The notes under the pieces were generated by a model, which was not told where the DNA came from, ran no database searches, and saw nothing but the letters and a program-made list of their open reading frames with translations. The translations under genes and the position numbers were made by a program. A DNA stretch of 63,144 nucleotides, filler included. It is 7 parts of 7 records of this genome, joined end to end, with 100 filler letters (N's around TTAATTAATTAA, not from the genome) between each part and the next. Parts side by side here need not be neighbours in the genome. Positions count along the whole stretch, not along the records: positions 24,819 to 30,132 come from SRR31156797_7992; 6 more parts are not named here. The stretch is one strand, 5' to 3'. Of this stretch, positions 1 through 63,144 are shown piece by piece. How positions within the stretch are numbered: position 1 is the first letter of the stretch; each line of letters starts with the position of its first letter.

Positions 1-1
1 C

Positions 2-1933
2 ATCGGTATTGTTGTTGATGACGCCATTGTTGTGGTTGAGGCAGTGCAGTCCAAGATTGATGAGGAGGGCATGGATGCCAAGACGGCTACCAAGGAGGCC
101 ATGAAAGAGGTTTCCGGGCCGATTGTGGCGACCACTGCAGTGCTTATCGCCGTATTCGTGCCAGTGGCCTTTATGGGTGGTATTTCCGGACAGCTTTACA
201 AGCAGTTTGCGCTGACCCTCGCGGTTTCTGTTGCCATTTCGTCCGTTAATGCGCTGACATTTTCCCCGGCCATGTCCGCCTTGCTGCTGCGCCCGCAACA
301 GGATATGCGCGGTCCGCTGGGCTGGTTTTTCAAAAAATTTAATAAATACTTCAGTAAAGTAACATCCGGGTATACTTCAGGGGTCCGCCTTATCCTGCGC
401 AAATCGATTGTTGCGCTGGGTATTTTCGGGGTGCTCATGTTCGGAACCTATTCCCTGTTCCAGACTGTGCCCACGGGATTTGTTCCTAATGAGGACCAGG
501 GGTACTTCATGATCAACGTGCAGTTGCCTGAAGGTGCTTCCCTTGAACGTTCGGATGCGGTGGTAAAGCAGGTTGAAGAGATTTTGAAGAATGAAGCCGG
601 GGTTAAGGACTTTTTCGCCCTTGGCGGATTCAACCTGATTACAGCTGCTTATTCATCCTACACCTCGACCCTTTTTGCCATTCTTGATCCTTGGGATGAG
701 CGAACCGACCCGCAATTGCATGTAAATTCCATTTTGCAAAAGGTTCAGCAGAAGGTCTTCGGTATTCAGGAGGCCATGATTATCTGCTTTAACCCGCCGC
801 CCATTAACGGTATCGGTTCCACTGGCGGATTGCAGTTTGAACTGCAGGACCGTTCCGGCGGAACAGTGGAAGAACTGGCGCAGGCTGCACAGGATTATAT
901 GGCCGAGTTGCGCAAGCATCCCGAGCTTACCGGAATATTCTCCACTTTCAGTGCCAATGTGCCGCAGCTCTTTGTTGATGTTGACCGTGACAAGGTCCGC
1001 AAGCTGGGTATTCCGCTTAATGAAGTGTTCACAGCAATGCAGACCTTTCTTGGCGGATATTACATTAACGATTTCAACAAGTACGGCAGGACCTATAGGG
1101 TCATGGCTCAGGCGGACTCCCAGTTCAGGACAAGCCCTGAGGATGTTTCCAAGTTTTACGTACGCGGAAATACCGGGAAGATGATTCCCCTTTCCACTCT
1201 GCTTAACCAGGAGAAAATCTTCGGACCGGAATATATTCAGCGTTACAATCTCTTCCGGGCCATTGAGATAACAGCCTCCAACGCTCCGGGCTACAGTACC
1301 GGGCAGGCCATGGCGGTAATGGAAAAAGTTGCTCGCGACACCCTGCCCAGAGGCTATGGTTTTGACTGGACCAACATTGCCTATCAGGAGAAAAAGTCAG
1401 GCGGAGAGGTTGTCGTGATCTTTGCGTTGGCAGTTATGATGGTCTTCCTCGTGCTTGCCGCGCAGTATGAAAGCTGGATTATTCCGCTGGCAATTGTTTT
1501 TGCGGTACCGCTGGGTGTGTTCGGGGCTATCTCCGGGCAGTTCCTGCGTGGTCTGGATAACAACGTCTATGCCCAGATCGGTCTGATTATGCTGATTGGT
1601 CTTGCGGCCAAGAACGCAATTCTGATTGTTGAATTCGCCAAGGCCAAGTATGAGCAGGGAGCTTCCCTTGTGGATGCTGCCGTGCAGGCTGCGCAATTGC
1701 GTTTCCGGCCTATTCTGATGACTTCTTTTGCGTTTATCCTCGGTGTAGTGCCGCTGGTTATTGCACAGGGAGCAGGTTCAGCCAGTCGTCATGCTCTCGG
1801 AACTTCGGTGTTTGCTGGTATGATCGCAGCTACAATTCTCGGGGTGCTTTTTGTGCCGCTATTCTACGTGACATTGATCAAGATTCAGAACAGGAAGGGA
1901 ACTGTCGATAAGACAGACTCTCCTGATGATTAG
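2..1933 (+). CDS. RND efflux permease, HAE1 (AcrB/MexB) family; 5' truncated by window edge
   Basis: Frame is open from position 2 (IGIVVDDAIVVVE). Also has GLAAKNAILIVEFA and RFRPILMTSFAFILGVVPL, the AcrB-family signatures. Confidence 0.95.
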   Translation: MGIVVDDAIVVVEAVQSKIDEEGMDAKTATKEAMKEVSGPIVATTAVLIAVFVPVAFMGGISGQLYKQFALTLAVSVAISSVNALTFSPAMSALLLRPQQDMRGPLGWFFKKFNKYFSKVTSGYTSGVRLILRKSIVALGIFGVLMFGTYSLFQTVPTGFVPNEDQGYFMINVQLPEGASLERSDAVVKQVEEILKNEAGVKDFFALGGFNLITAAYSSYTSTLFAILDPWDERTDPQLHVNSILQKVQQKVFGIQEAMIICFNPPPINGIGSTGGLQFELQDRSGGTVEELAQAAQDYMAELRKHPELTGIFSTFSANVPQLFVDVDRDKVRKLGIPLNEVFTAMQTFLGGYYINDFNKYGRTYRVMAQADSQFRTSPEDVSKFYVRGNTGKMIPLSTLLNQEKIFGPEYIQRYNLFRAIEITASNAPGYSTGQAMAVMEKVARDTLPRGYGFDWTNIAYQEKKSGGEVVVIFALAVMMVFLVLAAQYESWIIPLAIVFAVPLGVFGAISGQFLRGLDNNVYAQIGLIMLIGLAAKNAILIVEFAKAKYEQGASLVDAAVQAAQLRFRPILMTSFAFILGVVPLVIAQGAGSASRHALGTSVFAGMIAATILGVLFVPLFYVTLIKIQNRKGTVDKTDSPDD

Positions 1934-1950
1934 CCGATAATTTAAATTCT

Positions 1951-1992
1951 AAAAAAAGACCCCGCCGGAGAATTCCGGCGGGGTCTTTTTTT
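1951..1992. terminator. Bidirectional intrinsic terminator
   Basis: A7-GACCCCGCCGGA / TCCGGCGGGGTC-T7 inverted repeat between convergent genes. Confidence 0.9.
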
Positions 1993-2021
1993 AGGTAATG
2001 ATTTCAAAGGGGATTCTTCTC

Positions 2022-2660
2022 TTATCGTTGTTTTCTGCTTCTCGGGAATAAAAAGTAATGTGTCCAAATTGCGCAGGTAGTGCCGATGAAGCAGCCGAAT
2101 ATTACATCTGCGGGATAGTGCTTGCCCACGACAACTCGGCTGATTCCAACTAATATAGCAAGAATGAGCGGGATATATTTCTTGTGTGGCATAAGCAGGG
2201 CTATCGCTGTGGTTAACGAAAATATGCGCAGGGTGTGCCCTGAAGGAAAGGAATTATACATATATTTACCGGAAAACCAGGTAAAGCCGTATGAGCCGTC
2301 TTCAAAGAACAGTGGTGGACGGCAGCGTCCAAAGAGCCATTTCAGTTCGTCTCCAATGAGCATGGCGGTCATGGTTGAAAATGCCACCAGCAGCAAGGTC
2401 CGGGATCTCTTTTGAAGTCCACCCAGCATGGCGTCAATGCTTCCGCACAATAGGGCCAGAAATGAGATGGTTTGGATGACATGCTTGGAGGCAAGGTCGC
2501 TAAGCAGCTTACCCAGTGTGACCGCAAATGTTCCTTTTAATGTATGGGCCGCTTTGGCTATGGGCAGATCAAAGGATTGGTAAAAGAGAATAATGAGCAG
2601 CAGTGCAGCAAGCGCGCCTGCTGCTGTGTAAAGAGACAACCGTTTGGGATTGCCAATCAT
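2022..2660 (-). CDS. PAP2-family membrane phosphatase
   Basis: Motifs KxxxxxxRP (KWLFGRCRP), SFPSGH and SRxxxxxHxxxD (SRVVVGKHYPAD); several TM segments. Confidence 0.92.
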   Translation of the reverse strand: MIGNPKRLSLYTAAGALAALLLIILFYQSFDLPIAKAAHTLKGTFAVTLGKLLSDLASKHVIQTISFLALLCGSIDAMLGGLQKRSRTLLLVAFSTMTAMLIGDELKWLFGRCRPPLFFEDGSYGFTWFSGKYMYNSFPSGHTLRIFSLTTAIALLMPHKKYIPLILAILVGISRVVVGKHYPADVIFGCFIGTTCAIWTHYFLFPRSRKQR

Positions 2661-2675
2661 GGAAACTCCTCCTTG

Positions 2676-3863
2676 TCAGTTCTGCAGACTTCGGGGACAG
2701 GGATCAACCTCCAGTGGGTCGGCTGAAGGGGAGAGGGGGATTTCCACATAAAAATTGGTGCCGTCATCTTGTGATGAATCAAACCAGACTCTTCCCCGGA
2801 GATAATTTTCAGTGAACATTTTTACACTGTAAGTGCCTAGTCCCCGTCCTTTCCCTTTGGTGGAGAAGGATTTTTTGAATATCTGGTGGGCAATCGTCAT
2901 GGGAATCGTTCCTTGATTGGAGACTGTAAATAGGGCGTGACCGTTTTTAGTTTCGACTTTGATTGCGACAGTGCTGTTTGCCGGAGAGGCTTCAATGGAG
3001 TTTTTAACCAGATTTTCAATTATGCGGTAAAGAATCCGTTTGTCGGTCATCAAGGCGATTTCTTCTACTTCAGATTTGAGGGAAATATTTTTGTCCTTTG
3101 CCATTTGACCGCCAGAGTAGAAGGTGCAGACTGACTCGATAATCTGTTTTACGATTACCGGTTCATTGTGAATCTCGAGCTGTCTGGTTTCAGCGGAGAT
3201 GAACAGTCTGTGGGCGTCAATTTCATTTGCCATGAATTTGGCCCGGTCAACGATCATCCCGGCAAGTTCGCGGTGTTCGCTTTTTACGGCATCTTCTTTG
3301 AGCAATGTCCCGGCGTTGGCAATTCCGTTTACCGCATTGAGCAGGTCATGAAGGAAAACCCGTTCCATCATTTCCTTGTGCTTGCTGTCTGAAATATCGG
3401 TTAGATGGATTATGAAATATTGTTCTTCCCTGATTTTTAAGGGCGATGCATTCACTTTGAATGTATATGCCTTGACCTTGCCGTCTACATTGGACAGCAG
3501 CATACATTCTTCCTCTGCCCTCTCTCCGGTCATGGCTGTCTGGATAGCTCGTAATGCTCCACATTGCACGCAGGGAACCGCGTCACCACACCTGCTTTTT
3601 TCTGAGTTGCAACAGCGGAGCAGTTCGCCGGGGCGACGGCCAAGAATCATATTTGCCCGTATTTCCCCGACCGCAGAGGAAAGGGTGTCGTTGTATTGAA
3701 TGATTCTTCTGTCGTTGTTGAGAATAAAGGCTGGGTTAGGTACGGAATTGATTAATTCCGCTGCAACGTCTTTCTTTATCCTTTCGTGTTGATCCAGAAT
3801 ATCCGGGCTGCAAGGATTGAAATCCTCTACCGGACAACCTTGGGAATATACGTCTTCGCTCAT
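2676..3863 (-). CDS. Cytoplasmic sensor histidine kinase with Cys-rich PAS-like domain
   Basis: H-box FLHDLLN, N-box ENLVKNSIEA, G2 GRGLG; N-terminal PAS-like region with C-x7-CG-x4-C-x2-C. Confidence 0.9.
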   Translation of the reverse strand: MSEDVYSQGCPVEDFNPCSPDILDQHERIKKDVAAELINSVPNPAFILNNDRRIIQYNDTLSSAVGEIRANMILGRRPGELLRCCNSEKSRCGDAVPCVQCGALRAIQTAMTGERAEEECMLLSNVDGKVKAYTFKVNASPLKIREEQYFIIHLTDISDSKHKEMMERVFLHDLLNAVNGIANAGTLLKEDAVKSEHRELAGMIVDRAKFMANEIDAHRLFISAETRQLEIHNEPVIVKQIIESVCTFYSGGQMAKDKNISLKSEVEEIALMTDKRILYRIIENLVKNSIEASPANSTVAIKVETKNGHALFTVSNQGTIPMTIAHQIFKKSFSTKGKGRGLGTYSVKMFTENYLRGRVWFDSSQDDGTNFYVEIPLSPSADPLEVDPCPRSLQN

Positions 3864-3887
3864 GCAATATCTCGTGGGGCTTTTGGG

Positions 3888-4322
3888 CTAGTGACCTTTA
3901 TAAAAAAGCAGAGAATTACCATCTCCTTCCATATAAAGCATGCCATTTCGTTCCTGCATGGTTTTAACCCTTTCCAAAGCCTGCATGAATTTGAATTCCT
4001 GTAGATTCATGTTCTTGGGGCATGCTTTGCGGGTCATGGCCAGCGGGCCGGTACTGAATTGTCCGTTCACATAAGTGTAGTCACCGCGAAAGCTGTTGCA
4101 GCCTCCGGAGCCGTAGATTTTACCGTTGCTGTCAAGGCGCATCCAGATATGGGCGAATCCTCCGATGGGTTTACCGTCAATATCTTCTGCAATCCATTTG
4201 GTGTTCGTGGGGTTTTCATAAACAGGATAGTAGGTCTGTTTTGGTGCGCAGCCTGAAAGAAGTATAAATGAGCAGACTGTTAAAAGCGGCAGAATAATTT
4301 TTTTCAAATTAGCTGTTTTCAT
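3888..4322 (-). CDS. META-domain (HslJ-like) lipoprotein
   Basis: Lipobox LSGC; GSGGCNSFRG...GPLAMTRKAC META pattern; GGAGG SD favours ATG 4322. Confidence 0.85.
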   Translation of the reverse strand: MKTANLKKIILPLLTVCSFILLSGCAPKQTYYPVYENPTNTKWIAEDIDGKPIGGFAHIWMRLDSNGKIYGSGGCNSFRGDYTYVNGQFSTGPLAMTRKACPKNMNLQEFKFMQALERVKTMQERNGMLYMEGDGNSLLFYKGH

Positions 4323-4406
4323 GAAAGGTTCCTCCATAGACTGAATTGTACTTTGAAATATCCCTTATTAACAGAAAAATATCAAAGAAATTACCGGAGA
4401 ACGTCC

Positions 4407-5165
4407 CTAGATACCGCAGAGCATATAGCCGAGGATAAGGCTGCATTTTTCAATGCAGGAAGGGTAAAATTGCTTATGTTGTTTTGTGCGGGAACGGTTC
4501 TCTTTACCGTAATAGAACTCTGCAATTCCCTGCGGTGTATAACCGTTGCAGGCAGCGAAGTTCAGCAATTTTGGGGCGCAGCAATCCCCGGTTCCGGTGG
4601 GGATTCCTTTTGAGCCATATATTATTTCGGGCATGGGCCGGGGTTCGGTGCGGAAATTATGGACTTTGTAGATGGCGTGGATTTCGCGCATCAAGTTTTG
4701 TGAGAGCTTTTTGCGCCGGGAAGAAAGGACAGCATAATCCGCAGTTCCGGGTGTAAGTTCGGCCATTTCACGGCCGATTCTCTTGATTTCCTTTTCTGTG
4801 GATTCGGTCAGGGTCTGAAATTCGTGCGGGTTGATAATCGGGCTTACCCAGCCGGGAATTTCCCAGTGTCCGTTGTACTGTCCGGAAAAAGCTTTTGCTG
4901 ACTGTTTACATCCATCATGGTCCAGATAGGTCATGATCCCGAACATCTGACCACGTGCATTGCCGAAAAGGTAGTCGGTTGAAAAATCAGGGTTGCTTTT
5001 TTCCGGGGGCAGGTCAAAGTCTGTGCGTTTTTCGCTGTCCAGTTTCTGCATTAATTCAAGGCAGAGATGTACCGTTTTTCCCGGACCTAAGGTGTGGGTG
5101 GTTTGGCACCGGGAGCAGTACCCGGAGCAGGATATGTTGCTTTCAAATATTTCCGTGCCGTGCAT
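4407..5165 (-). CDS. Stand-alone homolog of the N-terminal (deaminase) region of TrcP/long RluA-type proteins
   Basis: Motifs GQMFG, AFSG, GTGDCCAPKLL, AEFYYG, FYPSCIEKC, ILGYML; no pseudouridine-synthase domain follows. ATG 5165 preferred because 5190-5220 is the greA terminator hairpin. Confidence 0.7.
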   Translation of the reverse strand: MHGTEIFESNISCSGYCSRCQTTHTLGPGKTVHLCLELMQKLDSEKRTDFDLPPEKSNPDFSTDYLFGNARGQMFGIMTYLDHDGCKQSAKAFSGQYNGHWEIPGWVSPIINPHEFQTLTESTEKEIKRIGREMAELTPGTADYAVLSSRRKKLSQNLMREIHAIYKVHNFRTEPRPMPEIIYGSKGIPTGTGDCCAPKLLNFAACNGYTPQGIAEFYYGKENRSRTKQHKQFYPSCIEKCSLILGYMLCGI

Positions 5166-5274
5166 GTGAACGCCCGCTAATGATGATAAAAACGGGGATG
5201 CGCCATGGCACACCCCCGTTAATTGTATTAATTCAGAACCTGCGGCCCTGTTACTGGCTGACGGAAAACCTGTT

Positions 5275-5760
5275 TTATTGGGAAATAGGTCCGTTAAAAA
5301 TTATGGAGACAATTCCGTATTCGATTTTGCCTTTGGGTGCGTTGACTATAACTTCATCGCCTTCAATTTTACCGAGCAGGGCTTTACCAACCGGGGATTC
5401 AATGGAGATGATACCTTTTTTGAAATCGCTCTCATCAGGTCCCATGATGGTGTAAGTCTTTTCGTCGCCGGTATCGATGTCTTCGAGAGTCACAGTTGCT
5501 CCGAAGGTGATCTTTTCTCCGCCGAGGGTGGTCATGTCTACAACGTTGAACTGGGGAATGCGGGACTCAATGTAATTGATTTTCGCTTCAAGCATTCCCT
5601 GTCTTTCACGGGCTGCGTGGTAACCGCCGTTTTCTTTCAGGTCGCCTTCTTCACGGGCTTCCGCAATGGCTTTGATTACTTCAGGGCGCTCTTTTTTCAG
5701 AGTTGCCAGCTCCGCTTTGATTTTTGCAAATCCTTCTTTTGAAATGGGTATATTGCTCAT
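5275..5760 (-). CDS. greA: Transcription elongation factor GreA
   Basis: AREEGDLKENGGYHAARE and ISIESPVGKALLGK motifs. Confidence 0.97.
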   Translation of the reverse strand: MSNIPISKEGFAKIKAELATLKKERPEVIKAIAEAREEGDLKENGGYHAARERQGMLEAKINYIESRIPQFNVVDMTTLGGEKITFGATVTLEDIDTGDEKTYTIMGPDESDFKKGIISIESPVGKALLGKIEGDEVIVNAPKGKIEYGIVSIIFNGPISQ

Positions 5761-6162
5761 TCCATAAACCTCAAATTATTCCGTCGTTGTCAATAAAAAT
5801 GCAGCCACTGCCGAAAATGCTTTTACGGAAGTGAAGCTGCTTTGGGTACAGGTTGCAGGGCAACCAATCAGTTGCTGAAAGTTCTGGGTAGAACATCCTT
5901 TGAACTAGGTCAAGTCGCTTTTGACATTAGATGGCTGGTTTGACTTTTTTTGCAATCTTAAGAGTATGTTGTCGCGTAGAATAATGTTTTGTAATTTTCA
6001 TTTAATACCGCTGTAAGGTTTCATAATTTATAATTGTAGCAGTAATAAATTGGTTTTATTGAAAGTTTTTTATGGAAAAAACGAGCTTTTTTTTATTGAT
6101 TTTTACGGATAAATAAAACTTTGTATTGAATTTTTATATATTATGTTTGAGAGGGTGTTGCG

Positions 6163-7353
6163 GTGGCGGATGATATCAAAATTATTAAAAAGAAAGACGT
6201 TAAACCGGGAATGTACGTCCAGAGCTACGGAGCCGGGACTTTTCAAGATCCTCTGGTTGAGGTCGGTAAATATATTGAGTCATACGAGGATATTGCTAAG
6301 TATCTACCTGATGATACCGAAAAGGTAGAGATAATAAGCGGTAAAGTCCTGCCGAATATGGGGTATGCTTGTGATAAAGGTGCAATGACCGCCGAAGACG
6401 CAGCCCGGAATATGGCTGACGCCTTACCTGAAGCGCGTAGGGTTCATGAAGAAGCTCTGAATTATGCCCGTAAGTTTATAGATGACGTGCGTAAGGGCAA
6501 GACCGTGGCTGTTGAAGACGCCGCACCCATCGTCGGCGAGGTTATTGATAGTCTGACAACCAATGAACCTGCTGCTCTGACCCTCGCTTTTTTAAAGAGA
6601 TATGATGAGTACACCTATACTCACAGTATTAATGTAAACCTTTATTCTTTGTTACTGGGTAAGGCTCTTGGGTTGCAGCGTGAGGAGCTTGAAATGCTCG
6701 GTATTGCAGCCTTGTTTCATGATGTGGGTAAAGGGCGCATTCCCAACACGGTCCTTAATAAGCCTGGTAAGCTTACAGATTCTGAATATGAAGTAATGAA
6801 AAGCCATTCACAGAAAGGACTGGACGTTTTGAAAGGAGTTGAGGGGCTAGACCGTGCTGTTTTGCGAGGTGTGGTCGAGCACCATGAACGGTTTGACGGA
6901 AACGGTTACCCCAAAGGGGTCAAGGGGGATGATATTCATCCTTTTGGACGGATTATTGCCATCAGCGATGTCTATGATGCTTTGACCAGTGTCCGAGTAT
7001 ATAAAAAAGCCATAACCCCGGCCAAGACCTTGAGCCAGATGTATAAATGGAAGGGAACTGATTTCGATCCTGCCTATTTGAATCGTTTTATCCGGGTGAT
7101 GGGTATTTATCCTCCGGGAACCATGGTCCAGCTGGATGATTTACGCTTTGCTCTTGTGCTGGAAACGAATGAGACCAAACCCCGGCATCCCAAGGTTAAA
7201 GTGTTGTTTAATAGCAAGATGCAGCCTATTTTGTCTGAATGCCTTGATCTAGCCACTTATGAAAAGGGTGGTCAGAAAGTTCAGGTTATGCGCCAGCCAG
7301 ATCCTCAGTCCTTAGGGGTCGACATGCAGCAACTTTCACGTTTTTTAGTCTAA
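6163..7353 (+). CDS. HD-GYP domain c-di-GMP phosphodiesterase (DUF3391-like N-terminus)
   Basis: YTYTHSINV, FHDVGK, HHERFDGNGYP and DVYDALTS motifs. Confidence 0.93.
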   Translation: MADDIKIIKKKDVKPGMYVQSYGAGTFQDPLVEVGKYIESYEDIAKYLPDDTEKVEIISGKVLPNMGYACDKGAMTAEDAARNMADALPEARRVHEEALNYARKFIDDVRKGKTVAVEDAAPIVGEVIDSLTTNEPAALTLAFLKRYDEYTYTHSINVNLYSLLLGKALGLQREELEMLGIAALFHDVGKGRIPNTVLNKPGKLTDSEYEVMKSHSQKGLDVLKGVEGLDRAVLRGVVEHHERFDGNGYPKGVKGDDIHPFGRIIAISDVYDALTSVRVYKKAITPAKTLSQMYKWKGTDFDPAYLNRFIRVMGIYPPGTMVQLDDLRFALVLETNETKPRHPKVKVLFNSKMQPILSECLDLATYEKGGQKVQVMRQPDPQSLGVDMQQLSRFLV

Positions 7354-7476
7354 ATTATATAAGATATTAATTGGCAGCCGTAATCAGATTATTCTGTTTA
7401 CGGCTTTTTTTGTCAGTTATTTCAGTGTAATGATGTTGTTTCTGTGAAAAGGTGAATGTTAGTTCGACTTTTTGGC

Positions 7477-7505
7477 TTGACTTAAGATGAACTAAGGTTC
7501 ATTTT
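7477..7505 (+). promoter_or_regulatory. Putative sigma70 promoter overlapped by a palindromic (TetR-type) operator
   Basis: TTGACT at 7477, then ATGAAC-TAAG-GTTCAT palindrome at 7487-7502, upstream of the methyltransferase-tetR pair. Confidence 0.55.
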
Positions 7506-7529
7506 ATAAAAAAGTGGAGGTAAATAGTT

Positions 7530-8111
7530 ATGGCAAAAGATTCTAAGAACAACGATAGCATGCACGTCTGTCCGTGGTGGGTGGCTTATACTTTTGACAA
7601 CAAACTGCGCAGGGTGATTGATCCCGCTGAAAAGGCTCTTGGGCAATGGGTACGTCCGGGAATGAGTGTGCTGGATTTCGGTTGCGGTTTGGGGCATTAT
7701 TCCATCGGTGCGGCGAAGCTGGTGGGCAATGAAGGCAAAGTGATTGCAGTTGATTTGCAGGAAAAGATGCTTGAAATTGCCTCCAAAAGAGCCTGTAAAG
7801 CCGGTGTAGACGGGATTATCTCCCTGCATCAGTGTACAGCAGAGAGAATCGGGTATTCGGGCAAGGTTGATTTTGTTATTGCCGGGAATGTAATTCATGA
7901 AACTCAGGATCAACGTGGAGCTTTGCAGGAAATTTTCAATTTACTCGTCCCTGGGGGCGGCTTTCTTCTTACTGAGCCGCGCAACCATGTCAGGGCTGAT
8001 TTTTTTGAGCAGGAATTGAACACTGCTCTTGAAATCGGTTTTGAAGTGAATAAGTTGCCGCCATCTTTTATGGCCCGTAAGGCTTATTTGCGTAAACCTG
8101 AAACTTATTAA
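7530..8111 (+). CDS. Class I SAM-dependent methyltransferase
   Basis: VLDFGCGLG motif I, VIAVDLQ motif II, LVPGG. Confidence 0.9.
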   Translation: MAKDSKNNDSMHVCPWWVAYTFDNKLRRVIDPAEKALGQWVRPGMSVLDFGCGLGHYSIGAAKLVGNEGKVIAVDLQEKMLEIASKRACKAGVDGIISLHQCTAERIGYSGKVDFVIAGNVIHETQDQRGALQEIFNLLVPGGGFLLTEPRNHVRADFFEQELNTALEIGFEVNKLPPSFMARKAYLRKPETY

Positions 8112-8127
8112 ATTTTAAAGGATCAAG

Positions 8128-8745
8128 ATGATACGCAAGCATGGAAACTTCGAACCTGTGCAAGACAGGGCGGATGTGACCAGAAATGATATCTTGGAAG
8201 CGGCTCTGGAGGTCTTTTCTGAAAAGGGGTACGCCGGAGCCAATACCAAAAACATTGCCGCCGCTGCCGGGGTCGCCACCGGATCAGTATACCGCTACTT
8301 TAAGAATAAAAAGGTGATCTTCATTGAAGTAATGAACATGCTTCAAGGTCGGATGAGTTTTGATATCTTTGCCAAGGCCCGAACCACGCTTGATGAAGGT
8401 AAGCCGTTTCGTGAGGCTTTGCGCATGCTGGGAGTTTATTCTGTTGAGTCACATCGCAGCAACCGTATGTTTTTTCGCGAAGTAATGGCCCTTGAAGCCA
8501 CTGATGATGAAATTTCGGCTATTGGTCTTGAGCGGGACCGCAGGATTCGTGAAAAACTGCTGGGCTTTTTGGATTCTCAGAAGAGTCATCTAAAAGTGGA
8601 CGATCTTGAAGCTGCTGCCGAACTGGTTTATCTGGTGGTAGAAGAGGTCTCGCATCAAGCGGTTATCTTTGATTCCGACGTAGGTGAAGAGCGTCTGGTT
8701 TCCCAGATGGTGAGGATGCTTGAAGGATATCTGCTCGGTGTATAG
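8128..8745 (+). CDS. TetR/AcrR-family transcriptional regulator
   Basis: ILEAALEVFSEKGY...IAAAAGVATGSVYRYFKNK HTH. Confidence 0.93.
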   Translation: MIRKHGNFEPVQDRADVTRNDILEAALEVFSEKGYAGANTKNIAAAAGVATGSVYRYFKNKKVIFIEVMNMLQGRMSFDIFAKARTTLDEGKPFREALRMLGVYSVESHRSNRMFFREVMALEATDDEISAIGLERDRRIREKLLGFLDSQKSHLKVDDLEAAAELVYLVVEEVSHQAVIFDSDVGEERLVSQMVRMLEGYLLGV

Positions 8746-8765
8746 TTCCGGCTTTTATTGTCTCG

Positions 8766-9065
8766 TCATATAACAAATTCCATTTCAGCGAAGAGATTGT
8801 CTTCATCGTAGAGGCCCGGAAATCTGGTTGATATTTCGTTAATGGTTGCGAAATAAGCATCCCAGCCCAGAACCTGAGCCTCTTTTTTCTTATTCACAAA
8901 AATTTTAAATGTGGTTCCCTTGGGGCATTTGGTCATGTTGAGTTCCAGTACCCCCGCCTTGGTTGTTTCCAGCCAGACCGCCGACCATGCCGTGCGGTCG
9001 CCTTCTGTTTTTTTGTATTTTTCAAAGTAGGCTTCAAATATTCTCTCGACCTCTTCTCGATTCAT
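8766..9065 (-). CDS. Hypothetical protein (99 aa)
   Basis: Clean ORF with AAGGAG SD and protein-like composition; no family recognised. Confidence 0.7.
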   Translation of the reverse strand: MNREEVERIFEAYFEKYKKTEGDRTAWSAVWLETTKAGVLELNMTKCPKGTTFKIFVNKKKEAQVLGWDAYFATINEISTRFPGLYDEDNLFAEMEFVI

Positions 9066-9946
9066 TAGTGTACTCCTTATATATAGATTGCGTTTTGAGC
9101 ATAACTTTTTTGTTTGAAAGTGGGCAAGTCGTCAGCGTGGATGCTTTTGTTTTGTCGTCTGCGCTACTGAGGCTTAATGAGGTTTTAGCCGACATATTTG
9201 TAGAGTGGAATTGTCGTGTGAGTAGTTTTTTGTCAAAAATGTAATTTTTTAGAAAGAGAAGTCCGAAAGAGATTGCGCCGAGGGTCTGCTTGTTTTGTGC
9301 TTCTATCCACAAGCCTGATTTCTGGCTGAATAATTACGCGATCAATAATTGGTGAAGCATGTTTTGGACAGCTAGTAATCACTTTTTGCCAAAAGCAGAA
9401 TAGTGCGTTCAGATAAATTGCCACTTTGGTATGTTTTGTGTCTTGCTTCTTTGTTCCGTGTGTTTATTATTAAAAATTATAAGTGGTTATGTGGAGTTGT
9501 GTGTCGTCGGTTTAGAGCGCGCTGAGTGGGGCTTAAGGGGGTGCTAATCCATTTTTAACTTCGAAAATGGGCTGTGCTGGATTTAAAATCTTCATAATTG
9601 TATTTTTGTTTGCCAAAATTGTTTTTTTCTGACATTGTCAAATCTCTGAATCGCTCTAGTCTTTAAAAAATGATCTTTATATCCTGATTTCGATTCAATT
9701 TCAGATTCCTGAAAAGCGGTTGTGCCAATTTTGAGAGATGAAAAAACTCAAAATGTCAAAAAAGAATAGGCACCCATTACTAATTTCGAAATATCACCTG
9801 ATTAGAGCCGTATTGGCTGATACATTTTTCAATGAAAACGCGTCAGCTGCCTGCCGGAAACCTTCCAGAGCTTCGGAACCGTCCGACTCCTGCCTCCCGG
9901 GCCGCTGCACCTGTTGAACCTTATAATCATGGAGTGAGCTGACAAT

Positions 9947-11083
9947 ATGTGCCGTTTATTTGCGCTTACAAGTCGCGACCCGATTTCACCCATGCTGGCC
10001 ATCAATGCCCTTAATACAATGAAAGAAGGTCATGACGGCTCCGGCGTAGGTCTCTGTCTCAGGGGACTGGGCGGTCGTTTTGAAGAAGAATTGCAGGGCT
10101 GTCCCATTCTTTCCGGTATTTTTACCGAAGCCGGTCTGCGTAGACTGGAACAATACACCATGGACCATGGTTTCAAGTCCCAGTACAGCATTCTTTATAC
10201 CCCGGAGACCGAACCGCCGGAAGGCACCCCTGTCCGCGGCACATACGCGGCCATTGCTTATAAGGTTCCTAAGGGGTGGAAAGAGCTTACTCCTGAGCAG
10301 CAGGGCCAGAAGCTTGTCCAGATGAGATTGGACCTTCGGCGCATGGGCGAAGAAGACGGCGATATTATGGTTTTCTCCTTCTGGCCCGATACCATCATTG
10401 TAAAAGAAGTCGGCGATCCCCTTGAGATTGGTGAATGGCTCCAGCTTGGCTCCAACCGCAATCTTTATGCCCGCCACATTTTGGCTCAGGGTAGGCAAAA
10501 TACCAACTATGCCATCAACCTCTACGCCTGCCACCCTTTCTTTATTGAAGGCGTAGCCACCATGACCAACGGTGAGAACACCGCATTCATTCCTATTAAG
10601 GAATATCTGCAGTCAAGAAATGTTACCGGGTATTCCGGATACCAGTCCGATTCCGAGGTCTTCACTCATATCGCGCATTACACCACCAAGCGTCTGGGGC
10701 TGGACATTCGTGCTTACAAGCACATCATTACCCCGCTGATGGACCATGAAATGGCCGATCACCCGGACCGCGAATTCCTCGCGACCCTGAAACGTTCCTG
10801 TCGCAAGATGATTATTGACGGCCCCAACTGTATTATCGGAACCCTTGATGACGGTTCCATGTTCATGGTTCAGGACCGCAAGAAGCTTCGCCCCGGCATT
10901 GTGGGCGGTAAAGACGGCATTTACGCCTTCTCTTCCGAAGTCTGTGGCATCGACGCTGTCATTCCCGACCGCGATAAGTCCAAAGACTTCCAGCCCATGC
11001 ACCTCGATACAGTAATCGTCGGACCCGACTGCAAGGAGATACAGACATGCTCACAGAAAGACCAATTACCCCGTCAACTTTAG
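9947..11083 (+). CDS. gltB1: Glutamate synthase, class II glutamine amidotransferase subunit (split type)
   Basis: N-terminal nucleophile Cys (MCRLF), HDGSG, RQNTN, HPF, NGE, SDSEV, DRKKLRP. Confidence 0.88.
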   Translation: MCRLFALTSRDPISPMLAINALNTMKEGHDGSGVGLCLRGLGGRFEEELQGCPILSGIFTEAGLRRLEQYTMDHGFKSQYSILYTPETEPPEGTPVRGTYAAIAYKVPKGWKELTPEQQGQKLVQMRLDLRRMGEEDGDIMVFSFWPDTIIVKEVGDPLEIGEWLQLGSNRNLYARHILAQGRQNTNYAINLYACHPFFIEGVATMTNGENTAFIPIKEYLQSRNVTGYSGYQSDSEVFTHIAHYTTKRLGLDIRAYKHIITPLMDHEMADHPDREFLATLKRSCRKMIIDGPNCIIGTLDDGSMFMVQDRKKLRPGIVGGKDGIYAFSSEVCGIDAVIPDRDKSKDFQPMHLDTVIVGPDCKEIQTCSQKDQLPRQL

Positions 11084-12681
11084 GCGTTAAAGACCTGAAC
11101 TGGCAGATCGAGTGGGACAAGGATCTCTGTACCCAGTGCGGTCGCTGCACCTCCGTCTGCCCGGTTAACGCAATTGAACTCGGTGTTCATCGTAAGCGCG
11201 AGATCAAGACTCCCGCGAGCTTGATGAAAAAGGCCGAGAACGAATATTCTATTTTTTACGGCATCCGCCAGAAGACCGACCCGGCCTACGCTTGTATCGG
11301 CTGTTCCATGTGCAACATGGTCTGTCCTAACAATGCTATCGGTCCTAAGCGCGAAGAAGGTTCCACCACTCAGAAATTCCACAATGACCGTGGCGGTAAC
11401 CCCCGCACACGTGGTGGACGCCGCAACTCCGGTGAATCCCTGCTGGACCAGATCAAGTTCATGCGTATCTCCATGCTCACCGACCCCGCGCTTGACGCAG
11501 GTCGCCATGAGTTCCGCTTGAATACTCTGCTTGGACGCGTGCAGTCTCCCGAAGAAAGTTTGAAAACTTATCAGGAGCACGGCTGGAAGCCCCCGGTTCG
11601 CGAGATCTACCCGCTGGTCATCGGCGGCATGTCTTTCGGGGCTATGTCTCCCAATATGTGGGAAGGTCTGCAGATGGGTGTTGCCTACCTGAACGAAGAG
11701 CTGAACATGCCCGTACGCATATCTACAGGTGAGGGCGGTTGTCCTCCCCGTTTGCTCCGTTCACGTTTCCTTAAATACGTAATTCTCCAGATCGCATCCG
11801 GTTATTTTGGCTGGGATGAAATCATCCACGCCATTCCGGAAATGAAGGTCGACCCCTGCGCCATTGAGATCAAGTACGGTCAGGGTGCAAAGCCCGGTGA
11901 TGGCGGACTGCTCATGTGGTACAAGGTTAACAAGCTTATAGCCGCCATTCGCGGTGTTCCCGAGGGAGTAAGCCTGCCCAGTCCCCCGACCCACCAGACT
12001 CAGTATTCTATTGAGGAATCTGTAGCAAAGATGATCCAGTCCATGAGTATGGCCTGGGGATTCAGGGTTCCTGTCTATCCTAAAATTTCCGCCTCTTCCA
12101 CATCGCTGGCGGTTCTTAACAACCTGACCCGTAACCCCTACGCCGCAGGTCTGGCTATCGACGGTGAAGACGGTGGTACCGGGGCGGCATACAACGTTTC
12201 CATGAACCACATGGGACACCCCATCGCCAGTAACCTGCGCGATTGTTACAATGCTCTGGTTGTTACCGGTAAGCAGAATGAATTGCCCCTCATTGCTGGC
12301 GGCGGTATAGGTAAATCCGGCAACCTCGCGGCCAACGCTGCTGCACTGATTATGCTCGGCGCAAGTGCCGTTCAGGTTGGTAAGTACGTTATGCAGGCCG
12401 GAGCGGGTTGTCTCGGTTCCGAAAAAGACCGCTGCAACGTCTGTAACATCGGCGTATGTCCCAAGGGTATTACTTCTCAGGACCCCAGACTTTACCGTCG
12501 CCTTGATCCTGAAAAGGTCGCCGAAAGGGTTGTTGACTTCTATCTGAGCTTTGACACTGAAATCAAAAAGATTATCGCCCCTCTGGGCCGCTCCACCTCA
12601 TTGCCCATCGGCATGGCGGATGCGCTTGGTATCAGTGACCGTGATGCTGCTGACAGACTCGGCATCAAGTACGTGGTTTAA
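11047..12681 (+). CDS. gltB2: Glutamate synthase FMN-binding subunit with N-terminal 2x[4Fe-4S] ferredoxin
   Basis: CTQCGRCTSVCP and CIGCSMCNMVCP; MSFGAMS, TGEGG, EIKYGQGAKPGDGG, DGEDGGTGA, C-terminal Cys cluster ending CPKGITSQDP. Confidence 0.92.
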   Translation: MLTERPITPSTLGVKDLNWQIEWDKDLCTQCGRCTSVCPVNAIELGVHRKREIKTPASLMKKAENEYSIFYGIRQKTDPAYACIGCSMCNMVCPNNAIGPKREEGSTTQKFHNDRGGNPRTRGGRRNSGESLLDQIKFMRISMLTDPALDAGRHEFRLNTLLGRVQSPEESLKTYQEHGWKPPVREIYPLVIGGMSFGAMSPNMWEGLQMGVAYLNEELNMPVRISTGEGGCPPRLLRSRFLKYVILQIASGYFGWDEIIHAIPEMKVDPCAIEIKYGQGAKPGDGGLLMWYKVNKLIAAIRGVPEGVSLPSPPTHQTQYSIEESVAKMIQSMSMAWGFRVPVYPKISASSTSLAVLNNLTRNPYAAGLAIDGEDGGTGAAYNVSMNHMGHPIASNLRDCYNALVVTGKQNELPLIAGGGIGKSGNLAANAAALIMLGASAVQVGKYVMQAGAGCLGSEKDRCNVCNIGVCPKGITSQDPRLYRRLDPEKVAERVVDFYLSFDTEIKKIIAPLGRSTSLPIGMADALGISDRDAADRLGIKYVV

Positions 12682-12710
12682 CAATAGCTCACGATTTACG
12701 GAGATTTAAA

Positions 12711-15038
12711 ATGGCAACAGAAAAAATATGCATTAGCGGTCTTGAAGAAGGCGCCCGGATTGAATCCCGCATCCTTGAAGAGCGGATTCAGAAAGCGGTT
12801 GCCGATGGAGCCCGCAAGCTTGAAATAGACGCCATGGGCCAGCACGGCATTGGCGGACGGCTTTGGATTTCCAAGGAAGAACCTATTGAGATTGACGTTA
12901 TCGGCACATCCGGTCAGCGTCTCGGTTCCAAGGGCTTCCCCGGTACTGTAATCAACGTTCACGGTTCAGTTTCCGATGACGTTGGTTGGCTCAACGCCGG
13001 TGCTGAAATCATCGTCCACGGCAATGGTTCCAATGGCGCATGTAACGCCATGGCGCAGGGTAAAGTCATTGTTAACGGTGACATCGGTGCCCGCGGCATG
13101 ACCATGACCAAGACCAACCCCCGCTTTGATCCGCCCGAACTCTGGGTGCTCGGCGGAGTTGGTGATTATTTCGCAGAATTTATGGCTGGCGGTACCGCAG
13201 TAGTCTGTGGCTTTGAGCCTCAGAACCCTGAAAACGTGCTCGCATTCCGTCCCTGTGTCGGTATGGTTGGCGGTCGCATTTTCGTACGCGGACCCCACGG
13301 CGAATTCTCCACTGCCGACGCTATCCTCGAACCCATCACTGATGCGGATTGGGAATGGCTGACCAGTAATCTGAAAGATAATCTCGCCAAGATCGGTCGT
13401 GAAGATGTTTACGATTCCCTGACCGAACGTAAGGAATGGCAGCTCATCCGCGCCAAGTCTCCTTTTGAGAAGACCGGGCGCAAGCGTCGCTCCATGTCTG
13501 AATTCCGTTCCCAGGTATGGGACGGCGAGCTTGGACAGGGCGGTCTTATTGGCGATCTTACCGACCTTGACCGTTCTCCCGTGCCGCTGATTACTTCCGG
13601 CGAATTGCGCCGTTTTGTTCCGGTCTGGGAAAACCGCAAATATCAGGCTCCCTGTCAGTCTTCCTGTCCTACCGGAATGCCTGTGCAGAAACGTTGGCAG
13701 TTGGTCCGTGACGGCCTTGTAGATGAAGCTGTGGACCTCGCCCTTGCATATACTCCTTTTCCCGCAACTGTTTGCGGTTACCTCTGCCCTAACCTCTGTA
13801 TGGAAGGTTGTACCCGCGGCGTGAAAGATTTGCTTTCCGTGGACATCACCAAGCTGGGCCGCGAGGGCGTGAATAGCCCCGCACCTGAGCTGCCGCCCCT
13901 TTCCGGTAAGAAAGTTGCGGTTATCGGTGGTGGTCCCGCCGGTATTTCTGTCGCTTGGCAGATTCGCCGCAAGGGACATGAAGCAGTTGTTTACGACATG
14001 GCAGACAAGCTCGGCGGAAAGATTACTTCTGCCATTCCTTCCAGTCGTATCCCCAAGGACGTGTTGGATTCCGAGTTGGAGCGTGTAGCCAAGGTTATTC
14101 CTCACGTACACATGCAGAAGAAGCTGACAGCTGATGATTTTGCCGAACTGCGCCAGAACAGCGACGCAGTTGTGCTTGCTATCGGTGCCCAGAAGCCGCG
14201 CATCATTCCCATTCCCGGTCATGAGCGCATTACCCCGGCCCTTGATTTCCTCAAGAACGCCATGAAGGGTAGGGCTGAAGTGGGCGAAAAAGTGGTCATC
14301 ATCGGTGCGGGTAATGTTGGTTGTGACGTTGCTACCGAATGTTCTCGTCTCGGCGCTAAAGATATTCTGCTTATTGATATTCAGAAGCCTGCCGCGTTCG
14401 GTAAAGAGCGTGACGAAGCAGAAGAGGCCGGAGCAAAATTCCGCTATCCCTGCTTCACTCAGGAAGTTACCGATGAAGGCGTTGTGCTTAAGTCCGGCGA
14501 AGTTCTCCCGGCTGACACTGTCATTATGTCCATTGGTGATACTCCGGATATCGAGTTCCTGCCCGACACCATTGCTCTTGATCGCGGTCACATCGTGGTT
14601 AACGAAGATTATCAGACTACCGAACCCGGTGTTTACGCCATCGGTGATGCTGTTCGTCCCGGTTTGCTTACCCACGCCATCGGCCATGGTCGTGAGACAG
14701 CCGAGACTCTCGATGAAGTCTTTACTGGCAAGCGTCCTCACGCTGAACCCAAAGACGTCATTGATTACAAACGCATGACTCTTGAATACTTCGACCCGCG
14801 TCTGACCGAATTCAAGGATTTTCAGGAATGTGCTCAGGAATGTTCTTCCTGCGGTTCCTGCCGTGATTGCGGTCTGTGCGAAACAGTCTGTCCGCAGGCT
14901 GCTATCTCCCGCAAGGGACTTGAAGGCAAGGATTTCGAAATGGCTTGTGATCCTGAAAAATGCATTGGTTGCGGTTTTTGCGCCAATGTCTGCCCCTGCG
15001 GTATCTGGAATCTCGTAGAGAATAGCCCCATGGGATAA
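12711..15038 (+). CDS. Fusion of GltB3 (GXGXG beta-helix), GltD-like FAD/NAD(P)H oxidoreductase and C-terminal ferredoxin
   Basis: GDYFAEFMAGG GXGXG region; APCQSSCP...CGYLCPNLCMEGCTR; VAVIGGGPAG; IGAGNVGCD; two CxxCxxCxxxCP motifs at the C-terminus. Confidence 0.9.
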   Translation: MATEKICISGLEEGARIESRILEERIQKAVADGARKLEIDAMGQHGIGGRLWISKEEPIEIDVIGTSGQRLGSKGFPGTVINVHGSVSDDVGWLNAGAEIIVHGNGSNGACNAMAQGKVIVNGDIGARGMTMTKTNPRFDPPELWVLGGVGDYFAEFMAGGTAVVCGFEPQNPENVLAFRPCVGMVGGRIFVRGPHGEFSTADAILEPITDADWEWLTSNLKDNLAKIGREDVYDSLTERKEWQLIRAKSPFEKTGRKRRSMSEFRSQVWDGELGQGGLIGDLTDLDRSPVPLITSGELRRFVPVWENRKYQAPCQSSCPTGMPVQKRWQLVRDGLVDEAVDLALAYTPFPATVCGYLCPNLCMEGCTRGVKDLLSVDITKLGREGVNSPAPELPPLSGKKVAVIGGGPAGISVAWQIRRKGHEAVVYDMADKLGGKITSAIPSSRIPKDVLDSELERVAKVIPHVHMQKKLTADDFAELRQNSDAVVLAIGAQKPRIIPIPGHERITPALDFLKNAMKGRAEVGEKVVIIGAGNVGCDVATECSRLGAKDILLIDIQKPAAFGKERDEAEEAGAKFRYPCFTQEVTDEGVVLKSGEVLPADTVIMSIGDTPDIEFLPDTIALDRGHIVVNEDYQTTEPGVYAIGDAVRPGLLTHAIGHGRETAETLDEVFTGKRPHAEPKDVIDYKRMTLEYFDPRLTEFKDFQECAQECSSCGSCRDCGLCETVCPQAAISRKGLEGKDFEMACDPEKCIGCGFCANVCPCGIWNLVENSPMG

Positions 15039-15100
15039 TATATAGTCTTAAAGAATGGGAGATCCGGGCGGTCCGGTGATCCTGTATGGATTCTAAGATG

Positions 15101-15133
15101 AAAGCCCTGCTGAAGCGATTCAGCAGGGCTTTT
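15101..15133 (+). terminator. Intrinsic terminator of glutamate synthase operon
   Basis: AAAGCCCTGCTGAA-GCGA-TTCAGCAGGGCTTT perfect stem-loop. Confidence 0.85.
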
Positions 15134-15135
15134 AT

Positions 15136-15242
15136 GCTGTTGATAAAGCACTATCTGCGTCGTTGCTGCAAAAAAGGCTGAAACTCGCGTATGTTGATAC
15201 GCGTCGTTCCAGCCTTTTTCTTGCGCCTAGCATCTGGCACTT
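15136..15242. repeat. Palindromic intergenic repeat (MITE/REP-like), cut by contig end
   Basis: Nested inverted repeats AAAAAGGCTGAAAC/GTTCCAGCCTTTTT and CGCGTAT/ATACGCG; the contig ends inside it. Confidence 0.55.
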
Positions 15243-15342
15243 NNNNNNNNNNNNNNNNNNNNNNNNNNNNNNNNNNNNNNNNNNNNTTAATTAATTAANN
15301 NNNNNNNNNNNNNNNNNNNNNNNNNNNNNNNNNNNNNNNNNN
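15243..15342. other. Artificial contig spacer
   Basis: 44 N + TTAATTAATTAA (stops in six frames) + 44 N. Confidence 0.99.
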
Positions 15343-15343
15343 T

Positions 15344-15763
15344 ATCTACGCAACGATCTTTCACATTGTGGGCAACGAGGACGATGCGCTGGACTGCACG
15401 CAGGACGTGTTTTTAAAGGCGTATAAGAAGCGTTCTTCCTTTCGGGGTGATTCCGCCCCCTATACATGGTTAAGAAGCATAGCGACCAATTATGCCTTGA
15501 ATTTCGTTACGCGAAGCAAGACTGCCAAGTGGAATGAATATCACGAATACAACCATGCTGACGAACAGGAAGAACACGAAGTGCGGGTTTTCCAGAAAAG
15601 CTGGCTGGACCATCTTTCCAGGATGGAACGCCGGGTCGTTGAAACCAGGGTTTTCGATAAACTGTCTTTCAGAGAGGTTGCCGAAAAACTGGATACCAGC
15701 GAAAATTCCGCAAAAGTCCTATACCACAAAGCAATCAAAAAACTGCAACAGGTAGTAAAATGA
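15344..15763 (+). CDS. ECF sigma-70 factor, 5' truncated
   Basis: DALDCTQDVFLKAY...FRGDSAPYTWLRSIATN (region 2); SFREVAEKLDTSENSAKVLYHKA (region 4). Confidence 0.9.
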   Translation: MYATIFHIVGNEDDALDCTQDVFLKAYKKRSSFRGDSAPYTWLRSIATNYALNFVTRSKTAKWNEYHEYNHADEQEEHEVRVFQKSWLDHLSRMERRVVETRVFDKLSFREVAEKLDTSENSAKVLYHKAIKKLQQVVK

Positions 15764-16206
15764 AATGCGAATACGTACAAGAGCTTTTCCCCGAGTTGAG
15801 GGAACATCCGGAAAACCATCCGGAAGCTCGTGAGCATCTGGAAACTTGCTCGAACTGTAAAACGCTCTTTCATATTTTTGAAGGGTTTAGCGATGAAGCT
15901 CCCGTAATGATCGATCCCCTTAAAAGGGAAGTGAATTTCGTAAGCATTCAGAAGAAAATGAAACGTCATGATAGAGTTGTCTTCACACGAAGAATTTCAT
16001 CGGTAGCTGCAGTATTCTTACTGGCTTTTGTTTCGATCTTCAGTCTTAATCAATCATCCGGTGTGTCATTGGCAGATATATCGGCAGATGTTCTTTATAT
16101 TCAATCCGAAAGTACGATCGTGCCCGAAACCACAATGGACAAGGATGCGATCATCGAGTATCTGGCCCAATATGAAAGCATAGAATCATTTGGAGAATTG
16201 TTCTAA
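15760..16206 (+). CDS. Zinc-binding (zf-HC2/ZAS) transmembrane anti-sigma factor
   Basis: MKC...HLETCSNC (HxxxCxxC), one TM helix, ATGA overlap with the ECF gene. Confidence 0.82.
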   Translation: MKCEYVQELFPELREHPENHPEAREHLETCSNCKTLFHIFEGFSDEAPVMIDPLKREVNFVSIQKKMKRHDRVVFTRRISSVAAVFLLAFVSIFSLNQSSGVSLADISADVLYIQSESTIVPETTMDKDAIIEYLAQYESIESFGELF

Positions 16207-16224
16207 GGAACAAGGGAGAAAATC

Positions 16225-16770
16225 ATGAAAAAAATAACAGCTGTAATTATTATAAGCATTCTGATGGTTGGCGGACTTTCCGCACAAGGAATGATGCATG
16301 GCGGACCCGGTGGTCCAATGGATTCCGATAGAGGTAATAAAGAACATTGTATCAGCGATCAACCGTATTATCAGTATATGATATTTCGCATGACCGAGAT
16401 TCTGGAACTAACTCCGGAGCAAGCTGAGAAACTGTTTCCTCTGAACCGCCCATACCGCGACACAAAACATTCACTGCATATGCAAATGAGAGCTTTGGGA
16501 GAGGATGCTTTCAAACAAGAAGTGATCGAAAAAGCAGATCTCGAAAGATATAAAAAAGAGATCAGCCGACTTAGAAAAGAAGAAGCCAAATTAGATGAAC
16601 AATTCTATTCTGATGTGGAGAAGTTCCTGGAACCTGAACAAGTTGCCAAACTGATCTTTTTCGATTCTCATTTCAGAAGAGAACTATCAAATGAACTAAA
16701 AGAACGTTACGATCCGGAAAAAAAGAAGAAGGGTGTTAAGAAATTCTGGGAAAAACGTAAAAAGAAATAA
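16225..16770 (+). CDS. Secreted Spy/CpxP-like helical protein
   Basis: Signal peptide, Met/Gly-rich segment, LELTPEQ and FLEPEQ (LTxxQ-like) motifs. Confidence 0.7.
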   Translation: MKKITAVIIISILMVGGLSAQGMMHGGPGGPMDSDRGNKEHCISDQPYYQYMIFRMTEILELTPEQAEKLFPLNRPYRDTKHSLHMQMRALGEDAFKQEVIEKADLERYKKEISRLRKEEAKLDEQFYSDVEKFLEPEQVAKLIFFDSHFRRELSNELKERYDPEKKKKGVKKFWEKRKKK

Positions 16771-16785
16771 TCAAGGAGTAAAACC

Positions 16786-17286
16786 ATGAAACGAAAACCC
16801 ATTACCATCGCATTGACCCTTCTGCTTGTAGCAAGTATGGCTTTTGCCGGCATGAACGAAAAAGGCAAGGGCATGAAAGCAGAGCAAAAGATGAAAGGCG
16901 AAAAATGCCAGTTATTGACAGATGATGAACGCGAAAAAGTCGGTGACGTAAAACGCGAATTTGAAAAAGTTGCCATTCCGCTTCGCGCAGACATCAAAGT
17001 TCTTAATATGGAACTTAACGAACTGATCGTTGATGGAAAGTCAACCGATGCAAAACTCAATGAATTGAACGATGCCAAAGCCAAACTTTCTAAAGAACAG
17101 GTTAAGCATAAGGCTGCTGTCCGTAAGATCGTCGGTGAAGAGAAGTACAAAAAGATGCAGATGTTTAAAAAGAAAATGATGCATGGCAAGATGAAAGGTG
17201 AACACGGCAAAGGCATGGGCAATAAAATGAAAGGACATCACGGACAGGAAGGATGTCGTAACGAGAATGCCCCTCGCAATAAGTAA
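16786..17286 (+). CDS. Secreted Spy/CpxP/ZraP-like protein with Met/His/Lys-rich tail
   Basis: Signal peptide (AFA), LLTDDE...VRKIVGEEKY helical hairpin, MMHGKMKGEHGKGMG tail. Confidence 0.7.
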   Translation: MKRKPITIALTLLLVASMAFAGMNEKGKGMKAEQKMKGEKCQLLTDDEREKVGDVKREFEKVAIPLRADIKVLNMELNELIVDGKSTDAKLNELNDAKAKLSKEQVKHKAAVRKIVGEEKYKKMQMFKKKMMHGKMKGEHGKGMGNKMKGHHGQEGCRNENAPRNK

Positions 17287-17307
17287 ACACCATCGATACA
17301 CACATAT

Positions 17308-17342
17308 AAAAAACACCCTCAAAATAAGAGGGTGTTTTTTTT
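17308..17342 (+). terminator. Intrinsic terminator
   Basis: AAAAAACACCCTC / GAGGGTGTTTTTT stem plus T-tract. Confidence 0.85.
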
Positions 17343-17406
17343 ATTTTAAGTAAAAGCAATGAAGGAATTTGGGTCAGGAGATTAGGTCTAGAATAAACGG
17401 CGCATG

Positions 17407-17511
17407 AGTAGCCCCGGGTTTTAACCCGGGGTAAAAGAATCCCAAATCAAAGGGGTTTAAACCTCGATTATTGAGAAAATTAGAAACCCCGAGCTAAAGC
17501 TCGGGGCTACT
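17407..17511. repeat. Inverted pair of GTAG-type REP sequences (REPIN-like)
   Basis: GTAGCCCCGGGTTTTAACCCGGGG (+, 17408-17431) and GTAGCCCCGAGCTTTAGCTCGGGG (-, 17487-17510). Confidence 0.75.
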
Positions 17512-17561
17512 TATTTTAAATTTTATTTGTGTAATCCGTGTTAATTTCGAGTATCTGGCTA

Positions 17562-18758
17562 CTAATCAACTGCAAGAATAGCTTCAGCCAGGTCTTTCGC
17601 CAAAGCGTCACAAAGTTCATAGTCATTTGGTTTTGCAGAGTATTTGGCTTCAATTGATTCGCCGACTTTATCCCAACCCAGTTCTTCCACGTGTTTATTC
17701 AGGGCTTTTACACCACCACCGCTCCATGTTGATGTTCCAAGGACGGCAACGTGACGACTGGCCATTTTTCGTTCAAGAAATTTATGAACGATCTGTTTGA
17801 CTGAGGGGAAAAGAGCATTGTTGTACGCCGGAGAGGCAAGTACGACGCCGTTATATTTCCAGACTGCAGAGATCATGAAAGACGGATGGGTCTCGGAGGC
17901 GTCATAAACCTCTACTTCGGGAACACCAAATTCCTTCAGTTTGCGTGCAAAATAATCAGCCATTTCTTCTGTATGACCGTACATTGAACCATAGATCACA
18001 ACAGCGCCGGGACGTGTTTTTTCTCGACTCCATTTATCATAGCGCTCAAGTACCCATGCCGGATCTTTTCTGTAGACAGGGCCATGGGTCGAGGCGATCA
18101 ATTTGATTGGGACGCCTTCCAAAGTTTTAAAGGCTCGCTGAACATTTTTGCCGTATTTACCGACAATATTTGAATAATATCTGCGCATTTCATTTTCGTA
18201 GCATTCAATATTCAACTCATCGTCAAAAATACCACCATCCAATGATTTGAATGAACCAAACGCATCACCGGAGAAGAGAATGCCATCTTTTTCATCAAAG
18301 GTCATCATGGTTTCAGGCCAATGAACCATGGGCGTTGAGTAGAAACGTAATGTTCTATCTCCGGTTTCCAAAGTGTCACCATGTTCGATAACCAGTTTAT
18401 TCTTGATCTTACCATAAAAACCGTCAAGGAATTTAAAGGTATTGCGATTGCCGACAATCACAAGATCCGGATAAGATTTCAACAAAGAGGTCAAGGCTCC
18501 GGAATGATCCGGCTCTGTATGGTCAACAACCAAATAATCCAAAGGTTTGCCCTGTAGAATATCCTGTACTTCCGAAATAAAGGAATCCGTATTGGTTAGT
18601 TCTACTGTTTCAACCAGCACGGTTTTTGTATCATTGATCAAATAAGCATTATAAGAAACACCCTGGGGAAGCGGCCATAAATTCTCAAAACGAGACGTTC
18701 TTCGGTCGTTAACACCAAGGTAGTATACATTTTCACTTAATTTTATATTTCTGTTCAT
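17562..18758 (-). CDS. fprA: Flavodiiron protein (FprA/A-type flavoprotein)
   Basis: HTEPDHSG, HWPETM and FSGDAFG metallo-beta-lactamase motifs; YGSMYGHTE flavodoxin domain. Confidence 0.93.
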   Translation of the reverse strand: MNRNIKLSENVYYLGVNDRRTSRFENLWPLPQGVSYNAYLINDTKTVLVETVELTNTDSFISEVQDILQGKPLDYLVVDHTEPDHSGALTSLLKSYPDLVIVGNRNTFKFLDGFYGKIKNKLVIEHGDTLETGDRTLRFYSTPMVHWPETMMTFDEKDGILFSGDAFGSFKSLDGGIFDDELNIECYENEMRRYYSNIVGKYGKNVQRAFKTLEGVPIKLIASTHGPVYRKDPAWVLERYDKWSREKTRPGAVVIYGSMYGHTEEMADYFARKLKEFGVPEVEVYDASETHPSFMISAVWKYNGVVLASPAYNNALFPSVKQIVHKFLERKMASRHVAVLGTSTWSGGGVKALNKHVEELGWDKVGESIEAKYSAKPNDYELCDALAKDLAEAILAVD

Positions 18759-18903
18759 TTTAGCTCCTGTAATTCAATGTGAAATATACTATAACAAGGC
18801 AAAAGGGAAAAGGAAAAAGAGGCGATAGAGAACTAGAGCGCGAGTGCACTAGTGCTCCCGCGCCTTATAATAGTTTCCCCCTCAATTATTTTATTGATTA
18901 TGC

Positions 18904-21249
18904 TTATGTCTTCAGATTTACCAAGGTCACCCCAACACCACCATGCTCTGGTTTGGCGAATTGAAAACTTTTAACGCGTTTATCTTTTGATAAAAGATCA
19001 TGGACGATCTTCTGGAGAACACCGTTCCCGGTGCCATGAAGGATCTCCAGGGAATTTATTCCGGATAGGACAGCATTATCGATGAATTTATCCGTTTCGA
19101 TCATGGCATCTTCTGCGCGTTTACCTCGAAGGTCAAGATGATAGGAAGACACGCCACCCGAGTGTGAAACCATGGTGGATATTTTTTGTTTTATCTTTTT
19201 AGCAGGTTCAAGCCAATCTGCCTGCAAACGTAATCTTGATCCGTCAACATCCACCCAGATCTTTTTGGTTTTTTGATTTACTTCAAGGATCGTGCCGTTT
19301 TGACTGAGAGTCGGGACATATACTTTCATCCCTTCTTTAAGTTCTTTCAATTTTAAAGAACGAGCTTGAGGTTCGGGTTCGCTGATCTCTCTTTTCTCGA
19401 CAAGCACTTCTTTTGTTTGCTGAAAAATACTCTGAGCCTCGCGAATGGAATTCTTGCTTGCCTGCTGTTCACGGATCTGCTTGATACTGGCTTCCAGCTC
19501 TTTTCGCATATCGGCCATCATGCTTTCGGCGCGCTTGACGGCATCCTTTTCAGCTTTCTTATATTTATGGTCAATGTCATTTTTCTTGTCATTGACATAT
19601 TTCAGTTTTTCTTTGTATTCCTTCTCGCGAGCCTTGCTTTCTTTCAGCTGAGTGTCGTAACGGGCGATCTTGCGTTGCAGGTCAACGATCAGCCTTTCCA
19701 GCTTTTCGCGTTGTTTCCCGACGCGTTCCTTGGCAATGGATATAACACTTTTATCGACTTCGTAACGTTGGGCAATGTCAATGGCATAAGATGAACCGGG
19801 AATACCCATGATGAATTTATAGTTGGGTTCCAAATTCTTATCATTGAAACTCATGCTGCCGTTCTCGAAATGAGGTGAGTCGAAAGCCAGCGTTTTCAAT
19901 GCGCCGTGGTGCGTAGTTGCAATGATCGTGGTGCCGCGTTCACTGAGCACTTTCAGTATGCCTTCTGCTAAAGCCGCTCCTTCATCTGGATCGGTGCCGG
20001 TGCCAAGTTCGTCTACAAGAACGAGGCTTTTCTTGGTCGCTTTTTCAACAATATTCTTTAACGATAATATATGTGACGAGAAGGTCGAAAGACCGCCGTC
20101 AATGGATTGCCCGTCGCCGATATCAACAAATACCTGATCATACTCGGGCAAGGTTGAAGGGGCATCGGCAGGAAGCAGAAATCCGGCTTGGTTCATCATG
20201 GCCAGAAGTCCAATCGTTTTCAGTGTAACCGTTTTCCCTCCGGCATTCGGACCGGTGATGATAATGCCGCATTTATTTTTTGGCAATTTGAGATCCAAGG
20301 GTACAGGATCTTTGCTGAAATTCAATTCAAGATTTCGGCCGTTCTTGATCTTTAAACTTGGATTTTCTTCATCGGGTTTATCCATATTAAAGGCAAGGGC
20401 TAATTTCCCGTGGGCTTGAATAAGATCGAAAGATTCCATGATATCAACACATAATTCAATGGAAGGAAGCAGTTCGCGAATATCATCACTTGCATGCAAA
20501 AGAATCCTGCGGACCTCCATGCGTTCTTCTTGTTTAGCCTGGTAGAGTTCGTTGTTCATTTCAACGATGACCATGGGCTCAACATACACGGTTTGGCCGG
20601 TTTGCGACTGATCATGAATAATGCCGGGCGCTTTAGATTTTCTTGAGGAGCGAATAGGAATGACCTGTCTCCCGTTCCTGAAAGCCACAGCACCTTCGGT
20701 GGCAATGGAATCTTCAACCCACTGGGATGCAATATGTGATACTTTAACGCGAATGTTATTATCGATCTTTGCTATCTTTTTTCGCAAGCGAAATAACTCC
20801 GTGGAAGCATTGTCAGCGATCTGTTTGTCTGCATCAAATAATTTGAGGACAGATTGCTCGAGATCTTTAAGATCGGGATTGTAAGCCTTGATCAGTTTTT
20901 TCAGTTCTGAGTATTTATCTTCTCGTTGATGAAAATAGGCGGATACCTGTCGGGCATGCCGGATGATATCTGCAAGGGTCCACAATTCCTCTTCGGTCAG
21001 GATAGTACCCTTTACCGCGGTCTTGGAGAGTATTTCTGTTTGATCCGGAAAGCCGGTTAATGGCAGCGGGGTGTCAAGAGCCAATAGATCCCGCATTTCA
21101 AGATGCTGTTGCTGGTTCTTCAGGTAAATGCTTTTTGGAAGAAATGACAATAAAGACAAAGCATTATGATGCCCGTTTTCACTCAAAGTATATTCTGCCA
21201 GCTTCTCTCTGACCAAATGAAATCCAAGTTGTTGATATATTTTATCCAT
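18904..21249 (-). CDS. mutS2: Endonuclease MutS2
   Basis: ITGPNAGGKT, STFSSH, DELGTGTDP, TTHH; C-terminal Smr domain (LDLRG...HGTGNG). Confidence 0.95.
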   Translation of the reverse strand: MDKIYQQLGFHLVREKLAEYTLSENGHHNALSLLSFLPKSIYLKNQQQHLEMRDLLALDTPLPLTGFPDQTEILSKTAVKGTILTEEELWTLADIIRHARQVSAYFHQREDKYSELKKLIKAYNPDLKDLEQSVLKLFDADKQIADNASTELFRLRKKIAKIDNNIRVKVSHIASQWVEDSIATEGAVAFRNGRQVIPIRSSRKSKAPGIIHDQSQTGQTVYVEPMVIVEMNNELYQAKQEERMEVRRILLHASDDIRELLPSIELCVDIMESFDLIQAHGKLALAFNMDKPDEENPSLKIKNGRNLELNFSKDPVPLDLKLPKNKCGIIITGPNAGGKTVTLKTIGLLAMMNQAGFLLPADAPSTLPEYDQVFVDIGDGQSIDGGLSTFSSHILSLKNIVEKATKKSLVLVDELGTGTDPDEGAALAEGILKVLSERGTTIIATTHHGALKTLAFDSPHFENGSMSFNDKNLEPNYKFIMGIPGSSYAIDIAQRYEVDKSVISIAKERVGKQREKLERLIVDLQRKIARYDTQLKESKAREKEYKEKLKYVNDKKNDIDHKYKKAEKDAVKRAESMMADMRKELEASIKQIREQQASKNSIREAQSIFQQTKEVLVEKREISEPEPQARSLKLKELKEGMKVYVPTLSQNGTILEVNQKTKKIWVDVDGSRLRLQADWLEPAKKIKQKISTMVSHSGGVSSYHLDLRGKRAEDAMIETDKFIDNAVLSGINSLEILHGTGNGVLQKIVHDLLSKDKRVKSFQFAKPEHGGVGVTLVNLKT

Positions 21250-21253
21250 AATT

Positions 21254-23620
21254 CTACATTAATGATATGGGATCCCGGTTAACGGTCACGGAAACCCCTT
21301 TCTCGGTTTGTTTAAAATTTCTGACAGCATGCATGATAATATTTGCAGTTCTGTTCCCGTTCGGATCCTGATTTCTTCCGGCCTTGACAAGGATCTGCCA
21401 GCGGGTTTTGTCTTTGACCTTTTCGATAGGTGAGGGTGAAGGACCGAGGCAATTGGCAGAATTGATCTTTCCGGCGAGGGTTCTGTGCATTCTTGATGCA
21501 GCGGCCTCAACTTCCCTTGGTTTTGTCCCAATGATCCTGATCAAAAATAATCTGCTAAAAGGCGGGTAGTTCAAATTCTTTCTTTGGAATAGCTCAAGAT
21601 TATAGAATGATTTCAACTCTAGTTTCGATGCCATTTGGATCACCGGTTCTTCCGGTGAGAATGTTTGCACGATCACACTGCCCGGAAATTCGCCGCGCCC
21701 GCTTCTTCCGCTTACCTGATAGATCAGATGGAACAATCGCTCGTTGGCACGATGATCGGGAATACCGATCCCGGTATCTGCGTTCATAATACCTACAAGT
21801 GTCACGTCGGGAAAATCAAGTCCTTTGGCGATCATTTGTGTGCCGAGGAGTATATCGTATTTATGCTGTTCGAAATCATTCAGGATACGGGCATGGGCAT
21901 GTTTAGTTCGGGTGGTATCCATATCCATTCTGGCTACCCGTGCTTCCGGAAAGAGCAATTTCAGTTCTTCTTCGATCTTTTGTGTGCCGTGACCCATGGC
22001 TTCCAGCGTATCCGTGTGGCAAGTAGGGCAGGTCTTGGTTAAAGGAAAAGTCGAATTACAAACATGACACATCAATTTATCCAGGCGCTTGTGGTAGGTA
22101 AGGGCCACAGAGCAGCTGGGGCATTGCAGAACCTGCTGGCATTCGCTGCACAGCATGACCGTATTGAATCCTCTGCGATTTTGAAGAACGATGGCCTGCT
22201 TCCCGTCATTTAAAGTTTGAGTAATGGCATTAAGCAGATCTTTGCTGAACAATCCTTGTCTGGGAGCGATTTGCATATCAACCAGTTTGACCTTAGGCAG
22301 TTGAGCTCCGCCAAAACGATGATTTAATTCAAGGCGATGATAGCGTCCAAGGGCGGACAGATAATAAGATTCCATGCTGGGTGTTGCAGAACCCATAACA
22401 ACCGGAATATTCAGAATATTTGCATACATGACGGCAGCGTCGCGAGCATGGTAGCGTGGTGCTTTATCATCTTGTTTATAAGATGCTTCCTGTTCCTCGT
22501 CAACAACGATCAATCCGATATCTTTCATGGGCGCAAACAATGCCGATCGTGCTCCCACAACCACGTGAATGGCGCCTTTCTGGATTTGTGTCCAGGTCCA
22601 TAAGCGTTCTGAGTCGGTCATCTGAGAATGCCAGATCGCGACTTTTTCACCAAATGTTGATCGAAAGCGAGCTGCAACCTGCGGTGTGATCGCGATCTCC
22701 GGGACCATGATCAAGATCTTCTTGTTTGCGGCGAGTTGCTTTTTGGCTAACTCGATATAGACTTCCGTTTTACCGCTACCGGTCACACCGTGAAGCAGAA
22801 CAGGATAGAATTTATTAAAATGGTCTTCGATGTCCTTTATGACTTCGGATTGCTCATCGGACAGTCTGACATCCCGTATTCTTTCTTTTACAAGATGTTC
22901 AAAGGGATCGGCAGGGACTTCCATTTCGCAATCGAGCAAGACACCGTTCTCGACCATTTTTTTGATCACACCGGGAGTCACGCCAAGCTTTTTCATAATG
23001 ACCCTATTCTCTTCCATGGGTGTATCCAGTGAAGAGAGAAGATTTAGAATATCCTGCTGGCGCTTTGTAACGGGTAGGTCTTTGTTCAGGATTTTAACGG
23101 CATTGACTCTGCGGGCTTCCTTGGATTTGGGAAAGATGTTATCGATATACAATTTTCCAGAAGAAAGACCCTCTTTGATCTTTTTTTGTTTGTCTTCAGA
23201 TAGCGTGACAAAATCCAGCATGGACAGGCCACCGGCCGGGACATCCGGCCAGTCCTCGGCATTTTCATTTTCAGAAACAAAACAGAACTGTTGTTTTTTA
23301 AACCCGGTCTCAGAAGGATGAGCCGCGCGAAAACAAATACCGATAGGGGCAAGGTAATAATCGGAGATCCAGGTGATAAGTTTTATCAACTCCTCGGTAA
23401 AGATCGGTCGCTTATCCAGGATCTCGGAAATAGATTTCAAATTATAATTTGGTTTTGAAGGTAAAACAGGGAAAACATCCGTACAGTAGCCGATCTGATT
23501 TCTTGAGCCAAAGGGCGCTTTTACCCTCATACCTGCATGAAGTTTGTCGGCAAGATCGTCGGGGATAGTATAAGTGAATGTCTGGTAAACTTCCTGCGGG
23601 AAGGCGATTGAGCAATACAT
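21254..23620 (-). CDS. priA: Primosomal protein N' (replication restart helicase)
   Basis: LHGVTGSGKTEVY, VDEEQE, NRRGF, four CxxC pairs, GTQMIAKGLDFPDVTLV. Confidence 0.96.
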   Translation of the reverse strand: MYCSIAFPQEVYQTFTYTIPDDLADKLHAGMRVKAPFGSRNQIGYCTDVFPVLPSKPNYNLKSISEILDKRPIFTEELIKLITWISDYYLAPIGICFRAAHPSETGFKKQQFCFVSENENAEDWPDVPAGGLSMLDFVTLSEDKQKKIKEGLSSGKLYIDNIFPKSKEARRVNAVKILNKDLPVTKRQQDILNLLSSLDTPMEENRVIMKKLGVTPGVIKKMVENGVLLDCEMEVPADPFEHLVKERIRDVRLSDEQSEVIKDIEDHFNKFYPVLLHGVTGSGKTEVYIELAKKQLAANKKILIMVPEIAITPQVAARFRSTFGEKVAIWHSQMTDSERLWTWTQIQKGAIHVVVGARSALFAPMKDIGLIVVDEEQEASYKQDDKAPRYHARDAAVMYANILNIPVVMGSATPSMESYYLSALGRYHRLELNHRFGGAQLPKVKLVDMQIAPRQGLFSKDLLNAITQTLNDGKQAIVLQNRRGFNTVMLCSECQQVLQCPSCSVALTYHKRLDKLMCHVCNSTFPLTKTCPTCHTDTLEAMGHGTQKIEEELKLLFPEARVARMDMDTTRTKHAHARILNDFEQHKYDILLGTQMIAKGLDFPDVTLVGIMNADTGIGIPDHRANERLFHLIYQVSGRSGRGEFPGSVIVQTFSPEEPVIQMASKLELKSFYNLELFQRKNLNYPPFSRLFLIRIIGTKPREVEAAASRMHRTLAGKINSANCLGPSPSPIEKVKDKTRWQILVKAGRNQDPNGNRTANIIMHAVRNFKQTEKGVSVTVNRDPISLM

Positions 23621-23873
23621 CTCAAAAGTTAAGAGAATTGATTGTTTATAACAAATGATAATGGCGTGATGTTATAAATGGTGACTGTTATCACAGGAGC
23701 GCTGAGCGCTGGGAAAGTTCGGAGATCGGAGTATTGGAGTGGAGTGTGGGCGAAGGAGGAAGAATTCGAACAAACGAGGTAAATTTTGAATGTTGAATAA
23801 AGAGCAATCATGCCGAGGAATTTTAATGCCCCTTGAAAATACCTGTTGATAATACATCAATGATATTGAACAT

Positions 23874-23937
23874 TTACTCGTTACTCGTTACTCGTTACTC
23901 GTAATTGTCAATTATCCACTGTCAACTCTCAATTATT
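23874..23937. repeat. Heptamer tandem repeats
   Basis: (TTACTCG)x4, then degenerate AATTGTC-AATTATC-CACTGTC-AACTCTC-AATTATT. Confidence 0.85.
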
Positions 23938-23940
23938 TAG

Positions 23941-24013
23941 TGTTTCTATCAAAAAGAACAAAAAACATTTGCATGCCTAAAATATTCTTCTTATGTTACT
24001 GCCCGTAGAAACA
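23941..24013 (+). promoter_or_regulatory. Putative trpR promoter with two 20-bp candidate operators
   Basis: TTGCAT (23969)-17 nt-TATGTT (23992); TGTT-N12-AACA boxes at 23941-23960 and 23994-24013. Confidence 0.5.
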
Positions 24014-24018
24014 AAGGA

Positions 24019-24300
24019 ATGGTCGTGAAACGATACAAAGAATTAGCAAATGTGTTCTCTCAGATAGAGAACGAAAAGGAAATGGAAAACTTCCTCAAGG
24101 AGATCCTGACCGAAAGCGAACTGGAGGCCTTGATCTTTCGATGGCGATTGATGCAGGACCTTTACAATGGTGAAACCCAGCGGAGCATTGCTGAGAAGCA
24201 CCACATCTCCCTGTGTAAGATCACAAGGGGATCCAAAATTTTAAAAGAACCGAAATCGATCAGCCTGAAGCTGTTGAAAAAAATGGAGAAAGAACAATGA
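24019..24300 (+). CDS. trpR: Trp repressor family protein (TrpR/YerC); start may be GTG 24025
   Basis: [10 protein letters not shown]...RW...TQRSIAE...[17 protein letters not shown] overlap with trpB. Confidence 0.85.
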
Positions 24301-24718
24301 CAAAATTAGGACAAATGCCGGACGCACAAGGAAACTTTGGAGAATATGGAGGACAAGTATTGCCTCCACCCCTTATTGAAGTGATGAACGGTATTGCTGA
24401 AGAATATGAAAAAATTAAAAATTCAACAGAATTTACAGAAGAATTATATGACTTATATACTCATTATGTAGGTCGCCCTTCTCCCATTTTCCATGCAAAG
24501 AACCTATCAAAAAAACTGGGTGGCGCACAGATCTATTTCAAACGTGAAGATCTGAACCATACCGGCGCTCATAAGATCAATCACTGTTTGGGTGAAGCTC
24601 TTTTGGCAAAAGCCATGGGTAAGAAAAAGATCCTTGCGGAAACCGGTGCCGGACAGCATGGTGTTGCCCTGGCAACGGCCGCAGCCTTGGTTGGATTGGA
24701 ATGTGATATTTATATGGG
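24297..24718 (+). CDS. trpB: Tryptophan synthase beta chain, 3' truncated
   Basis: [21 protein letters not shown] (PLP lysine), [11 protein letters not shown]. Confidence 0.96.
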
Positions 24719-24818
24719 NNNNNNNNNNNNNNNNNNNNNNNNNNNNNNNNNNNNNNNNNNNNTTAATTAATTAANNNNNNNNNNNNNNNNNNNNNNNNNN
24801 NNNNNNNNNNNNNNNNNN
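24719..24818. other. Artificial contig spacer
   Basis: 44 N + TTAATTAATTAA + 44 N. Confidence 0.99.
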
Positions 24819-24841
24819 TTCGATTCCGTCCCTGGGCACCA
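24819..24841 (+). tRNA. 3' end of a tRNA (T-loop to CCA), most likely tRNA-Phe; probable att site
   Basis: TTCGATT-CCGTC-CCTGGGC-A-CCA. The anticodon is outside the contig, so identity is inferred from the acceptor and T-stem sequence. Confidence 0.75.
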
Positions 24842-24870
24842 TTTTTTTACAATTACTACCGACAAATAAC

Positions 24871-24900
24871 AAAGCCTCTGATTCCTCAGAGGCTTTTCTT
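24871..24900 (+). terminator. Intrinsic terminator downstream of the tRNA end
   Basis: AAAGCCTCTGA-TTCC-TCAGAGGCTTT followed by TCTT. Confidence 0.8.
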
Positions 24901-24945
24901 GTATCCACAATGATGTAAAAATGATGTATTTGTATTTACTCACTT

Positions 24946-24974
24946 TTGACATGAAATAAATATATAGGTATATT
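24946..24974 (+). promoter_or_regulatory. Near-consensus sigma70 promoter of the R-M operon
   Basis: TTGACA (24946)-17 nt-TATATT (24969). Confidence 0.75.
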
Positions 24975-25006
24975 TAAAAAGAATAAACAGACACAGGAGT
25001 ATTGCT

Positions 25007-26059
25007 ATTAAAACAGCTATATCACTCTTCTCAAGTGCAGGCATTGGCGAAATGTTTTTAAATGATATTGATATCAATACTATTAAAGCAAACGAGTTAT
25101 TACCTCAGCGAGCTGCTCTTTATAGTAAAATACATAATGCCGATGTGATGATTCAAGGTAACATCATGGAGTCAAAAGTCTTTAAAGAGTTTAAAGAATT
25201 TGAACATAAATTTGATTTACTAATTGCAACTCCACCCTGTCAAGGTGTCAGTATCGCAGGCAAAAATAGAGATATTGACAAAATGTCACTAGATGAAAGA
25301 AATTATCTGATATACAAAGTTATAGAATTTGTTTATTTAAAAAATCCTCCTTATGTGCTTATAGAAAATGTTCCAATGTTCTTAAAATTACACCTTCCAT
25401 ATAAAGGAAAACTTACCCAAATAAAAGATATCTTACATTCAGAGTTTAGTAACAAGTATGAAATAACATTAGATATTATGGACTCTGCTGATTTCGGCAC
25501 ACCGCAAAAAAGAAAAAGATCAATAATAAGAATGTATCAAAAAGGTTTATCATGGGATTATCCATCTAAACAAAAGCACATAACTGTTCATGATGCTATT
25601 AGCCACTTGCCTAGCATAGAGTCTGGTGAACACTCCGGCATCCCTTGGCACTTTGCCAGAAAACACATTGATCGCCACATTTTATGGATGAAACATACTC
25701 CAACAGGAAAAAGTGCCTTTGAGAACCCTGAATACTACCCTGCAAAACCTGACGGTAGCCGCATTAAAGGATACAACTCAACCTACAGACGAATCAAGTG
25801 GGATGAACCTGCACCCTCAATAACAATACGCAATGATGCGATTAGCTCGCAAAGAAATGTCCACCCAGGAAGAAAGCTGTTGGACAATACTTATTCTGAT
25901 GCAAGAGTTTTAAGTCCTCACGAGCTTCTACTACTAACAGGTATCTCACCTGATAAAATAAAAACTGAAGACACCTCTGAAATATTACTAAGGCAATGCT
26001 TAGGAGAATGTGTCCCCCCAAAATTAATAAATACAATCGTTGAAAAAATAGGTGTCTAA
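25007..26059 (+). CDS. DNA (cytosine-5) methyltransferase 1, HgaI-like; probable ATT start
   Basis: Motif I SLFSSAGIGE lies upstream of the first ATG (25052); PPCQG, ENVP, Q-x-RxR and GECVPP motifs; AGGAG SD 7 nt before ATT 25007. Confidence 0.9.
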   Translation: MKTAISLFSSAGIGEMFLNDIDINTIKANELLPQRAALYSKIHNADVMIQGNIMESKVFKEFKEFEHKFDLLIATPPCQGVSIAGKNRDIDKMSLDERNYLIYKVIEFVYLKNPPYVLIENVPMFLKLHLPYKGKLTQIKDILHSEFSNKYEITLDIMDSADFGTPQKRKRSIIRMYQKGLSWDYPSKQKHITVHDAISHLPSIESGEHSGIPWHFARKHIDRHILWMKHTPTGKSAFENPEYYPAKPDGSRIKGYNSTYRRIKWDEPAPSITIRNDAISSQRNVHPGRKLLDNTYSDARVLSPHELLLLTGISPDKIKTEDTSEILLRQCLGECVPPKLINTIVEKIGV

Positions 26060-26062
26060 ACT

Positions 26063-27121
26063 ATGAGTTTAAAAGGTTTGTCATTATTTTCAAGCGCAGG
26101 CATCGGTGAAATGTATCTAAAAGATATTGATGTCGATATCATTGCCGCAAATGAACTTATAGAAAAACGAGCTGAGTTATACAAACACATTCATCCTTTT
26201 TCAAAAATGATTACTGGTGATATTAAAGAAAAGTATATTAAGAGAATGATTTTAGATGCAATAAGTCATGAACTTGATATTCTGATTGCAACACCTCCTT
26301 GCCAAGGACTAAGTTCATTAGGTAAAAATAAAAAACAAGAGCATTTTGAGTTAGATGAAAGAAACTATCTCATTTTTGATATCTTCTACTTTATAGACAA
26401 ACTAGATTTTAATTACATATTAATTGAAAATGTCCCTAAATTTTTAGAAATGTATTTCCCTTATAATAATTCAATAGCAAAACTTGATGAAATCCTAAAA
26501 TCAAAATATCAACGTGATTACAATATTGACATTCGAATACTAGATGCTAAGCATTTTGGAGTACCACAATCTCGACCACGTGCCGTAATAAGAATGTATA
26601 AAAAAGGTCTCACATGGAAGCTTCCAGTACAGGAAGATATATTAACTCTTAGGGATGCTATTGGGCACCTACCTAGCTTAGAGTCTGGTGAAAACTCTAA
26701 TATACCTTGGCACTTTGCTAAAAAACATAACGATAGAGCACTAGAAGCCTTAAGACATACACCCACGGGACAAAGCGCTTTCAAAAATAAAACTTATTAT
26801 CCAAAAAAAGAAAATGGTGAAAAAATTAAGGGCTTCCATAACACCTATAAAAGGCTACATTGGGATCAACCATGTCATGCTAGAACAACCTATTGCGGAA
26901 GTATAAGTTCTCATAATAATGTTCACCCTGGGAGAAAAAATGTTGACGGCACATTCTCAGATGCAAGAGTCTTAACCCTTTTAGAGACCTTCATTGTTTC
27001 ATCTTTGCCACCCTCACCTTCTTTCCCAAATAACTTGTCTGATTCTTTTATAAGAACTATGATTGGAGAGAGTATTCCTCCATTAATGTTAAAAAAGATT
27101 ATTAATGGAATAGTAAGGTAA
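26063..27121 (+). CDS. DNA (cytosine-5) methyltransferase 2, HgaI-like
   Basis: SLFSSAGIGE, PPCQG, ENVP, QSRPR, GESIPP; clear paralog of the upstream MTase with a different TRD segment. Confidence 0.93.
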   Translation: MSLKGLSLFSSAGIGEMYLKDIDVDIIAANELIEKRAELYKHIHPFSKMITGDIKEKYIKRMILDAISHELDILIATPPCQGLSSLGKNKKQEHFELDERNYLIFDIFYFIDKLDFNYILIENVPKFLEMYFPYNNSIAKLDEILKSKYQRDYNIDIRILDAKHFGVPQSRPRAVIRMYKKGLTWKLPVQEDILTLRDAIGHLPSLESGENSNIPWHFAKKHNDRALEALRHTPTGQSAFKNKTYYPKKENGEKIKGFHNTYKRLHWDQPCHARTTYCGSISSHNNVHPGRKNVDGTFSDARVLTLLETFIVSSLPPSPSFPNNLSDSFIRTMIGESIPPLMLKKIINGIVR

Positions 27122-27126
27122 ACATT

Positions 27127-28593
27127 ATGACTGCTACAATTGAGAAAGAAAAGTGGAGCTTAAGAAGACACACCAAAGACTTTGACAAGCTATGCCTTGT
27201 TGCTAAATTTATTAAAGAATATACTGAGTCTTCTATATCTAATGATGACAAAGCCAATATCCAACTTCTTTTAAAAGAAAAAGGGTTATACAGTGAAAGA
27301 AATCCTGAAATGCCTCTAGATGCTATTGACCATAAAATTAGAGATTTAGCATTTTACATGTTTGGCTATCGAGCTAAAGTCAACGGTGAAAAAAAGTTCC
27401 TTTTCAGCCCACTGGGAAACCTGTTCTTAAAACACATAGAAAATAAAGATAATTTAACTAAAATATTCTTTGCAATGCTCTGGGGAGTGCAGTTTGAACA
27501 CCCTGAAAGCAATACAAGTTCTGCATTTAATATATATCCCTTTAGGCTCATATTCAGCCTACTTGCCGATGACTCTTTAGAGAACAAACTATATGCTTAT
27601 GAAGTCGAAGGAGTGCTAATGCTTACTCAGCATATCACTACAGCGGAAGAATATAAGGGTCTTGTACAAAAAATTTTATGTTTTAGAAATAAATCAGATG
27701 AAGAACTCATAACGTTTTTTAATAATGAAAGACACGCTATGGTTAATGCAGCCCATGAGTGGGATTATTATTGTTCCGAAGTTTTAGTTAGTTCTGGTGT
27801 CATTGACAAAAAGAACGGAAAAATTATCTGCAAATTAAAGCACGGTAATACAAATACAAATAGGAGAATCACAAAGAATGTTATTACCATCAACAATGAA
27901 CTAATCACATTTTATGAAACACTTGCTCGTGAGTACCCACTTTTTGAAACACCATTGCAATTAAATGATAACGAAAGGTTGAAAGATGATATTATAAAAG
28001 AGATTTATTCTTTTTTCCCAAAATGCCTATTGAGTGAAATTGAAGACAATTCTGAAAAAGCTATAATTATTGAAGAATTATTAGAATTACCGTCACTAAT
28101 TGAGCAATACTCCAACAATAACGATGGTGCAGAAGCATACCTTTTTGAAGATAAGCTTACTGAAGGTTTTAATATGTTTTACAATATTGAAGCAAAAAAA
28201 ATAGGCGGAGCTGGAAACACTGACATAGAATGCTTATACTTGAGCGAACCAACAGATAAAAAATTTGCTGTAGATGCTAAATCTACAAAAAATAAGCTAT
28301 CTGGAATAAACTCGGGCAGACTCAGAGAACACAGAGAAAAAATAGGTGGAGATTACACTATTGTTATAACTTCAAGATATGTACCTGCTGTTAAGGCAGA
28401 TATTAAAAACACAGATATTGTTATAATACTAGCAAGTACATTTTCAGAGTACTTATATAACTGTATACAAAATGACATTAGAGAAATTGATTATAAATAT
28501 TTTGATGAAATAGTCAGGAATAATTACGGGAAAGACATAAGCAAAGATATCTCAGATCTCACCTTTAAACAATTTGCCTCAAGTTCAAGTTAA
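27127..28593 (+). CDS. Type IIS restriction endonuclease, HgaI-like
   Basis: Follows two C5 MTases; C-terminal PD-(D/E)xK-type site (FE...GNTDIE...VDAKST); 488 aa. Confidence 0.8.
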   Translation: MTATIEKEKWSLRRHTKDFDKLCLVAKFIKEYTESSISNDDKANIQLLLKEKGLYSERNPEMPLDAIDHKIRDLAFYMFGYRAKVNGEKKFLFSPLGNLFLKHIENKDNLTKIFFAMLWGVQFEHPESNTSSAFNIYPFRLIFSLLADDSLENKLYAYEVEGVLMLTQHITTAEEYKGLVQKILCFRNKSDEELITFFNNERHAMVNAAHEWDYYCSEVLVSSGVIDKKNGKIICKLKHGNTNTNRRITKNVITINNELITFYETLAREYPLFETPLQLNDNERLKDDIIKEIYSFFPKCLLSEIEDNSEKAIIIEELLELPSLIEQYSNNNDGAEAYLFEDKLTEGFNMFYNIEAKKIGGAGNTDIECLYLSEPTDKKFAVDAKSTKNKLSGINSGRLREHREKIGGDYTIVITSRYVPAVKADIKNTDIVIILASTFSEYLYNCIQNDIREIDYKYFDEIVRNNYGKDISKDISDLTFKQFASSSS

Positions 28594-28667
28594 TTTATTC
28601 ACCATTAACACTGTACAACTCATTTTATATACAATAATCAAAAACAGTACAAAGCAATATCAGCCCC

Positions 28668-30011
28668 TTACCTTATAATAGTCTCCTTGTTAAGCAGTAT
28701 ACTAAACACTCTTTTACTTCTTGCTACTGTATAATAGCACCAGATTTCAGGGTTATGATATTGATCTAGGTCATAATCCATATAGTTAGTGGCGTAGCTT
28801 TCTAACCCAATATCGTCTATATAGCCATCATCATAAAGTTTAACTATGTAGTCCATGTAGTCATCAAGCGTGTCACATATAACCTCTTCTCTGTATGTCT
28901 CTTCAACCTTAACAGTGTCAATTTCCCAATATACTTTTCCTTGCCGTTTAAGTAACACTAAATCATATAAGCTGAATTTACGTTCCTGTAGTTCTTTATA
29001 GAACTTGTTATAGATAAAGAAAGGTACAAGCACTCTTGAGTATGAGATCATACGAAGCCTGTTGTATCGAATTAAAACCTCCTCTTTACGCTCTCTCTTT
29101 GTGCCTGTGCCGTCCTCCTTCATGCCTATACCCTTCATTACATACTTGGTGATGTAGCGCATTACCTGAGTGTAATAGTCCTTTTGATACTTAGACTCAT
29201 CGTTTATGAACTTGATATATAGAAAGTCACCACCCTTGACACTAGTACCAGACTCGACATAACAATCAGGTTTTTTTGAACTGAATCGTTCAAGGTTGAA
29301 AGCCTCTATAAACTGCTCTTTGAACTTTGAAGATATGACATATTCTGTACGACCAATTGCCTGCAAGTTATCTCTTTTACGTTTGATAGCTTTATAAAGC
29401 TCCGAAAAAGCTATACAAGAGTCAGGGATGTAATAAGCACAATGCGAGTGAAGTGTTAAATCTTTCTGAAACTCAAGCGTGTAAATATACTGAAACTTCT
29501 CAGCAGGTATGTAAAACCAAGGTTCTTTCATTCTAAGCCGTGTCATTCTGTTTTGGGTAGGCTCTCTAAAAAGGCGATCATCTCTTAATGTCCTATGAAA
29601 GTGTCGCAATATACCTGACTGATATTTGACTATTTCAACATCTTCATCATTAAACCGTAGATCACTCAGGGTAACGGTAACAAATGCCATCTTAAGATCA
29701 CTATCACCAGCAAGTTTATTGAAAGTATCAGTAAGATTTAGATACTGTGCGTATCGCTTTTTCTGTTGATGCTCTTTCACCTGTGCTAGCGGAATGTCTC
29801 TGTCTCCTACTTTTACTGAGTGAGTTTTAAGATAGTTTTCTATGGCTCGGTCTTTTAGGTCATAAACTTTAAGGAGATAGTTAAGCGTAAAAGCAGGTCT
29901 AAGTTCTCCAACCGCATTTAGAGTAGAACTAAACAAGGGGGACGTAGCAACGTTATCAACCGATGCGATGGTTCGGCGGTCGCACGAAGTGCCCCCACCG
30001 CCCCTACGCAT
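28668..30011 (-). CDS. HUH-superfamily rolling-circle replication initiator (two-tyrosine type)
   Basis: Motif 1 FVTVTL, motif 2 EFQKDLTLHSH, motif 3 YITKYVMK; ATG 30011 overlaps the end of the upstream HTH gene. Confidence 0.82.
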   Translation of the reverse strand: MRRGGGGTSCDRRTIASVDNVATSPLFSSTLNAVGELRPAFTLNYLLKVYDLKDRAIENYLKTHSVKVGDRDIPLAQVKEHQQKKRYAQYLNLTDTFNKLAGDSDLKMAFVTVTLSDLRFNDEDVEIVKYQSGILRHFHRTLRDDRLFREPTQNRMTRLRMKEPWFYIPAEKFQYIYTLEFQKDLTLHSHCAYYIPDSCIAFSELYKAIKRKRDNLQAIGRTEYVISSKFKEQFIEAFNLERFSSKKPDCYVESGTSVKGGDFLYIKFINDESKYQKDYYTQVMRYITKYVMKGIGMKEDGTGTKRERKEEVLIRYNRLRMISYSRVLVPFFIYNKFYKELQERKFSLYDLVLLKRQGKVYWEIDTVKVEETYREEVICDTLDDYMDYIVKLYDDGYIDDIGLESYATNYMDYDLDQYHNPEIWCYYTVARSKRVFSILLNKETIIR

Positions 30012-30132
30012 CGTCAAGACCTTTAGGTTTAACAGTGCCAGACTCTATTATTTCATCTAAAGTCTCTTTCTTGATAAACACACGCCTTGAGATTTTGACA
30101 TACTCGATTCTGCGCTTATAAATCCAGTCGTA
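30004..30132 (-). CDS. Excisionase-like HTH (HTH_17/MerR-like) protein, 5' truncated; absent from the ORF track
   Basis: Manual translation YDWIYKRRIEYVKISRRVFIKKETLDEIIESGTVKPKGLDDA* fits the Xis-type pattern YxWxxxxxIxxVKxxRRV. Confidence 0.75.
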   Translation of the reverse strand, partial: YDWIYKRRIEYVKISRRVFIKKETLDEIIESGTVKPKGLDDA

Positions 30133-30232
30133 NNNNNNNNNNNNNNNNNNNNNNNNNNNNNNNNNNNNNNNNNNNNTTAATTAATTAANNNNNNNNNNNN
30201 NNNNNNNNNNNNNNNNNNNNNNNNNNNNNNNN
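30133..30232. other. Artificial contig spacer
   Basis: 44 N + TTAATTAATTAA + 44 N. Confidence 0.99.
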
Positions 30233-30233
30233 A

Positions 30234-30323
30234 AAAAGTAACGACCGGGACTTTCTTTTCGGCGACGTTGCACGATAATAATAAAAATGAAAAAATGAAT
30301 AGAAAACAGCATATTCTTTCCAT
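30234..30323 (-). CDS. N-terminus of a lipoprotein, truncated by contig edge
   Basis: Manual translation MERICCFLFIFSFLLLSCNVAEKKVPVVTF with lipobox LLSC. Confidence 0.6.
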
Positions 30324-30436
30324 GAGAAAATAAATTTGGCATAACTGAAATAAAACTATAAAATTGTTTTTATCGATGGGTGAATAAAAAGTATATTTTT
30401 GAAATAACTTAAAAGAATACTAAAACCAACATACAA

Positions 30437-30958
30437 ATGGAAGATTTCTCTAATTCGGTACTGCCTCCACAAAATTTACCAGTAATTGAAAAACAAACGT
30501 TTAATCCTCTTGAAAAAAGCTACCTGAAGATTCTTTTTATCCGGTTGGTCGTTTTTCTTCTGTTAATCACAGCGGGCCTCCTGGCTTTTCTTTTTCTATC
30601 AGATGAAAACACACCCCTTTTTCTGAAGATCATATTTTCCGGAGTTACTTTTATATTGATTCTTTTGTCTGTTGTAACAACTTACCTGGGATTCCCCCGA
30701 AAGGGATACCTGATTCGCGATCACGATATCACATTTCAAAAAGGATTACTTGTTTATAAAGTTACGTCAGTACCTTTTAACCGAATTCAGCACGTTGAAG
30801 TTAGCCAGGGTATACTGGCTAAAAAATATAAGCTTTCTACCATAAAAATATTTACTGCAGGTGGTAGTGCAAGCGATTTATCGATTCCGGGATTACCTGA
30901 AGATGTTGCTCAGAACTTAAAAGCTTTTCTATCTGAAAAAATAAGCGAACATGAGTAA
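30437..30958 (+). CDS. YdbS-like membrane protein with bacterial PH domain
   Basis: Two TM helices, then KG...VPFNRIQHVEVSQG...IFTAGG...IPGL. Confidence 0.85.
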   Translation: MEDFSNSVLPPQNLPVIEKQTFNPLEKSYLKILFIRLVVFLLLITAGLLAFLFLSDENTPLFLKIIFSGVTFILILLSVVTTYLGFPRKGYLIRDHDITFQKGLLVYKVTSVPFNRIQHVEVSQGILAKKYKLSTIKIFTAGGSASDLSIPGLPEDVAQNLKAFLSEKISEHE

Positions 30959-32441
30959 GATCAATCTCACTCAACCAACAAGGCAATCGGCTAAAGGGCT
31001 GGTTTTAATCTTCCTCCAGTCTATTCGCTCGGCAATAAGAATGTTTTGGGCACCTATCGGACTACTCGTAATTCAGCGAAACATTTTCGAAAACAAAGCC
31101 ATAATCCCAATAATACTGGTAGTTCTTTTTGTACTACTTATTGTCCATACTATCTTTTATTACCTCCATTTTTACTACTATGTAAAAAACGATGAGTTTA
31201 TTTTGAAAAAAGGATACCTACGCAAAAAGGTACTCACCATTCCTATTGAACGGATTCAAAGTATAAATACCAAACAAAATCTAATACAGCAAGTACTTGA
31301 TATTGTTGCTCTTGAAATTGACACAGCAGGAACTGCAGGAAAGGAGCTGAAAATACATGCTTTGGAAAGAGCGTATGCAGAAGAATTATACCAACTGCTG
31401 AATAGCGGTCGAGAATCAGAAGTAGCAAAGGGAAAAAGCGAGGAAATTGCTGAAGAAGCTGAAAAGGCGGACAAAACAGTTCTAACACTTACTCCTGTCG
31501 ACCTACTTAAAATCGGAATAAGTCAAAATCATTTTCGTACTGCCATGATTATTCTGGCATTTGGCTACCAAATTTTTGATCAGGCACAAGAACTTTTTAG
31601 AGAAAGGGCTGAAGAGTATTCCAATGAACTGGTACAACACATTTCGGAATCGAGTGTTACGCTTATTGTCATTCTGGTTATTTTCTTCCTGATCATTTCC
31701 ATTCTGTTTTCTCTTTTTCGTACCCTGTTTAAATATTTCGATTTTAAACTGCAAAAAAAGGGAAATGCTTACCAAATAGAAGCTGGCCTTTTGAATAAGC
31801 GAACTGTGGTTGTTCCTCATACTAAAATTCAAGAAATTAGCTGGGCTACTAATCCTTTAAAGAAGCTATTTGGGATTTACCACATAACATTTAAACAGGC
31901 TGTTAGCAAGCAAGACAATCAAATACAGTTGGTCGATGCTCCAGGGTGTTTAAATCAACACCTTGAATTATTAAAAAACGATTTATTTGGCACAGATGAG
32001 TTAAATGACCAAACAAAACATTTTTCTAACAAACAATATTTTAGAGTGCTATGGATGAGCTCAGGGTGGCTGCCAGCAATGCTTATCTCTCCTTTTCTTT
32101 TTTCGGAATGGATTTTCTGGCTAGCTGCCGCTGGCTGGATCCTGTTAACAGCAGGGTATAACCAGTTAGTACTACAAAAAAGATATTTTCAACTAAATAA
32201 CAACCAGATAAGAGTATCGGCCGGTGCCATTTCGCAAAAATGGAAACAAATGGAGTTGTATAAAATCCAGTCAGTTAGCTTCAAACAATCCATCTTTCAC
32301 AAACGAAGATCGCTGGCGACCATCCACTTAATGAATGCTTCAGGCTCCATTACTATTCCGTATATTAATGAAGATCTGGCCAGGCAGATTTATGATTACT
32401 TACTCTACCATACCGAAACTTCAACAAAAAAATGGATGTAG
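30951..32441 (+). CDS. YdbT-like membrane protein with repeated bacterial PH domains
   Basis: IPIERIQSIN, VPHTKIQEI and LYKIQSVS repeats separated by TM pairs; overlaps the ydbS-like gene. Confidence 0.85.
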   Translation: MSKINLTQPTRQSAKGLVLIFLQSIRSAIRMFWAPIGLLVIQRNIFENKAIIPIILVVLFVLLIVHTIFYYLHFYYYVKNDEFILKKGYLRKKVLTIPIERIQSINTKQNLIQQVLDIVALEIDTAGTAGKELKIHALERAYAEELYQLLNSGRESEVAKGKSEEIAEEAEKADKTVLTLTPVDLLKIGISQNHFRTAMIILAFGYQIFDQAQELFRERAEEYSNELVQHISESSVTLIVILVIFFLIISILFSLFRTLFKYFDFKLQKKGNAYQIEAGLLNKRTVVVPHTKIQEISWATNPLKKLFGIYHITFKQAVSKQDNQIQLVDAPGCLNQHLELLKNDLFGTDELNDQTKHFSNKQYFRVLWMSSGWLPAMLISPFLFSEWIFWLAAAGWILLTAGYNQLVLQKRYFQLNNNQIRVSAGAISQKWKQMELYKIQSVSFKQSIFHKRRSLATIHLMNASGSITIPYINEDLARQIYDYLLYHTETSTKKWM

Positions 32442-32589
32442 CAGATTAACTCGTAATAATGTTTATGGATGCTTTTAATAAGGTTAAAATTTAAAGAAAA
32501 TTTGAACAAAAAAGATTAGCTTTGACTTGCTTTCATTTTTACTAAACAACTAAAATTTAAATCAGATAAACTACTAAAAGACTTATCAA

Positions 32590-33867
32590 ATGGCAAAAGG
32601 AACAAACTTTTTAAAAACACACAAAATGACTGCTGATGATATCAGCATCAAAGGAATAGTTAATGCATTTTTATCGGAAATGGATCAGGGACTCGCTGGA
32701 AAGGAAAGTTCGCTACTGATGTTACCGACCTATATTGAAGCTGAAGGTGAAGTAAAAGTAAATGATCCGGTAATTGCGATTGATGCCGGGGGAACAAATT
32801 TCAGGGTTGCCAAAATCTATTTTGATGAAAATCTGCAGTTAATTACAGAAAACATTCAAAAAGCAAAAATGCCGGGTGTTGAAGCCGAACTTTCTAAAAG
32901 AGAATTTTTCGATACGTTTGCCGATTATATAAAAGACTACAAAAACGTTTCGGAAAAAGTTGGTTTTTGCTTTTCGTATCCCGTTGAAATTTTTCCATCA
33001 AAAGACGGGAAGCTACTGGAATGGAGCAAAGAGGTAAAAGCCCCCGAGGTAATCGGCACCATGGTAGGTGAAGAGCTGATGGCCACAATGGGCACACCGG
33101 AAAAACAGTTGGTTTTAATGAACGACACGGTTTCAACCTTACTGGCAGGAAAAGCAGCACGCGCTGTAAAAGCTTACGATACTTACATTGGTTTTATTTT
33201 AGGGACAGGAACAAACACCAGCTATATTGAAACCAATAAAAACATAACTAAAACAAATGGTTTAAATATGGAAGGCAGCCAGATTATTAACATCGAATCG
33301 GGAGCTTTTACCCTGGCTCCCCGAACCGATATCGATGTAGCCTTTGATAACACAACCAAAAATCCGGGGCGTTATGCCTTTGAAAAGATGATTTCAGGAG
33401 GTTACTTTGGTGGGCTGTGTACAACCGCTTTAAAAACGGCTGCAGCTGAAGGTATTTTTGCCGATGCTTCAGTTTTTGAGAGTCTTGAAGAACTGACTTC
33501 TGAAGAAGTAAACAAATATGTACACGGTATTGAAGATGCTAAAAGTGTTTTACCAGGTGTATTCTTTAACGAATCGGATAAATTAATTGCGGCCGAAATA
33601 ATCGATGGATTAATTGAACGTGCGGCCAGGCTGGTTGCTGCCAATCTTGCTGCGGTTATATTAAAAACCGGCAAAGGGAAACATCACGAAAAGCCAGTGT
33701 TAATGACTATTGAAGGAACAACATTTTATAAACTACACAATTTCCAGAAAATGTTTGAGCAAAACCTTCAAAGTTTCCTGTCGGGAGAAAATCAACGTTA
33801 CTACGAAATTGTAGAAGTTGAAAACTCAAGTTTACTTGGTGCAGCTATTGCGGCTATTGTAAACTAG
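32590..33867 (+). CDS. Hexokinase (eukaryotic-type family)
   Basis: LMLPTY, AIDAGGTNFRV, GFCFSYP, WSKE, NDTVSTL, ILGTGTN, FEKMISGGYFG. Confidence 0.93.
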   Translation: MAKGTNFLKTHKMTADDISIKGIVNAFLSEMDQGLAGKESSLLMLPTYIEAEGEVKVNDPVIAIDAGGTNFRVAKIYFDENLQLITENIQKAKMPGVEAELSKREFFDTFADYIKDYKNVSEKVGFCFSYPVEIFPSKDGKLLEWSKEVKAPEVIGTMVGEELMATMGTPEKQLVLMNDTVSTLLAGKAARAVKAYDTYIGFILGTGTNTSYIETNKNITKTNGLNMEGSQIINIESGAFTLAPRTDIDVAFDNTTKNPGRYAFEKMISGGYFGGLCTTALKTAAAEGIFADASVFESLEELTSEEVNKYVHGIEDAKSVLPGVFFNESDKLIAAEIIDGLIERAARLVAANLAAVILKTGKGKHHEKPVLMTIEGTTFYKLHNFQKMFEQNLQSFLSGENQRYYEIVEVENSSLLGAAIAAIVN

Positions 33868-33996
33868 TATGCTTTTTATACCAAAAAAATATTAGAAAAC
33901 ATAATTTATTCACCCGGTGAACATCGCGTCATCGGGTGAATAGTATAAGGTATTGGGCGAACTCCTGTAACTGGCAAAAATATTTTTGCCCAAAAA

Positions 33997-34743
33997 CTAC
34001 ACCAGCTCAAACACCTTGTTTTTAACCAAATCGAACAAAAAAACATGCTGGAAACGGGATTGAAATTCTTCGTTTAGAATTTTATTTGTCAGGTTAAAAC
34101 TTCTTCCACCACGCAGGCAATCAGTTGTAACAAGCAACCAATAATAATTCAGGCGCTGTTTCTGATAAAGCCGCAGTTTATTATCCTTTTTTTGAATTGC
34201 TTTTCGAATATCGTCTATTACATCGTTTGAAATTCCAAGATTATTTGAACGCTCCCATACAGAATTCTCCAGTCCCGGATGATGAACAATAAGTACCTGC
34301 TTCAAACCTGGCGGTAAAACGGCATTGGTTAAGGTGATTTGGAAAAAACTATTCTCTTTCCTGCCTTTTATGCTTTCGCGGATCTGACTAACAGTTTTTG
34401 CCTTAACTGCCATTTCTCTTTCAGGAGTTATTCTTTCTTTTTCTGAAAACAGAAATTTTACAAACAGTTTTATACCAGAGTTCCTTTCAAAAAGCTCTTT
34501 CATTTCATCAATAAATTCCTGACGGAAGATTATTTCTCTTTTATGTTCTTCTGTTCGGGGTAAAGCATTTGCCGGATTTAAACGCGTTAGTTCTATTCCC
34601 AATTCCTGTGCATTCTTCATTTTCACAATAAAATCAGGCGATTCGGTAGCAATTACTTTCCCCTTAGGAAAATCTTTGTAGTTTTCTCTGAAATAATTAA
34701 TAAGCAGAACTTCAAGCTGTTTTTTTAGCTCCTGTATTGCCAT
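33997..34743 (-). CDS. Hypothetical protein with PD-(D/E)xK nuclease-like motif
   Basis: ESPDFIV...LGIELT near the N-terminus; 248-aa ORF starting 3 nt after the upstream stop. Confidence 0.6.
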   Translation of the reverse strand: MAIQELKKQLEVLLINYFRENYKDFPKGKVIATESPDFIVKMKNAQELGIELTRLNPANALPRTEEHKREIIFRQEFIDEMKELFERNSGIKLFVKFLFSEKERITPEREMAVKAKTVSQIRESIKGRKENSFFQITLTNAVLPPGLKQVLIVHHPGLENSVWERSNNLGISNDVIDDIRKAIQKKDNKLRLYQKQRLNYYWLLVTTDCLRGGRSFNLTNKILNEEFQSRFQHVFLFDLVKNKVFELV

Positions 34744-34746
34744 AGC

Positions 34747-35745
34747 TTAATTTCCAGGTGTGCTATTATCCATTAATTTAAAAAGATCATTAACAATAGC
34801 ATTGCGGTTAAAATTCTCCCAATAAACTATTTTATTTGGATTATCAGGCTGATCCTTCCAGGCATTTCCAACAAGTTTAGGAGCGGGAATAATCCTTTTT
34901 TCTCCCCAGTTTTCATTTTTCAAAACCGCCAGAACAACCATGTCAAACAAAGCCCTCGAAGGCGGATTTCCGTACATTTCAGCCTTACTAAATAAATTAA
35001 AAGAATAATCACCGAAGCTGTTAAATTCACCACCATGCCTACCTGTAATAATATTTTCAGACACAGGCCCCTTTCCTTTCATATTTGCTTCCATCTCGGC
35101 CGGTACAACAGACACGGCCGATGTTCCGGTTGATTCGCCATAACGCACAGTTACCATTTCAAATTCTACACCCGACTCCATTACCGGATTAACCGATGTC
35201 GTGTCGTTTTCAAGATTATATTCTCCCGGATCAGGATAATTCCCTCCCAACCATACCACTTTTACTTTATCCACAATTTTTGGCTCTTTTAAAATCGCTA
35301 AAGCAATGTTGGTTAACTTCCCAACCGGAACCAAAACCAGTTTCCCGCCCTCCATTTTCATGGCTTCTTCTATAATAAAGTCGACTGCTGATTTTCCATC
35401 AAATGTTGATTGAAATACCGTAGGAGCAATATCGACATAGCTTTTATCTGCTCCGATAAAGAGTGGCACTTTCTCTTCAAGGTCGAACAGTTTAATAATA
35501 CGTTCTGCCTCATCGTATTGCCCCTGTATACCATAACCGTTCCGGGTATTGTTTACCGTTACCCCAACAACTTCAAAAACATCGGGATTCAAAAAGGCAT
35601 AGGCAAGTGCATGCTGATCATCGAGCTCGTTATTGGCATCAGTATCAATAAGAATCTTTAATTTCTGAACATCTTTTTTCTTGTTTGTTGTACAAGCGAT
35701 TAAAACAAAAAGCATTGTTACTATTGAAAAAAATACACGAGTCAT
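34747..35745 (-). CDS. Nucleoside hydrolase family lipoprotein
   Basis: ILIDTDANNELDD, GKLTNIALA, WLGG...EYN; lipobox LIAC. Confidence 0.88.
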   Translation of the reverse strand: MTRVFFSIVTMLFVLIACTTNKKKDVQKLKILIDTDANNELDDQHALAYAFLNPDVFEVVGVTVNNTRNGYGIQGQYDEAERIIKLFDLEEKVPLFIGADKSYVDIAPTVFQSTFDGKSAVDFIIEEAMKMEGGKLVLVPVGKLTNIALAILKEPKIVDKVKVVWLGGNYPDPGEYNLENDTTSVNPVMESGVEFEMVTVRYGESTGTSAVSVVPAEMEANMKGKGPVSENIITGRHGGEFNSFGDYSFNLFSKAEMYGNPPSRALFDMVVLAVLKNENWGEKRIIPAPKLVGNAWKDQPDNPNKIVYWENFNRNAIVNDLFKLMDNSTPGN

Positions 35746-35991
35746 TTTGGGTCTTTTTTATTTTATCGAGTAAATATATGAAACACCTCTGATAAAGTTT
35801 TGTCCCATACCACAAATATTCAAAATCACTCCAGTTCCGTCTCTTAGATGCTGGCTATTTACTCCTCAAACTATAAAATGAAAACGAAAACCTTTAAAAC
35901 CAACCGATTCCTATTTGGAGGCATACTGAAAGGAATTTGTAGAATCAGTCAACCAAAAGTTATAAATGCTGTTTATACAGTAAAAAAATTT

Positions 35992-36432
35992 ATGTACTCA
36001 ATTTTATTACATACTCATAATGGATTTCGCTGGATTGTATTACTAACTCTGGTGATAGCTTTTGTACTTGCAACTTCTGGCTGGTTCAGAAAAAAAGGTT
36101 ACAAAAAGTCCAACAGGATTATAAACCTGCTACTGCTAATATTTACCGACCTTCAGTTTTTAACCGGATTAATTCTCTACGTTTTTGTAAGCCCTGTTAC
36201 CAAAGTAGCATTTAATGATTTTGGAACTACCATGAAAGATTCAGAACTTAGGTTTTATGCAGTTGAACACTTTCTGTTAATGACACTTGCCATAGTTTTT
36301 ATCCATATTGGTTATGCCAAAACAAAAAAATTTATTGAAGGATGGGAAAAAAACAAAGCAGTTAGTGTCTTCTTTGGTACTGCATTGCTTCTAATTTTAC
36401 TGGCTATTCCCTGGAACAGAGCATTCTTTTAA
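35992..36432 (+). CDS. Four-TM membrane protein (Bacteroidota 'cytochrome B'-like)
   Basis: H-x-x-x-RW, QFLTGLILY, RFYAVEH and IPW motifs; ATG 35992 preferred over 35848. Confidence 0.7.
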   Translation: MYSILLHTHNGFRWIVLLTLVIAFVLATSGWFRKKGYKKSNRIINLLLLIFTDLQFLTGLILYVFVSPVTKVAFNDFGTTMKDSELRFYAVEHFLLMTLAIVFIHIGYAKTKKFIEGWEKNKAVSVFFGTALLLILLAIPWNRAFF

Positions 36433-36544
36433 TATTTTAAATTATCATATTGCAGCCTTCTTAACAAAAATGTAGGCCTAAATTTACATTTAAAAACATT
36501 ATATAAACGGAGAATAACTATATTAGTCCTTGGTTATTCAGAGA

Positions 36545-38581
36545 ATGCTTATGATAAATCCTACAACGCAAAAAATTATATATTTAAGCATCTGTTTCAT
36601 GCTTTTATATGGCTCAAAAGTCAATGGGCAATCTTCACAAATAAAAAACGACAGTTTACAAATAGCACTGATTCGGGCTACAACTGATTCGGCCAGGTTG
36701 GATATACTAATAAAGCTTGGGAATACTAACGATTACTCCAACAGAGAGCTTTCCAACCAATACTACCGACAAGCACTTAATCTGGACATTTCTAAAACAA
36801 AAAGAGCTCAAATATTAAATTTTATTGGGTATAACCACTGGCAACTTGGAAATTTTGAAGAAGCAATATCTTATTATCAAAAAGCACTGCACCACTTTAT
36901 TGCACTTAAGGACAGTACCTATCTTGGAATATTGTACAATAACATTGCGGTTTCGCATTGGGGCATGGGACAAGACATTGAAGCACTGGAAAACTATCAA
37001 AACAGCCTCAGAATAAGAAGTTCTGTTAGAGATACTAATGGTGTTTCCAAAGTGCTGAATAATATTGGTAAATTGTACCAGGAACTAAAACTTTACGACG
37101 ATGCTTTTACGATGCACAAGAGAGCACTTCGTTTAGCCCAACAACAAAATCACATAAGCAATATTGCTTATTCCTATTCTACTATTGGAGATTGTTATAT
37201 TTATTATGAAGAGCTTGATTCTGCACTTTATTATTACCAGCACGGTCTTCAAATACTTCGCGACCATTATAAAGAGTACCGTTTAAACTCGTATTTCGCA
37301 GAAAGAATAGGCAAGGTGTATTTCGAAAAGAATATACTTGACTCAGCATTGTATTATAGCCGACTGAGCATTAAATATGCAATCGATATCTCGAACCAGA
37401 ACAGTATTGCTATGGGAGAGTATTATTTGGGAAAGACCTTTTTGGAGTTAAACCAACCAGATTCTGCCAGATATTACCTGAACAGAAGTTATGATAAAGC
37501 AACGGATAAAGGGTATGCAGTTTTAATGAAAGACATACTTTTTACTTATGCCCGTATCGAAGAGAAGAATGGTACAATAGCCAAAGCCTATGAATACCAT
37601 AAAAAAGCAACAGCTTTAAATGATAGCATCTTCAACAAAGATGTAGTTACAAAGATTGCCGAGCTCCAATTAAAATTTTTAACAGCCAGGCAACAACAGG
37701 AGAATCTTATTTTAAGGAAAAACAATGAAATTCAACAAGTTGTTATAAAACAGCAACGATCATTAACTTATGCTGTTCTGGCAATCGTTTTTTTCATTTT
37801 GGTAGCACTGTTTTTTCTAAATAAAAACAGAAAAAGAGTGAAACGACTAAACCTTCAACTAGAGAAATCGAAACAGAAACTCCAGCTTGCTAATTCCGAA
37901 AAAGATAAGTTTTTCACCATTTTAGCCCATGACTTAAAAAGTCCGTTAAACGGGATTGTTGGAGTAGCCAGTTTCCTTAGTACTGATTTCGACAAGCTTC
38001 CTCCGGACAAAACCAAGGAACTTATTGTAGTTTTAAAGAAAACGTCGGATAATCTTTACGAATTATTGGAAGGATTGCTACAATGGTCAAAAATCCAAAT
38101 AGGTTCTGCTGATTATAATTTCGGGAAACTAAATTTATACGAACTTAGTACAAGAATCATTCATCAACTCGACACTCCCGCAAAAGAAAAACAAATATCA
38201 CTAATCAATTCTTTAAACACAGATGCTGTAGTTTATGCCGACAAAGAATCAGTTAATGTTATTCTTCGTAACCTGGTAACTAATGCGATTAAGTTTACAC
38301 CACAAAATGGAGAAGTAAGATTAGATTGCAAAAAGAACGGATCTAAATTAGCAATATCGGTAACTGATAATGGAGTTGGGATACCTAAAAAACAGCTGGA
38401 AAAACTGTTTCTATTGGGTGAAAAAATATCAACTCCGGGAACAAATAATGAAAAAGGAACTGGTCTTGGACTAATCCTCTGCAAAGAACTGATTGAAAAG
38501 AACAATGGTAAGATCGGGGTAGAAAGTGAGGAAGGCAAAGGAAGTAGGTTCTATTTCAATTTACCCACAGATTTCAGCTAA
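36545..38581 (+). CDS. TPR-repeat membrane sensor histidine kinase
   Basis: Signal peptide, TPR repeats, TM helix, AHDLKSP, NLVTNAIKFT, DNGVG, GTGLGL. Confidence 0.92.
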   Translation: MLMINPTTQKIIYLSICFMLLYGSKVNGQSSQIKNDSLQIALIRATTDSARLDILIKLGNTNDYSNRELSNQYYRQALNLDISKTKRAQILNFIGYNHWQLGNFEEAISYYQKALHHFIALKDSTYLGILYNNIAVSHWGMGQDIEALENYQNSLRIRSSVRDTNGVSKVLNNIGKLYQELKLYDDAFTMHKRALRLAQQQNHISNIAYSYSTIGDCYIYYEELDSALYYYQHGLQILRDHYKEYRLNSYFAERIGKVYFEKNILDSALYYSRLSIKYAIDISNQNSIAMGEYYLGKTFLELNQPDSARYYLNRSYDKATDKGYAVLMKDILFTYARIEEKNGTIAKAYEYHKKATALNDSIFNKDVVTKIAELQLKFLTARQQQENLILRKNNEIQQVVIKQQRSLTYAVLAIVFFILVALFFLNKNRKRVKRLNLQLEKSKQKLQLANSEKDKFFTILAHDLKSPLNGIVGVASFLSTDFDKLPPDKTKELIVVLKKTSDNLYELLEGLLQWSKIQIGSADYNFGKLNLYELSTRIIHQLDTPAKEKQISLINSLNTDAVVYADKESVNVILRNLVTNAIKFTPQNGEVRLDCKKNGSKLAISVTDNGVGIPKKQLEKLFLLGEKISTPGTNNEKGTGLGLILCKELIEKNNGKIGVESEEGKGSRFYFNLPTDFS

Positions 38582-38663
38582 AAAAAGGCCGCAAAATATT
38601 TTGCGACCTTTTATAAGTTTGGTTCAGCTGGTGCATACTGCACCTGTTTCGTTTTGGCCGGAA

Positions 38664-39476
38664 CTATTTACTTCCAACCGAATAGATATCGTTAATAAGC
38701 TGCTGATATTTAACAGCAACCACATTTCTTCTTAATTTCAAAGTAGGTGACAATTCTCCTGTTCCGGGAGTCCATTCTTCGTGTACTAACCTGATGCGAC
38801 TAATCTGTTCATGTGATCCCAGCGTTTTATTAACGAAAGCTACTTCTTTCTGAATTTTGTTGATCACTTCGGGCAATTCAATTAACTCCTGATTATTTTC
38901 ATAATGAAGTTTATTCTCAGCAGCCCAATCGTGTAAAATCGGGAAGCATGGAGAAATAATAGCACTGGCAAATTTTTCGTTGGAACCAATCACCATAACC
39001 TGCTCAATAAGATCAGATGTTTTAAGTTTATTCTCTATCATTTGAGGAGCAATGTATTTTCCACCCGAAAGTTTAAAGATTTCTTTCTTGCGATCGGTAA
39101 TTTTAAGGTATTTATCGTCCACCAATACACCAATATCTCCCGTATGAAACCAGCCATTCCGATCAATTACCTCATAGGTTAGTTCAGGTGCTTTGTAGTA
39201 TCCCATCATCACTCCAGGGCCTTTACAAAGGATTTCACCATCCGATGCAAATTTCACCTCGTAACGATCAAGTATTGGGCCAACAGTTCCAATCAACACC
39301 TCGTTGGTAAGAGGATTGCTAACGGCAATAACCGGAGATGTTTCGGTTAAACCATACCCTTCAAGGGTAGGTATTTTGGCCATCCCCAAAACACGACTTA
39401 TTCGGGGCTGCAAAGCTGCTCCTCCGGAAACCACATATTTAATATTTCCACCAAGTGCTTCGCGCCATTTCGAATA
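38664..39476 (-). CDS. Long-chain fatty acid-CoA ligase, 5' truncated
   Basis: SGGAAL, EGYGLTETSP, GWFHTGDIG, ITDRKKE, PTLKLRR. Confidence 0.93.
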   Translation of the reverse strand, partial: YSKWREALGGNIKYVVSGGAALQPRISRVLGMAKIPTLEGYGLTETSPVIAVSNPLTNEVLIGTVGPILDRYEVKFASDGEILCKGPGVMMGYYKAPELTYEVIDRNGWFHTGDIGVLVDDKYLKITDRKKEIFKLSGGKYIAPQMIENKLKTSDLIEQVMVIGSNEKFASAIISPCFPILHDWAAENKLHYENNQELIELPEVINKIQKEVAFVNKTLGSHEQISRIRLVHEEWTPGTGELSPTLKLRRNVVAVKYQQLINDIYSVGSK

Positions 39477-39477
39477 A

Positions 39478-39577
39478 NNNNNNNNNNNNNNNNNNNNNNN
39501 NNNNNNNNNNNNNNNNNNNNNTTAATTAATTAANNNNNNNNNNNNNNNNNNNNNNNNNNNNNNNNNNNNNNNNNNNN
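39478..39577. other. Artificial contig spacer
   Basis: 44 N + TTAATTAATTAA + 44 N. Confidence 0.99.
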
Positions 39578-39823
39578 GATTTCTAAATTAAAAAAACTCG
39601 ATGATGCAAAGTATTTTAATCCTTTTAATAGACTTTACAGCGCATCATCTCAAACAATTTTTAATTTGCCTTTGGCCGAAATCTTCAAGTAGAAGGTACC
39701 CGCTTAAAATACTCATGCCATCAAGTATTAAAAGCTTTAGAAAATTATCATTGGATTCTTAGATTTTATTAATCAAATTTCAATCAATATGTGGAAGTAA
39801 ATAATTTTGTTTTAAAAATACAT

Positions 39824-42364
39824 TTGAAAAAAAACATTCTAAATATTGTCAGCAAGATAAGTACAGTCTCCAATAAGAAAACTTCATTTTTGAGGCTTGC
39901 GAAGCCTGAAAAATGTGATTTTACTTGCGTAAATGATCATTTTGAGGGCAAGCGTAACGAGAAAAATGGAGTTTTCTTGCGGAGACTAAATAGATCAAAA
40001 CTGCGCATCAGTTTCATACTGTTCCTGGCATTATTGACTTTCATATTTTTATATCGTCTACTAAATTGGTTGGAATACCCGACGAGCTATTCCCAGTTAA
40101 TATTTAGTGAAGATGGCCAATTACTCAATGCTTCGTTGGCTGAGGATGAGCAATGGCGATTCTATCCGGATGTTCCGGTTCCCGAAAAACTGAAAGCAGC
40201 TATAATTACATTTGAAGATAAGCGTTTTTATAAGCATTTGGGTGTTGACAGGTGGGCTATATTGCGAGCTATTTGGCAAAATGTATCACAAATGAGAAAA
40301 GTGAGTGGGGCCAGTACTATCACCATGCAGTTGGCGCGCCTCGGAAGATCAAATGCTTCGCGCTCTATCCCCGAAAAGTTATTTGAAATATTGATCGCCT
40401 ATAGATTAGAAATTGCTTATTCAAAAGATGAAATATTACAATTGTGGGCTGCCAGGGCACCGTTTGGTAGTAATGTGGTAGGATTTGAAGCCGCTTCGTT
40501 TCGATATTTTGGTCGTAATCCCAATGATTTAAGTTGGGCTGAAGCTGCATTGCTGGCTGTATTGCCCAATTCTCCAGCCCTGATATTTCCCGGGCGTAAT
40601 CATGAGTTGCTTTTGGCTAAAAGAAATCGACTATTAAAAAAGTTGATGGAAGAAGACTATATTGATGAACTGACATATGAACTTTCATTGGATGAGGAAC
40701 TTCCCAATCGGTTTTATCCCATGCCCAAAAAGCTTCCGCACCTATCTCAGCATGTTGAAAAGTTAATGGGAGAAAAAGAGAGTAACAGGTATACAGTTAC
40801 AATTGATCCACAATTGCAACAAAAACTGGTGAATATTGCTACCATGTATCAAAAGCGTTATCGCAGACAGAATGTACGAAATATTGCCCTTATTGTTGCC
40901 GAGACTGAAACTGGCAAAGTGATTGGTTATGTGGGTAATGCAGGTGATGAAACTACTCCTGGTGTTCAGGTTGATGTAATTCAAAGTTTGCGCAGTACCG
41001 GATCATTACTTAAGCCATTCTTATATGGAGCAGCATTGTCAGAAGGATTGATTGCCCCAAATGAATTAATACCTGATTTACCTGTGAATTATGCCGGATA
41101 TAGTCCAAAGAACTACAGCAATGAGTATTTCGGTGCGGTTAAGGCATCAGAAGCATTGTCGCGGTCGTTGAACATTCCTATGGTCAGGTTGCTTCGTAAA
41201 TTTGGTGTAGATCGCTTTCATCGTAGATTGAGAGAAATAGGTTTTCTTTCACTTAAGAAAAATCCTGGTCATTACGGATTATCGTTGATATTAGGAGGGG
41301 CAGATGCTACACTTTTTGAATTGACCGGGATGTATGCCGCCATGGGAAGGGTATTGATTGATTACCCACGAATATCAGGTCAATATCATGCTGATAACTA
41401 CCGAAGTCTGAATTTTGGTAACTATAATCAAAAGGATGATGTGTATAACGAACCGCCATTAACTGCAGCTGCTGTATGGTTTACTTTTGAAGCCATGCGA
41501 CAATTGAAACGTCCGGTAGGTGAAGGGCAGTGGCAACTTTATACATCCTCCAGACCCATTGCCTGGAAAACTGGAACGAGTTATGGTTTTCGTGATGCCT
41601 GGGCCATCGGTTTAGATCCAAAATATACCGTAGGAATTTGGGTAGGTAATGCCAATGGAGAGCCCCGCGATGGGTTGGTGGGTGTGCACAAAGCGGGTCC
41701 GGTACTATTTGATATTTTCAGAATATTGCCCGAAGCTGATGGTTGGTTTCCAAAACCTTGGGATGACTTAGATACAATAGAGATTTGCAAATTAAGTGGT
41801 AAACCTGCAAGCGAATATTGCACTCATACTGAGCAGAAATATTTGCCTGTCCATTCTGATAGATCAGGTGTGTGTGTCTATTGTGAACCTGTTTTAGTCA
41901 ATGAAAACTTGAGCGAACGATTCTATCAACAGTGTGTCACAGGTAAAGTTAAAGATACAAGTTGGTTTGTGTTGCCTGCGGGTATGGAATGGTTTTATAA
42001 ACGTAAAAACAGCGCATACAAATCATTGCCTCCTCTATCAAGTGAATGTAGTCAACTGAGTGACAAAATAAATCCAATACAATTTATCTATCCTCATGCA
42101 GGATCGAGCCTGGTTTTACCCATTGATTTGTCGGGTGAGCAAAACGAGGTAGTCTTTCAAGCGGTACACAGATATAGTCATTTACCGCTATTTTGGTATT
42201 TAGATAAAACTTTTTTAACCACAACTGAAAATTATCACGAAATAGGCATTATCCCTCAAAAGGGTTGGCATACCTTACTTGTAGAAGATATTTATGGTAA
42301 CAGAAAGTCTATTCGTTTCCAAATTTTAGAAAAAAATGCAAAAAAACGCAGCACTTTAAATTAA
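39824..42364 (+). CDS. pbpC: Penicillin-binding protein 1C (start uncertain: GTG 39791, TTG 39824 or a later TTG)
   Basis: EDKRFYKHLGVD and GASTITMQLAR (transglycosylase); GSLLKP, SLN, KTGT (transpeptidase); PBP1C-type C-terminal domain. Confidence 0.92.
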   Translation: MKKNILNIVSKISTVSNKKTSFLRLAKPEKCDFTCVNDHFEGKRNEKNGVFLRRLNRSKLRISFILFLALLTFIFLYRLLNWLEYPTSYSQLIFSEDGQLLNASLAEDEQWRFYPDVPVPEKLKAAIITFEDKRFYKHLGVDRWAILRAIWQNVSQMRKVSGASTITMQLARLGRSNASRSIPEKLFEILIAYRLEIAYSKDEILQLWAARAPFGSNVVGFEAASFRYFGRNPNDLSWAEAALLAVLPNSPALIFPGRNHELLLAKRNRLLKKLMEEDYIDELTYELSLDEELPNRFYPMPKKLPHLSQHVEKLMGEKESNRYTVTIDPQLQQKLVNIATMYQKRYRRQNVRNIALIVAETETGKVIGYVGNAGDETTPGVQVDVIQSLRSTGSLLKPFLYGAALSEGLIAPNELIPDLPVNYAGYSPKNYSNEYFGAVKASEALSRSLNIPMVRLLRKFGVDRFHRRLREIGFLSLKKNPGHYGLSLILGGADATLFELTGMYAAMGRVLIDYPRISGQYHADNYRSLNFGNYNQKDDVYNEPPLTAAAVWFTFEAMRQLKRPVGEGQWQLYTSSRPIAWKTGTSYGFRDAWAIGLDPKYTVGIWVGNANGEPRDGLVGVHKAGPVLFDIFRILPEADGWFPKPWDDLDTIEICKLSGKPASEYCTHTEQKYLPVHSDRSGVCVYCEPVLVNENLSERFYQQCVTGKVKDTSWFVLPAGMEWFYKRKNSAYKSLPPLSSECSQLSDKINPIQFIYPHAGSSLVLPIDLSGEQNEVVFQAVHRYSHLPLFWYLDKTFLTTTENYHEIGIIPQKGWHTLLVEDIYGNRKSIRFQILEKNAKKRSTLN
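39865..39987. mobile_element. 123-bp palindromic MITE/RPE-like element in the 5' end of pbpC
   Basis: Terminal inverted repeats AGTCTCCAATAAGAAAACTTCATTTTT and AAAAATGGAGTTTTCTTGCGGAGACT; internal hairpin AGGCTT-GCG-AAGCCT. Confidence 0.72.
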
Positions 42365-42400
42365 CTTACGTCATACTAACAGAAAAGACATCCAGAAACC

Positions 42401-42955
42401 GTGAAAAGTAGTCAAACAGACATCCATTACAAGCTGGTAAAGCAATGTAAAAAGGGCAACAGGAAGGCGCAATTTGAGCTCTACCAATTGTTTTACAAGC
42501 AAATGTACAACGCGAGTTTGCGCATTGTACAAGACACGCAGGAAGCGGAGGATATTATGCAGGAATCTTTTCTGACGGCCTTTGAAAAATTAGATACTTA
42601 TCGGGGTGAAGTGCCCATCGGAGCATGGCTCAGAAGAATTGCTGTAAACCGTTCTTTAGATGCACTTCGCAAAAGAAAAGTTGATTTTGAAACGCCCGAC
42701 GAAATTAAAGATGTACCGGAGGAGACTGAAGAATTTGATGCAGAACTTTCGGTAGCTCAAGTAAAGGAATGCATGATGGAACTTCCTGATAACGCACGGA
42801 CCATCTTGTCGCTTTATTTGCTGGAGGGATACGATCACGAAGAGATTAGTCAGATTATGAACATCACTAATTCAACAGCACGATCGCAATATGCCAGAGC
42901 AAGAAAGAAGCTTCAGGATAAGATTAGAGAGAAAATTGAAATGACACAAATTTGA
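42401..42955 (+). CDS. ECF sigma-70 factor
   Basis: AEDIMQESFLTAF...WLRRIAVN; LEGYDHEEISQIM...ARSQYARAR. Confidence 0.93.
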   Translation: MKSSQTDIHYKLVKQCKKGNRKAQFELYQLFYKQMYNASLRIVQDTQEAEDIMQESFLTAFEKLDTYRGEVPIGAWLRRIAVNRSLDALRKRKVDFETPDEIKDVPEETEEFDAELSVAQVKECMMELPDNARTILSLYLLEGYDHEEISQIMNITNSTARSQYARARKKLQDKIREKIEMTQI

Positions 42956-42970
42956 GTTAAAAATATAGAG

Positions 42971-43525
42971 ATGAATAATTTAGAGAATTTTATACGAAAC
43001 AATAAAGCAGCATTTGATGCTGAAGAGCCCTCTGCAGGACACATGGAGCGCTTTGAGCAAATGCTACCAAAGTCTAAGGTGAGAACCTTAAGCTATGTGA
43101 AATACGCTGCCGCCGCCGCAATGATCACATTGATGATGACGCTGTCAGGACTTTATATCTATGATAATTGGAGCGGTGGTGACCAGACATTACCAACATT
43201 AGCCGATGCCGGTCCCAAATACGCTGAAGCTGAAGCTTATTTCGTGTCCACTATTAACCAGCAACAGCAGACCATCAACAGCCTAAAAAGTGAAGAACTT
43301 TTAAAAGATGTTGATCTGGAACAAGACTTAAAAGCCATGGATGCTTTATACAAAAAACTCCAGAAAGATTTGAATACAAATCCCGATGATCCACGAGTTA
43401 TTAATGCCATGATTAAGCATTACCAAACCAGGATTGCCGTGATGAACCAAATCGTGAAACAATTAGAAGAAGCAAAGAAAATTAAGAATAATAAATCCCA
43501 TAACCATGAAAAAGTATCTTTATAA
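42971..43525 (+). CDS. Putative transmembrane anti-sigma factor
   Basis: LENFI...EPSAGHMERF N-terminus, one TM helix, helical C-terminus; directly after the ECF gene. Confidence 0.7.
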   Translation: MNNLENFIRNNKAAFDAEEPSAGHMERFEQMLPKSKVRTLSYVKYAAAAAMITLMMTLSGLYIYDNWSGGDQTLPTLADAGPKYAEAEAYFVSTINQQQQTINSLKSEELLKDVDLEQDLKAMDALYKKLQKDLNTNPDDPRVINAMIKHYQTRIAVMNQIVKQLEEAKKIKNNKSHNHEKVSL

Positions 43526-44534
43526 AATCGCATTATTGTCAGTAGCTGTAATGTTTACATTTGCTGCACAAGCTGAGAACCTTAACAAGAAGGAGAATAA
43601 GACCTTCAATGTTAAAAAAGGAGACAACTTAATAGTAGACACCAGATTTAGCGATGTAACCATAGTAAATCATAAAGCTGATGTTATTGAAATTACAGCT
43701 ACAATTGATGTTGACGGAGACAGCAGGAAACAAAAAGAAATGTTGGAAAAAATTCAGATTATCCTGAAAAAAGAAGGAAATGATGTAATTGCCAAAGTAG
43801 AATTTCCTAAAACAAGTAAACTGAAAGATATCGACATTAAATTCAATATTAAAACCCCTTCATACATCAACCTTAAAGCAGATGTGGCATTTGGTAACAT
43901 GTTTATCGAAAATATTGAAGGAACAACAAATTTAGATTTAAGCTATAGTACGCTTAGAGCTGATGTGTTGGCCTCTGAAGACAATGAATTAGAGTTTGCA
44001 TTTATGGACGATGTAAAAATAGCATATGTTAACCAGGCTTTGATAGATTTTTCATACTCAGAAGTTGAAATAAAAAAAGCAACCATGCTAAAAGGTAAAT
44101 CTTCATTCTCAGAAATAGGAATTGGTGAAGTTGATAAAGTAAACCTTAGTGTAACCAAGTATGACGAGTGGGATATTGAAAAAGTAGGATCTTTTACAGC
44201 CACAAGTCGTTTTAGCGAGTTAGACTTTGGTTTCCTGGCCAGCACTTTAGTTTTAGACATCAATTATGGTGAATTAGATGTGGACCGTACAAGTAAAGAT
44301 TTTGAATTGATTGATATCGACTCAAGTTTCGGCGAATGTGACTTGAATATTGAGTCGGGAGCATCTTACACTATTGAGGCTGAAGCAAGTTTTGCAGATG
44401 TAGATTTCGATTCAGGTAACTTTAAAGGAAACCGTCACAAGAAAAATACTTCATTGGAAATAAGTGGTACCGTAGGTACTTCGCCAAAAGGAAAAGTGAA
44501 AATCGATACATCTTACGGAGATGTTGACCTATAA
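43506..44534 (+). CDS. Secreted beta-strand repeat protein (DUF4097/adhesin-like)
   Basis: Signal peptide; repeating SFS/SYG/SFG-type beta motifs; third gene of the ECF operon. Confidence 0.7.
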   Translation: MKKYLYKIALLSVAVMFTFAAQAENLNKKENKTFNVKKGDNLIVDTRFSDVTIVNHKADVIEITATIDVDGDSRKQKEMLEKIQIILKKEGNDVIAKVEFPKTSKLKDIDIKFNIKTPSYINLKADVAFGNMFIENIEGTTNLDLSYSTLRADVLASEDNELEFAFMDDVKIAYVNQALIDFSYSEVEIKKATMLKGKSSFSEIGIGEVDKVNLSVTKYDEWDIEKVGSFTATSRFSELDFGFLASTLVLDINYGELDVDRTSKDFELIDIDSSFGECDLNIESGASYTIEAEASFADVDFDSGNFKGNRHKKNTSLEISGTVGTSPKGKVKIDTSYGDVDL

Positions 44535-44558
44535 TAAAACCCTATCCTTATAAACCCT

Positions 44559-44590
44559 AAGCGACTCACATTTGTGGGTCGCTTTTTTTT
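44559..44590 (+). terminator. Intrinsic terminator
   Basis: AAGCGACTCACA / TGTGGGTCGCTT stem followed by a T-run. Confidence 0.85.
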
Positions 44591-44664
44591 GTTTTATGAA
44601 TTAATCTTTGTAATTTGTAATGTATATTTAAGTGTTTGTTAGTGTGTAGCTTAAAATATAATTT

Positions 44665-45138
44665 ATGAGAAAGTACCTGGCTTATTTATTGGTTATATTT
44701 TCATTCATTGCCTTTTCATGTAATGAAGATGAAGACCCAAATCAGTCATTAAACTATGAATTGCTGGATTGGACAGAATGTTCGCATGCATTTAGCATTC
44801 AGGTTGGTGATGGCTTTATTATAAACGATACTGCGGAGTTTAATGCATTGATTGATTCAATTGCTTATACGAATTGTATAAATTATGATTATCCTGAAAT
44901 TGATTTCGAGAACTTTACTTTGCTGGGGTTATTTACAGCAGGAGGTGGTTGTGAAGCAACTTTCAATCGTTCTTTTACGAGAAACGATAATAGTGAAAAC
45001 TATAAATACACAGTGGATGTGACTTATACGGGATTTTGCGATATGCTTATTATGCATTCAAATTGGATTTTAGTTGATAAAATCAGCGATGAAGCCATTG
45101 TCACGTTTGAGTTAAACCAAACCAATGAGGACCAATAA
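44665..45138 (+). CDS. Hypothetical acidic lipoprotein
   Basis: Lipobox AFSC; PEIDF...GGGC motif; family not recognised with confidence. Confidence 0.75.
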   Translation: MRKYLAYLLVIFSFIAFSCNEDEDPNQSLNYELLDWTECSHAFSIQVGDGFIINDTAEFNALIDSIAYTNCINYDYPEIDFENFTLLGLFTAGGGCEATFNRSFTRNDNSENYKYTVDVTYTGFCDMLIMHSNWILVDKISDEAIVTFELNQTNEDQ

Positions 45139-45370
45139 CGAATTTTTGATTATTTTTTTTCAATCATAGTTTTAGAAATTACCTGACTTTTGAGGGGTAT
45201 TTCGTTTATTATATTAAAATCGATAGGATATGAAATAACTACCTGTTATGAATTCATATACAACAAATTTGAACATGTTTTCAAATGTTATTTTTCTGTG
45301 AAAACCTGCTTGTCTTGAATTAAATTGTATCGAATTTCGTTACTTTGACTATAACTAAAAACTGAATCCT

Positions 45371-46477
45371 ATGAAAAACAAAACCCTTTTATCATTATTG
45401 TTTATCTTTTTAATATCCTCATTCATAGTTATTTCATGTGAAGATAACAATGAGAATATAAATGAAACCGGTGATGCATTTCCTGACAAATTCAGAGTTG
45501 ATATTCCTTCCAATATTTCCAACACACAAAACATGAAATCAACGGAAGATGATACCATTTCAGGAAATGAAATGTATGAACATTTAACCAATTTTATTGC
45601 TATTGGTGATGCTGCAGCAGAGTTAGTGGAGGAAATTATGTTGGCCATTGGCGAATATAATTTAAGCCAGGAGATTAGTTTCACCTATACAGGTGATGAT
45701 GGTCGAGAAAAGTTTTTAGAAGTGGTTTCAGATGCAACTTTTGAAGATAAAACCTGGGCTTTCCAACTTACAGTAACTGATACGCAAAGTGAAGGTGAGC
45801 CTGATGGAGGAATTGCCATGCAGGTATTTTGGAATGCAAATCCTATAGATGGTATTGCCATACTAAAACCATACAATATTGACCGTGTAAATGACAGCGA
45901 GTTAGGAGAGGCCATGTATCGAATTGATTATAATGAGCTGGGAGCCAATGGATACGAAGCTGAAATGACTGTCTATATCTCAGATTTACCAATGCCTTCA
46001 CCTTTGGCTGATCCTTATGCGGTTGACAATTTGCAAATGTTTGCGGGCAAAAACGGCGATTATGTGGATGTGTATGGAAATTCAAATCATCCTAATGCAA
46101 AGTTTTATAACGATGATGTAGGTTTTGACTGGGCATTCGTAGCCAGTTGCGATGAATCTATTGATGTGGCAACTGCTGAGGTGGGGTTGTCGCCAAATAC
46201 GCTGAATGCTTCTGATAGAGAAACTTTACTTGTAACGCATTCAATCTACAATGTTTTTGAAGCGCAAATATTAGACATTTATCCAGGATTAGATCAGGCA
46301 ATTATTGATGCGTATTTATTTAATACACAGGCTCCAGCATATTTTGATACTAACGGGTTTGTCGTTGGAGGAACAGCACCTGACAATACATATGATCAGG
46401 TTGCCGATCGCATTCTTTCATTGGTTCCATATAATCCGTCGGAGATTAACGATTTGGCAATAGCGTTTAAACAATAG
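45371..46477 (+). CDS. Hypothetical acidic lipoprotein (368 aa)
   Basis: Lipobox VISC followed by an acidic stretch; long clean ORF. Confidence 0.8.
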   Translation: MKNKTLLSLLFIFLISSFIVISCEDNNENINETGDAFPDKFRVDIPSNISNTQNMKSTEDDTISGNEMYEHLTNFIAIGDAAAELVEEIMLAIGEYNLSQEISFTYTGDDGREKFLEVVSDATFEDKTWAFQLTVTDTQSEGEPDGGIAMQVFWNANPIDGIAILKPYNIDRVNDSELGEAMYRIDYNELGANGYEAEMTVYISDLPMPSPLADPYAVDNLQMFAGKNGDYVDVYGNSNHPNAKFYNDDVGFDWAFVASCDESIDVATAEVGLSPNTLNASDRETLLVTHSIYNVFEAQILDIYPGLDQAIIDAYLFNTQAPAYFDTNGFVVGGTAPDNTYDQVADRILSLVPYNPSEINDLAIAFKQ

Positions 46478-46498
46478 AAATATTATATACGGATAGTT

Positions 46499-46648
46499 AG
46501 GAGCTGTCCAAAAAGTATTCGAAGACGACATTGCGATCCCGATGAAATCGGGAGAAGTAATCTCTGTCATCTAGTAATTAAGAGATTGACTTTGTCGAGC
46601 TCGAGCTTCGCTCTTCGGTTACTTCGTCGTTCCTCCTCGTAATGACGT
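46499..46648. repeat. Composite REP-like palindromic repeat, cut by contig end
   Basis: Imperfect inverted arms GACATTGCGA...GAAGTAATCTC and GAGATT...ACTTCGTCGTTCCTCCTCGTAATGAC; internal hairpin TCCCGAT-GAA-ATCGGGA. Confidence 0.6.
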
Positions 46649-46748
46649 NNNNNNNNNNNNNNNNNNNNNNNNNNNNNNNNNNNNNNNNNNNNTTAATTAA
46701 TTAANNNNNNNNNNNNNNNNNNNNNNNNNNNNNNNNNNNNNNNNNNNN
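46649..46748. other. Artificial contig spacer
   Basis: 44 N + TTAATTAATTAA + 44 N. Confidence 0.99.
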
Positions 46749-47633
46749 TATCAGATTATTGAACTAAACCGGCAAAATGAGATTAAAGAACTTGAAAACG
46801 AAAGCCTTAAAAATGAAATTGAGTTACGAGATAAAACAATATTATACATTGCATTAACGGTAGGCCTGGTAACTTTAATGTTGATAATGACACTGCTATT
46901 TAACCGTAGTTTATCAAAAAAGCAAAAAGAATTGCAAAAAGTTAATGAATCAAAAGATAAAATATTTTCGATTGTTGCACACGATTTACGTAGTCCGGTT
47001 GGGAACCTCAACAGTATGATTGATATTATGGTTGAAGACAATACCGAATACGATTATCGCGAAATATTAAATGCATTTAAACCAATAATTACCAAATCGT
47101 ATAATATGTTGGAAAATCTTTTGGTTTGGGCAAAATCGAATTTAGGCAAACTCGATTACAAAGGTGAAAAAATTCCTATACATAAAACGATTAAAGAATC
47201 GATTCAACTGGTTAGTCATGTTGCAGCAAAAAAATCAATTTCAATAGTTTTACATTCAGAAAACGAAATTTATGTTTTGGCCGATGTAGTACTTTTACAA
47301 ACCATTATTCGCAACCTGCTTAACAATGCCATAAAATTTACAAACGAAAACGGAACAGTAAAAATTTCTACCGAAATCAACAAAAAACAATGCATTGTTT
47401 CAATTAAAGACAATGGAATTGGTATACCTGTAGAAAAGCACGATTTATTATTTAAAGGCGAAGTACATACCTTAGGAACAAAAAACGAAAAAGGCTCGGG
47501 TATAGGAATTATGCTGTGTAAAGATTTGGCTGAAAAAAACGAAGGGAAACTTTGGTTTAAAAGTAAGGAAGGCCTTGGCAGTACTTTTAGTTTTTCAATT
47601 CCTTTATATAATTCTGAAAATAATCAGATTTAA
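46749..47633 (+). CDS. Membrane sensor histidine kinase, 5' truncated
   Basis: Frame is open from the contig start; TM helix, AHDLRSP, NLLNNAIKFT, DNGIG, GSGIG. Confidence 0.9.
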   Translation, partial: YQIIELNRQNEIKELENESLKNEIELRDKTILYIALTVGLVTLMLIMTLLFNRSLSKKQKELQKVNESKDKIFSIVAHDLRSPVGNLNSMIDIMVEDNTEYDYREILNAFKPIITKSYNMLENLLVWAKSNLGKLDYKGEKIPIHKTIKESIQLVSHVAAKKSISIVLHSENEIYVLADVVLLQTIIRNLLNNAIKFTNENGTVKISTEINKKQCIVSIKDNGIGIPVEKHDLLFKGEVHTLGTKNEKGSGIGIMLCKDLAEKNEGKLWFKSKEGLGSTFSFSIPLYNSENNQI

Positions 47634-47693
47634 TTGTCCCTAAAACTTTTTATTCCAAAATGTGTTTGTAATAAACATATAAATGCACGTAAA

Positions 47694-48284
47694 ATGAAAC
47701 GTTTTAAAACGGTTGATGAATACATTTTAAATGCCCCAAACGGGAAAGAAATTCTAATTATTCTGCGCGATGTTATTAAGTCTACCGAACTGGAAGAAAC
47801 AATTAAATGGGGAGCACCTGCATATACATTAAACGGAAAAAATGTGGTTGGTTTAGGAGCATTTAAATCGTATGTCGGAATATGGTTTTTTCAGGGAGCT
47901 TTACTAAAAGATAAAACAGAAGTATTAATAAATGCACAGGAGGATAAAACCAAAGCCCTGCGACAATGGCGTTTTTCAAATGCCGAAGAAATTGATATTG
48001 GCTTAGTTACAAAATACTTACTGGAAGCTATTAAAAACCAAAAAGAGGGAAAAGTAATTAAAGCCAACAGAAATAGAACTCTGGTTATTCCCAATGAGTT
48101 AAAGGAAGAGTTACAGAAAAATCAACAACTGAAAACACAATTTAACCAGTTTACTCCTGGCCGAAAAAGAGAATTTGCCGATTATGTATCTTCTGCAAAA
48201 CGCGAAGAAACACGCAAAAACAGGGTACATAAAATTATTCCACTTATTCTTCAAAATATTGGTTTAAATGATAAGTACAGATAA
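47694..48284 (+). CDS. YdeI/OmpD-associated family protein (DUF1801)
   Basis: EETIKWGAPAY, WFFQGALLKD, FTPGRKRE...AKREETR. Confidence 0.88.
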   Translation: MKRFKTVDEYILNAPNGKEILIILRDVIKSTELEETIKWGAPAYTLNGKNVVGLGAFKSYVGIWFFQGALLKDKTEVLINAQEDKTKALRQWRFSNAEEIDIGLVTKYLLEAIKNQKEGKVIKANRNRTLVIPNELKEELQKNQQLKTQFNQFTPGRKREFADYVSSAKREETRKNRVHKIIPLILQNIGLNDKYR

Positions 48285-48365
48285 TTATTTTGTTTAAACT
48301 TTTGATTAATATTCTAAACATTTCTAGAAAAAATTTGTTATTTCTTTAAAATACAAATAGAAATA

Positions 48366-48869
48366 ATGACTGAAGAACAACATGTTACCATAACAAAGCA
48401 CTCAGGAATATATACGTTAAAAGCAAAACAAATTTTCCCAATTTCAATTGAAAAAGCCTGGGCGTTTTTTTCGAATCCTGAAAATCTGACAAAAATTACA
48501 CCGCCCGAAATGAAATTTGAAATTACATCGGGTAAACCAAAAAAAATGTTTCCCGGACAAATTATTTCATACCGGATTAACATTCTTTTAGGTATAAAAA
48601 GCAGCTGGGTTACAGAAATTACAAATGTAAAAAATAACTCTTATTTTATTGATGAACAACGTTTTGGCCCATATAGAATGTGGCATCACGAACATCATTT
48701 TGAAGAATTAAACGGAAAAATATTAATGACAGATAAAGTATCGTACAAAATACCCTTTGGCCCAATCGGACACCTTGTACATTCCATTTTAATTCGCAAA
48801 AAATTACACAACATTTTTACTTTCCGCTTCAAACTCCTGCAAAACCTGTTTCAGGAAAGAAATAACTGA
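48366..48869 (+). CDS. SRPBCC-family protein
   Basis: AWAFFSNPENL, WVTEIT, FIDEQRFGPYRMWHHEH. Confidence 0.88.
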   Translation: MTEEQHVTITKHSGIYTLKAKQIFPISIEKAWAFFSNPENLTKITPPEMKFEITSGKPKKMFPGQIISYRINILLGIKSSWVTEITNVKNNSYFIDEQRFGPYRMWHHEHHFEELNGKILMTDKVSYKIPFGPIGHLVHSILIRKKLHNIFTFRFKLLQNLFQERNN

Positions 48870-48936
48870 AACATTTTCACCCAGCGTTTTATCTTTCATA
48901 AAATAAGTTCTATTTTCACTTGCAAAAGCTTCAAAT

Positions 48937-50004
48937 ATGAAATTAAAACCTTTGTTACTTTTAACATTTATCTTTTTCCTATTTACCGGAACTGCACAGG
49001 AAAATACATTGCTTGAATTCAACGATAAAAAAGCTGAATATCTTTACCATTTTGCATTTGATTGCATTGATCAGGAATACCCCAATAAACTGGGACAAGT
49101 TTTAGGCGACGACAGTTACCTCGCCCCTCCCCGCGTTTTACATCCGGCTTTTTACGGCTGTTTCGACTGGCATTCATCGGTTCACGGGCATTGGACCTTG
49201 GTTACTATTTTAAGCGAATTTCCCGATTTTCAGTACAAAGAAGAAATTCTGATAAAACTTAAAAAGAACATTACGAAAGAAAATGTTCTAAAAGAAATTG
49301 AATATTTCGACGACGTACACAACAGTACATATGAACGAACTTATGGCTGGGCATGGCTTTTAAAACTCTATGAAGCGCTAAGAGAATGGGATTCTCCGGA
49401 AGCTGAAGAACTACACGAAAACTTATTACCGCTTGTCGAATTAATTTCTGGAAAATTTACCGAATTTTTAGATAAATTAATTTACCCAATTCGTATTGGA
49501 GAGCACAGCAACATTGCATTTGGGATGTCGTTTGCCTACGATTACGCAAAAAAATACGACACTGTGCTTGCCGCAAAAATAGAAGAGAAAGCCCGCGAAT
49601 ATTATTCTGAAGACTGCGACTGTCCGCTAACCTGGGAACCGGGAGGTTTTGATTTTCTTTCGCCCTGTTTACAGGAAGCTTCGTTAATGGAAAAAGTACT
49701 TTCTGAAAAAGAATTTCGAAAATGGTTAAAAAAATTCCTTCCCGGTTTCGAAAAAAATCCCGGGAAGTTTCTCGAGGTTGCTGTTGTAACCGACCGCAGC
49801 GATGGAAAACTGGCTCATCTCGATGGATTAAATTTCAGCCGTGCCTGGTGTTTGTTTGAAGTAGGAAAAAAACTGGGAAATACAAAAATGCTGGAATTAG
49901 GAGAAAAACATTTTATAACCAGCTATGAACAGATGGATTCAGGAGAATATGCCGGAGCCCACTGGTTGGCTTCTTTTGCCACTTATGCCTTAATAAAACG
50001 ATAA
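48937..50004 (+). CDS. DUF2891 family secreted protein
   Basis: HPAFYGCFDWHSSVHGHW, ERTYGWAW, HLDGLNFSRAW, HWLASFA. Confidence 0.85.
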   Translation: MKLKPLLLLTFIFFLFTGTAQENTLLEFNDKKAEYLYHFAFDCIDQEYPNKLGQVLGDDSYLAPPRVLHPAFYGCFDWHSSVHGHWTLVTILSEFPDFQYKEEILIKLKKNITKENVLKEIEYFDDVHNSTYERTYGWAWLLKLYEALREWDSPEAEELHENLLPLVELISGKFTEFLDKLIYPIRIGEHSNIAFGMSFAYDYAKKYDTVLAAKIEEKAREYYSEDCDCPLTWEPGGFDFLSPCLQEASLMEKVLSEKEFRKWLKKFLPGFEKNPGKFLEVAVVTDRSDGKLAHLDGLNFSRAWCLFEVGKKLGNTKMLELGEKHFITSYEQMDSGEYAGAHWLASFATYALIKR

Positions 50005-50007
50005 ATA

Positions 50008-51606
50008 ATGAAACGGTTTTTGATTTTCATTTTTCTTATAATCATTTCGAAACAATTTGTTGGACAAAATCATTATCACCGTTTTGAAAGTATAGATATA
50101 CAACATTATATTTTTGAAATTCATTTAAATGATTCAACAAACTGCATTGAGGGAAAAACAAACATATCGGCCAAATTTTTAAAATCCTCTAAAAATCTTG
50201 TCCTCGATCTTGTTGGAAAAAACGATTCAACAAATACAGGGATGGTTGTTTCTGCTGTTAAGATCGAGGAAAAACCGGTACATTTTAACCATAAAAACAA
50301 TCAAATTCAGATATATCTTGAAAATACGGTTAACTCAGAAGAGATTATTAATATTGAAATAGAATACAGCGGTAAGGCCAGCGACGGACTAATTGCCTCG
50401 AAAAACAAATACGGCAATCGCACTTTTTTTGGCGATAATTGGCCAAATAGAGCACGAAATTGGTTGCCAACTGTTGATCATCCATCAGACAAAGCAACTT
50501 TAGAATTTAAAGTATTTACTCCCGAAAAATACGATATCATTTCAAACGGAATTTTAGTTGAAGAAAAGTATTTTTCAGGTGGAATTAAATTTTCACATTG
50601 GAAAGAAAAAGTGGCCATCTCAACAAAATTAATGGTAATTGGAGTGGCACGTTTTAGCACGTTACATAATGGAAATTTCAATGGAATTCCAATAAGTAGC
50701 CTGGTGTTTCCTGAAAATAAAGATGAAGGATTTACCGACTTTGAAGAGGTTATAAAACCACTGGAATTCTTTTCAGAATTTATCGGAACATATTCGTATG
50801 AAAAATTGGCACATGTACAATCGAAAACGCGGTATGGTGGAATGGAAAATGCCAGTTGTATCTTTTATGCCGAAAAAGCTATAACAGGTAATAAGCAAAT
50901 TGAAAAACTTATTACGCACGAAACAGCACATCAATGGTTTGGAAATTCGGTAACCGAACAAAACTGGCACCATATATGGCTCAGCGAAGGATTTGCTACT
51001 TATCTCACACACCTCTATATTTTACATTTTTATGGCGAAGAAAGTTTTCGTGAAGGATTAATTAATGACAGAAAAAGGGTTATTGATTTTGCTGATAAAA
51101 AACTAACATCTGTTATAGACACTACAATTAAGAATTACAATAACCTGCTTAATGCCAATTCTTATCAAAAAGCAAGTTGGTTTTTACACATGCTTCGCAC
51201 AAAAATTGGAGAAGAAATGTTTCAACAAAGTTTAAAGGAATTTTATTCCGATTTTAGAGACTCAACAGCATTGACTTCCGATTTTCGAAAAATTGCAGAA
51301 AAAAACTCGGGTCAGAATTTAGATATATTTTTCGACCAGTGGCTGTACCAACCTGGATTTCCGGTGCTTGAAGTTAAATGGAAACAAAAAAAGAACAATA
51401 AAATCAAATTAAAAATTAGGCAGGTTCAAGATCAATTTATTTTTACATTTCCCCTTGAAATAGAATTTCAACCAGAAATGGGAAATCCCGAATATAAAAT
51501 GGTTGAAATAAATAAGAAAAAGAAAACGTTCAAAATTTCCGGTAATCAGAAAATTGAAAGTATTTATTTAGATCCTAATGTGAATTTACTTTTTAATGAA
51601 CTCTAA
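50008..51606 (+). CDS. M1-family zinc aminopeptidase
   Basis: GGMEN and HETAH-x18-E (HETAHQWFG...WLSEGFATY). Confidence 0.93.
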   Translation: MKRFLIFIFLIIISKQFVGQNHYHRFESIDIQHYIFEIHLNDSTNCIEGKTNISAKFLKSSKNLVLDLVGKNDSTNTGMVVSAVKIEEKPVHFNHKNNQIQIYLENTVNSEEIINIEIEYSGKASDGLIASKNKYGNRTFFGDNWPNRARNWLPTVDHPSDKATLEFKVFTPEKYDIISNGILVEEKYFSGGIKFSHWKEKVAISTKLMVIGVARFSTLHNGNFNGIPISSLVFPENKDEGFTDFEEVIKPLEFFSEFIGTYSYEKLAHVQSKTRYGGMENASCIFYAEKAITGNKQIEKLITHETAHQWFGNSVTEQNWHHIWLSEGFATYLTHLYILHFYGEESFREGLINDRKRVIDFADKKLTSVIDTTIKNYNNLLNANSYQKASWFLHMLRTKIGEEMFQQSLKEFYSDFRDSTALTSDFRKIAEKNSGQNLDIFFDQWLYQPGFPVLEVKWKQKKNNKIKLKIRQVQDQFIFTFPLEIEFQPEMGNPEYKMVEINKKKKTFKISGNQKIESIYLDPNVNLLFNEL

Positions 51607-51620
51607 TTGAGGTATTTCAT

Positions 51621-51651
51621 AAAAAAAGGTTGACTAGTAAGCCAACCTTTT
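51621..51651. terminator. Bidirectional terminator
   Basis: AAAAGGTTG / CAACCTTTT stem between convergent genes. Confidence 0.7.
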
Positions 51652-51667
51652 GTATATTTTAATTCAA

Positions 51668-52102
51668 TTAATTTTGCTGAAATCCGCCGGGTCTGCCCTG
51701 CCCTCTGTTTGCTCTCATTTCCTCTTGATATGCTTCATATTTTTCCCATTGTTCTTCAGAAAGGACATTTTTTATCTTATTATTTTGTTCTTCGCGCATT
51801 TTCTGCATTTGTTCACGCATTCCTTCAAAACCTCCTCCTTGTTGCATTCCTTCGCGTGCTTCTTGCATAGACTCAAAATTTTCCATTGTAAGATCGTACA
51901 ATTGTTTTTCCTGCTCTTCACTTAAATCAAGTAATTCTTTCATTTGTTCTACCTGTTGAGTTGCCATTTCTTCCGGATCGAAATTTCCGCGGCCCATTCC
52001 TCCAGGTCCAAAATTCTGTTGATTGTTACTGTTATTTCCCTGGTTACAACTAAAAGTTAATCCCATTAAAAAAATCATGGATAAGAATACAAATCTGTTC
52101 AT
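51668..52102 (-). CDS. Spy/DUF4890-like helical lipoprotein
   Basis: Lipobox TFSC; LDLSEEQ and VLSEEQWEKY motifs; Gly/Gln/Met-rich. Confidence 0.72.
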   Translation of the reverse strand: MNRFVFLSMIFLMGLTFSCNQGNNSNNQQNFGPGGMGRGNFDPEEMATQQVEQMKELLDLSEEQEKQLYDLTMENFESMQEAREGMQQGGGFEGMREQMQKMREEQNNKIKNVLSEEQWEKYEAYQEEMRANRGQGRPGGFQQN

Positions 52103-52291
52103 TTGGTTACGTTTTTAGTTTATTATTTAACGTTATTTCTAAAGAGGTTTGATTCATTTCCTAATAAAAAGTTTAATTGAAATTCTAAAAAATGTAACAA
52201 ATAATAAACATAAATTCAAAAATAACTGAACCAAACAAAAAAACCCCGCAGTTCAAACTACGAGGTTTTAAAATTATATAGAAATGTATAT

Positions 52292-54217
52292 TTATTTTTT
52301 TGGCATGTTCATTCCACGTTGTTTAGCCATATCTTCCAACCGTTTTTGAAAATTCGATTTTTTCACCGGTTTCTTTTTATTTACTTGTAGTTGTGCCCTT
52401 ATTTTTTCGTCGTCGACAAAAGAACGAATTAAATAGGTTTGTCCGATGGTAAATAAGTTAGCCAGTAAATAATAAAAACTCAACCCGGAAGGATACCTGT
52501 TCAATATAAATAAGAACATAATTGGCATCATATACATCATCGATTTCATTCCTGGCATTGTTTGAGTCGATGCATTTTGCTGACTTAAACGAGTTGATAT
52601 TATGGTTGTTACTGTCATAAGTAAACAAAATAAACTTACATGGTCGCCATAAATTGGAATAGTAAAAGGCAAATTAAAAATGGTATCATAAGTTGATAAA
52701 TCGGTTGCCCATAAAAAACCTTCCTGTCGCAACTCAATAGAAGTTGGGAAGAAAAAGAACATGGCAAACAATATAGGCATTTGCAATACCATAGGTAAAC
52801 ATCCACCCATAGGATTTACACCGGCTTTTTTATAAAGTGCCATGGTTGCCTGTTGTTTTTCCATCGCTTTATCGCTACCATATTTTTTATTTATTTCATC
52901 TACTTCCGGTTTTAATGCGCGCATTTTTGCCTGCGACATGTACGATTTATAGGTAAACGGAAATAAAATAGTTTTAATAAATACAGTTAACAACAGAATG
53001 ATAATTCCAAAATTATTAATGTATTGGCGTAAAAAATTAAAAACCGGAATTATAAGATATCGGTTTACCGGGCGAACAATGGCATATCCTAAGTACACCT
53101 GTCGTTCCAGGTCGATGTCGTATTGTTTTAATGTTTGATAATGGTTTGGTCCGAAAAAGAACTGCATTCCAACCTTCTCATCAGCGCTTCCCTGATACGG
53201 CAAGGAAAAGTCTGCATAAAAATTAGAAAGATATTCCTGATTGTCCTCCATTTTATTCTGACGTATTACCGCATTAGCAAAAGATTCATTGGCAATTAAC
53301 GTTGAACTAAAAAATAGTTGCTTAAATCCGACCCATTTAACACGGGTAATTAAATTTTCTTCATCCGATTTATTTTGTGAAAGGTTTCCTACTTCATCTT
53401 CAAAATATTTATAGGTAATGTTTGTATATCTGTCTTCCCCAAAGCTTGAAATCCTTTCCTGGCGAGGCACATCGTACGACCAGGAAAAATTTAAATACGA
53501 TTGGTTGGAAGCAATATATTGATTCATACCCTTCATATTCAAATCGAAATCGACTAAATATGAGTTGTATTTTAAGGTATAAACATATTCCATGTATTGC
53601 CCCGGTGCAACTTCCAGTTTAAAAGAAATTGATTCTTGTCCTCCCGGATTTTCGGTATTGAATTTTTGTTTTCCTTCGTCTCCTTTTTTTACATCCGGGC
53701 CTGTAACAGTTATGTTTTTATTTTGCTTACTAGATTTAAAATAAAACTGGTCGGTTTGAATGCTTCTGTTCTGAGCAAAAAAGTTAAGTCCAAATAATGT
53801 TTCCGGGCCGTCGAAAAGAACAAGAGGTTGTCCATTGTGAGTTGTATACCCTTTTAATTCAACAGAATAAACTCTTCCTCCTTTATTGGAAAAAGTAATT
53901 TTCATTAAATTATTTTCCAGGGTATAAAATGTTTCTTCTCCAATTGCATTGGCTCCAAAAACACCAAATTCATCCCTTTTCTGACTAACCAGTTCATTAG
54001 CCGAAACTGTATCACTAATTCCAACCGATGCATCATCAGATTTATTTTCGTTGGCCAGTAATTGCGCTGCTGCTGCACGTTCTGCTTCAACCAGTGCTAT
54101 CGAATCGCGTTTCTGTTTTGCTGCCTGTAATTCCTCTTCAGAGGGCTTCATTAATAACTGCCATCCTATAAGTATTACAAATATGAGCAGTATTCCTAAG
54201 ATCGATTTTTTATCCAT
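52292..54217 (-). CDS. yidC: Membrane protein insertase YidC
   Basis: GIIILLLTVFIK, NPMGGCLP, LWATDLS; large periplasmic domain. Confidence 0.96.
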   Translation of the reverse strand: MDKKSILGILLIFVILIGWQLLMKPSEEELQAAKQKRDSIALVEAERAAAAQLLANENKSDDASVGISDTVSANELVSQKRDEFGVFGANAIGEETFYTLENNLMKITFSNKGGRVYSVELKGYTTHNGQPLVLFDGPETLFGLNFFAQNRSIQTDQFYFKSSKQNKNITVTGPDVKKGDEGKQKFNTENPGGQESISFKLEVAPGQYMEYVYTLKYNSYLVDFDLNMKGMNQYIASNQSYLNFSWSYDVPRQERISSFGEDRYTNITYKYFEDEVGNLSQNKSDEENLITRVKWVGFKQLFFSSTLIANESFANAVIRQNKMEDNQEYLSNFYADFSLPYQGSADEKVGMQFFFGPNHYQTLKQYDIDLERQVYLGYAIVRPVNRYLIIPVFNFLRQYINNFGIIILLLTVFIKTILFPFTYKSYMSQAKMRALKPEVDEINKKYGSDKAMEKQQATMALYKKAGVNPMGGCLPMVLQMPILFAMFFFFPTSIELRQEGFLWATDLSTYDTIFNLPFTIPIYGDHVSLFCLLMTVTTIISTRLSQQNASTQTMPGMKSMMYMMPIMFLFILNRYPSGLSFYYLLANLFTIGQTYLIRSFVDDEKIRAQLQVNKKKPVKKSNFQKRLEDMAKQRGMNMPKK

Positions 54218-54223
54218 TTTTTC

Positions 54224-55831
<1,608 letters not shown>

Positions 55832-55878
55832 TCAATATTTTTTGGTTACTAAAAAGCCACAAAATTAATCAATAAATA

Positions 55879-55978
55879 NNNNNNNNNNNNNNNNNNNNNN
55901 NNNNNNNNNNNNNNNNNNNNNNTTAATTAATTAANNNNNNNNNNNNNNNNNNNNNNNNNNNNNNNNNNNNNNNNNNNN
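55879..55978. other. Artificial contig spacer
   Basis: 44 N + TTAATTAATTAA + 44 N. Confidence 0.99.
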
Positions 55979-55979
55979 A

Positions 55980-56186
55980 TTTAATTTATTGCCAATACCT
56001 CCACTTGACGGATCAAAAATTTTAGAATCTTTTCTTGATGAAAAGGGAGTTAGCTTTTTAGAATCAATGGAACGTTATGGTTTTATATTAATAATTGTTT
56101 TATTAGCAACAGGGATTTTACAACCTTTAATGACTTCTATGATGGGTATAATTTTAAATATAGTTACGATGTATATGAATTTATAA
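55980..56186 (+). CDS. Site-2 protease (M50) family, C-terminal fragment
   Basis: FNLLPIPPLDGSKIL motif. Confidence 0.88.
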   Translation, partial: FNLLPIPPLDGSKILESFLDEKGVSFLESMERYGFILIIVLLATGILQPLMTSMMGIILNIVTMYMNL

Positions 56187-56231
56187 TTTTGAGGTTAGTT
56201 TAAATTAATAAATTTAAATGGGAGAAGAATA

Positions 56232-57338
56232 ATGAGTGAGAACAATATTTTAATAGTGGAAGATGTTTTTGCCGCAAGAAGTCTTTATAAACAAGCGCTT
56301 GAGCAGGTTGATTATATTACTGTCGGAGTTGAAACAGGGAAAGAAGCGCTAAGTATATTAAGAAAAGAAGAAGTACAATTAGTAATATTAGATTTTAAAT
56401 TACCTGATATGAACGGTGATGAAGTTTTAAAAGAGATAAGACGGATTAGTCCGCATACTCCTGTGTTAGTTTTAACTGCATTTTCTGATAGAGAAACTAT
56501 TTTTAATATGTTAAATTTGGGAGTTAATGATTATCTTGTAAAACCAGTTAATTTAGATACCTTAAGGACAAGAGTCTTTGAAGTTCTTGAAGGAGATAAA
56601 CGTAAAATAATCGGTAAAGATAAATTAATGCAAAGAGAATCAAAAGAAAAAGCAGTTCAAAAAGAAAAAATGAAATATATTTGGAAAAAAGAAGTTATTT
56701 GTCCGATATGTGGGACACCATTTACAGCACTTAATTATAAGAAAAAATCTCAAACACTTCTTGAAACTGAGACAGATTTTCACGAAGTATATGAAGATTT
56801 AGATCCGATTATGTATGATATTTGGGTATGTCCTCATTGTTTTTATTCAACCAAAGCAGCTGATTTTGAAAAACTGCCACTTATTGATATTAGAACAATG
56901 GCGAAAGATAGACGGAAAAGTAAATATAATTTCAAAGAAATTAGAACATACAAATCAGCAGTTGAGAGTTTCAAGCTAGCATTACACTGCTATAATTTAT
57001 TCGATGGTACCAGTATATCAACTATGGCGAATCTTTATCTGAAAACGGCTTGGTTATACCGTGGTGAGGGAGACTCTGAGCGAGAGAAAAAATATTTGAC
57101 ATATGCAGCTCAGGCTTTTGAGAAAAAATACTTATCCGCTGATAAAGTTTCAGGTAGGTTAAGTGAAAATGGTTTAGCTTACTTAATAGGAGAGCTTCAT
57201 AAAAGGATTGGAAGACCTGAGGAAGCATTAAAATACTTCCAAGTTATTCTTGAGAATAGACTTGCAAAAAAAGAAAAAATAATTTATGAAAAAACACGAA
57301 GACAATATGAAGAGATAATGGCCGAAAGGAAAAAGTAG
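56232..57338 (+). CDS. Response regulator receiver domain fused to DUF2225-like domain
   Basis: ILIVED, LVILDFKLPDMNG, LTA, YLVKP; then CPICG...VCPHCFY and helical repeats (YLKTAWLYR, YLIGEL). Confidence 0.8.
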   Translation: MSENNILIVEDVFAARSLYKQALEQVDYITVGVETGKEALSILRKEEVQLVILDFKLPDMNGDEVLKEIRRISPHTPVLVLTAFSDRETIFNMLNLGVNDYLVKPVNLDTLRTRVFEVLEGDKRKIIGKDKLMQRESKEKAVQKEKMKYIWKKEVICPICGTPFTALNYKKKSQTLLETETDFHEVYEDLDPIMYDIWVCPHCFYSTKAADFEKLPLIDIRTMAKDRRKSKYNFKEIRTYKSAVESFKLALHCYNLFDGTSISTMANLYLKTAWLYRGEGDSEREKKYLTYAAQAFEKKYLSADKVSGRLSENGLAYLIGELHKRIGRPEEALKYFQVILENRLAKKEKIIYEKTRRQYEEIMAERKK

Positions 57339-57919
57339 TGAATACAGTAAGTAAAGAAACAGTAATAGAGTTTGAGGAAAAAAAATCTAAATTTATCGGG
57401 TATATTAAGCCAATTCAAACGAAACAAGAAGCGGAAGATTTTATTCAGGAGATTAGAATCAAACACGCTGATGCAAGGCATAATGTTCCTGTTTATAGAG
57501 TTGTAGAAAACGGACAGGAGTATTTTAAGTTTGATGATGATGGAGAGCCGAGCGGAACAGCAGGGAAGCCTATGGCGGAAATTTTGAATCTTCTAAATGT
57601 ATCTAATTTAGCTGTAGTAGCAACGAGATATTTTGGTGGAATTAAACTTGGCGCAGGTGGTTTAGTTAGAAATTATGCTAAAACTGCAAAACTGGCAGTT
57701 CAAGAAGCAGGTATAGTGGAATATGTAGAAAAAAGAAATTTTTTATTGGATTTTCCTTATGCTGTTTCTGGCGAAGTTGATAGAGTTTTCCAACTTGATT
57801 CAAATTCGGAAATAAGTGATAAAAATTATGGAGAGAGAGTAACATATAGGGTTATTCTTTCTGAGCAAGCTGAATTTGAATTAAAGAATATAAGAGATAT
57901 AATTTTGATAGAAGCGTAA
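57338..57919 (+). CDS. yigZ: YigZ/IMPACT family protein
   Basis: KSKFIG, DARHN, DDGEPSGTAG, RYFGGIKLGAGGLVRNY. Confidence 0.93.
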   Translation: MNTVSKETVIEFEEKKSKFIGYIKPIQTKQEAEDFIQEIRIKHADARHNVPVYRVVENGQEYFKFDDDGEPSGTAGKPMAEILNLLNVSNLAVVATRYFGGIKLGAGGLVRNYAKTAKLAVQEAGIVEYVEKRNFLLDFPYAVSGEVDRVFQLDSNSEISDKNYGERVTYRVILSEQAEFELKNIRDIILIEA

Positions 57920-57948
57920 AAAACTGAGGATCTTCCTCAGTTTTTTTT
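57918..57948. terminator. Intrinsic terminator
   Basis: AAAAAACTGAGGA / TCCTCAGTTTTTTTT. Confidence 0.85.
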
Positions 57949-58031
57949 ATATTATTGAAAAGTATAAAATTTTCTATATATTGGGAAATTATAAACTTGC
58001 CATGTTTTAAAGGTTTCGCCTATTTTGAATT

Positions 58032-58805
58032 TTATTTGTGGAAACCTAAATCGGACGGATTGATGTCACCTGAAACATGCTCGATTTTTCCGCCCATATC
58101 TTCAAACTGTTTTCTTAATAAAACAACTTTATCTATTAATTCAACAGTATCTTTATTTAACTCTTTTTTCTTAGCATAACCTTTTGACCAATATTCGATA
58201 ATTAATTTACTATCACCAAAAATTTTAGTTTGTTTTTCTGATAGAGCAATATTCATTGCAATGTAGATTCCTAACAGTTCACCAAAGTTATTGGTACTCC
58301 CCTCTTTCGTCAGGAAGTTTCCATATGGGTTAATCTTATCACTTGATAAGAATTTATCTAGAATACTTTTCCCAAGTTTATTAGTGACTCTAACTTCTAC
58401 TCCGATTCCTCTTCCGGTACCTGCATCAAAGTATATGCCGTCAGGAAGATTAGCTTGAAGTTCCTGTTTAGTAATATATCTTCCTCCTTCTTTGATCCAG
58501 TTTTCAGCTTCAGCTTTAGTTTTAAAAGATTTATATGATGCTTTTCTATTTTTAATTTTTTCTTGGCAGTCATTCCACGTTAAGCAAATTCCACCTCTAT
58601 TTTCATTTTGAAAATAATAAGCATAAAACTTTCCGGTTTTGGCTTTATACTCAGCTCCGGAATTAAGCCAGTCTTCAGCTTCTCCCTTAGTTTTAAAAGA
58701 TTTATATTTTGCTTTTTTACCTTTTACAATTTGTTGGCATTTCCCCCAATCAGTTACAATTCCTGATTCGTTATTACTCTCTATTAAATAGGCATAAAAT
58801 TTCAT
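58032..58805 (-). CDS. rnhA: Ribonuclease HI with two N-terminal hybrid-binding (caulimovirus VI/viroplasmin) domains
   Basis: Two KFYAY...W..C...YKSFKTK.EAE.W repeats; YFDAG, TNNFGEL and GDS catalytic motifs; AAGGAG SD before ATG 58805. Confidence 0.85.
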   Translation of the reverse strand: MKFYAYLIESNNESGIVTDWGKCQQIVKGKKAKYKSFKTKGEAEDWLNSGAEYKAKTGKFYAYYFQNENRGGICLTWNDCQEKIKNRKASYKSFKTKAEAENWIKEGGRYITKQELQANLPDGIYFDAGTGRGIGVEVRVTNKLGKSILDKFLSSDKINPYGNFLTKEGSTNNFGELLGIYIAMNIALSEKQTKIFGDSKLIIEYWSKGYAKKKELNKDTVELIDKVVLLRKQFEDMGGKIEHVSGDINPSDLGFHK

Positions 58806-59067
58806 AAATATCTCCTTGTATATTTTTAAGTCAAAACGAAACAATTTGACTTTGCTCAAAAAAAGTTATCAAATTTATTCATGACTTTATATAGTTAATC
58901 TTAAGTAGTTATTTTTATATGTTTCAAATAAGCTTGAATTAAAATTAATTTACGCGTATAATTATAACATATTACATAAGAAAAAATAAGTGAAATTAAC
59001 TTGATGTTGATTTTAAAAGGTTTACCGAAAATACATTTGTCAAGTACTTTAAATTTACAAAAAATGC

Positions 59068-59096
59068 TTGAAAAATTATCGTAAATGTGTTAGAAT
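59068..59096 (+). promoter_or_regulatory. sigma70 promoter of rpmE
   Basis: TTGAAA-17 nt-TAGAAT with extended -10 TG. Confidence 0.7.
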
Positions 59097-59140
59097 GTTT
59101 TTCGGATTATAAAGAAATTGAAATGAGAGGTGAAATATAA

Positions 59141-59344
59141 ATGAAAGCAGGAATTCATCCAGATTACAAAACAATTAAAGTAGAATGTTCATGTGGTAAT
59201 GAATTTGAAACTAAATCAACTTACTCTAAAGGAGATTTAAAAGTTGGTGTTTGTTCAAACTGTCACCCATTCTACACTGGAAAAGCTAAATTCGTTGATC
59301 AAACTGGTAGAGTTGACAAATTCAAGAAAAAATACGGTCTTTAA
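59141..59344 (+). CDS. rpmE: 50S ribosomal protein L31 (Zn-binding form)
   Basis: [12 protein letters not shown]...[16 protein letters not shown]. Confidence 0.97.
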
Positions 59345-59345
59345 T

Positions 59346-59379
59346 AAAAAAAACAGAGCCAGTTGGTTCTGTTTTTTTT
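59346..59379 (+). terminator. Intrinsic terminator
   Basis: A8-CAGAGCCA / TGGTTCTG-T8. Confidence 0.8.
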
Positions 59380-59430
59380 GTAAAATAATATATAGAAATT
59401 AAAAAAATATAAATTTGGGAGTGATAAAGA

Positions 59431-60054
59431 GTGTCAGTAATTGAAATGAATCATCCATTAATTCAACATAAGTTATCATACTTAAGAAATAAGGATACAG
59501 ATACAAAAGTATTTAGAGAAACATTAAATGAAATAGCAGGTCTAATGACATATGAAGCGACTAAAGATCTTAAACTAAAAGAGATCGAAACAGAAACACC
59601 GATAATGAAAACAACAACAAAAGTTCTAGCAGATCCAGTTTGCATAGTACCAATTTTAAGAGCAGGTCTTGGAATGGTAGAGGGATTAGTTACTTTTATT
59701 CCTACTGCAAAAGTTGGTCACATAGGAGTTTATAGAGATGAAGAAACTCTTGAACCGGTATATTACTACTGTAAATTACCAACTGATATTGCTTCAAGTA
59801 AAGTTCTTTTAGTTGATCCAATGTTAGCAACTGGAGGATCAGCAATTTATGCAATTGATTATTTAAAAGAAAGAGGAGTAACAGACATCTCTTTCCTTTG
59901 TATAATTGCGGCACCTGAAGGAATTGAAAAAGTTAAAGAGAAGCATCCTGATATTGATATTTATGCAGCATGTATTGATGAAAAATTAAATGAAAAATCA
60001 TATATTATTCCTGGTCTTGGTGATGCAGGGGATAGAATATTTGGAACAAAATAG
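59431..60054 (+). CDS. upp: Uracil phosphoribosyltransferase
   Basis: [40 protein letters not shown]. Confidence 0.97.
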
Positions 60055-60064
60055 TATAAAAATT

Positions 60065-60094
60065 AAAACTCCCGAATTAAAGGGAGTTTTTTTT
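60065..60094 (+). terminator. Intrinsic terminator
   Basis: AAAACTCCC / GGGAGTTTT stem plus T-tract. Confidence 0.8.
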
Positions 60095-60262
60095 ATGCAC
60101 TTTTTGATAAAATACTACAAAAAACAGAAAAAAGTTATTGAAATAAAGAAAGATAATACTTTACAAACCGTGTAGTTTATGTATATAATATAAGAAAATT
60201 ATTTTTGATATTTTTGAAAATGAGGTTATAATATAATTTATACCTTGAAAAGGAGAATACTT

Positions 60263-61423
60263 ATGGAGTTAAAGTTTAATAATTTAGGTGAATCGAATAG
60301 TTTCCTTAATATCGTATTAAATAACATGAACTCAGCATTGTTTATGGCAGACAAAGAGATGCGGATTACTAACTTTAATGATGAATTCTGTAGTGTGTTT
60401 AAAAAAGAAGAGAAAGACATCCTTAATAATTATTGCGGTAATGTTATGGGGTGTATGTTTGCTGTTGCTGAAAACGTTGATTGTGGAAAATCATCAGCAT
60501 GTGATAAGTGTCCTCTAAGAAATACAATAATAAAATCATTTGAAGACAAAGAGCATATAAAAAAAGTAGAGATGAGCCGGGAAGTATTTATTCAAGATGA
60601 AAGAGTGGAAAAATATTTTTCTATGTCTACTAAGTATATAAGTTATAATGACAAAGAAAATGTATTGGTTATATTAGATGATGTAACCGATTATATTATT
60701 GCCAGAAGAAGACTTGAAGAGTTAAATGATATAAAAACTAAATATATGAGTATATTAGCTCATGATCTACGGACTCCACTTACAAGTATAATTGGTTTTT
60801 CTGATTTAGTATTTTATGAAAAATATTCGAAAAATTCTGAAATATTACAAAAACTGTTCCAGCAGATCAATAAATCCGGAAACTATATGTTAGATTTAGT
60901 GAATGATTTGCTTGATATTACGACTATTGAAAATGGTAGGTTGGAATTAAAGAGAACAAAACTTAAATATGTAAATTTTGCTTCTGAAGTAGTAACGACA
61001 CTTAAGCATTTTTCCAAGAAAAGGGAGATAAGGCTTACATTTAATTCAGAAGTAGAAGAGTTTACTATTAGTATAGATGAAAATAGAATTAGGCGAGTTA
61101 TGGAGAATTTAATAGGAAATGCAGTTAAGTTCTCACCAGAAGGCTCAACCATACATATAAATCTTAGAAAAGATACTGATGGTGTGATTACTGAGATTAT
61201 GGATGAGGGACCAGGTGTGGATGAGGAGTATATTGAAAGTATCTTTCACCCCTATGTTAAAACAGGAGTAGTTCCTAAAAACGGAGAAAAAGGAACCGGT
61301 CTGGGACTTTCGATTTCAAAAAGCATAGTTGAGAAACATTATGGTGAAATTGGAATAGATAATAGTTATAAAAATGGAGCAAAATTTTATTTTAAACTAC
61401 CAGTAAATTGGAAACCGAATTAA
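60263..61423 (+). CDS. Cytoplasmic sensor histidine kinase with Cys-rich PAS-like domain
   Basis: AGGAG SD before ATG 60263; C-x9-CG-x4-C-x2-C; AHDLRTP, NLIGNAVKFS, DEGPG, GTGLGL. Confidence 0.9.
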   Translation: MELKFNNLGESNSFLNIVLNNMNSALFMADKEMRITNFNDEFCSVFKKEEKDILNNYCGNVMGCMFAVAENVDCGKSSACDKCPLRNTIIKSFEDKEHIKKVEMSREVFIQDERVEKYFSMSTKYISYNDKENVLVILDDVTDYIIARRRLEELNDIKTKYMSILAHDLRTPLTSIIGFSDLVFYEKYSKNSEILQKLFQQINKSGNYMLDLVNDLLDITTIENGRLELKRTKLKYVNFASEVVTTLKHFSKKREIRLTFNSEVEEFTISIDENRIRRVMENLIGNAVKFSPEGSTIHINLRKDTDGVITEIMDEGPGVDEEYIESIFHPYVKTGVVPKNGEKGTGLGLSISKSIVEKHYGEIGIDNSYKNGAKFYFKLPVNWKPN

Positions 61424-61457
61424 AGCGGTTTCCTTTCTTTTTTCTATATTACGAAAA

Positions 61458-61486
61458 TTGAATAAATATATAAAATATGTTATAAT
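61458..61486 (+). promoter_or_regulatory. sigma70 promoter of rfaE2-tsaE-tsaB
   Basis: TTGAAT-17 nt-TATAAT with extended -10 TG. Confidence 0.7.
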
Positions 61487-61522
61487 TTTTAAGCTAAACT
61501 TATAAAAATCAGGAGGCAAAAG

Positions 61523-61993
61523 ATGTCTGTATTATCGAGAAATGAAGCAGCTAATTTAATAAAGGAATTAAAAGGAAATGGGAAAAAAGTGGTTTTTACA
61601 AATGGATGTTTTGATATCCTGCATGTAGGACATTTGAGATATTTAAATCAAGCAAGAGAACTTGGGGATGTTTTATTCGTTGGTGTAAACTCAGATGCAT
61701 CTGTTAAGAGGTTAAAAGGAGAATCAAGACCGATTAATAACGAAGCGGATAGAGCAGAAATGCTTGCTGGTTTAGGAGCTGTTGACTACTCTGTTATATT
61801 TACAGAAGATACTCCTGTTGAGATTATAGATGAATTAAAGCCATCAATCCATGTAAAGGGCGGAGACTATAAAAAAGAGGAACTTCCGGAAACAGAAGTG
61901 GTTGAGAGAAATGGTGGAGAAGTAAAAATATTAATGTTAGTTCAAGGGAAATCTACAACTAATGTTGTTAAGAAAATACAAGGTGAAAAATAG
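61523..61993 (+). CDS. rfaE2: D-glycero-beta-D-manno-heptose 1-phosphate adenylyltransferase
   Basis: VFTNGCFDILHVGH, NSDASVKRLKG, VKGGDY, STT. Confidence 0.93.
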   Translation: MSVLSRNEAANLIKELKGNGKKVVFTNGCFDILHVGHLRYLNQARELGDVLFVGVNSDASVKRLKGESRPINNEADRAEMLAGLGAVDYSVIFTEDTPVEIIDELKPSIHVKGGDYKKEELPETEVVERNGGEVKILMLVQGKSTTNVVKKIQGEK

Positions 61994-61996
61994 GTT

Positions 61997-62461
61997 ATGA
62001 AAAAGTTACTAACTTTTAATGAATTAAGTAATTTAGCTGAGAAATTAGCTGAGAAAATAAAAAAAGATGATGTGTTAGCACTTGTTGGTGATCTGGGAAC
62101 AGGGAAAACAACTTTTGTAAAAAAACTTGCTAAAAAATTAGGTGTAGAGGGAAATATAAAAAGTCCGACTTTTACATATGTTATTGAATATAATGAAGTT
62201 AATCCTCCGATTTTTCACTTTGATGTTTATCGTATAGCTGATCCTGAAGAGATTTATGAAATTGGATTTGAAGATTATTTACACAATGGAGGAATTGTGA
62301 TAATCGAATGGGCTAATTTAATAGAGGATGAACTTCCTGAGGAGTATATCAAAATTGAAATTGAGCATCATGATGAAGAAAGCAGATATGTTAATATCTG
62401 TTTTGTAGGTAATCCTGAAAGAGAAAAGGAGATTTTAAATTATGTTAATTTTGGGAATTGA
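61997..62461 (+). CDS. tsaE: tRNA t6A biosynthesis ATPase TsaE
   Basis: GDLGTGKT, SPTF, HFDVYRI, IEW. Confidence 0.95.
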   Translation: MKKLLTFNELSNLAEKLAEKIKKDDVLALVGDLGTGKTTFVKKLAKKLGVEGNIKSPTFTYVIEYNEVNPPIFHFDVYRIADPEEIYEIGFEDYLHNGGIVIIEWANLIEDELPEEYIKIEIEHHDEESRYVNICFVGNPEREKEILNYVNFGN

Positions 62462-63125
62462 TACTTCCACTAAAAGTGGTAGTGTTGCACTTTATGATTC
62501 AAAAAAAGGGTTAATATCCGAGTTAAATATAAATATTAAACTAAATCACTCTAATACACTAATGAAAGCTGTAGATACTGTATTAAACTTTGCTGATTGT
62601 CAAATAGATGACTTAGCAAAAGTGGCAGTTTCGGTGGGACCAGGTTCTTTTACGGGAATAAGGGTAGGAGTAGGTGCAGCAAAAGGATTTTGTTATGGAA
62701 AAGAGATAGAGATAGTTGGAGTTAATGAACTTGATATTTTAGCTAATTCTGTCCCTTATACAGAGATGAGAATAGTATCTTTAATAGATGCGAGAAAAGG
62801 AAGAGTTTATTATTCAGATTATGTTTATGAGGATAATAAATTAAACAGGGTAAATGAGTATAAAGATGGAACTTTAAGTGAAATATTAGATGAATTTAAT
62901 GAAAGCCAATATATATTTGTGGGAGACGGAGCTTTAGAGTATGAAGAGTTAATTAGAGAAAAACTTGCAGAGAGAGCTTTTTTTCAGAAAAAAGCTAACA
63001 CTCAAGCTAAAGCCAGCGTACTTTGTGAAGTGGCTGTTGAGTTAGATGGAGAAAACTTATATCATTTAGAACCGTTTTATTTGAGTAAAACTCAGGCTGA
63101 AAGAATGAAAGAAAAATCTATATAA
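62442..63125 (+). CDS. tsaB: tRNA t6A biosynthesis protein TsaB
   Basis: ILGIDTS, GPGSFTGIRVG, DARKGRVY, LEPFY. Confidence 0.95.
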   Translation: MLILGIDTSTKSGSVALYDSKKGLISELNINIKLNHSNTLMKAVDTVLNFADCQIDDLAKVAVSVGPGSFTGIRVGVGAAKGFCYGKEIEIVGVNELDILANSVPYTEMRIVSLIDARKGRVYYSDYVYEDNKLNRVNEYKDGTLSEILDEFNESQYIFVGDGALEYEELIREKLAERAFFQKKANTQAKASVLCEVAVELDGENLYHLEPFYLSKTQAERMKEKSI

Positions 63126-63144
63126 ATTTTAATTAGTTTCTTAT

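Follow-up and report, generated by a model that had tools for sequence, protein, structure and literature searches.

Gene content and arrangement at the locus

The window analysed here, a stretch of 63,144 nt, carries on its minus strand an ORF at positions 4407-5165 (stop codon 4407-4409 included) that translates from an ATG into a protein of 252 aa and that, from its open frame, homology and dN/dS, we describe as a TrcP-type cytidine-deaminase-like gene. The motifs that the initial annotation had read in this ORF are all recovered, and in the same order, by translation of the minus strand, which that annotation had left unnamed: GQMFG starts at residue 72, AFSG at 92, GTGDCCAPKLL at 191, AEFYYG at 215, FYPSCIEKC at 233 and ILGYML at 244, followed by the stop codon. 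The N-terminal CSGYCSRC..TH cluster described there is likewise present from residue 13, with H24 after it, and the short distance given to a META ORF (about 70 nt) corresponds to a gap of 69 nt before a META-domain gene (PF03724, E 2.1e-22) that lies downstream at 3888-4337 on the same strand. The deaminase ORF itself has no match in Pfam (including PF00849), NCBIfam or PDB sequences.

Upstream of the deaminase gene lies greA, and a terminator-like hairpin occupies the minus strand at 5191-5220, between greA and the start codon (13 pairs, 8 of them G-C, and a T-rich tail; a match to the consensus only). An alternative GTG start at 5213, which would yield 268 aa, was rejected as unlikely because the orthologues share a start at MHGTE and the hairpin, read from 5220 to 5191, covers the GTG. 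The closest orthologue (genome G145, L118:17791-18561; 88% identical) has a tandem duplication of four residues in its N-terminal Cys cluster (CSGY twice), which brings it to 256 aa.

When window positions 2022-5165 are compared with the corresponding region of Maridesulfovibrio sp. FT414 (G001:C1:2606791-2609855), identity is as low as 52-61% for the deaminase, META, histidine kinase and PAP2 genes and stands at 85-96% for the flanking greA, AcrB and glutamate-synthase-like genes; the four genes thus form a block that is evolving fast locally.

Homology to TrcP and the catalytic residues

Assignment of the ORF to the deaminase domain of TrcP, as the initial annotation had proposed, is borne out by comparison with the TrcP orthologue of Vibrio campbellii (559 aa), which BLASTP matches at E 6e-27 over the catalytic half and at E 2e-06 over the part with GxMFG and AFSG. 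A profile of the family aligns to the same protein with a probability of 100% (hhalign, E 6.3e-40), pairing query residues 69-252 with Vibrio residues 64-348, the helical insert of the Vibrio protein being about 90 residues longer. A translated search of a plasmid collection returned 18 records, among them eight from Vibrio, three from Pseudoalteromonas and one from Photobacterium (E down to 4e-20), and these matches fall on genes annotated as RluA-family pseudouridine synthases. None of the 10 family clusters looked up by name held a Vibrio member.

In Vibrio cholerae TrcP, the zinc ligands C282, C324 and C328 and the catalytic glutamate E303 were shown to be essential, according to the sections consulted of Kimura et al. 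(2022; PMC9553926). As anticipated for a TrcP-type enzyme, the candidate zinc-ligand cysteines fall in register with these: C195, E216, C237 and C241 of the ORF align to C282, E303, C324 and C328 of the V. campbellii orthologue, and the deposited model of V. cholerae TrcP agrees at the flanks (E281-C282, A284-P285-K286-L287, A302-E303, G307 and K327-C328). Because the alignment, the residue numbers and the flanks all match, we take C195, E216, C237 and C241 to be the equivalents of the TrcP catalytic residues. Every one of the 298 full-coverage family domains retains all four, and they are invariant in 74 unfused sequences; with the alignment to TrcP, this invariance delimits a catalytic core of predicted zinc ligands and catalytic Glu at residues 195-241 (positions 4443-4583, minus strand). 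Against the four closest orthologues dN/dS is 0.105-0.139, and the deaminase gene is therefore under purifying selection. Judged by its sequence, the ORF encodes a selectively maintained homologue of the TrcP deaminase domain with a full set of catalytic residues. Matches at E<=0.001 to 1296 proteins of similar length, together with the low dN/dS, go far beyond what chance would give.

The helical hairpin, a second Cys/His site and the predicted fold

An AlphaFold model built from the alignment of the 74 unfused sequences (pLDDT 95.3, pTM 0.91) places a two-helix hairpin, residues 113-165 (positions 4671-4829, minus strand; helices 113-135 and 142-165, pLDDT 95), as an insert within an alpha/beta core. 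The hairpin holds R150-R151-K152-K153, and its R151 and S155 are conserved in at least 90% of the unfused sequences. Going by alignment and model, this hairpin corresponds, in shortened form, to the long helical domain of TrcP: it is inserted at the same place, and the six basic residues on which TrcP depends to bind tRNA fall within the segment that is absent here. The much shorter insert noted in the initial annotation is real (about 54 aa), and a short linker is not peculiar to free-standing forms: the median insert length is 60.5 aa in fused relatives and 61 aa in unfused ones (298 domains).

The N-terminal Cys/His cluster (residues 13-24, with C13, C17, C20 and H24; positions 5094-5129, minus strand) sits in the model on a beta-hairpin of strands 13-17 and 22-26. 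Within the 74 unfused sequences C17, C20 and H24 are conserved at 90% or above and C250 (codon at 4416-4418, minus strand) is invariant, and from conservation and the model we regard C250 as the putative fourth ligand of a second metal site. Across the 298 domains C17, C20, H24 and C250 are present or absent together, the full set occurring in 179 of the 188 unfused domains and in 59 of the 110 fused ones, 30 of which lack all four. The residue equivalent to C250 is Gln in the V. campbellii orthologue, and position 337 of the V. cholerae TrcP model is not a Cys. It is plausible that these four residues form a structural metal site joining both ends of the chain.

Foldseek, which the initial annotation had proposed as a check, gave no match at E<=0.001 with the full model and none with the catalytic half folded separately. 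The catalytic half was folded alone because no natural family member has an insert shorter than 45 aa (298 domains). Matches from a wide VIA-align search and from a second pass over the Foldseek list were filled by the hairpin (residues 112-165), so that neither probed the core. The match of the core to the zinc cytidine-deaminase fold (PDB 3oj6 and 4eg2) is weak and tied with unrelated rows, and matches in the ESM Atlas are same-family clusters only. The authors of the TrcP study likewise state, in the part of their paper that deals with fold comparison, that these two deaminases were recovered only once the helical domain was removed (PMC9553926).

A window of joined contigs, and a probable partner synthase beyond the contig end

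The window consists of seven contigs joined by six 100-nt spacers (15243-15342, 24719-24818, 30133-30232, 39478-39577, 46649-46748 and 55879-55978), each made up of 44 N, TTAATTAATTAA and 44 N. The GC contents of the seven segments are, in order, 0.485, 0.432, 0.346, 0.364, 0.371, 0.340 and 0.302; a composition break at 24 kb was rejected as a genomic island, being a contig join. The low-GC segments carry housekeeping genes (YidC, CTP synthase, TsaE), and an unrelated low-GC contig has, at 25052-27121, a tandem pair of C-5 cytosine DNA methyltransferase genes (PF00145, each with an E of about 1e-45). None of five Maridesulfovibrio genomes matches segment 2, so the window may combine DNA of more than one organism.

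Physical linkage to the deaminase gene extends over positions 1-15242 only. This contig is collinear over its full length with G145 (85.9% identity), and its genes also line up one by one with those of Maridesulfovibrio sp. FT414. G145 has a stand-alone TrcP-type synthase of 214 aa whose ORF, with its stop codon, ends 20 nt short of the position equivalent to the contig end at 15242, so that, by collinearity, the spacer at 15243-15342 stands where relatives carry the partner synthase gene. The window contains no TrcP-type synthase signal in any frame of at least 40 aa, and a model of this synthase separates ordinary RluA-type paralogues (<=137 bits) from true partners (318-338 bits). Because the contig ends where relatives have the gene, the missing synthase carries no weight, and we reject it as evidence: the absence of a pseudouridine synthase is an artefact of how the window was assembled, and the case serves as a warning that an absent partner gene in a window of joined contigs means nothing.

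The initial annotation had described the deaminase as lacking a pseudouridine synthase and had suggested a survey of genomes for unfused homologues and nearby rluA genes; the survey does not support the first point. The deaminase is present in 26 of 26 genomes of the genus, always unfused (52-88% identity), and each of these genomes also encodes a TrcP-type synthase as a separate gene whose product is 78-100% identical to protein P0403 of FT414. The two genes are always on one contig, 1.1-16.6 kb apart: the synthase is upstream on the same strand in 23 genomes (1.1-12.9 kb), 12.2 kb downstream in one, and about 16.5 kb away on the opposite strand in two. In a wider sample of 121 genomes of the family, 14 carry the deaminase and exactly these 14 carry the synthase (E<=1.6e-73, 54-100% identity), the best synthase match among the remaining genomes being 7e-32, at an identity of no more than 43%. 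In a tree of synthases, the synthase domains of fused proteins group with the split partners in a single 100-tip clade, to which the unlinked FT414 gene also belongs. The motif HRLD is invariant in 55 partner synthases and is not found in the deaminase ORF.

Formats of the family across bacteria

The family comprises 1110 clusters at 50% identity. Besides the short proteins there are 1566 longer matches, and PF00849 is present in nearly all of 120 of them among the matches listed. Species-representative genomes gave at least 600 matches, and in the best 80 of these, whose loci we examined and which span many phyla, the two domains are fused in one ORF at six loci, the synthase gene directly follows the deaminase gene at 51 and lies upstream of it at four, and no synthase occurs within the locus at 19, six of which have too little flank to tell. 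The 51 adjacent pairs frequently overlap, by 4 nt in 18 cases, 11 nt in nine and 8 nt in four; as the synthase is read from a start codon of its own in a different frame, we interpret these pairs as coupled genes and not as sequencing frameshifts. One split pair is annotated by RefSeq on a 72.5-kb plasmid of Desulfobaculum bizertense (L128:3001-4449). There, the ‘hypothetical protein’ is annotated from 3109, which falls past a conserved N-terminal Cys cluster in frame from 3001, so that the annotation probably cuts the gene short.

In a domain tree of 298 sequences, in which ‘unfused’ takes split and partner-less forms together, fused and unfused sequences are interleaved: the unfused ones fall into 24 maximal pure clades and the fused ones into 20, and the query belongs to an unfused clade of 69. 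Two further arrangements are worth recording. At one locus (L036:5968-7285) the intact deaminase gene precedes two synthase fragments of 71 and 81 aa, which look like a decaying partner, and in a 477-aa protein (P0179) the deaminase domain is joined to SGNH/GDSL hydrolase domains (PF13472, PF00657), with no pseudouridine synthase.

Searching whole genomes with a profile of the partner shows that loci without a synthase differ in what lies elsewhere. Two such genomes have the synthase on another contig (G148, 349 bits; G150, 326 bits), one gives an intermediate score (G151, 209 bits), and three reach only 123-131 bits (G149, G152 and G156). In six Bacteroidota genomes with the short form, several of the searched genomes being incomplete assemblies, the best synthase scores only 95-112 bits, as against 164-302 bits for fused long-insert TrcP-like proteins, among them one from Bacteroidota at 239 bits. 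These six genomes may hold truly partner-less copies of the deaminase.

A probable naturally split C-to-pseudouridine editor

We consider it likely, with a probability of roughly 0.7, that the gene encodes the deaminase subunit of a naturally split, two-protein TrcP-like editor that converts cytidine to pseudouridine in tRNA. One zinc, held by C195, C237 and C241, would act with E216 to deaminate cytidine to uridine, the most likely target being C32 of tRNA-Tyr, as in V. cholerae. The two-helix hairpin may help to hold the tRNA, while the second site (C17, C20, H24 and C250) would bind a structural metal that ties the chain ends together. The separately encoded TrcP-type synthase would then convert U32 to pseudouridine, perhaps in a non-covalent complex with the deaminase or perhaps alone; in this genus the two genes are about 9-10 kb apart, and in the window the partner would be hidden by the contig end. 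The tRNA-Tyr of the genus encodes C32 and its gene is 98-99% conserved, which is a permissive test only. Among the differences listed for metatranscriptome contigs over tRNA-Tyr (four runs), none lies at C32 (L124 position 1533), 25 further differences being additional to those listed, and one 91-nt contig shows zero differences; such contigs drop minority variants.

The split arrangement has a result against it: the parts of the TrcP study that concern truncated proteins report that the separated V. cholerae halves made no pseudouridine in vitro (PMC9553926). The same parts report that the N-terminal portion alone converts C32 to U in vitro and does nothing further, and this would favour the idea to which the initial annotation gave first place, namely a stand-alone C-to-U editor whose product stays U, or is handled only by the housekeeping RluA, with the nearby TrcP-type synthase unrelated to it. 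That the ORF ends at its own stop codon is in keeping with such an editor, as are the loose spacing of the two genes in the genus, where they do not share one operon and lie on opposite strands in two of 26 genomes, and the six Bacteroidota genomes with no synthase above 112 bits. The co-occurrence data point the other way, the synthase being found in 14 of 14 deaminase genomes and 0 of 107 others in the family sample, and throughout the genus; the partner falls inside the clade of fused TrcP synthase domains, and tRNA-Tyr is not normally a substrate of V. cholerae RluA. The gene is therefore probably not a lone C-to-U editor, and we regard that account as improbable. Of the three options raised by the initial annotation, activity in trans with a separate synthase fits best, the tree identifying the partner as the cognate TrcP-type enzyme and not the housekeeping RluA.

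The third of those options, the same chemistry on another substrate, would have the short hairpin and the N-terminal Cys/His module redirect the enzyme to a different tRNA, position or RNA. The patch with which the long helical domain binds tRNA is indeed missing, nothing in Vibrio TrcP corresponds to the first 68 residues or to the second Cys/His site, and the deaminase diverges fast (57% identical between window and FT414, with neighbours at 85-96%). Set against these points are the conserved tRNA-Tyr with C32 in the genus, the membership of the partner in an RluA-type family and the naming of fused relatives as tRNA pseudouridine-32 synthases by their sources, and we think a change of substrate unlikely. 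It is hardly credible that the gene is an inactive leftover of a formerly fused one. In favour of this reading, the literature has characterised the fused form, and at the L036 locus a decayed synthase gene stands behind an intact deaminase gene; the presence of the deaminase in every genome of the genus, its conserved catalytic residues (298 of 298 domains), the dN/dS of 0.105-0.139 and the confident model (pLDDT 95.3) led us to reject this interpretation. The initial annotation was right to treat the gene as free-standing and not truncated, as it has its own stop codon and its close relatives, far from all being fused, are unfused in 26 of 26 genomes.

More speculatively, the TrcP deaminase module as a whole may be a self-sufficient RNA C-to-U editor of about 250 aa that occurs in three formats (fused, split, and with no cognate synthase), a possibility that we hold only tentatively and that draws on the free subunit with an unlinked partner in Maridesulfovibrio and on the lack of a TrcP-type synthase in the Bacteroidota (six of six genomes checked). 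If this were true, plain tRNA C-to-U editing would exist in bacteria, and the module, equipped with a short hairpin and a second metal site, would recognise its RNA unaided; in Maridesulfovibrio, a free subunit working with an unlinked partner would run counter to the failure of the separated V. cholerae halves.

As for the naturally split editor that we favour, it raises the question of how two separate proteins manage what those halves could not. The deaminase module is widespread and is most often encoded apart from its synthase, and it hints that RNA cytidine deaminases exist in compact form in nature.

Comparison with known systems

TrcP is the only bacterial C-to-pseudouridine editor described. 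According to PMC9553926 every TrcP homologue has both domains, and a 2025 paper describes TrcP as Vibrio-specific so far; a 2026 review devotes one sentence to it. In full-text searches of Creative Commons PubMed Central papers and bioRxiv preprints we found no paper characterising TrcP other than PMC9553926 and, in the passages retrieved, no description of split or stand-alone forms.

Among known proteins, blasticidin-S deaminase and cytidine deaminase (PDB 3oj6, 4eg2) have no detectable sequence similarity to the ORF, and their zinc cytidine-deaminase fold carries the Glu on a different element from that in TrcP, as one section of the TrcP study has it (PMC9553926). RluA, the tRNA pseudouridine-32 and 23S rRNA pseudouridine-746 synthase, gives its name to the partner's family and acts at position 32 of the anticodon loop, in agreement with the presumed site; it differs from the ORF, which itself lacks PF00849. 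Closer are the fused TrcP-like proteins of 445-545 aa that their sources label either RluA family or tRNA pseudouridine-32 synthase; they are 41-53% identical to the query over 75-100% of its length and share its short insert, with the second Cys/His site in 59 of 110; unlike the ORF, they carry PF00849 on the same chain. The same full-text collections yielded no characterisation of these fused proteins.

The best-matched system remains TrcP itself, the product of V. cholerae VC_A0104 and a tRNA-Tyr C32-to-pseudouridine editor according to the sections consulted (PMC9553926). Its neighbourhood offers one side observation: the V. campbellii orthologue (L127:1961-5477) adjoins a TonB-dependent siderophore receptor gene, which fits the link between editing and iron availability drawn in the abstract of that paper. 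The two deaminase domains are homologous, with identical spacing of the zinc Cys and Glu residues (21/21/4) and a helical insert that splits the domain at the same place, and in all genus relatives examined a TrcP-type pseudouridine synthase is found alongside. The differences are that the two activities reside on two polypeptides encoded by two genes, the ORF having no PF00849 and stopping after residue 252; that a hairpin of about 54 aa takes the place of the 135-aa three-helix domain of TrcP, without its mapped basic patch; and that the ORF has the extra conserved C17, C20, H24 and C250 and an N-terminal stretch of 68 residues that cannot be aligned. What is new relative to TrcP as described is thus the split format, the short helical hairpin and the second Cys/His site.

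Follow-up and report, generated by a model that had tools for sequence, protein, structure and literature searches.

Small integrative elements that carry rolling-circle initiators have been described in two settings that bear on the locus reported here. AICEs, in the account given in PMC2440964, are integrated at the 3′ end of tRNA genes through att identity segments, carry a rep-xis-int module and possess a rolling-circle initiator, RepSA, which is said there to resemble phage RCR Reps. These elements are found in Actinobacteria, measure 9-24 kb and include an FtsK-like Tra, Kor/Pra regulators and a Nudix Pif. The streptococcal IMEs dealt with in PMC5704250 are also small, possess phage-type RCR initiators (Rep_trans, Rep_2 and PHA00330 relaxases) and a tyrosine integrase, integrate at tRNA genes such as tRNA-Leu, and carry type II R-M or TA addiction systems; their RCR-type protein is thought to serve both replication and mobilisation. 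A third system relevant to the comparison is HgaI, in which, according to PMC12898733, two cytosine methyltransferases, one per strand, accompany a type IIS nuclease.

The window, a stretch of 63,144 nucleotides, consists of seven contigs with N spacers between them, and positions 24819-30132 are exactly one of these contigs, metagenomic in origin, 5314 bp long and with a GC content of 0.346 (Table 1). Its start and end are branch points in the assembly graph and not biological ends; since the right end lies inside the HTH gene, further genes, among them virion or transfer genes, may follow over as much as tens of kb. We propose that a small mobile element has been inserted site-specifically at the tRNA-Phe(GAA) 3′ end and that the contig covers the part of it next to the tRNA, a reading that we judge to be probable, with considerable reservation. 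The backbone of the element would be a translationally coupled pair, an excisionase-family (HTH_17) gene and, after it, a two-tyrosine HUH Rep, and the interval from att to the 3′ end of rep would hold a separately acquired type IIS-like R-M operon with its own sigma-70 promoter. The element belongs to a known kind but to a new lineage, and only part of it is visible. The gene identities, the pairing of the HTH and Rep genes, the tRNA-Phe end and the second copy of the 48 bp block at equal depth are directly supported by the data presented below. The first-pass annotation had described a minimal integrative replicon with R-M cargo; what it observed holds, and its interpretation is supported in part.

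Table 1. Features of the 5314 bp contig (positions count along the whole window)
Feature	Coordinates	Strand	Basis or remarks
3′ end of tRNA-Phe(GAA)	24819..24841	+	T-loop, 3′ T-stem strand, 3′ acceptor strand, discriminator A, CCA; body off contig
Candidate att identity block, 48 bp	24819..24866	+	tRNA end, T7 run, 18 nt; also heads the 41,240 bp contig
Intrinsic-terminator-like hairpin	24871..24896	+	11 bp stem; soon after the 48 bp block
Sigma-70-type promoter TTGACA-17-TATATT, upstream of M1	24946..24974	+	consensus match only, 11/12 positions
M1, C5 cytosine DNA methyltransferase	25007..26059	+	PF00145, E 1e-49
M2, second C5 cytosine DNA methyltransferase, M1 paralog	26063..27121	+	PF00145, E 1e-45
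R, type IIS-like restriction endonuclease	27127..28593	+	predicted fold; PF09491 below cut-off
Rep, two-tyrosine HUH rolling-circle initiator, rare unnamed family	28668..30011	-	motifs, AF2 fold, remote homology
GC-rich imperfect hairpin	29961..30013		spans HTH stop and Rep start
HTH_17 excisionase-family gene, 5′-truncated	30004..30132	-	PF12728, E 1.2e-4; C-terminal 42 codons + stop

The Rep gene converges on the R-M genes. Its product shows the motifs FVTVTL (T112, T114), H188-S-H190 and Y286-ITK-Y290, and across 30 sequences T112, T114, E180, H188 and H190 were invariant while Y286, K289 and Y290 were nearly so; the protein encoded in the contig retains every catalytic residue. The top three VIA matches of its AF2 model (pLDDT 83.7) were all HUH enzymes (3wrn, Z 6.9; 2x3g, Z 6.9; 7lcc, Z 6.5). 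Foldseek against the PDB alone returned nothing at E <= 1e-3, and a PDB sequence search with the Rep profile gave nothing useful. The Pfam models RepSA (PF20199, 22 vs 34 bits) and REP_ORF2-G2P (PF23343, 20.8 vs 27.8) were matched below their gathering thresholds, and PF05840 (Phage_GPA) was not matched. The Rep was connected by hhalign (99.5%, E 2.3e-22) to a Phage_GPA-linked bridging set, three members of which pass the PF05840 threshold, at ~16-25% identity to the proteins of the set. The earlier assignment to the two-tyrosine HUH Reps of phiX174/P2 type stands as a remote relation. The family is very rare, a set of 1.84 billion proteins having yielded 7 close homologs and 35 representatives, and its tie to Phage_GPA is only remote. 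Both Geovibrio thiophilus and Seleniivibrio woodruffii carry homologs in their complete chromosomes, and relatives are also found on contigs of 493 kb and 134 kb; those with names are Deferribacterota. A tblastn search of plasmid records with Rep gave no match, and scans of genome contigs and metagenome contigs found no Rep relatives.

The Rep start overlaps the stop of the HTH gene by 8 nt, and about 24 codons of the latter are missing past the contig end. Six full-length homologs of the HTH protein (63-68 aa) are 77-86% identical, a level that suggests purifying selection; all have PF12728 and some are named excisionase family, and by this family membership the gene can be called excisionase-like. 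Contigs that match those of Rep homologs in exact size (5592, 4948, 6846, 2,925,294 and 492,956 bp) carry five of the seven listed HTH relatives (six clusters and one further member), and in Seleniivibrio woodruffii the HTH and Rep proteins have consecutive accessions. Judging from this co-occurrence, the Xis-like HTH and the Rep are a conserved module and, since Rep homologs are found in complete chromosomes, the module does live integrated. The first-pass description of an Xis-like HTH gene overlapping a HUH Rep, and of the motifs of the latter, was correct. Compared with shuffles, the DNA fold of 29940-30030 had z values of -2.9 (+ strand) and -3.3 (- strand), and the hairpin located there is a candidate regulatory or origin structure; the intergenic stretch between R and Rep (28590-28670) folded no better than shuffles.

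The contig could instead be a fragment of a larger virus or provirus (inovirus-like, microvirus-derived or P2-like) with virion genes past the right end, in which case the Rep would be a phage initiator, the HTH protein a Cox/Xis-type regulator and the R-M operon a moron. The best fold matches of the Rep are indeed viral: in BFVD, the first was an unnamed entry (E 3.9e-15, TM 0.52), and the others included a Vibrio phage replication protein, microvirus Reps and G4 A*. Furthermore, distant Rep relatives reach Phage_GPA and PHROG 91 ('nicking at origin'), three short contigs of relatives (4.9-6.8 kb) have the size of small ssDNA phage genomes, and an R-M cassette related to that of the contig rides a tailed phage (IMG/VR locus L027), where it adjoins terminase and portal genes. 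However, the visible 5.3 kb includes no virion gene; Pfam and PHROGs agree with the earlier observation that capsid, Zot-like and conjugation genes are absent from it. In addition, tblastn of Rep and the more distant relatives P0010, P0020 and P0017 against 50,697 phage records produced no match. Nor did the alignments of Rep and HTH, or P0007, P0002 and P0010, bring up any relative when scanned against IMG/VR, although the few peptide patterns used make this weak evidence of absence. The 3.5 kb R-M cargo would also be hard to fit in a microvirus-sized genome. We consider a viral origin of this kind unlikely.

The terminator, the promoter and the gene order M1-M2-R that had been described before were all confirmed, the promoter as a near-consensus match; promoter-like sites numbered 16 in total, compared with 22.2 in shuffles, i.e., no excess. 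Translation of M1 probably starts at an ATT at 25007, 7 nt after AGGAG; a non-ATG start is needed because the first ATG (25052) would remove motif I (FxGxG). M1 and M2 share 47% identity and both include the PPCQG and ENV motifs, and M2 matches HhaI and DNMT in the PDB. The two methyltransferases would fit the two strands of a presumably asymmetric site. R has its recognition part at the N-terminus and a D...D-x-K cleavage domain at the C-terminus. In spite of the moderate quality of the AF2 model (pLDDT 75), a Foldseek search of the PDB matched its predicted fold to N.BspD6I (E 1.9e-10), FokI (E 5e-8) and the BpuJI recognition domain, which suggests a type IIS-like enzyme in which recognition and FokI-like cleavage reside in separate parts of the protein. 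Sequence searches of the PDB with R gave nothing useful, and the match to PF09491 (RE_AlwI) was limited to residues 87-192 and, at 20.6 bits (E 2.4e-4), did not reach the gathering threshold of 23.1. R has 1143 homologs; all the named ones are termed restriction endonuclease, and two have a precomputed PF09491 label.

The R-M genes have a lower GC content (0.32-0.35) than Rep and HTH (0.38-0.39), and all 13 IMG/VR loci with R relatives were devoid of Rep and HTH (tblastn) and of tRNA-Phe; for these reasons the cassette, a member of a widespread family that travels without Rep, is judged to be foreign cargo. This agrees with the cargo status proposed by the first-pass annotation and adds a separate origin. 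The R relatives examined are accompanied by one m5C and one N6/N4 methyltransferase and a C-protein-like HTH. A tblastn search of plasmids and phages with R gave no match at E <= 1e-10. As to the host, the relatives of the R-M genes suggest Bacteroidota, whereas three other indications, namely the sigma-70 promoter, the Shine-Dalgarno sites and the relatives of Rep, speak against that phylum.

Cassettes of this R-M family insert independently at other sites, e.g., downstream of tuf (IMG/VR locus L025), a behavior that also fits a decayed, immobile island in which the remains of an xis-rep pair and a separately inserted R-M operon lie downstream of tRNA-Phe, with no working integrase or origin. 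The integrase postulated for the element was found neither on the contig nor on the other six contigs of the window, where 50 of the 57 long ORFs were scanned and all were housekeeping genes, and remnant AICEs without parts of rep are among those described in PMC2440964. Decay is nonetheless difficult to reconcile with five ORFs that are intact where visible, a Rep with all its catalytic residues, a preserved 8-nt xis-rep overlap and the apparent purifying selection on the HTH gene, and we find it improbable.

The 23 bases with which the contig opens, TTCGATTCCGTCCCTGGGCACCA, occur once in the window (0 expected). ARAGORN called no tRNA in the window, as expected from the presence of only a 23-nt tRNA piece, and a comparison of the contig with Rfam at E <= 10 brought up nothing above chance level. 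An identical 23-mer was found in 15 IMG/VR loci: three have it as the end of a full tRNA-Phe(GAA) and one as that of a tRNA-Ile, and in the remaining 11 it lies inside a partial 3′ half starting at the anticodon loop. The opening at a tRNA T-loop noted before is a real tRNA-Phe end, and the start point itself is an effect of the assembly, because position 24819 is k-1 = 30 nt ahead of the first mismatch (7 T vs 8 T) with a second locus. That locus carries a second copy of the tRNA end, a feature that had been suggested as a check, and extends it by 25 bases: the 48 bp block heads a 41,240 bp contig with 0 other letters and 1 gap (one extra T there), after which the sequences are unlike. In the source run the depths were 19 for the 5.3 kb contig, 18.5 for the 41 kb contig and 17.5 for an upstream contig of 1158 bp that terminates in the same 30-mer; on the upstream side of this 30-mer a single contig is displayed, whereas balanced depths need two. 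The window has no copy of the 30 letters at the loose end of the 41 kb contig. The second copy, at equal depth, looks like an att duplicate; alternatively, it could belong to another tRNA-Phe gene or to a strain, present alongside, in which the site is unoccupied. In many tRNA islands an integrase adjoins the tRNA; unlike in these, none adjoins the tRNA end on this contig.

The graph, which shows just two sequences after one 30-mer, can also be read in terms of a free low-copy rolling-circle plasmid, or an excised form, with an attP identical to the attB in tRNA-Phe and the 41 kb contig as the unoccupied chromosomal site; attP and attB fit as well as attL and attR, and three HTH-Rep relatives are on contigs of only 4.9-6.8 kb. 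However, the contig has the depth of the chromosomal contigs, which would be unusual if it were a small rolling-circle plasmid, the relatives inside complete chromosomes and on the 493 kb and 134 kb contigs point to integration, and no joint between the two ends of the 5.3 kb contig was reported in the source-run assembly graph. A free circle is, in our opinion, very unlikely. An FtsK-like Tra gene and, among the features of PICI and P4-like satellites, primase-helicase and helper-exploiting packaging genes were all absent from the visible 5.3 kb. The satellite status suggested earlier was rejected for want of any supporting feature in those 5.3 kb. A rolling-circle transposon (IS91 or Helitron-like), brought up by a sub-threshold Helitron_like_N match of the distant Rep relative P0028, was not favoured in view of the excisionase gene and the apparent duplication of att at the tRNA.

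An element integrated at tRNA-Phe, our preferred reading, would resemble AICEs in its target and in its initiator, RepSA being the best, though sub-threshold, Pfam match of the Rep. It differs from them in that the Tra, Kor/Pra and Pif functions of those elements are not visible on the contig, in the order xis then rep as opposed to rep-xis-int, and in having named relatives among Deferribacterota and not Actinobacteria. The presumed tRNA target, an RCR-type protein and the type II R-M cargo are shared with streptococcal IMEs, from which the locus is set apart by the host phylum, by a Rep without a listed match to the Rep_trans, Rep_2 or PHA00330 models, and by the lack of a TcpA-like coupling protein or integrase on the visible contig. 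Initiators of the Phage_GPA type (P2 gpA, phiX174/G4 gene A) have in common with the Rep the HUH motif and the YxxxY pair, as well as the fold matches to G4 A* and microvirus Reps, but the Rep lacks a PF05840 match, is distant in identity and is not accompanied by phage genes. The R-M operon can be likened by description to HgaI, as it also combines two separate cytosine methyltransferases with a type IIS-like nuclease; the fold of R, in contrast, resembles N.BspD6I, FokI and BpuJI, and the R-M relatives examined pair different methyltransferase types. The first-pass annotation had raised the possibility of an undescribed family. The Rep family is indeed rare and unnamed, but the term goes too far for the concept, already known from the AICEs described in PMC2440964 and the IMEs described in PMC5704250.

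We infer an integrase, excision, a replication origin, mobility and a role for the R-M operon. An integrase encoded off the contig, aided by the HTH_17 protein, would excise the element as a circle, and nicking of the origin by Rep would then lead to rolling-circle replication of the excised circle. The Rep might also act as a relaxase for mobilisation. Such a role is filled by RepSA in pSAM2-type AICEs and has been proposed for the RCR-type relaxases of streptococcal IMEs. The R-M operon, comprising two putatively strand-specific m5C methyltransferases and a FokI/BspD6I-like nuclease, would shield the host from phage and stabilise the element via post-segregational killing.

A broader proposal, which we put forward tentatively and regard as rather doubtful, is that the HTH_17-Rep pair defines an undescribed family of tRNA-integrating rolling-circle elements of ~5-7 kb in Deferribacterota and uncultured bacteria, outside Firmicutes and Actinobacteria, with a slot for variable cargo bounded by att and the rep 3′ end, occupied here by the type IIS R-M operon. 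The Rep of such elements would derive from ssDNA-phage Reps, and the elements would descend from small ssDNA phages without having kept a capsid, or might be satellites of such phages.

Conceptually the advance is limited, since neither the mechanism nor the cargo logic is new. The element carries a remodelled version of a widespread restriction cassette, in which two m5C methyltransferases replace one m5C and one N6/N4 enzyme, and this cassette is of practical interest for type IIS enzyme mining. If confirmed, these results would extend minimal integrative replicons of the integrase-excisionase-rolling-circle Rep kind, so far documented mainly in Actinobacteria (AICEs) and streptococci (IMEs), to new phyla, and would add a new Rep family bridging phage GPA-type initiators and chromosomal elements.

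In our favored reading, which we rate as somewhat better than even, the contig at 24819-30132 is the portion nearest the tRNA of a small integrated element with a Rep-replicated circle and restriction-modification (R-M) cargo. Every feature of the contig listed in the first-pass annotation was present on checking, and the coordinates are collected in the table. The seven contigs of the window range in GC content from 0.30 to 0.49 and are separated by spacers of the form N44-TTAATTAATTAA-N44; the whole resembles a metagenome or a mixed bin, not a single contiguous locus. The element corresponds exactly to one joined contig, and therefore its neighbors in the window are not its genomic neighbors. 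Of 57 long ORFs selected across the window, 50 were scanned, all outside the element contig; besides the ORFs of that contig, the scan left out 8769-9065, 9037-9312 and a PriA-like ORF at 21257-23620. The 50 scanned ORFs of the other six contigs were of the housekeeping kind; neither an integrase nor any other gene of mobile elements was among them.

Features of the element contig and their positions in the window
Feature	Position	Strand	Description
Element contig	24819-30132		5314 bp, GC 0.346
tRNA-Phe(GAA) 3′ end	24819-24841		first 23 bases of the contig
Terminator	24871-24896		11-bp stem
Promoter	24946-24974		TTGACA-17-TATATT
M1	25007-26059	+	C5 cytosine methyltransferase
M2	26063-27121	+	C5 cytosine methyltransferase
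R	27127-28593	+	type IIS-like endonuclease
Rep	28668-30011	-	two-tyrosine HUH protein
Hairpin	29961-30013		GC-rich, imperfect
HTH	30004-30132	-	5′-truncated HTH_17 excisionase-like gene

Judged by its sequence, the 23-base start of the contig is the 3′ end of a tRNA-Phe gene. It was found once in the window, where ARAGORN called no tRNA, as expected for a tRNA fragment. Exact matches were present in 15 IMG/VR loci: in three they close a complete tRNA-Phe(GAA) and in one a tRNA-Ile, and in the other 11 they lie in a tRNA-Phe 3′ half that runs only from the anticodon loop to the CCA. Phage attP cores look like such partial tRNA 3′ halves. These 11 contigs probably contain the attP cores of phages targeting tRNA-Phe, and the tRNA-Phe 3′ end would therefore be an attachment site in common use. 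The partial halves lie around position 401 in L001, L003-L007, L010 and L013-L015, and at 79-101 in L012; six or seven of the 11 contigs have one nearly identical flank in common.

Logan contigs of X1, a sequencing run that is probably the source of the contig and hence not independent, were aligned to the stretch. X1 contained the same 5314 bp contig (depth 19), as well as a 41,240 bp contig (depth 18.5) with terminal 49 bases equal to 24819-24866 plus one extra T in the T-run, a 1158 bp contig (depth 17.5) with an end equal to 24819-24848, and an 85 bp contig (depth 30) overlapping the last 30 bases of the element contig (30103-30132). Both ends of the element contig are graph branch points. 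The tRNA 3′ end was correctly recognized in the first-pass annotation, but that the contig begins exactly at the T-loop results from the assembly: 24819 precedes the T7/T8 difference by 30 bases (k-1). The second copy of the tRNA 3′ end that had been proposed as a search target was found heading the 41,240 bp contig, which past the 49 shared bases is unlike the element contig. This second locus has the tRNA end and 25 further bases in common with the element, at equal depth, and the shared block is a candidate attL/attR or attP/attB pair. The same pattern would arise from a second tRNA-Phe gene or from a co-existing strain in which the site is empty. The depth balance needs two upstream contigs, whereas X1 showed one. 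At the right end, within the highly conserved HTH gene, depth rises to 30 from 19, which suggests that the sample contains another, related element with an HTH gene, at a depth of about 11.

The Rep protein has the motifs FVTVTL, HSH and YITKY, the last with a YxxxY spacing that is presumably the same as in the phiX174 A protein. In an alignment of 30 relatives, T112, T114, E180, H188 and H190 were invariant, and Y286, K289 and Y290 nearly so. The structural model (pLDDT 83.7) matched viral Reps in BFVD; the top entry (E 3.9e-15, TM 0.52) is unnamed, and next in order come a Vibrio phage replication protein, microvirus Reps and G4 A*. The best three PDB representatives in VIA-align were HUH nucleases, with Z only 6.5-6.9, and Foldseek against the PDB returned nothing at E <= 1e-3. 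The RepSA and REP_ORF2-G2P Pfam matches of Rep were below threshold. Rep representatives numbered 35 at E <= 1e-3 among 1.84 billion proteins, eight of them at E <= 1e-30; 22 of the 35, chosen to exclude fragments and close family members, were scanned against Pfam, and eight matched Phage_GPA, three of them above threshold. A profile-profile comparison of the close Rep family with five of these eight gave 99.5% probability (E 2.3e-22), and the ESM Atlas neighbors of Rep are clusters bearing REP_ORF2-G2P and Phage_GPA. That the contig belongs to a larger ssDNA or tailed prophage is improbable in our estimation.

Rep is rare, with seven homologs among 5.8 billion clustered proteins, and the named ones are hypothetical proteins of Geovibrio thiophilus (EP073_01020) and Seleniivibrio woodruffii (C8D98_2099 / OF66_1467), encoded in the chromosomes of these two Deferribacterota of the Geovibrionaceae. 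The ORF that overlaps the Rep start by 8 nt encodes the last 42 residues of an HTH_17 protein, a fragment with homologs in six clusters (63-68 aa, 77-86% identical). With one further cluster member these make seven listed HTH proteins, and five of them are on contigs sized exactly as those of Rep homologs (5592; 4948; 6846; 2,925,294; and 492,956 bp). Since these sizes match and the Seleniivibrio HTH and Rep proteins have consecutive accessions, the HTH-Rep pair is a conserved module living in chromosomes. We give the view that the contig is a decayed remnant the same low probability as a larger prophage. The hairpin (z about -3) spans the end of HTH and the beginning of Rep and coincides with the 37 N-terminal residues of Rep, which are unconserved and low-confidence; it is a candidate for a regulatory or origin structure.

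As for the R-M genes of the favored integrated element, M1 and M2 are paralogous C5 methyltransferases (PF00145, E 1e-49 and 1e-45; 47% identical). In the region 24995-25054, the conserved N-terminal motif SLFSSAGIGE of M1 sits 5′ of the first ATG, and an in-frame ATT is found at 25007, seven bases past AGGAG; M1 therefore likely starts at this rare codon. R had a sub-threshold Pfam match to AlwI only and no sequence relative in the PDB, and its AlphaFold model (pLDDT 75) matched the type IIS enzymes N.BspD6I (E 1.9e-10) and FokI (E 5e-8) and the BpuJI recognition domain. In the available text of PMC12898733, HgaI is cited as a type IIS nuclease plus two separate methyltransferases, the same arrangement as here. 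R has more than 1143 homologs, those with names being mostly Bacteroidota "restriction endonuclease". In IMG/VR, 13 loci had R relatives with 58-62% identity over full-length matches, and two further loci matched in part only. Neither a Rep or HTH relative (tblastn) nor a tRNA-Phe was found in the 13 loci. The cassettes of four (L016, L024, L025 and L027) comprise a C-protein-like HTH_3, one m5C methyltransferase and R, with an N6/N4 methyltransferase in both of those scanned for it. Compared with these examined relatives, in the window's cassette a second m5C paralog replaces the N6/N4 enzyme and the C protein is absent. The R-M genes have a GC content of 0.32-0.35 versus 0.38-0.39 for Rep and HTH. 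On sequence grounds, the cassette is cargo separate from HTH-Rep.

Among the relatives, L025 is chromosomal, since its cassette lies downstream of tuf on a contig with tRNAs and a homocitrate-synthase-like gene. In L027, a 43.7 kb tailed phage contig, the cassette (6390-10673) is directly upstream of small/large terminase, portal and Mu-F-like genes. L016-L026 (L025 included) and L028 are contigs of 4.1-7.5 kb without terminal repeats, filed as viral; no viral gene was seen in those examined, and the label looks doubtful. Beside the L024 cassette, an ORF (4530-4907) has a borderline ArdC N-terminal (anti-restriction) match (E 1.8e-4, 22.1 versus a 22.6 bit cut-off).

A putative integrase beyond the contig, together with the HTH_17 protein, would excise the element; Rep would replicate the excised circle by rolling circle, perhaps also acting as relaxase, and the R-M system may act as defense and addiction cargo. 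That the contig is itself a free plasmid or the excised form is the least probable of the alternatives. According to the available text of PMC2440964, AICEs are rolling-circle replicators that insert at tRNA 3′ ends and possess a rep-xis-int operon. The accessible portion of PMC5704250 reports RCR-type relaxases in 118 of 144 streptococcal IMEs, the phage-related PHA00330 included, with some IMEs at tRNA genes and some having type II R-M systems that may function as addiction modules. The literature found on such elements consisted of AICE, ICE and IME reports only, and none of the eight papers listed by a search including "Deferribacteres" uses that word. The first-pass interpretation is supported in part, for the tRNA end, HTH-Rep and the R-M cargo; its suggestion of an undescribed family overstates how new the concept is, because AICEs and streptococcal IMEs, as far as those texts go, already show a minimal int-xis-RC-Rep integrative replicon with defense cargo (PMC2440964, PMC5704250). 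Three points are new here: the Rep family, which reaches no Pfam threshold; its presence beyond Firmicutes and Actinobacteria; and the altered make-up of the R-M cassette.
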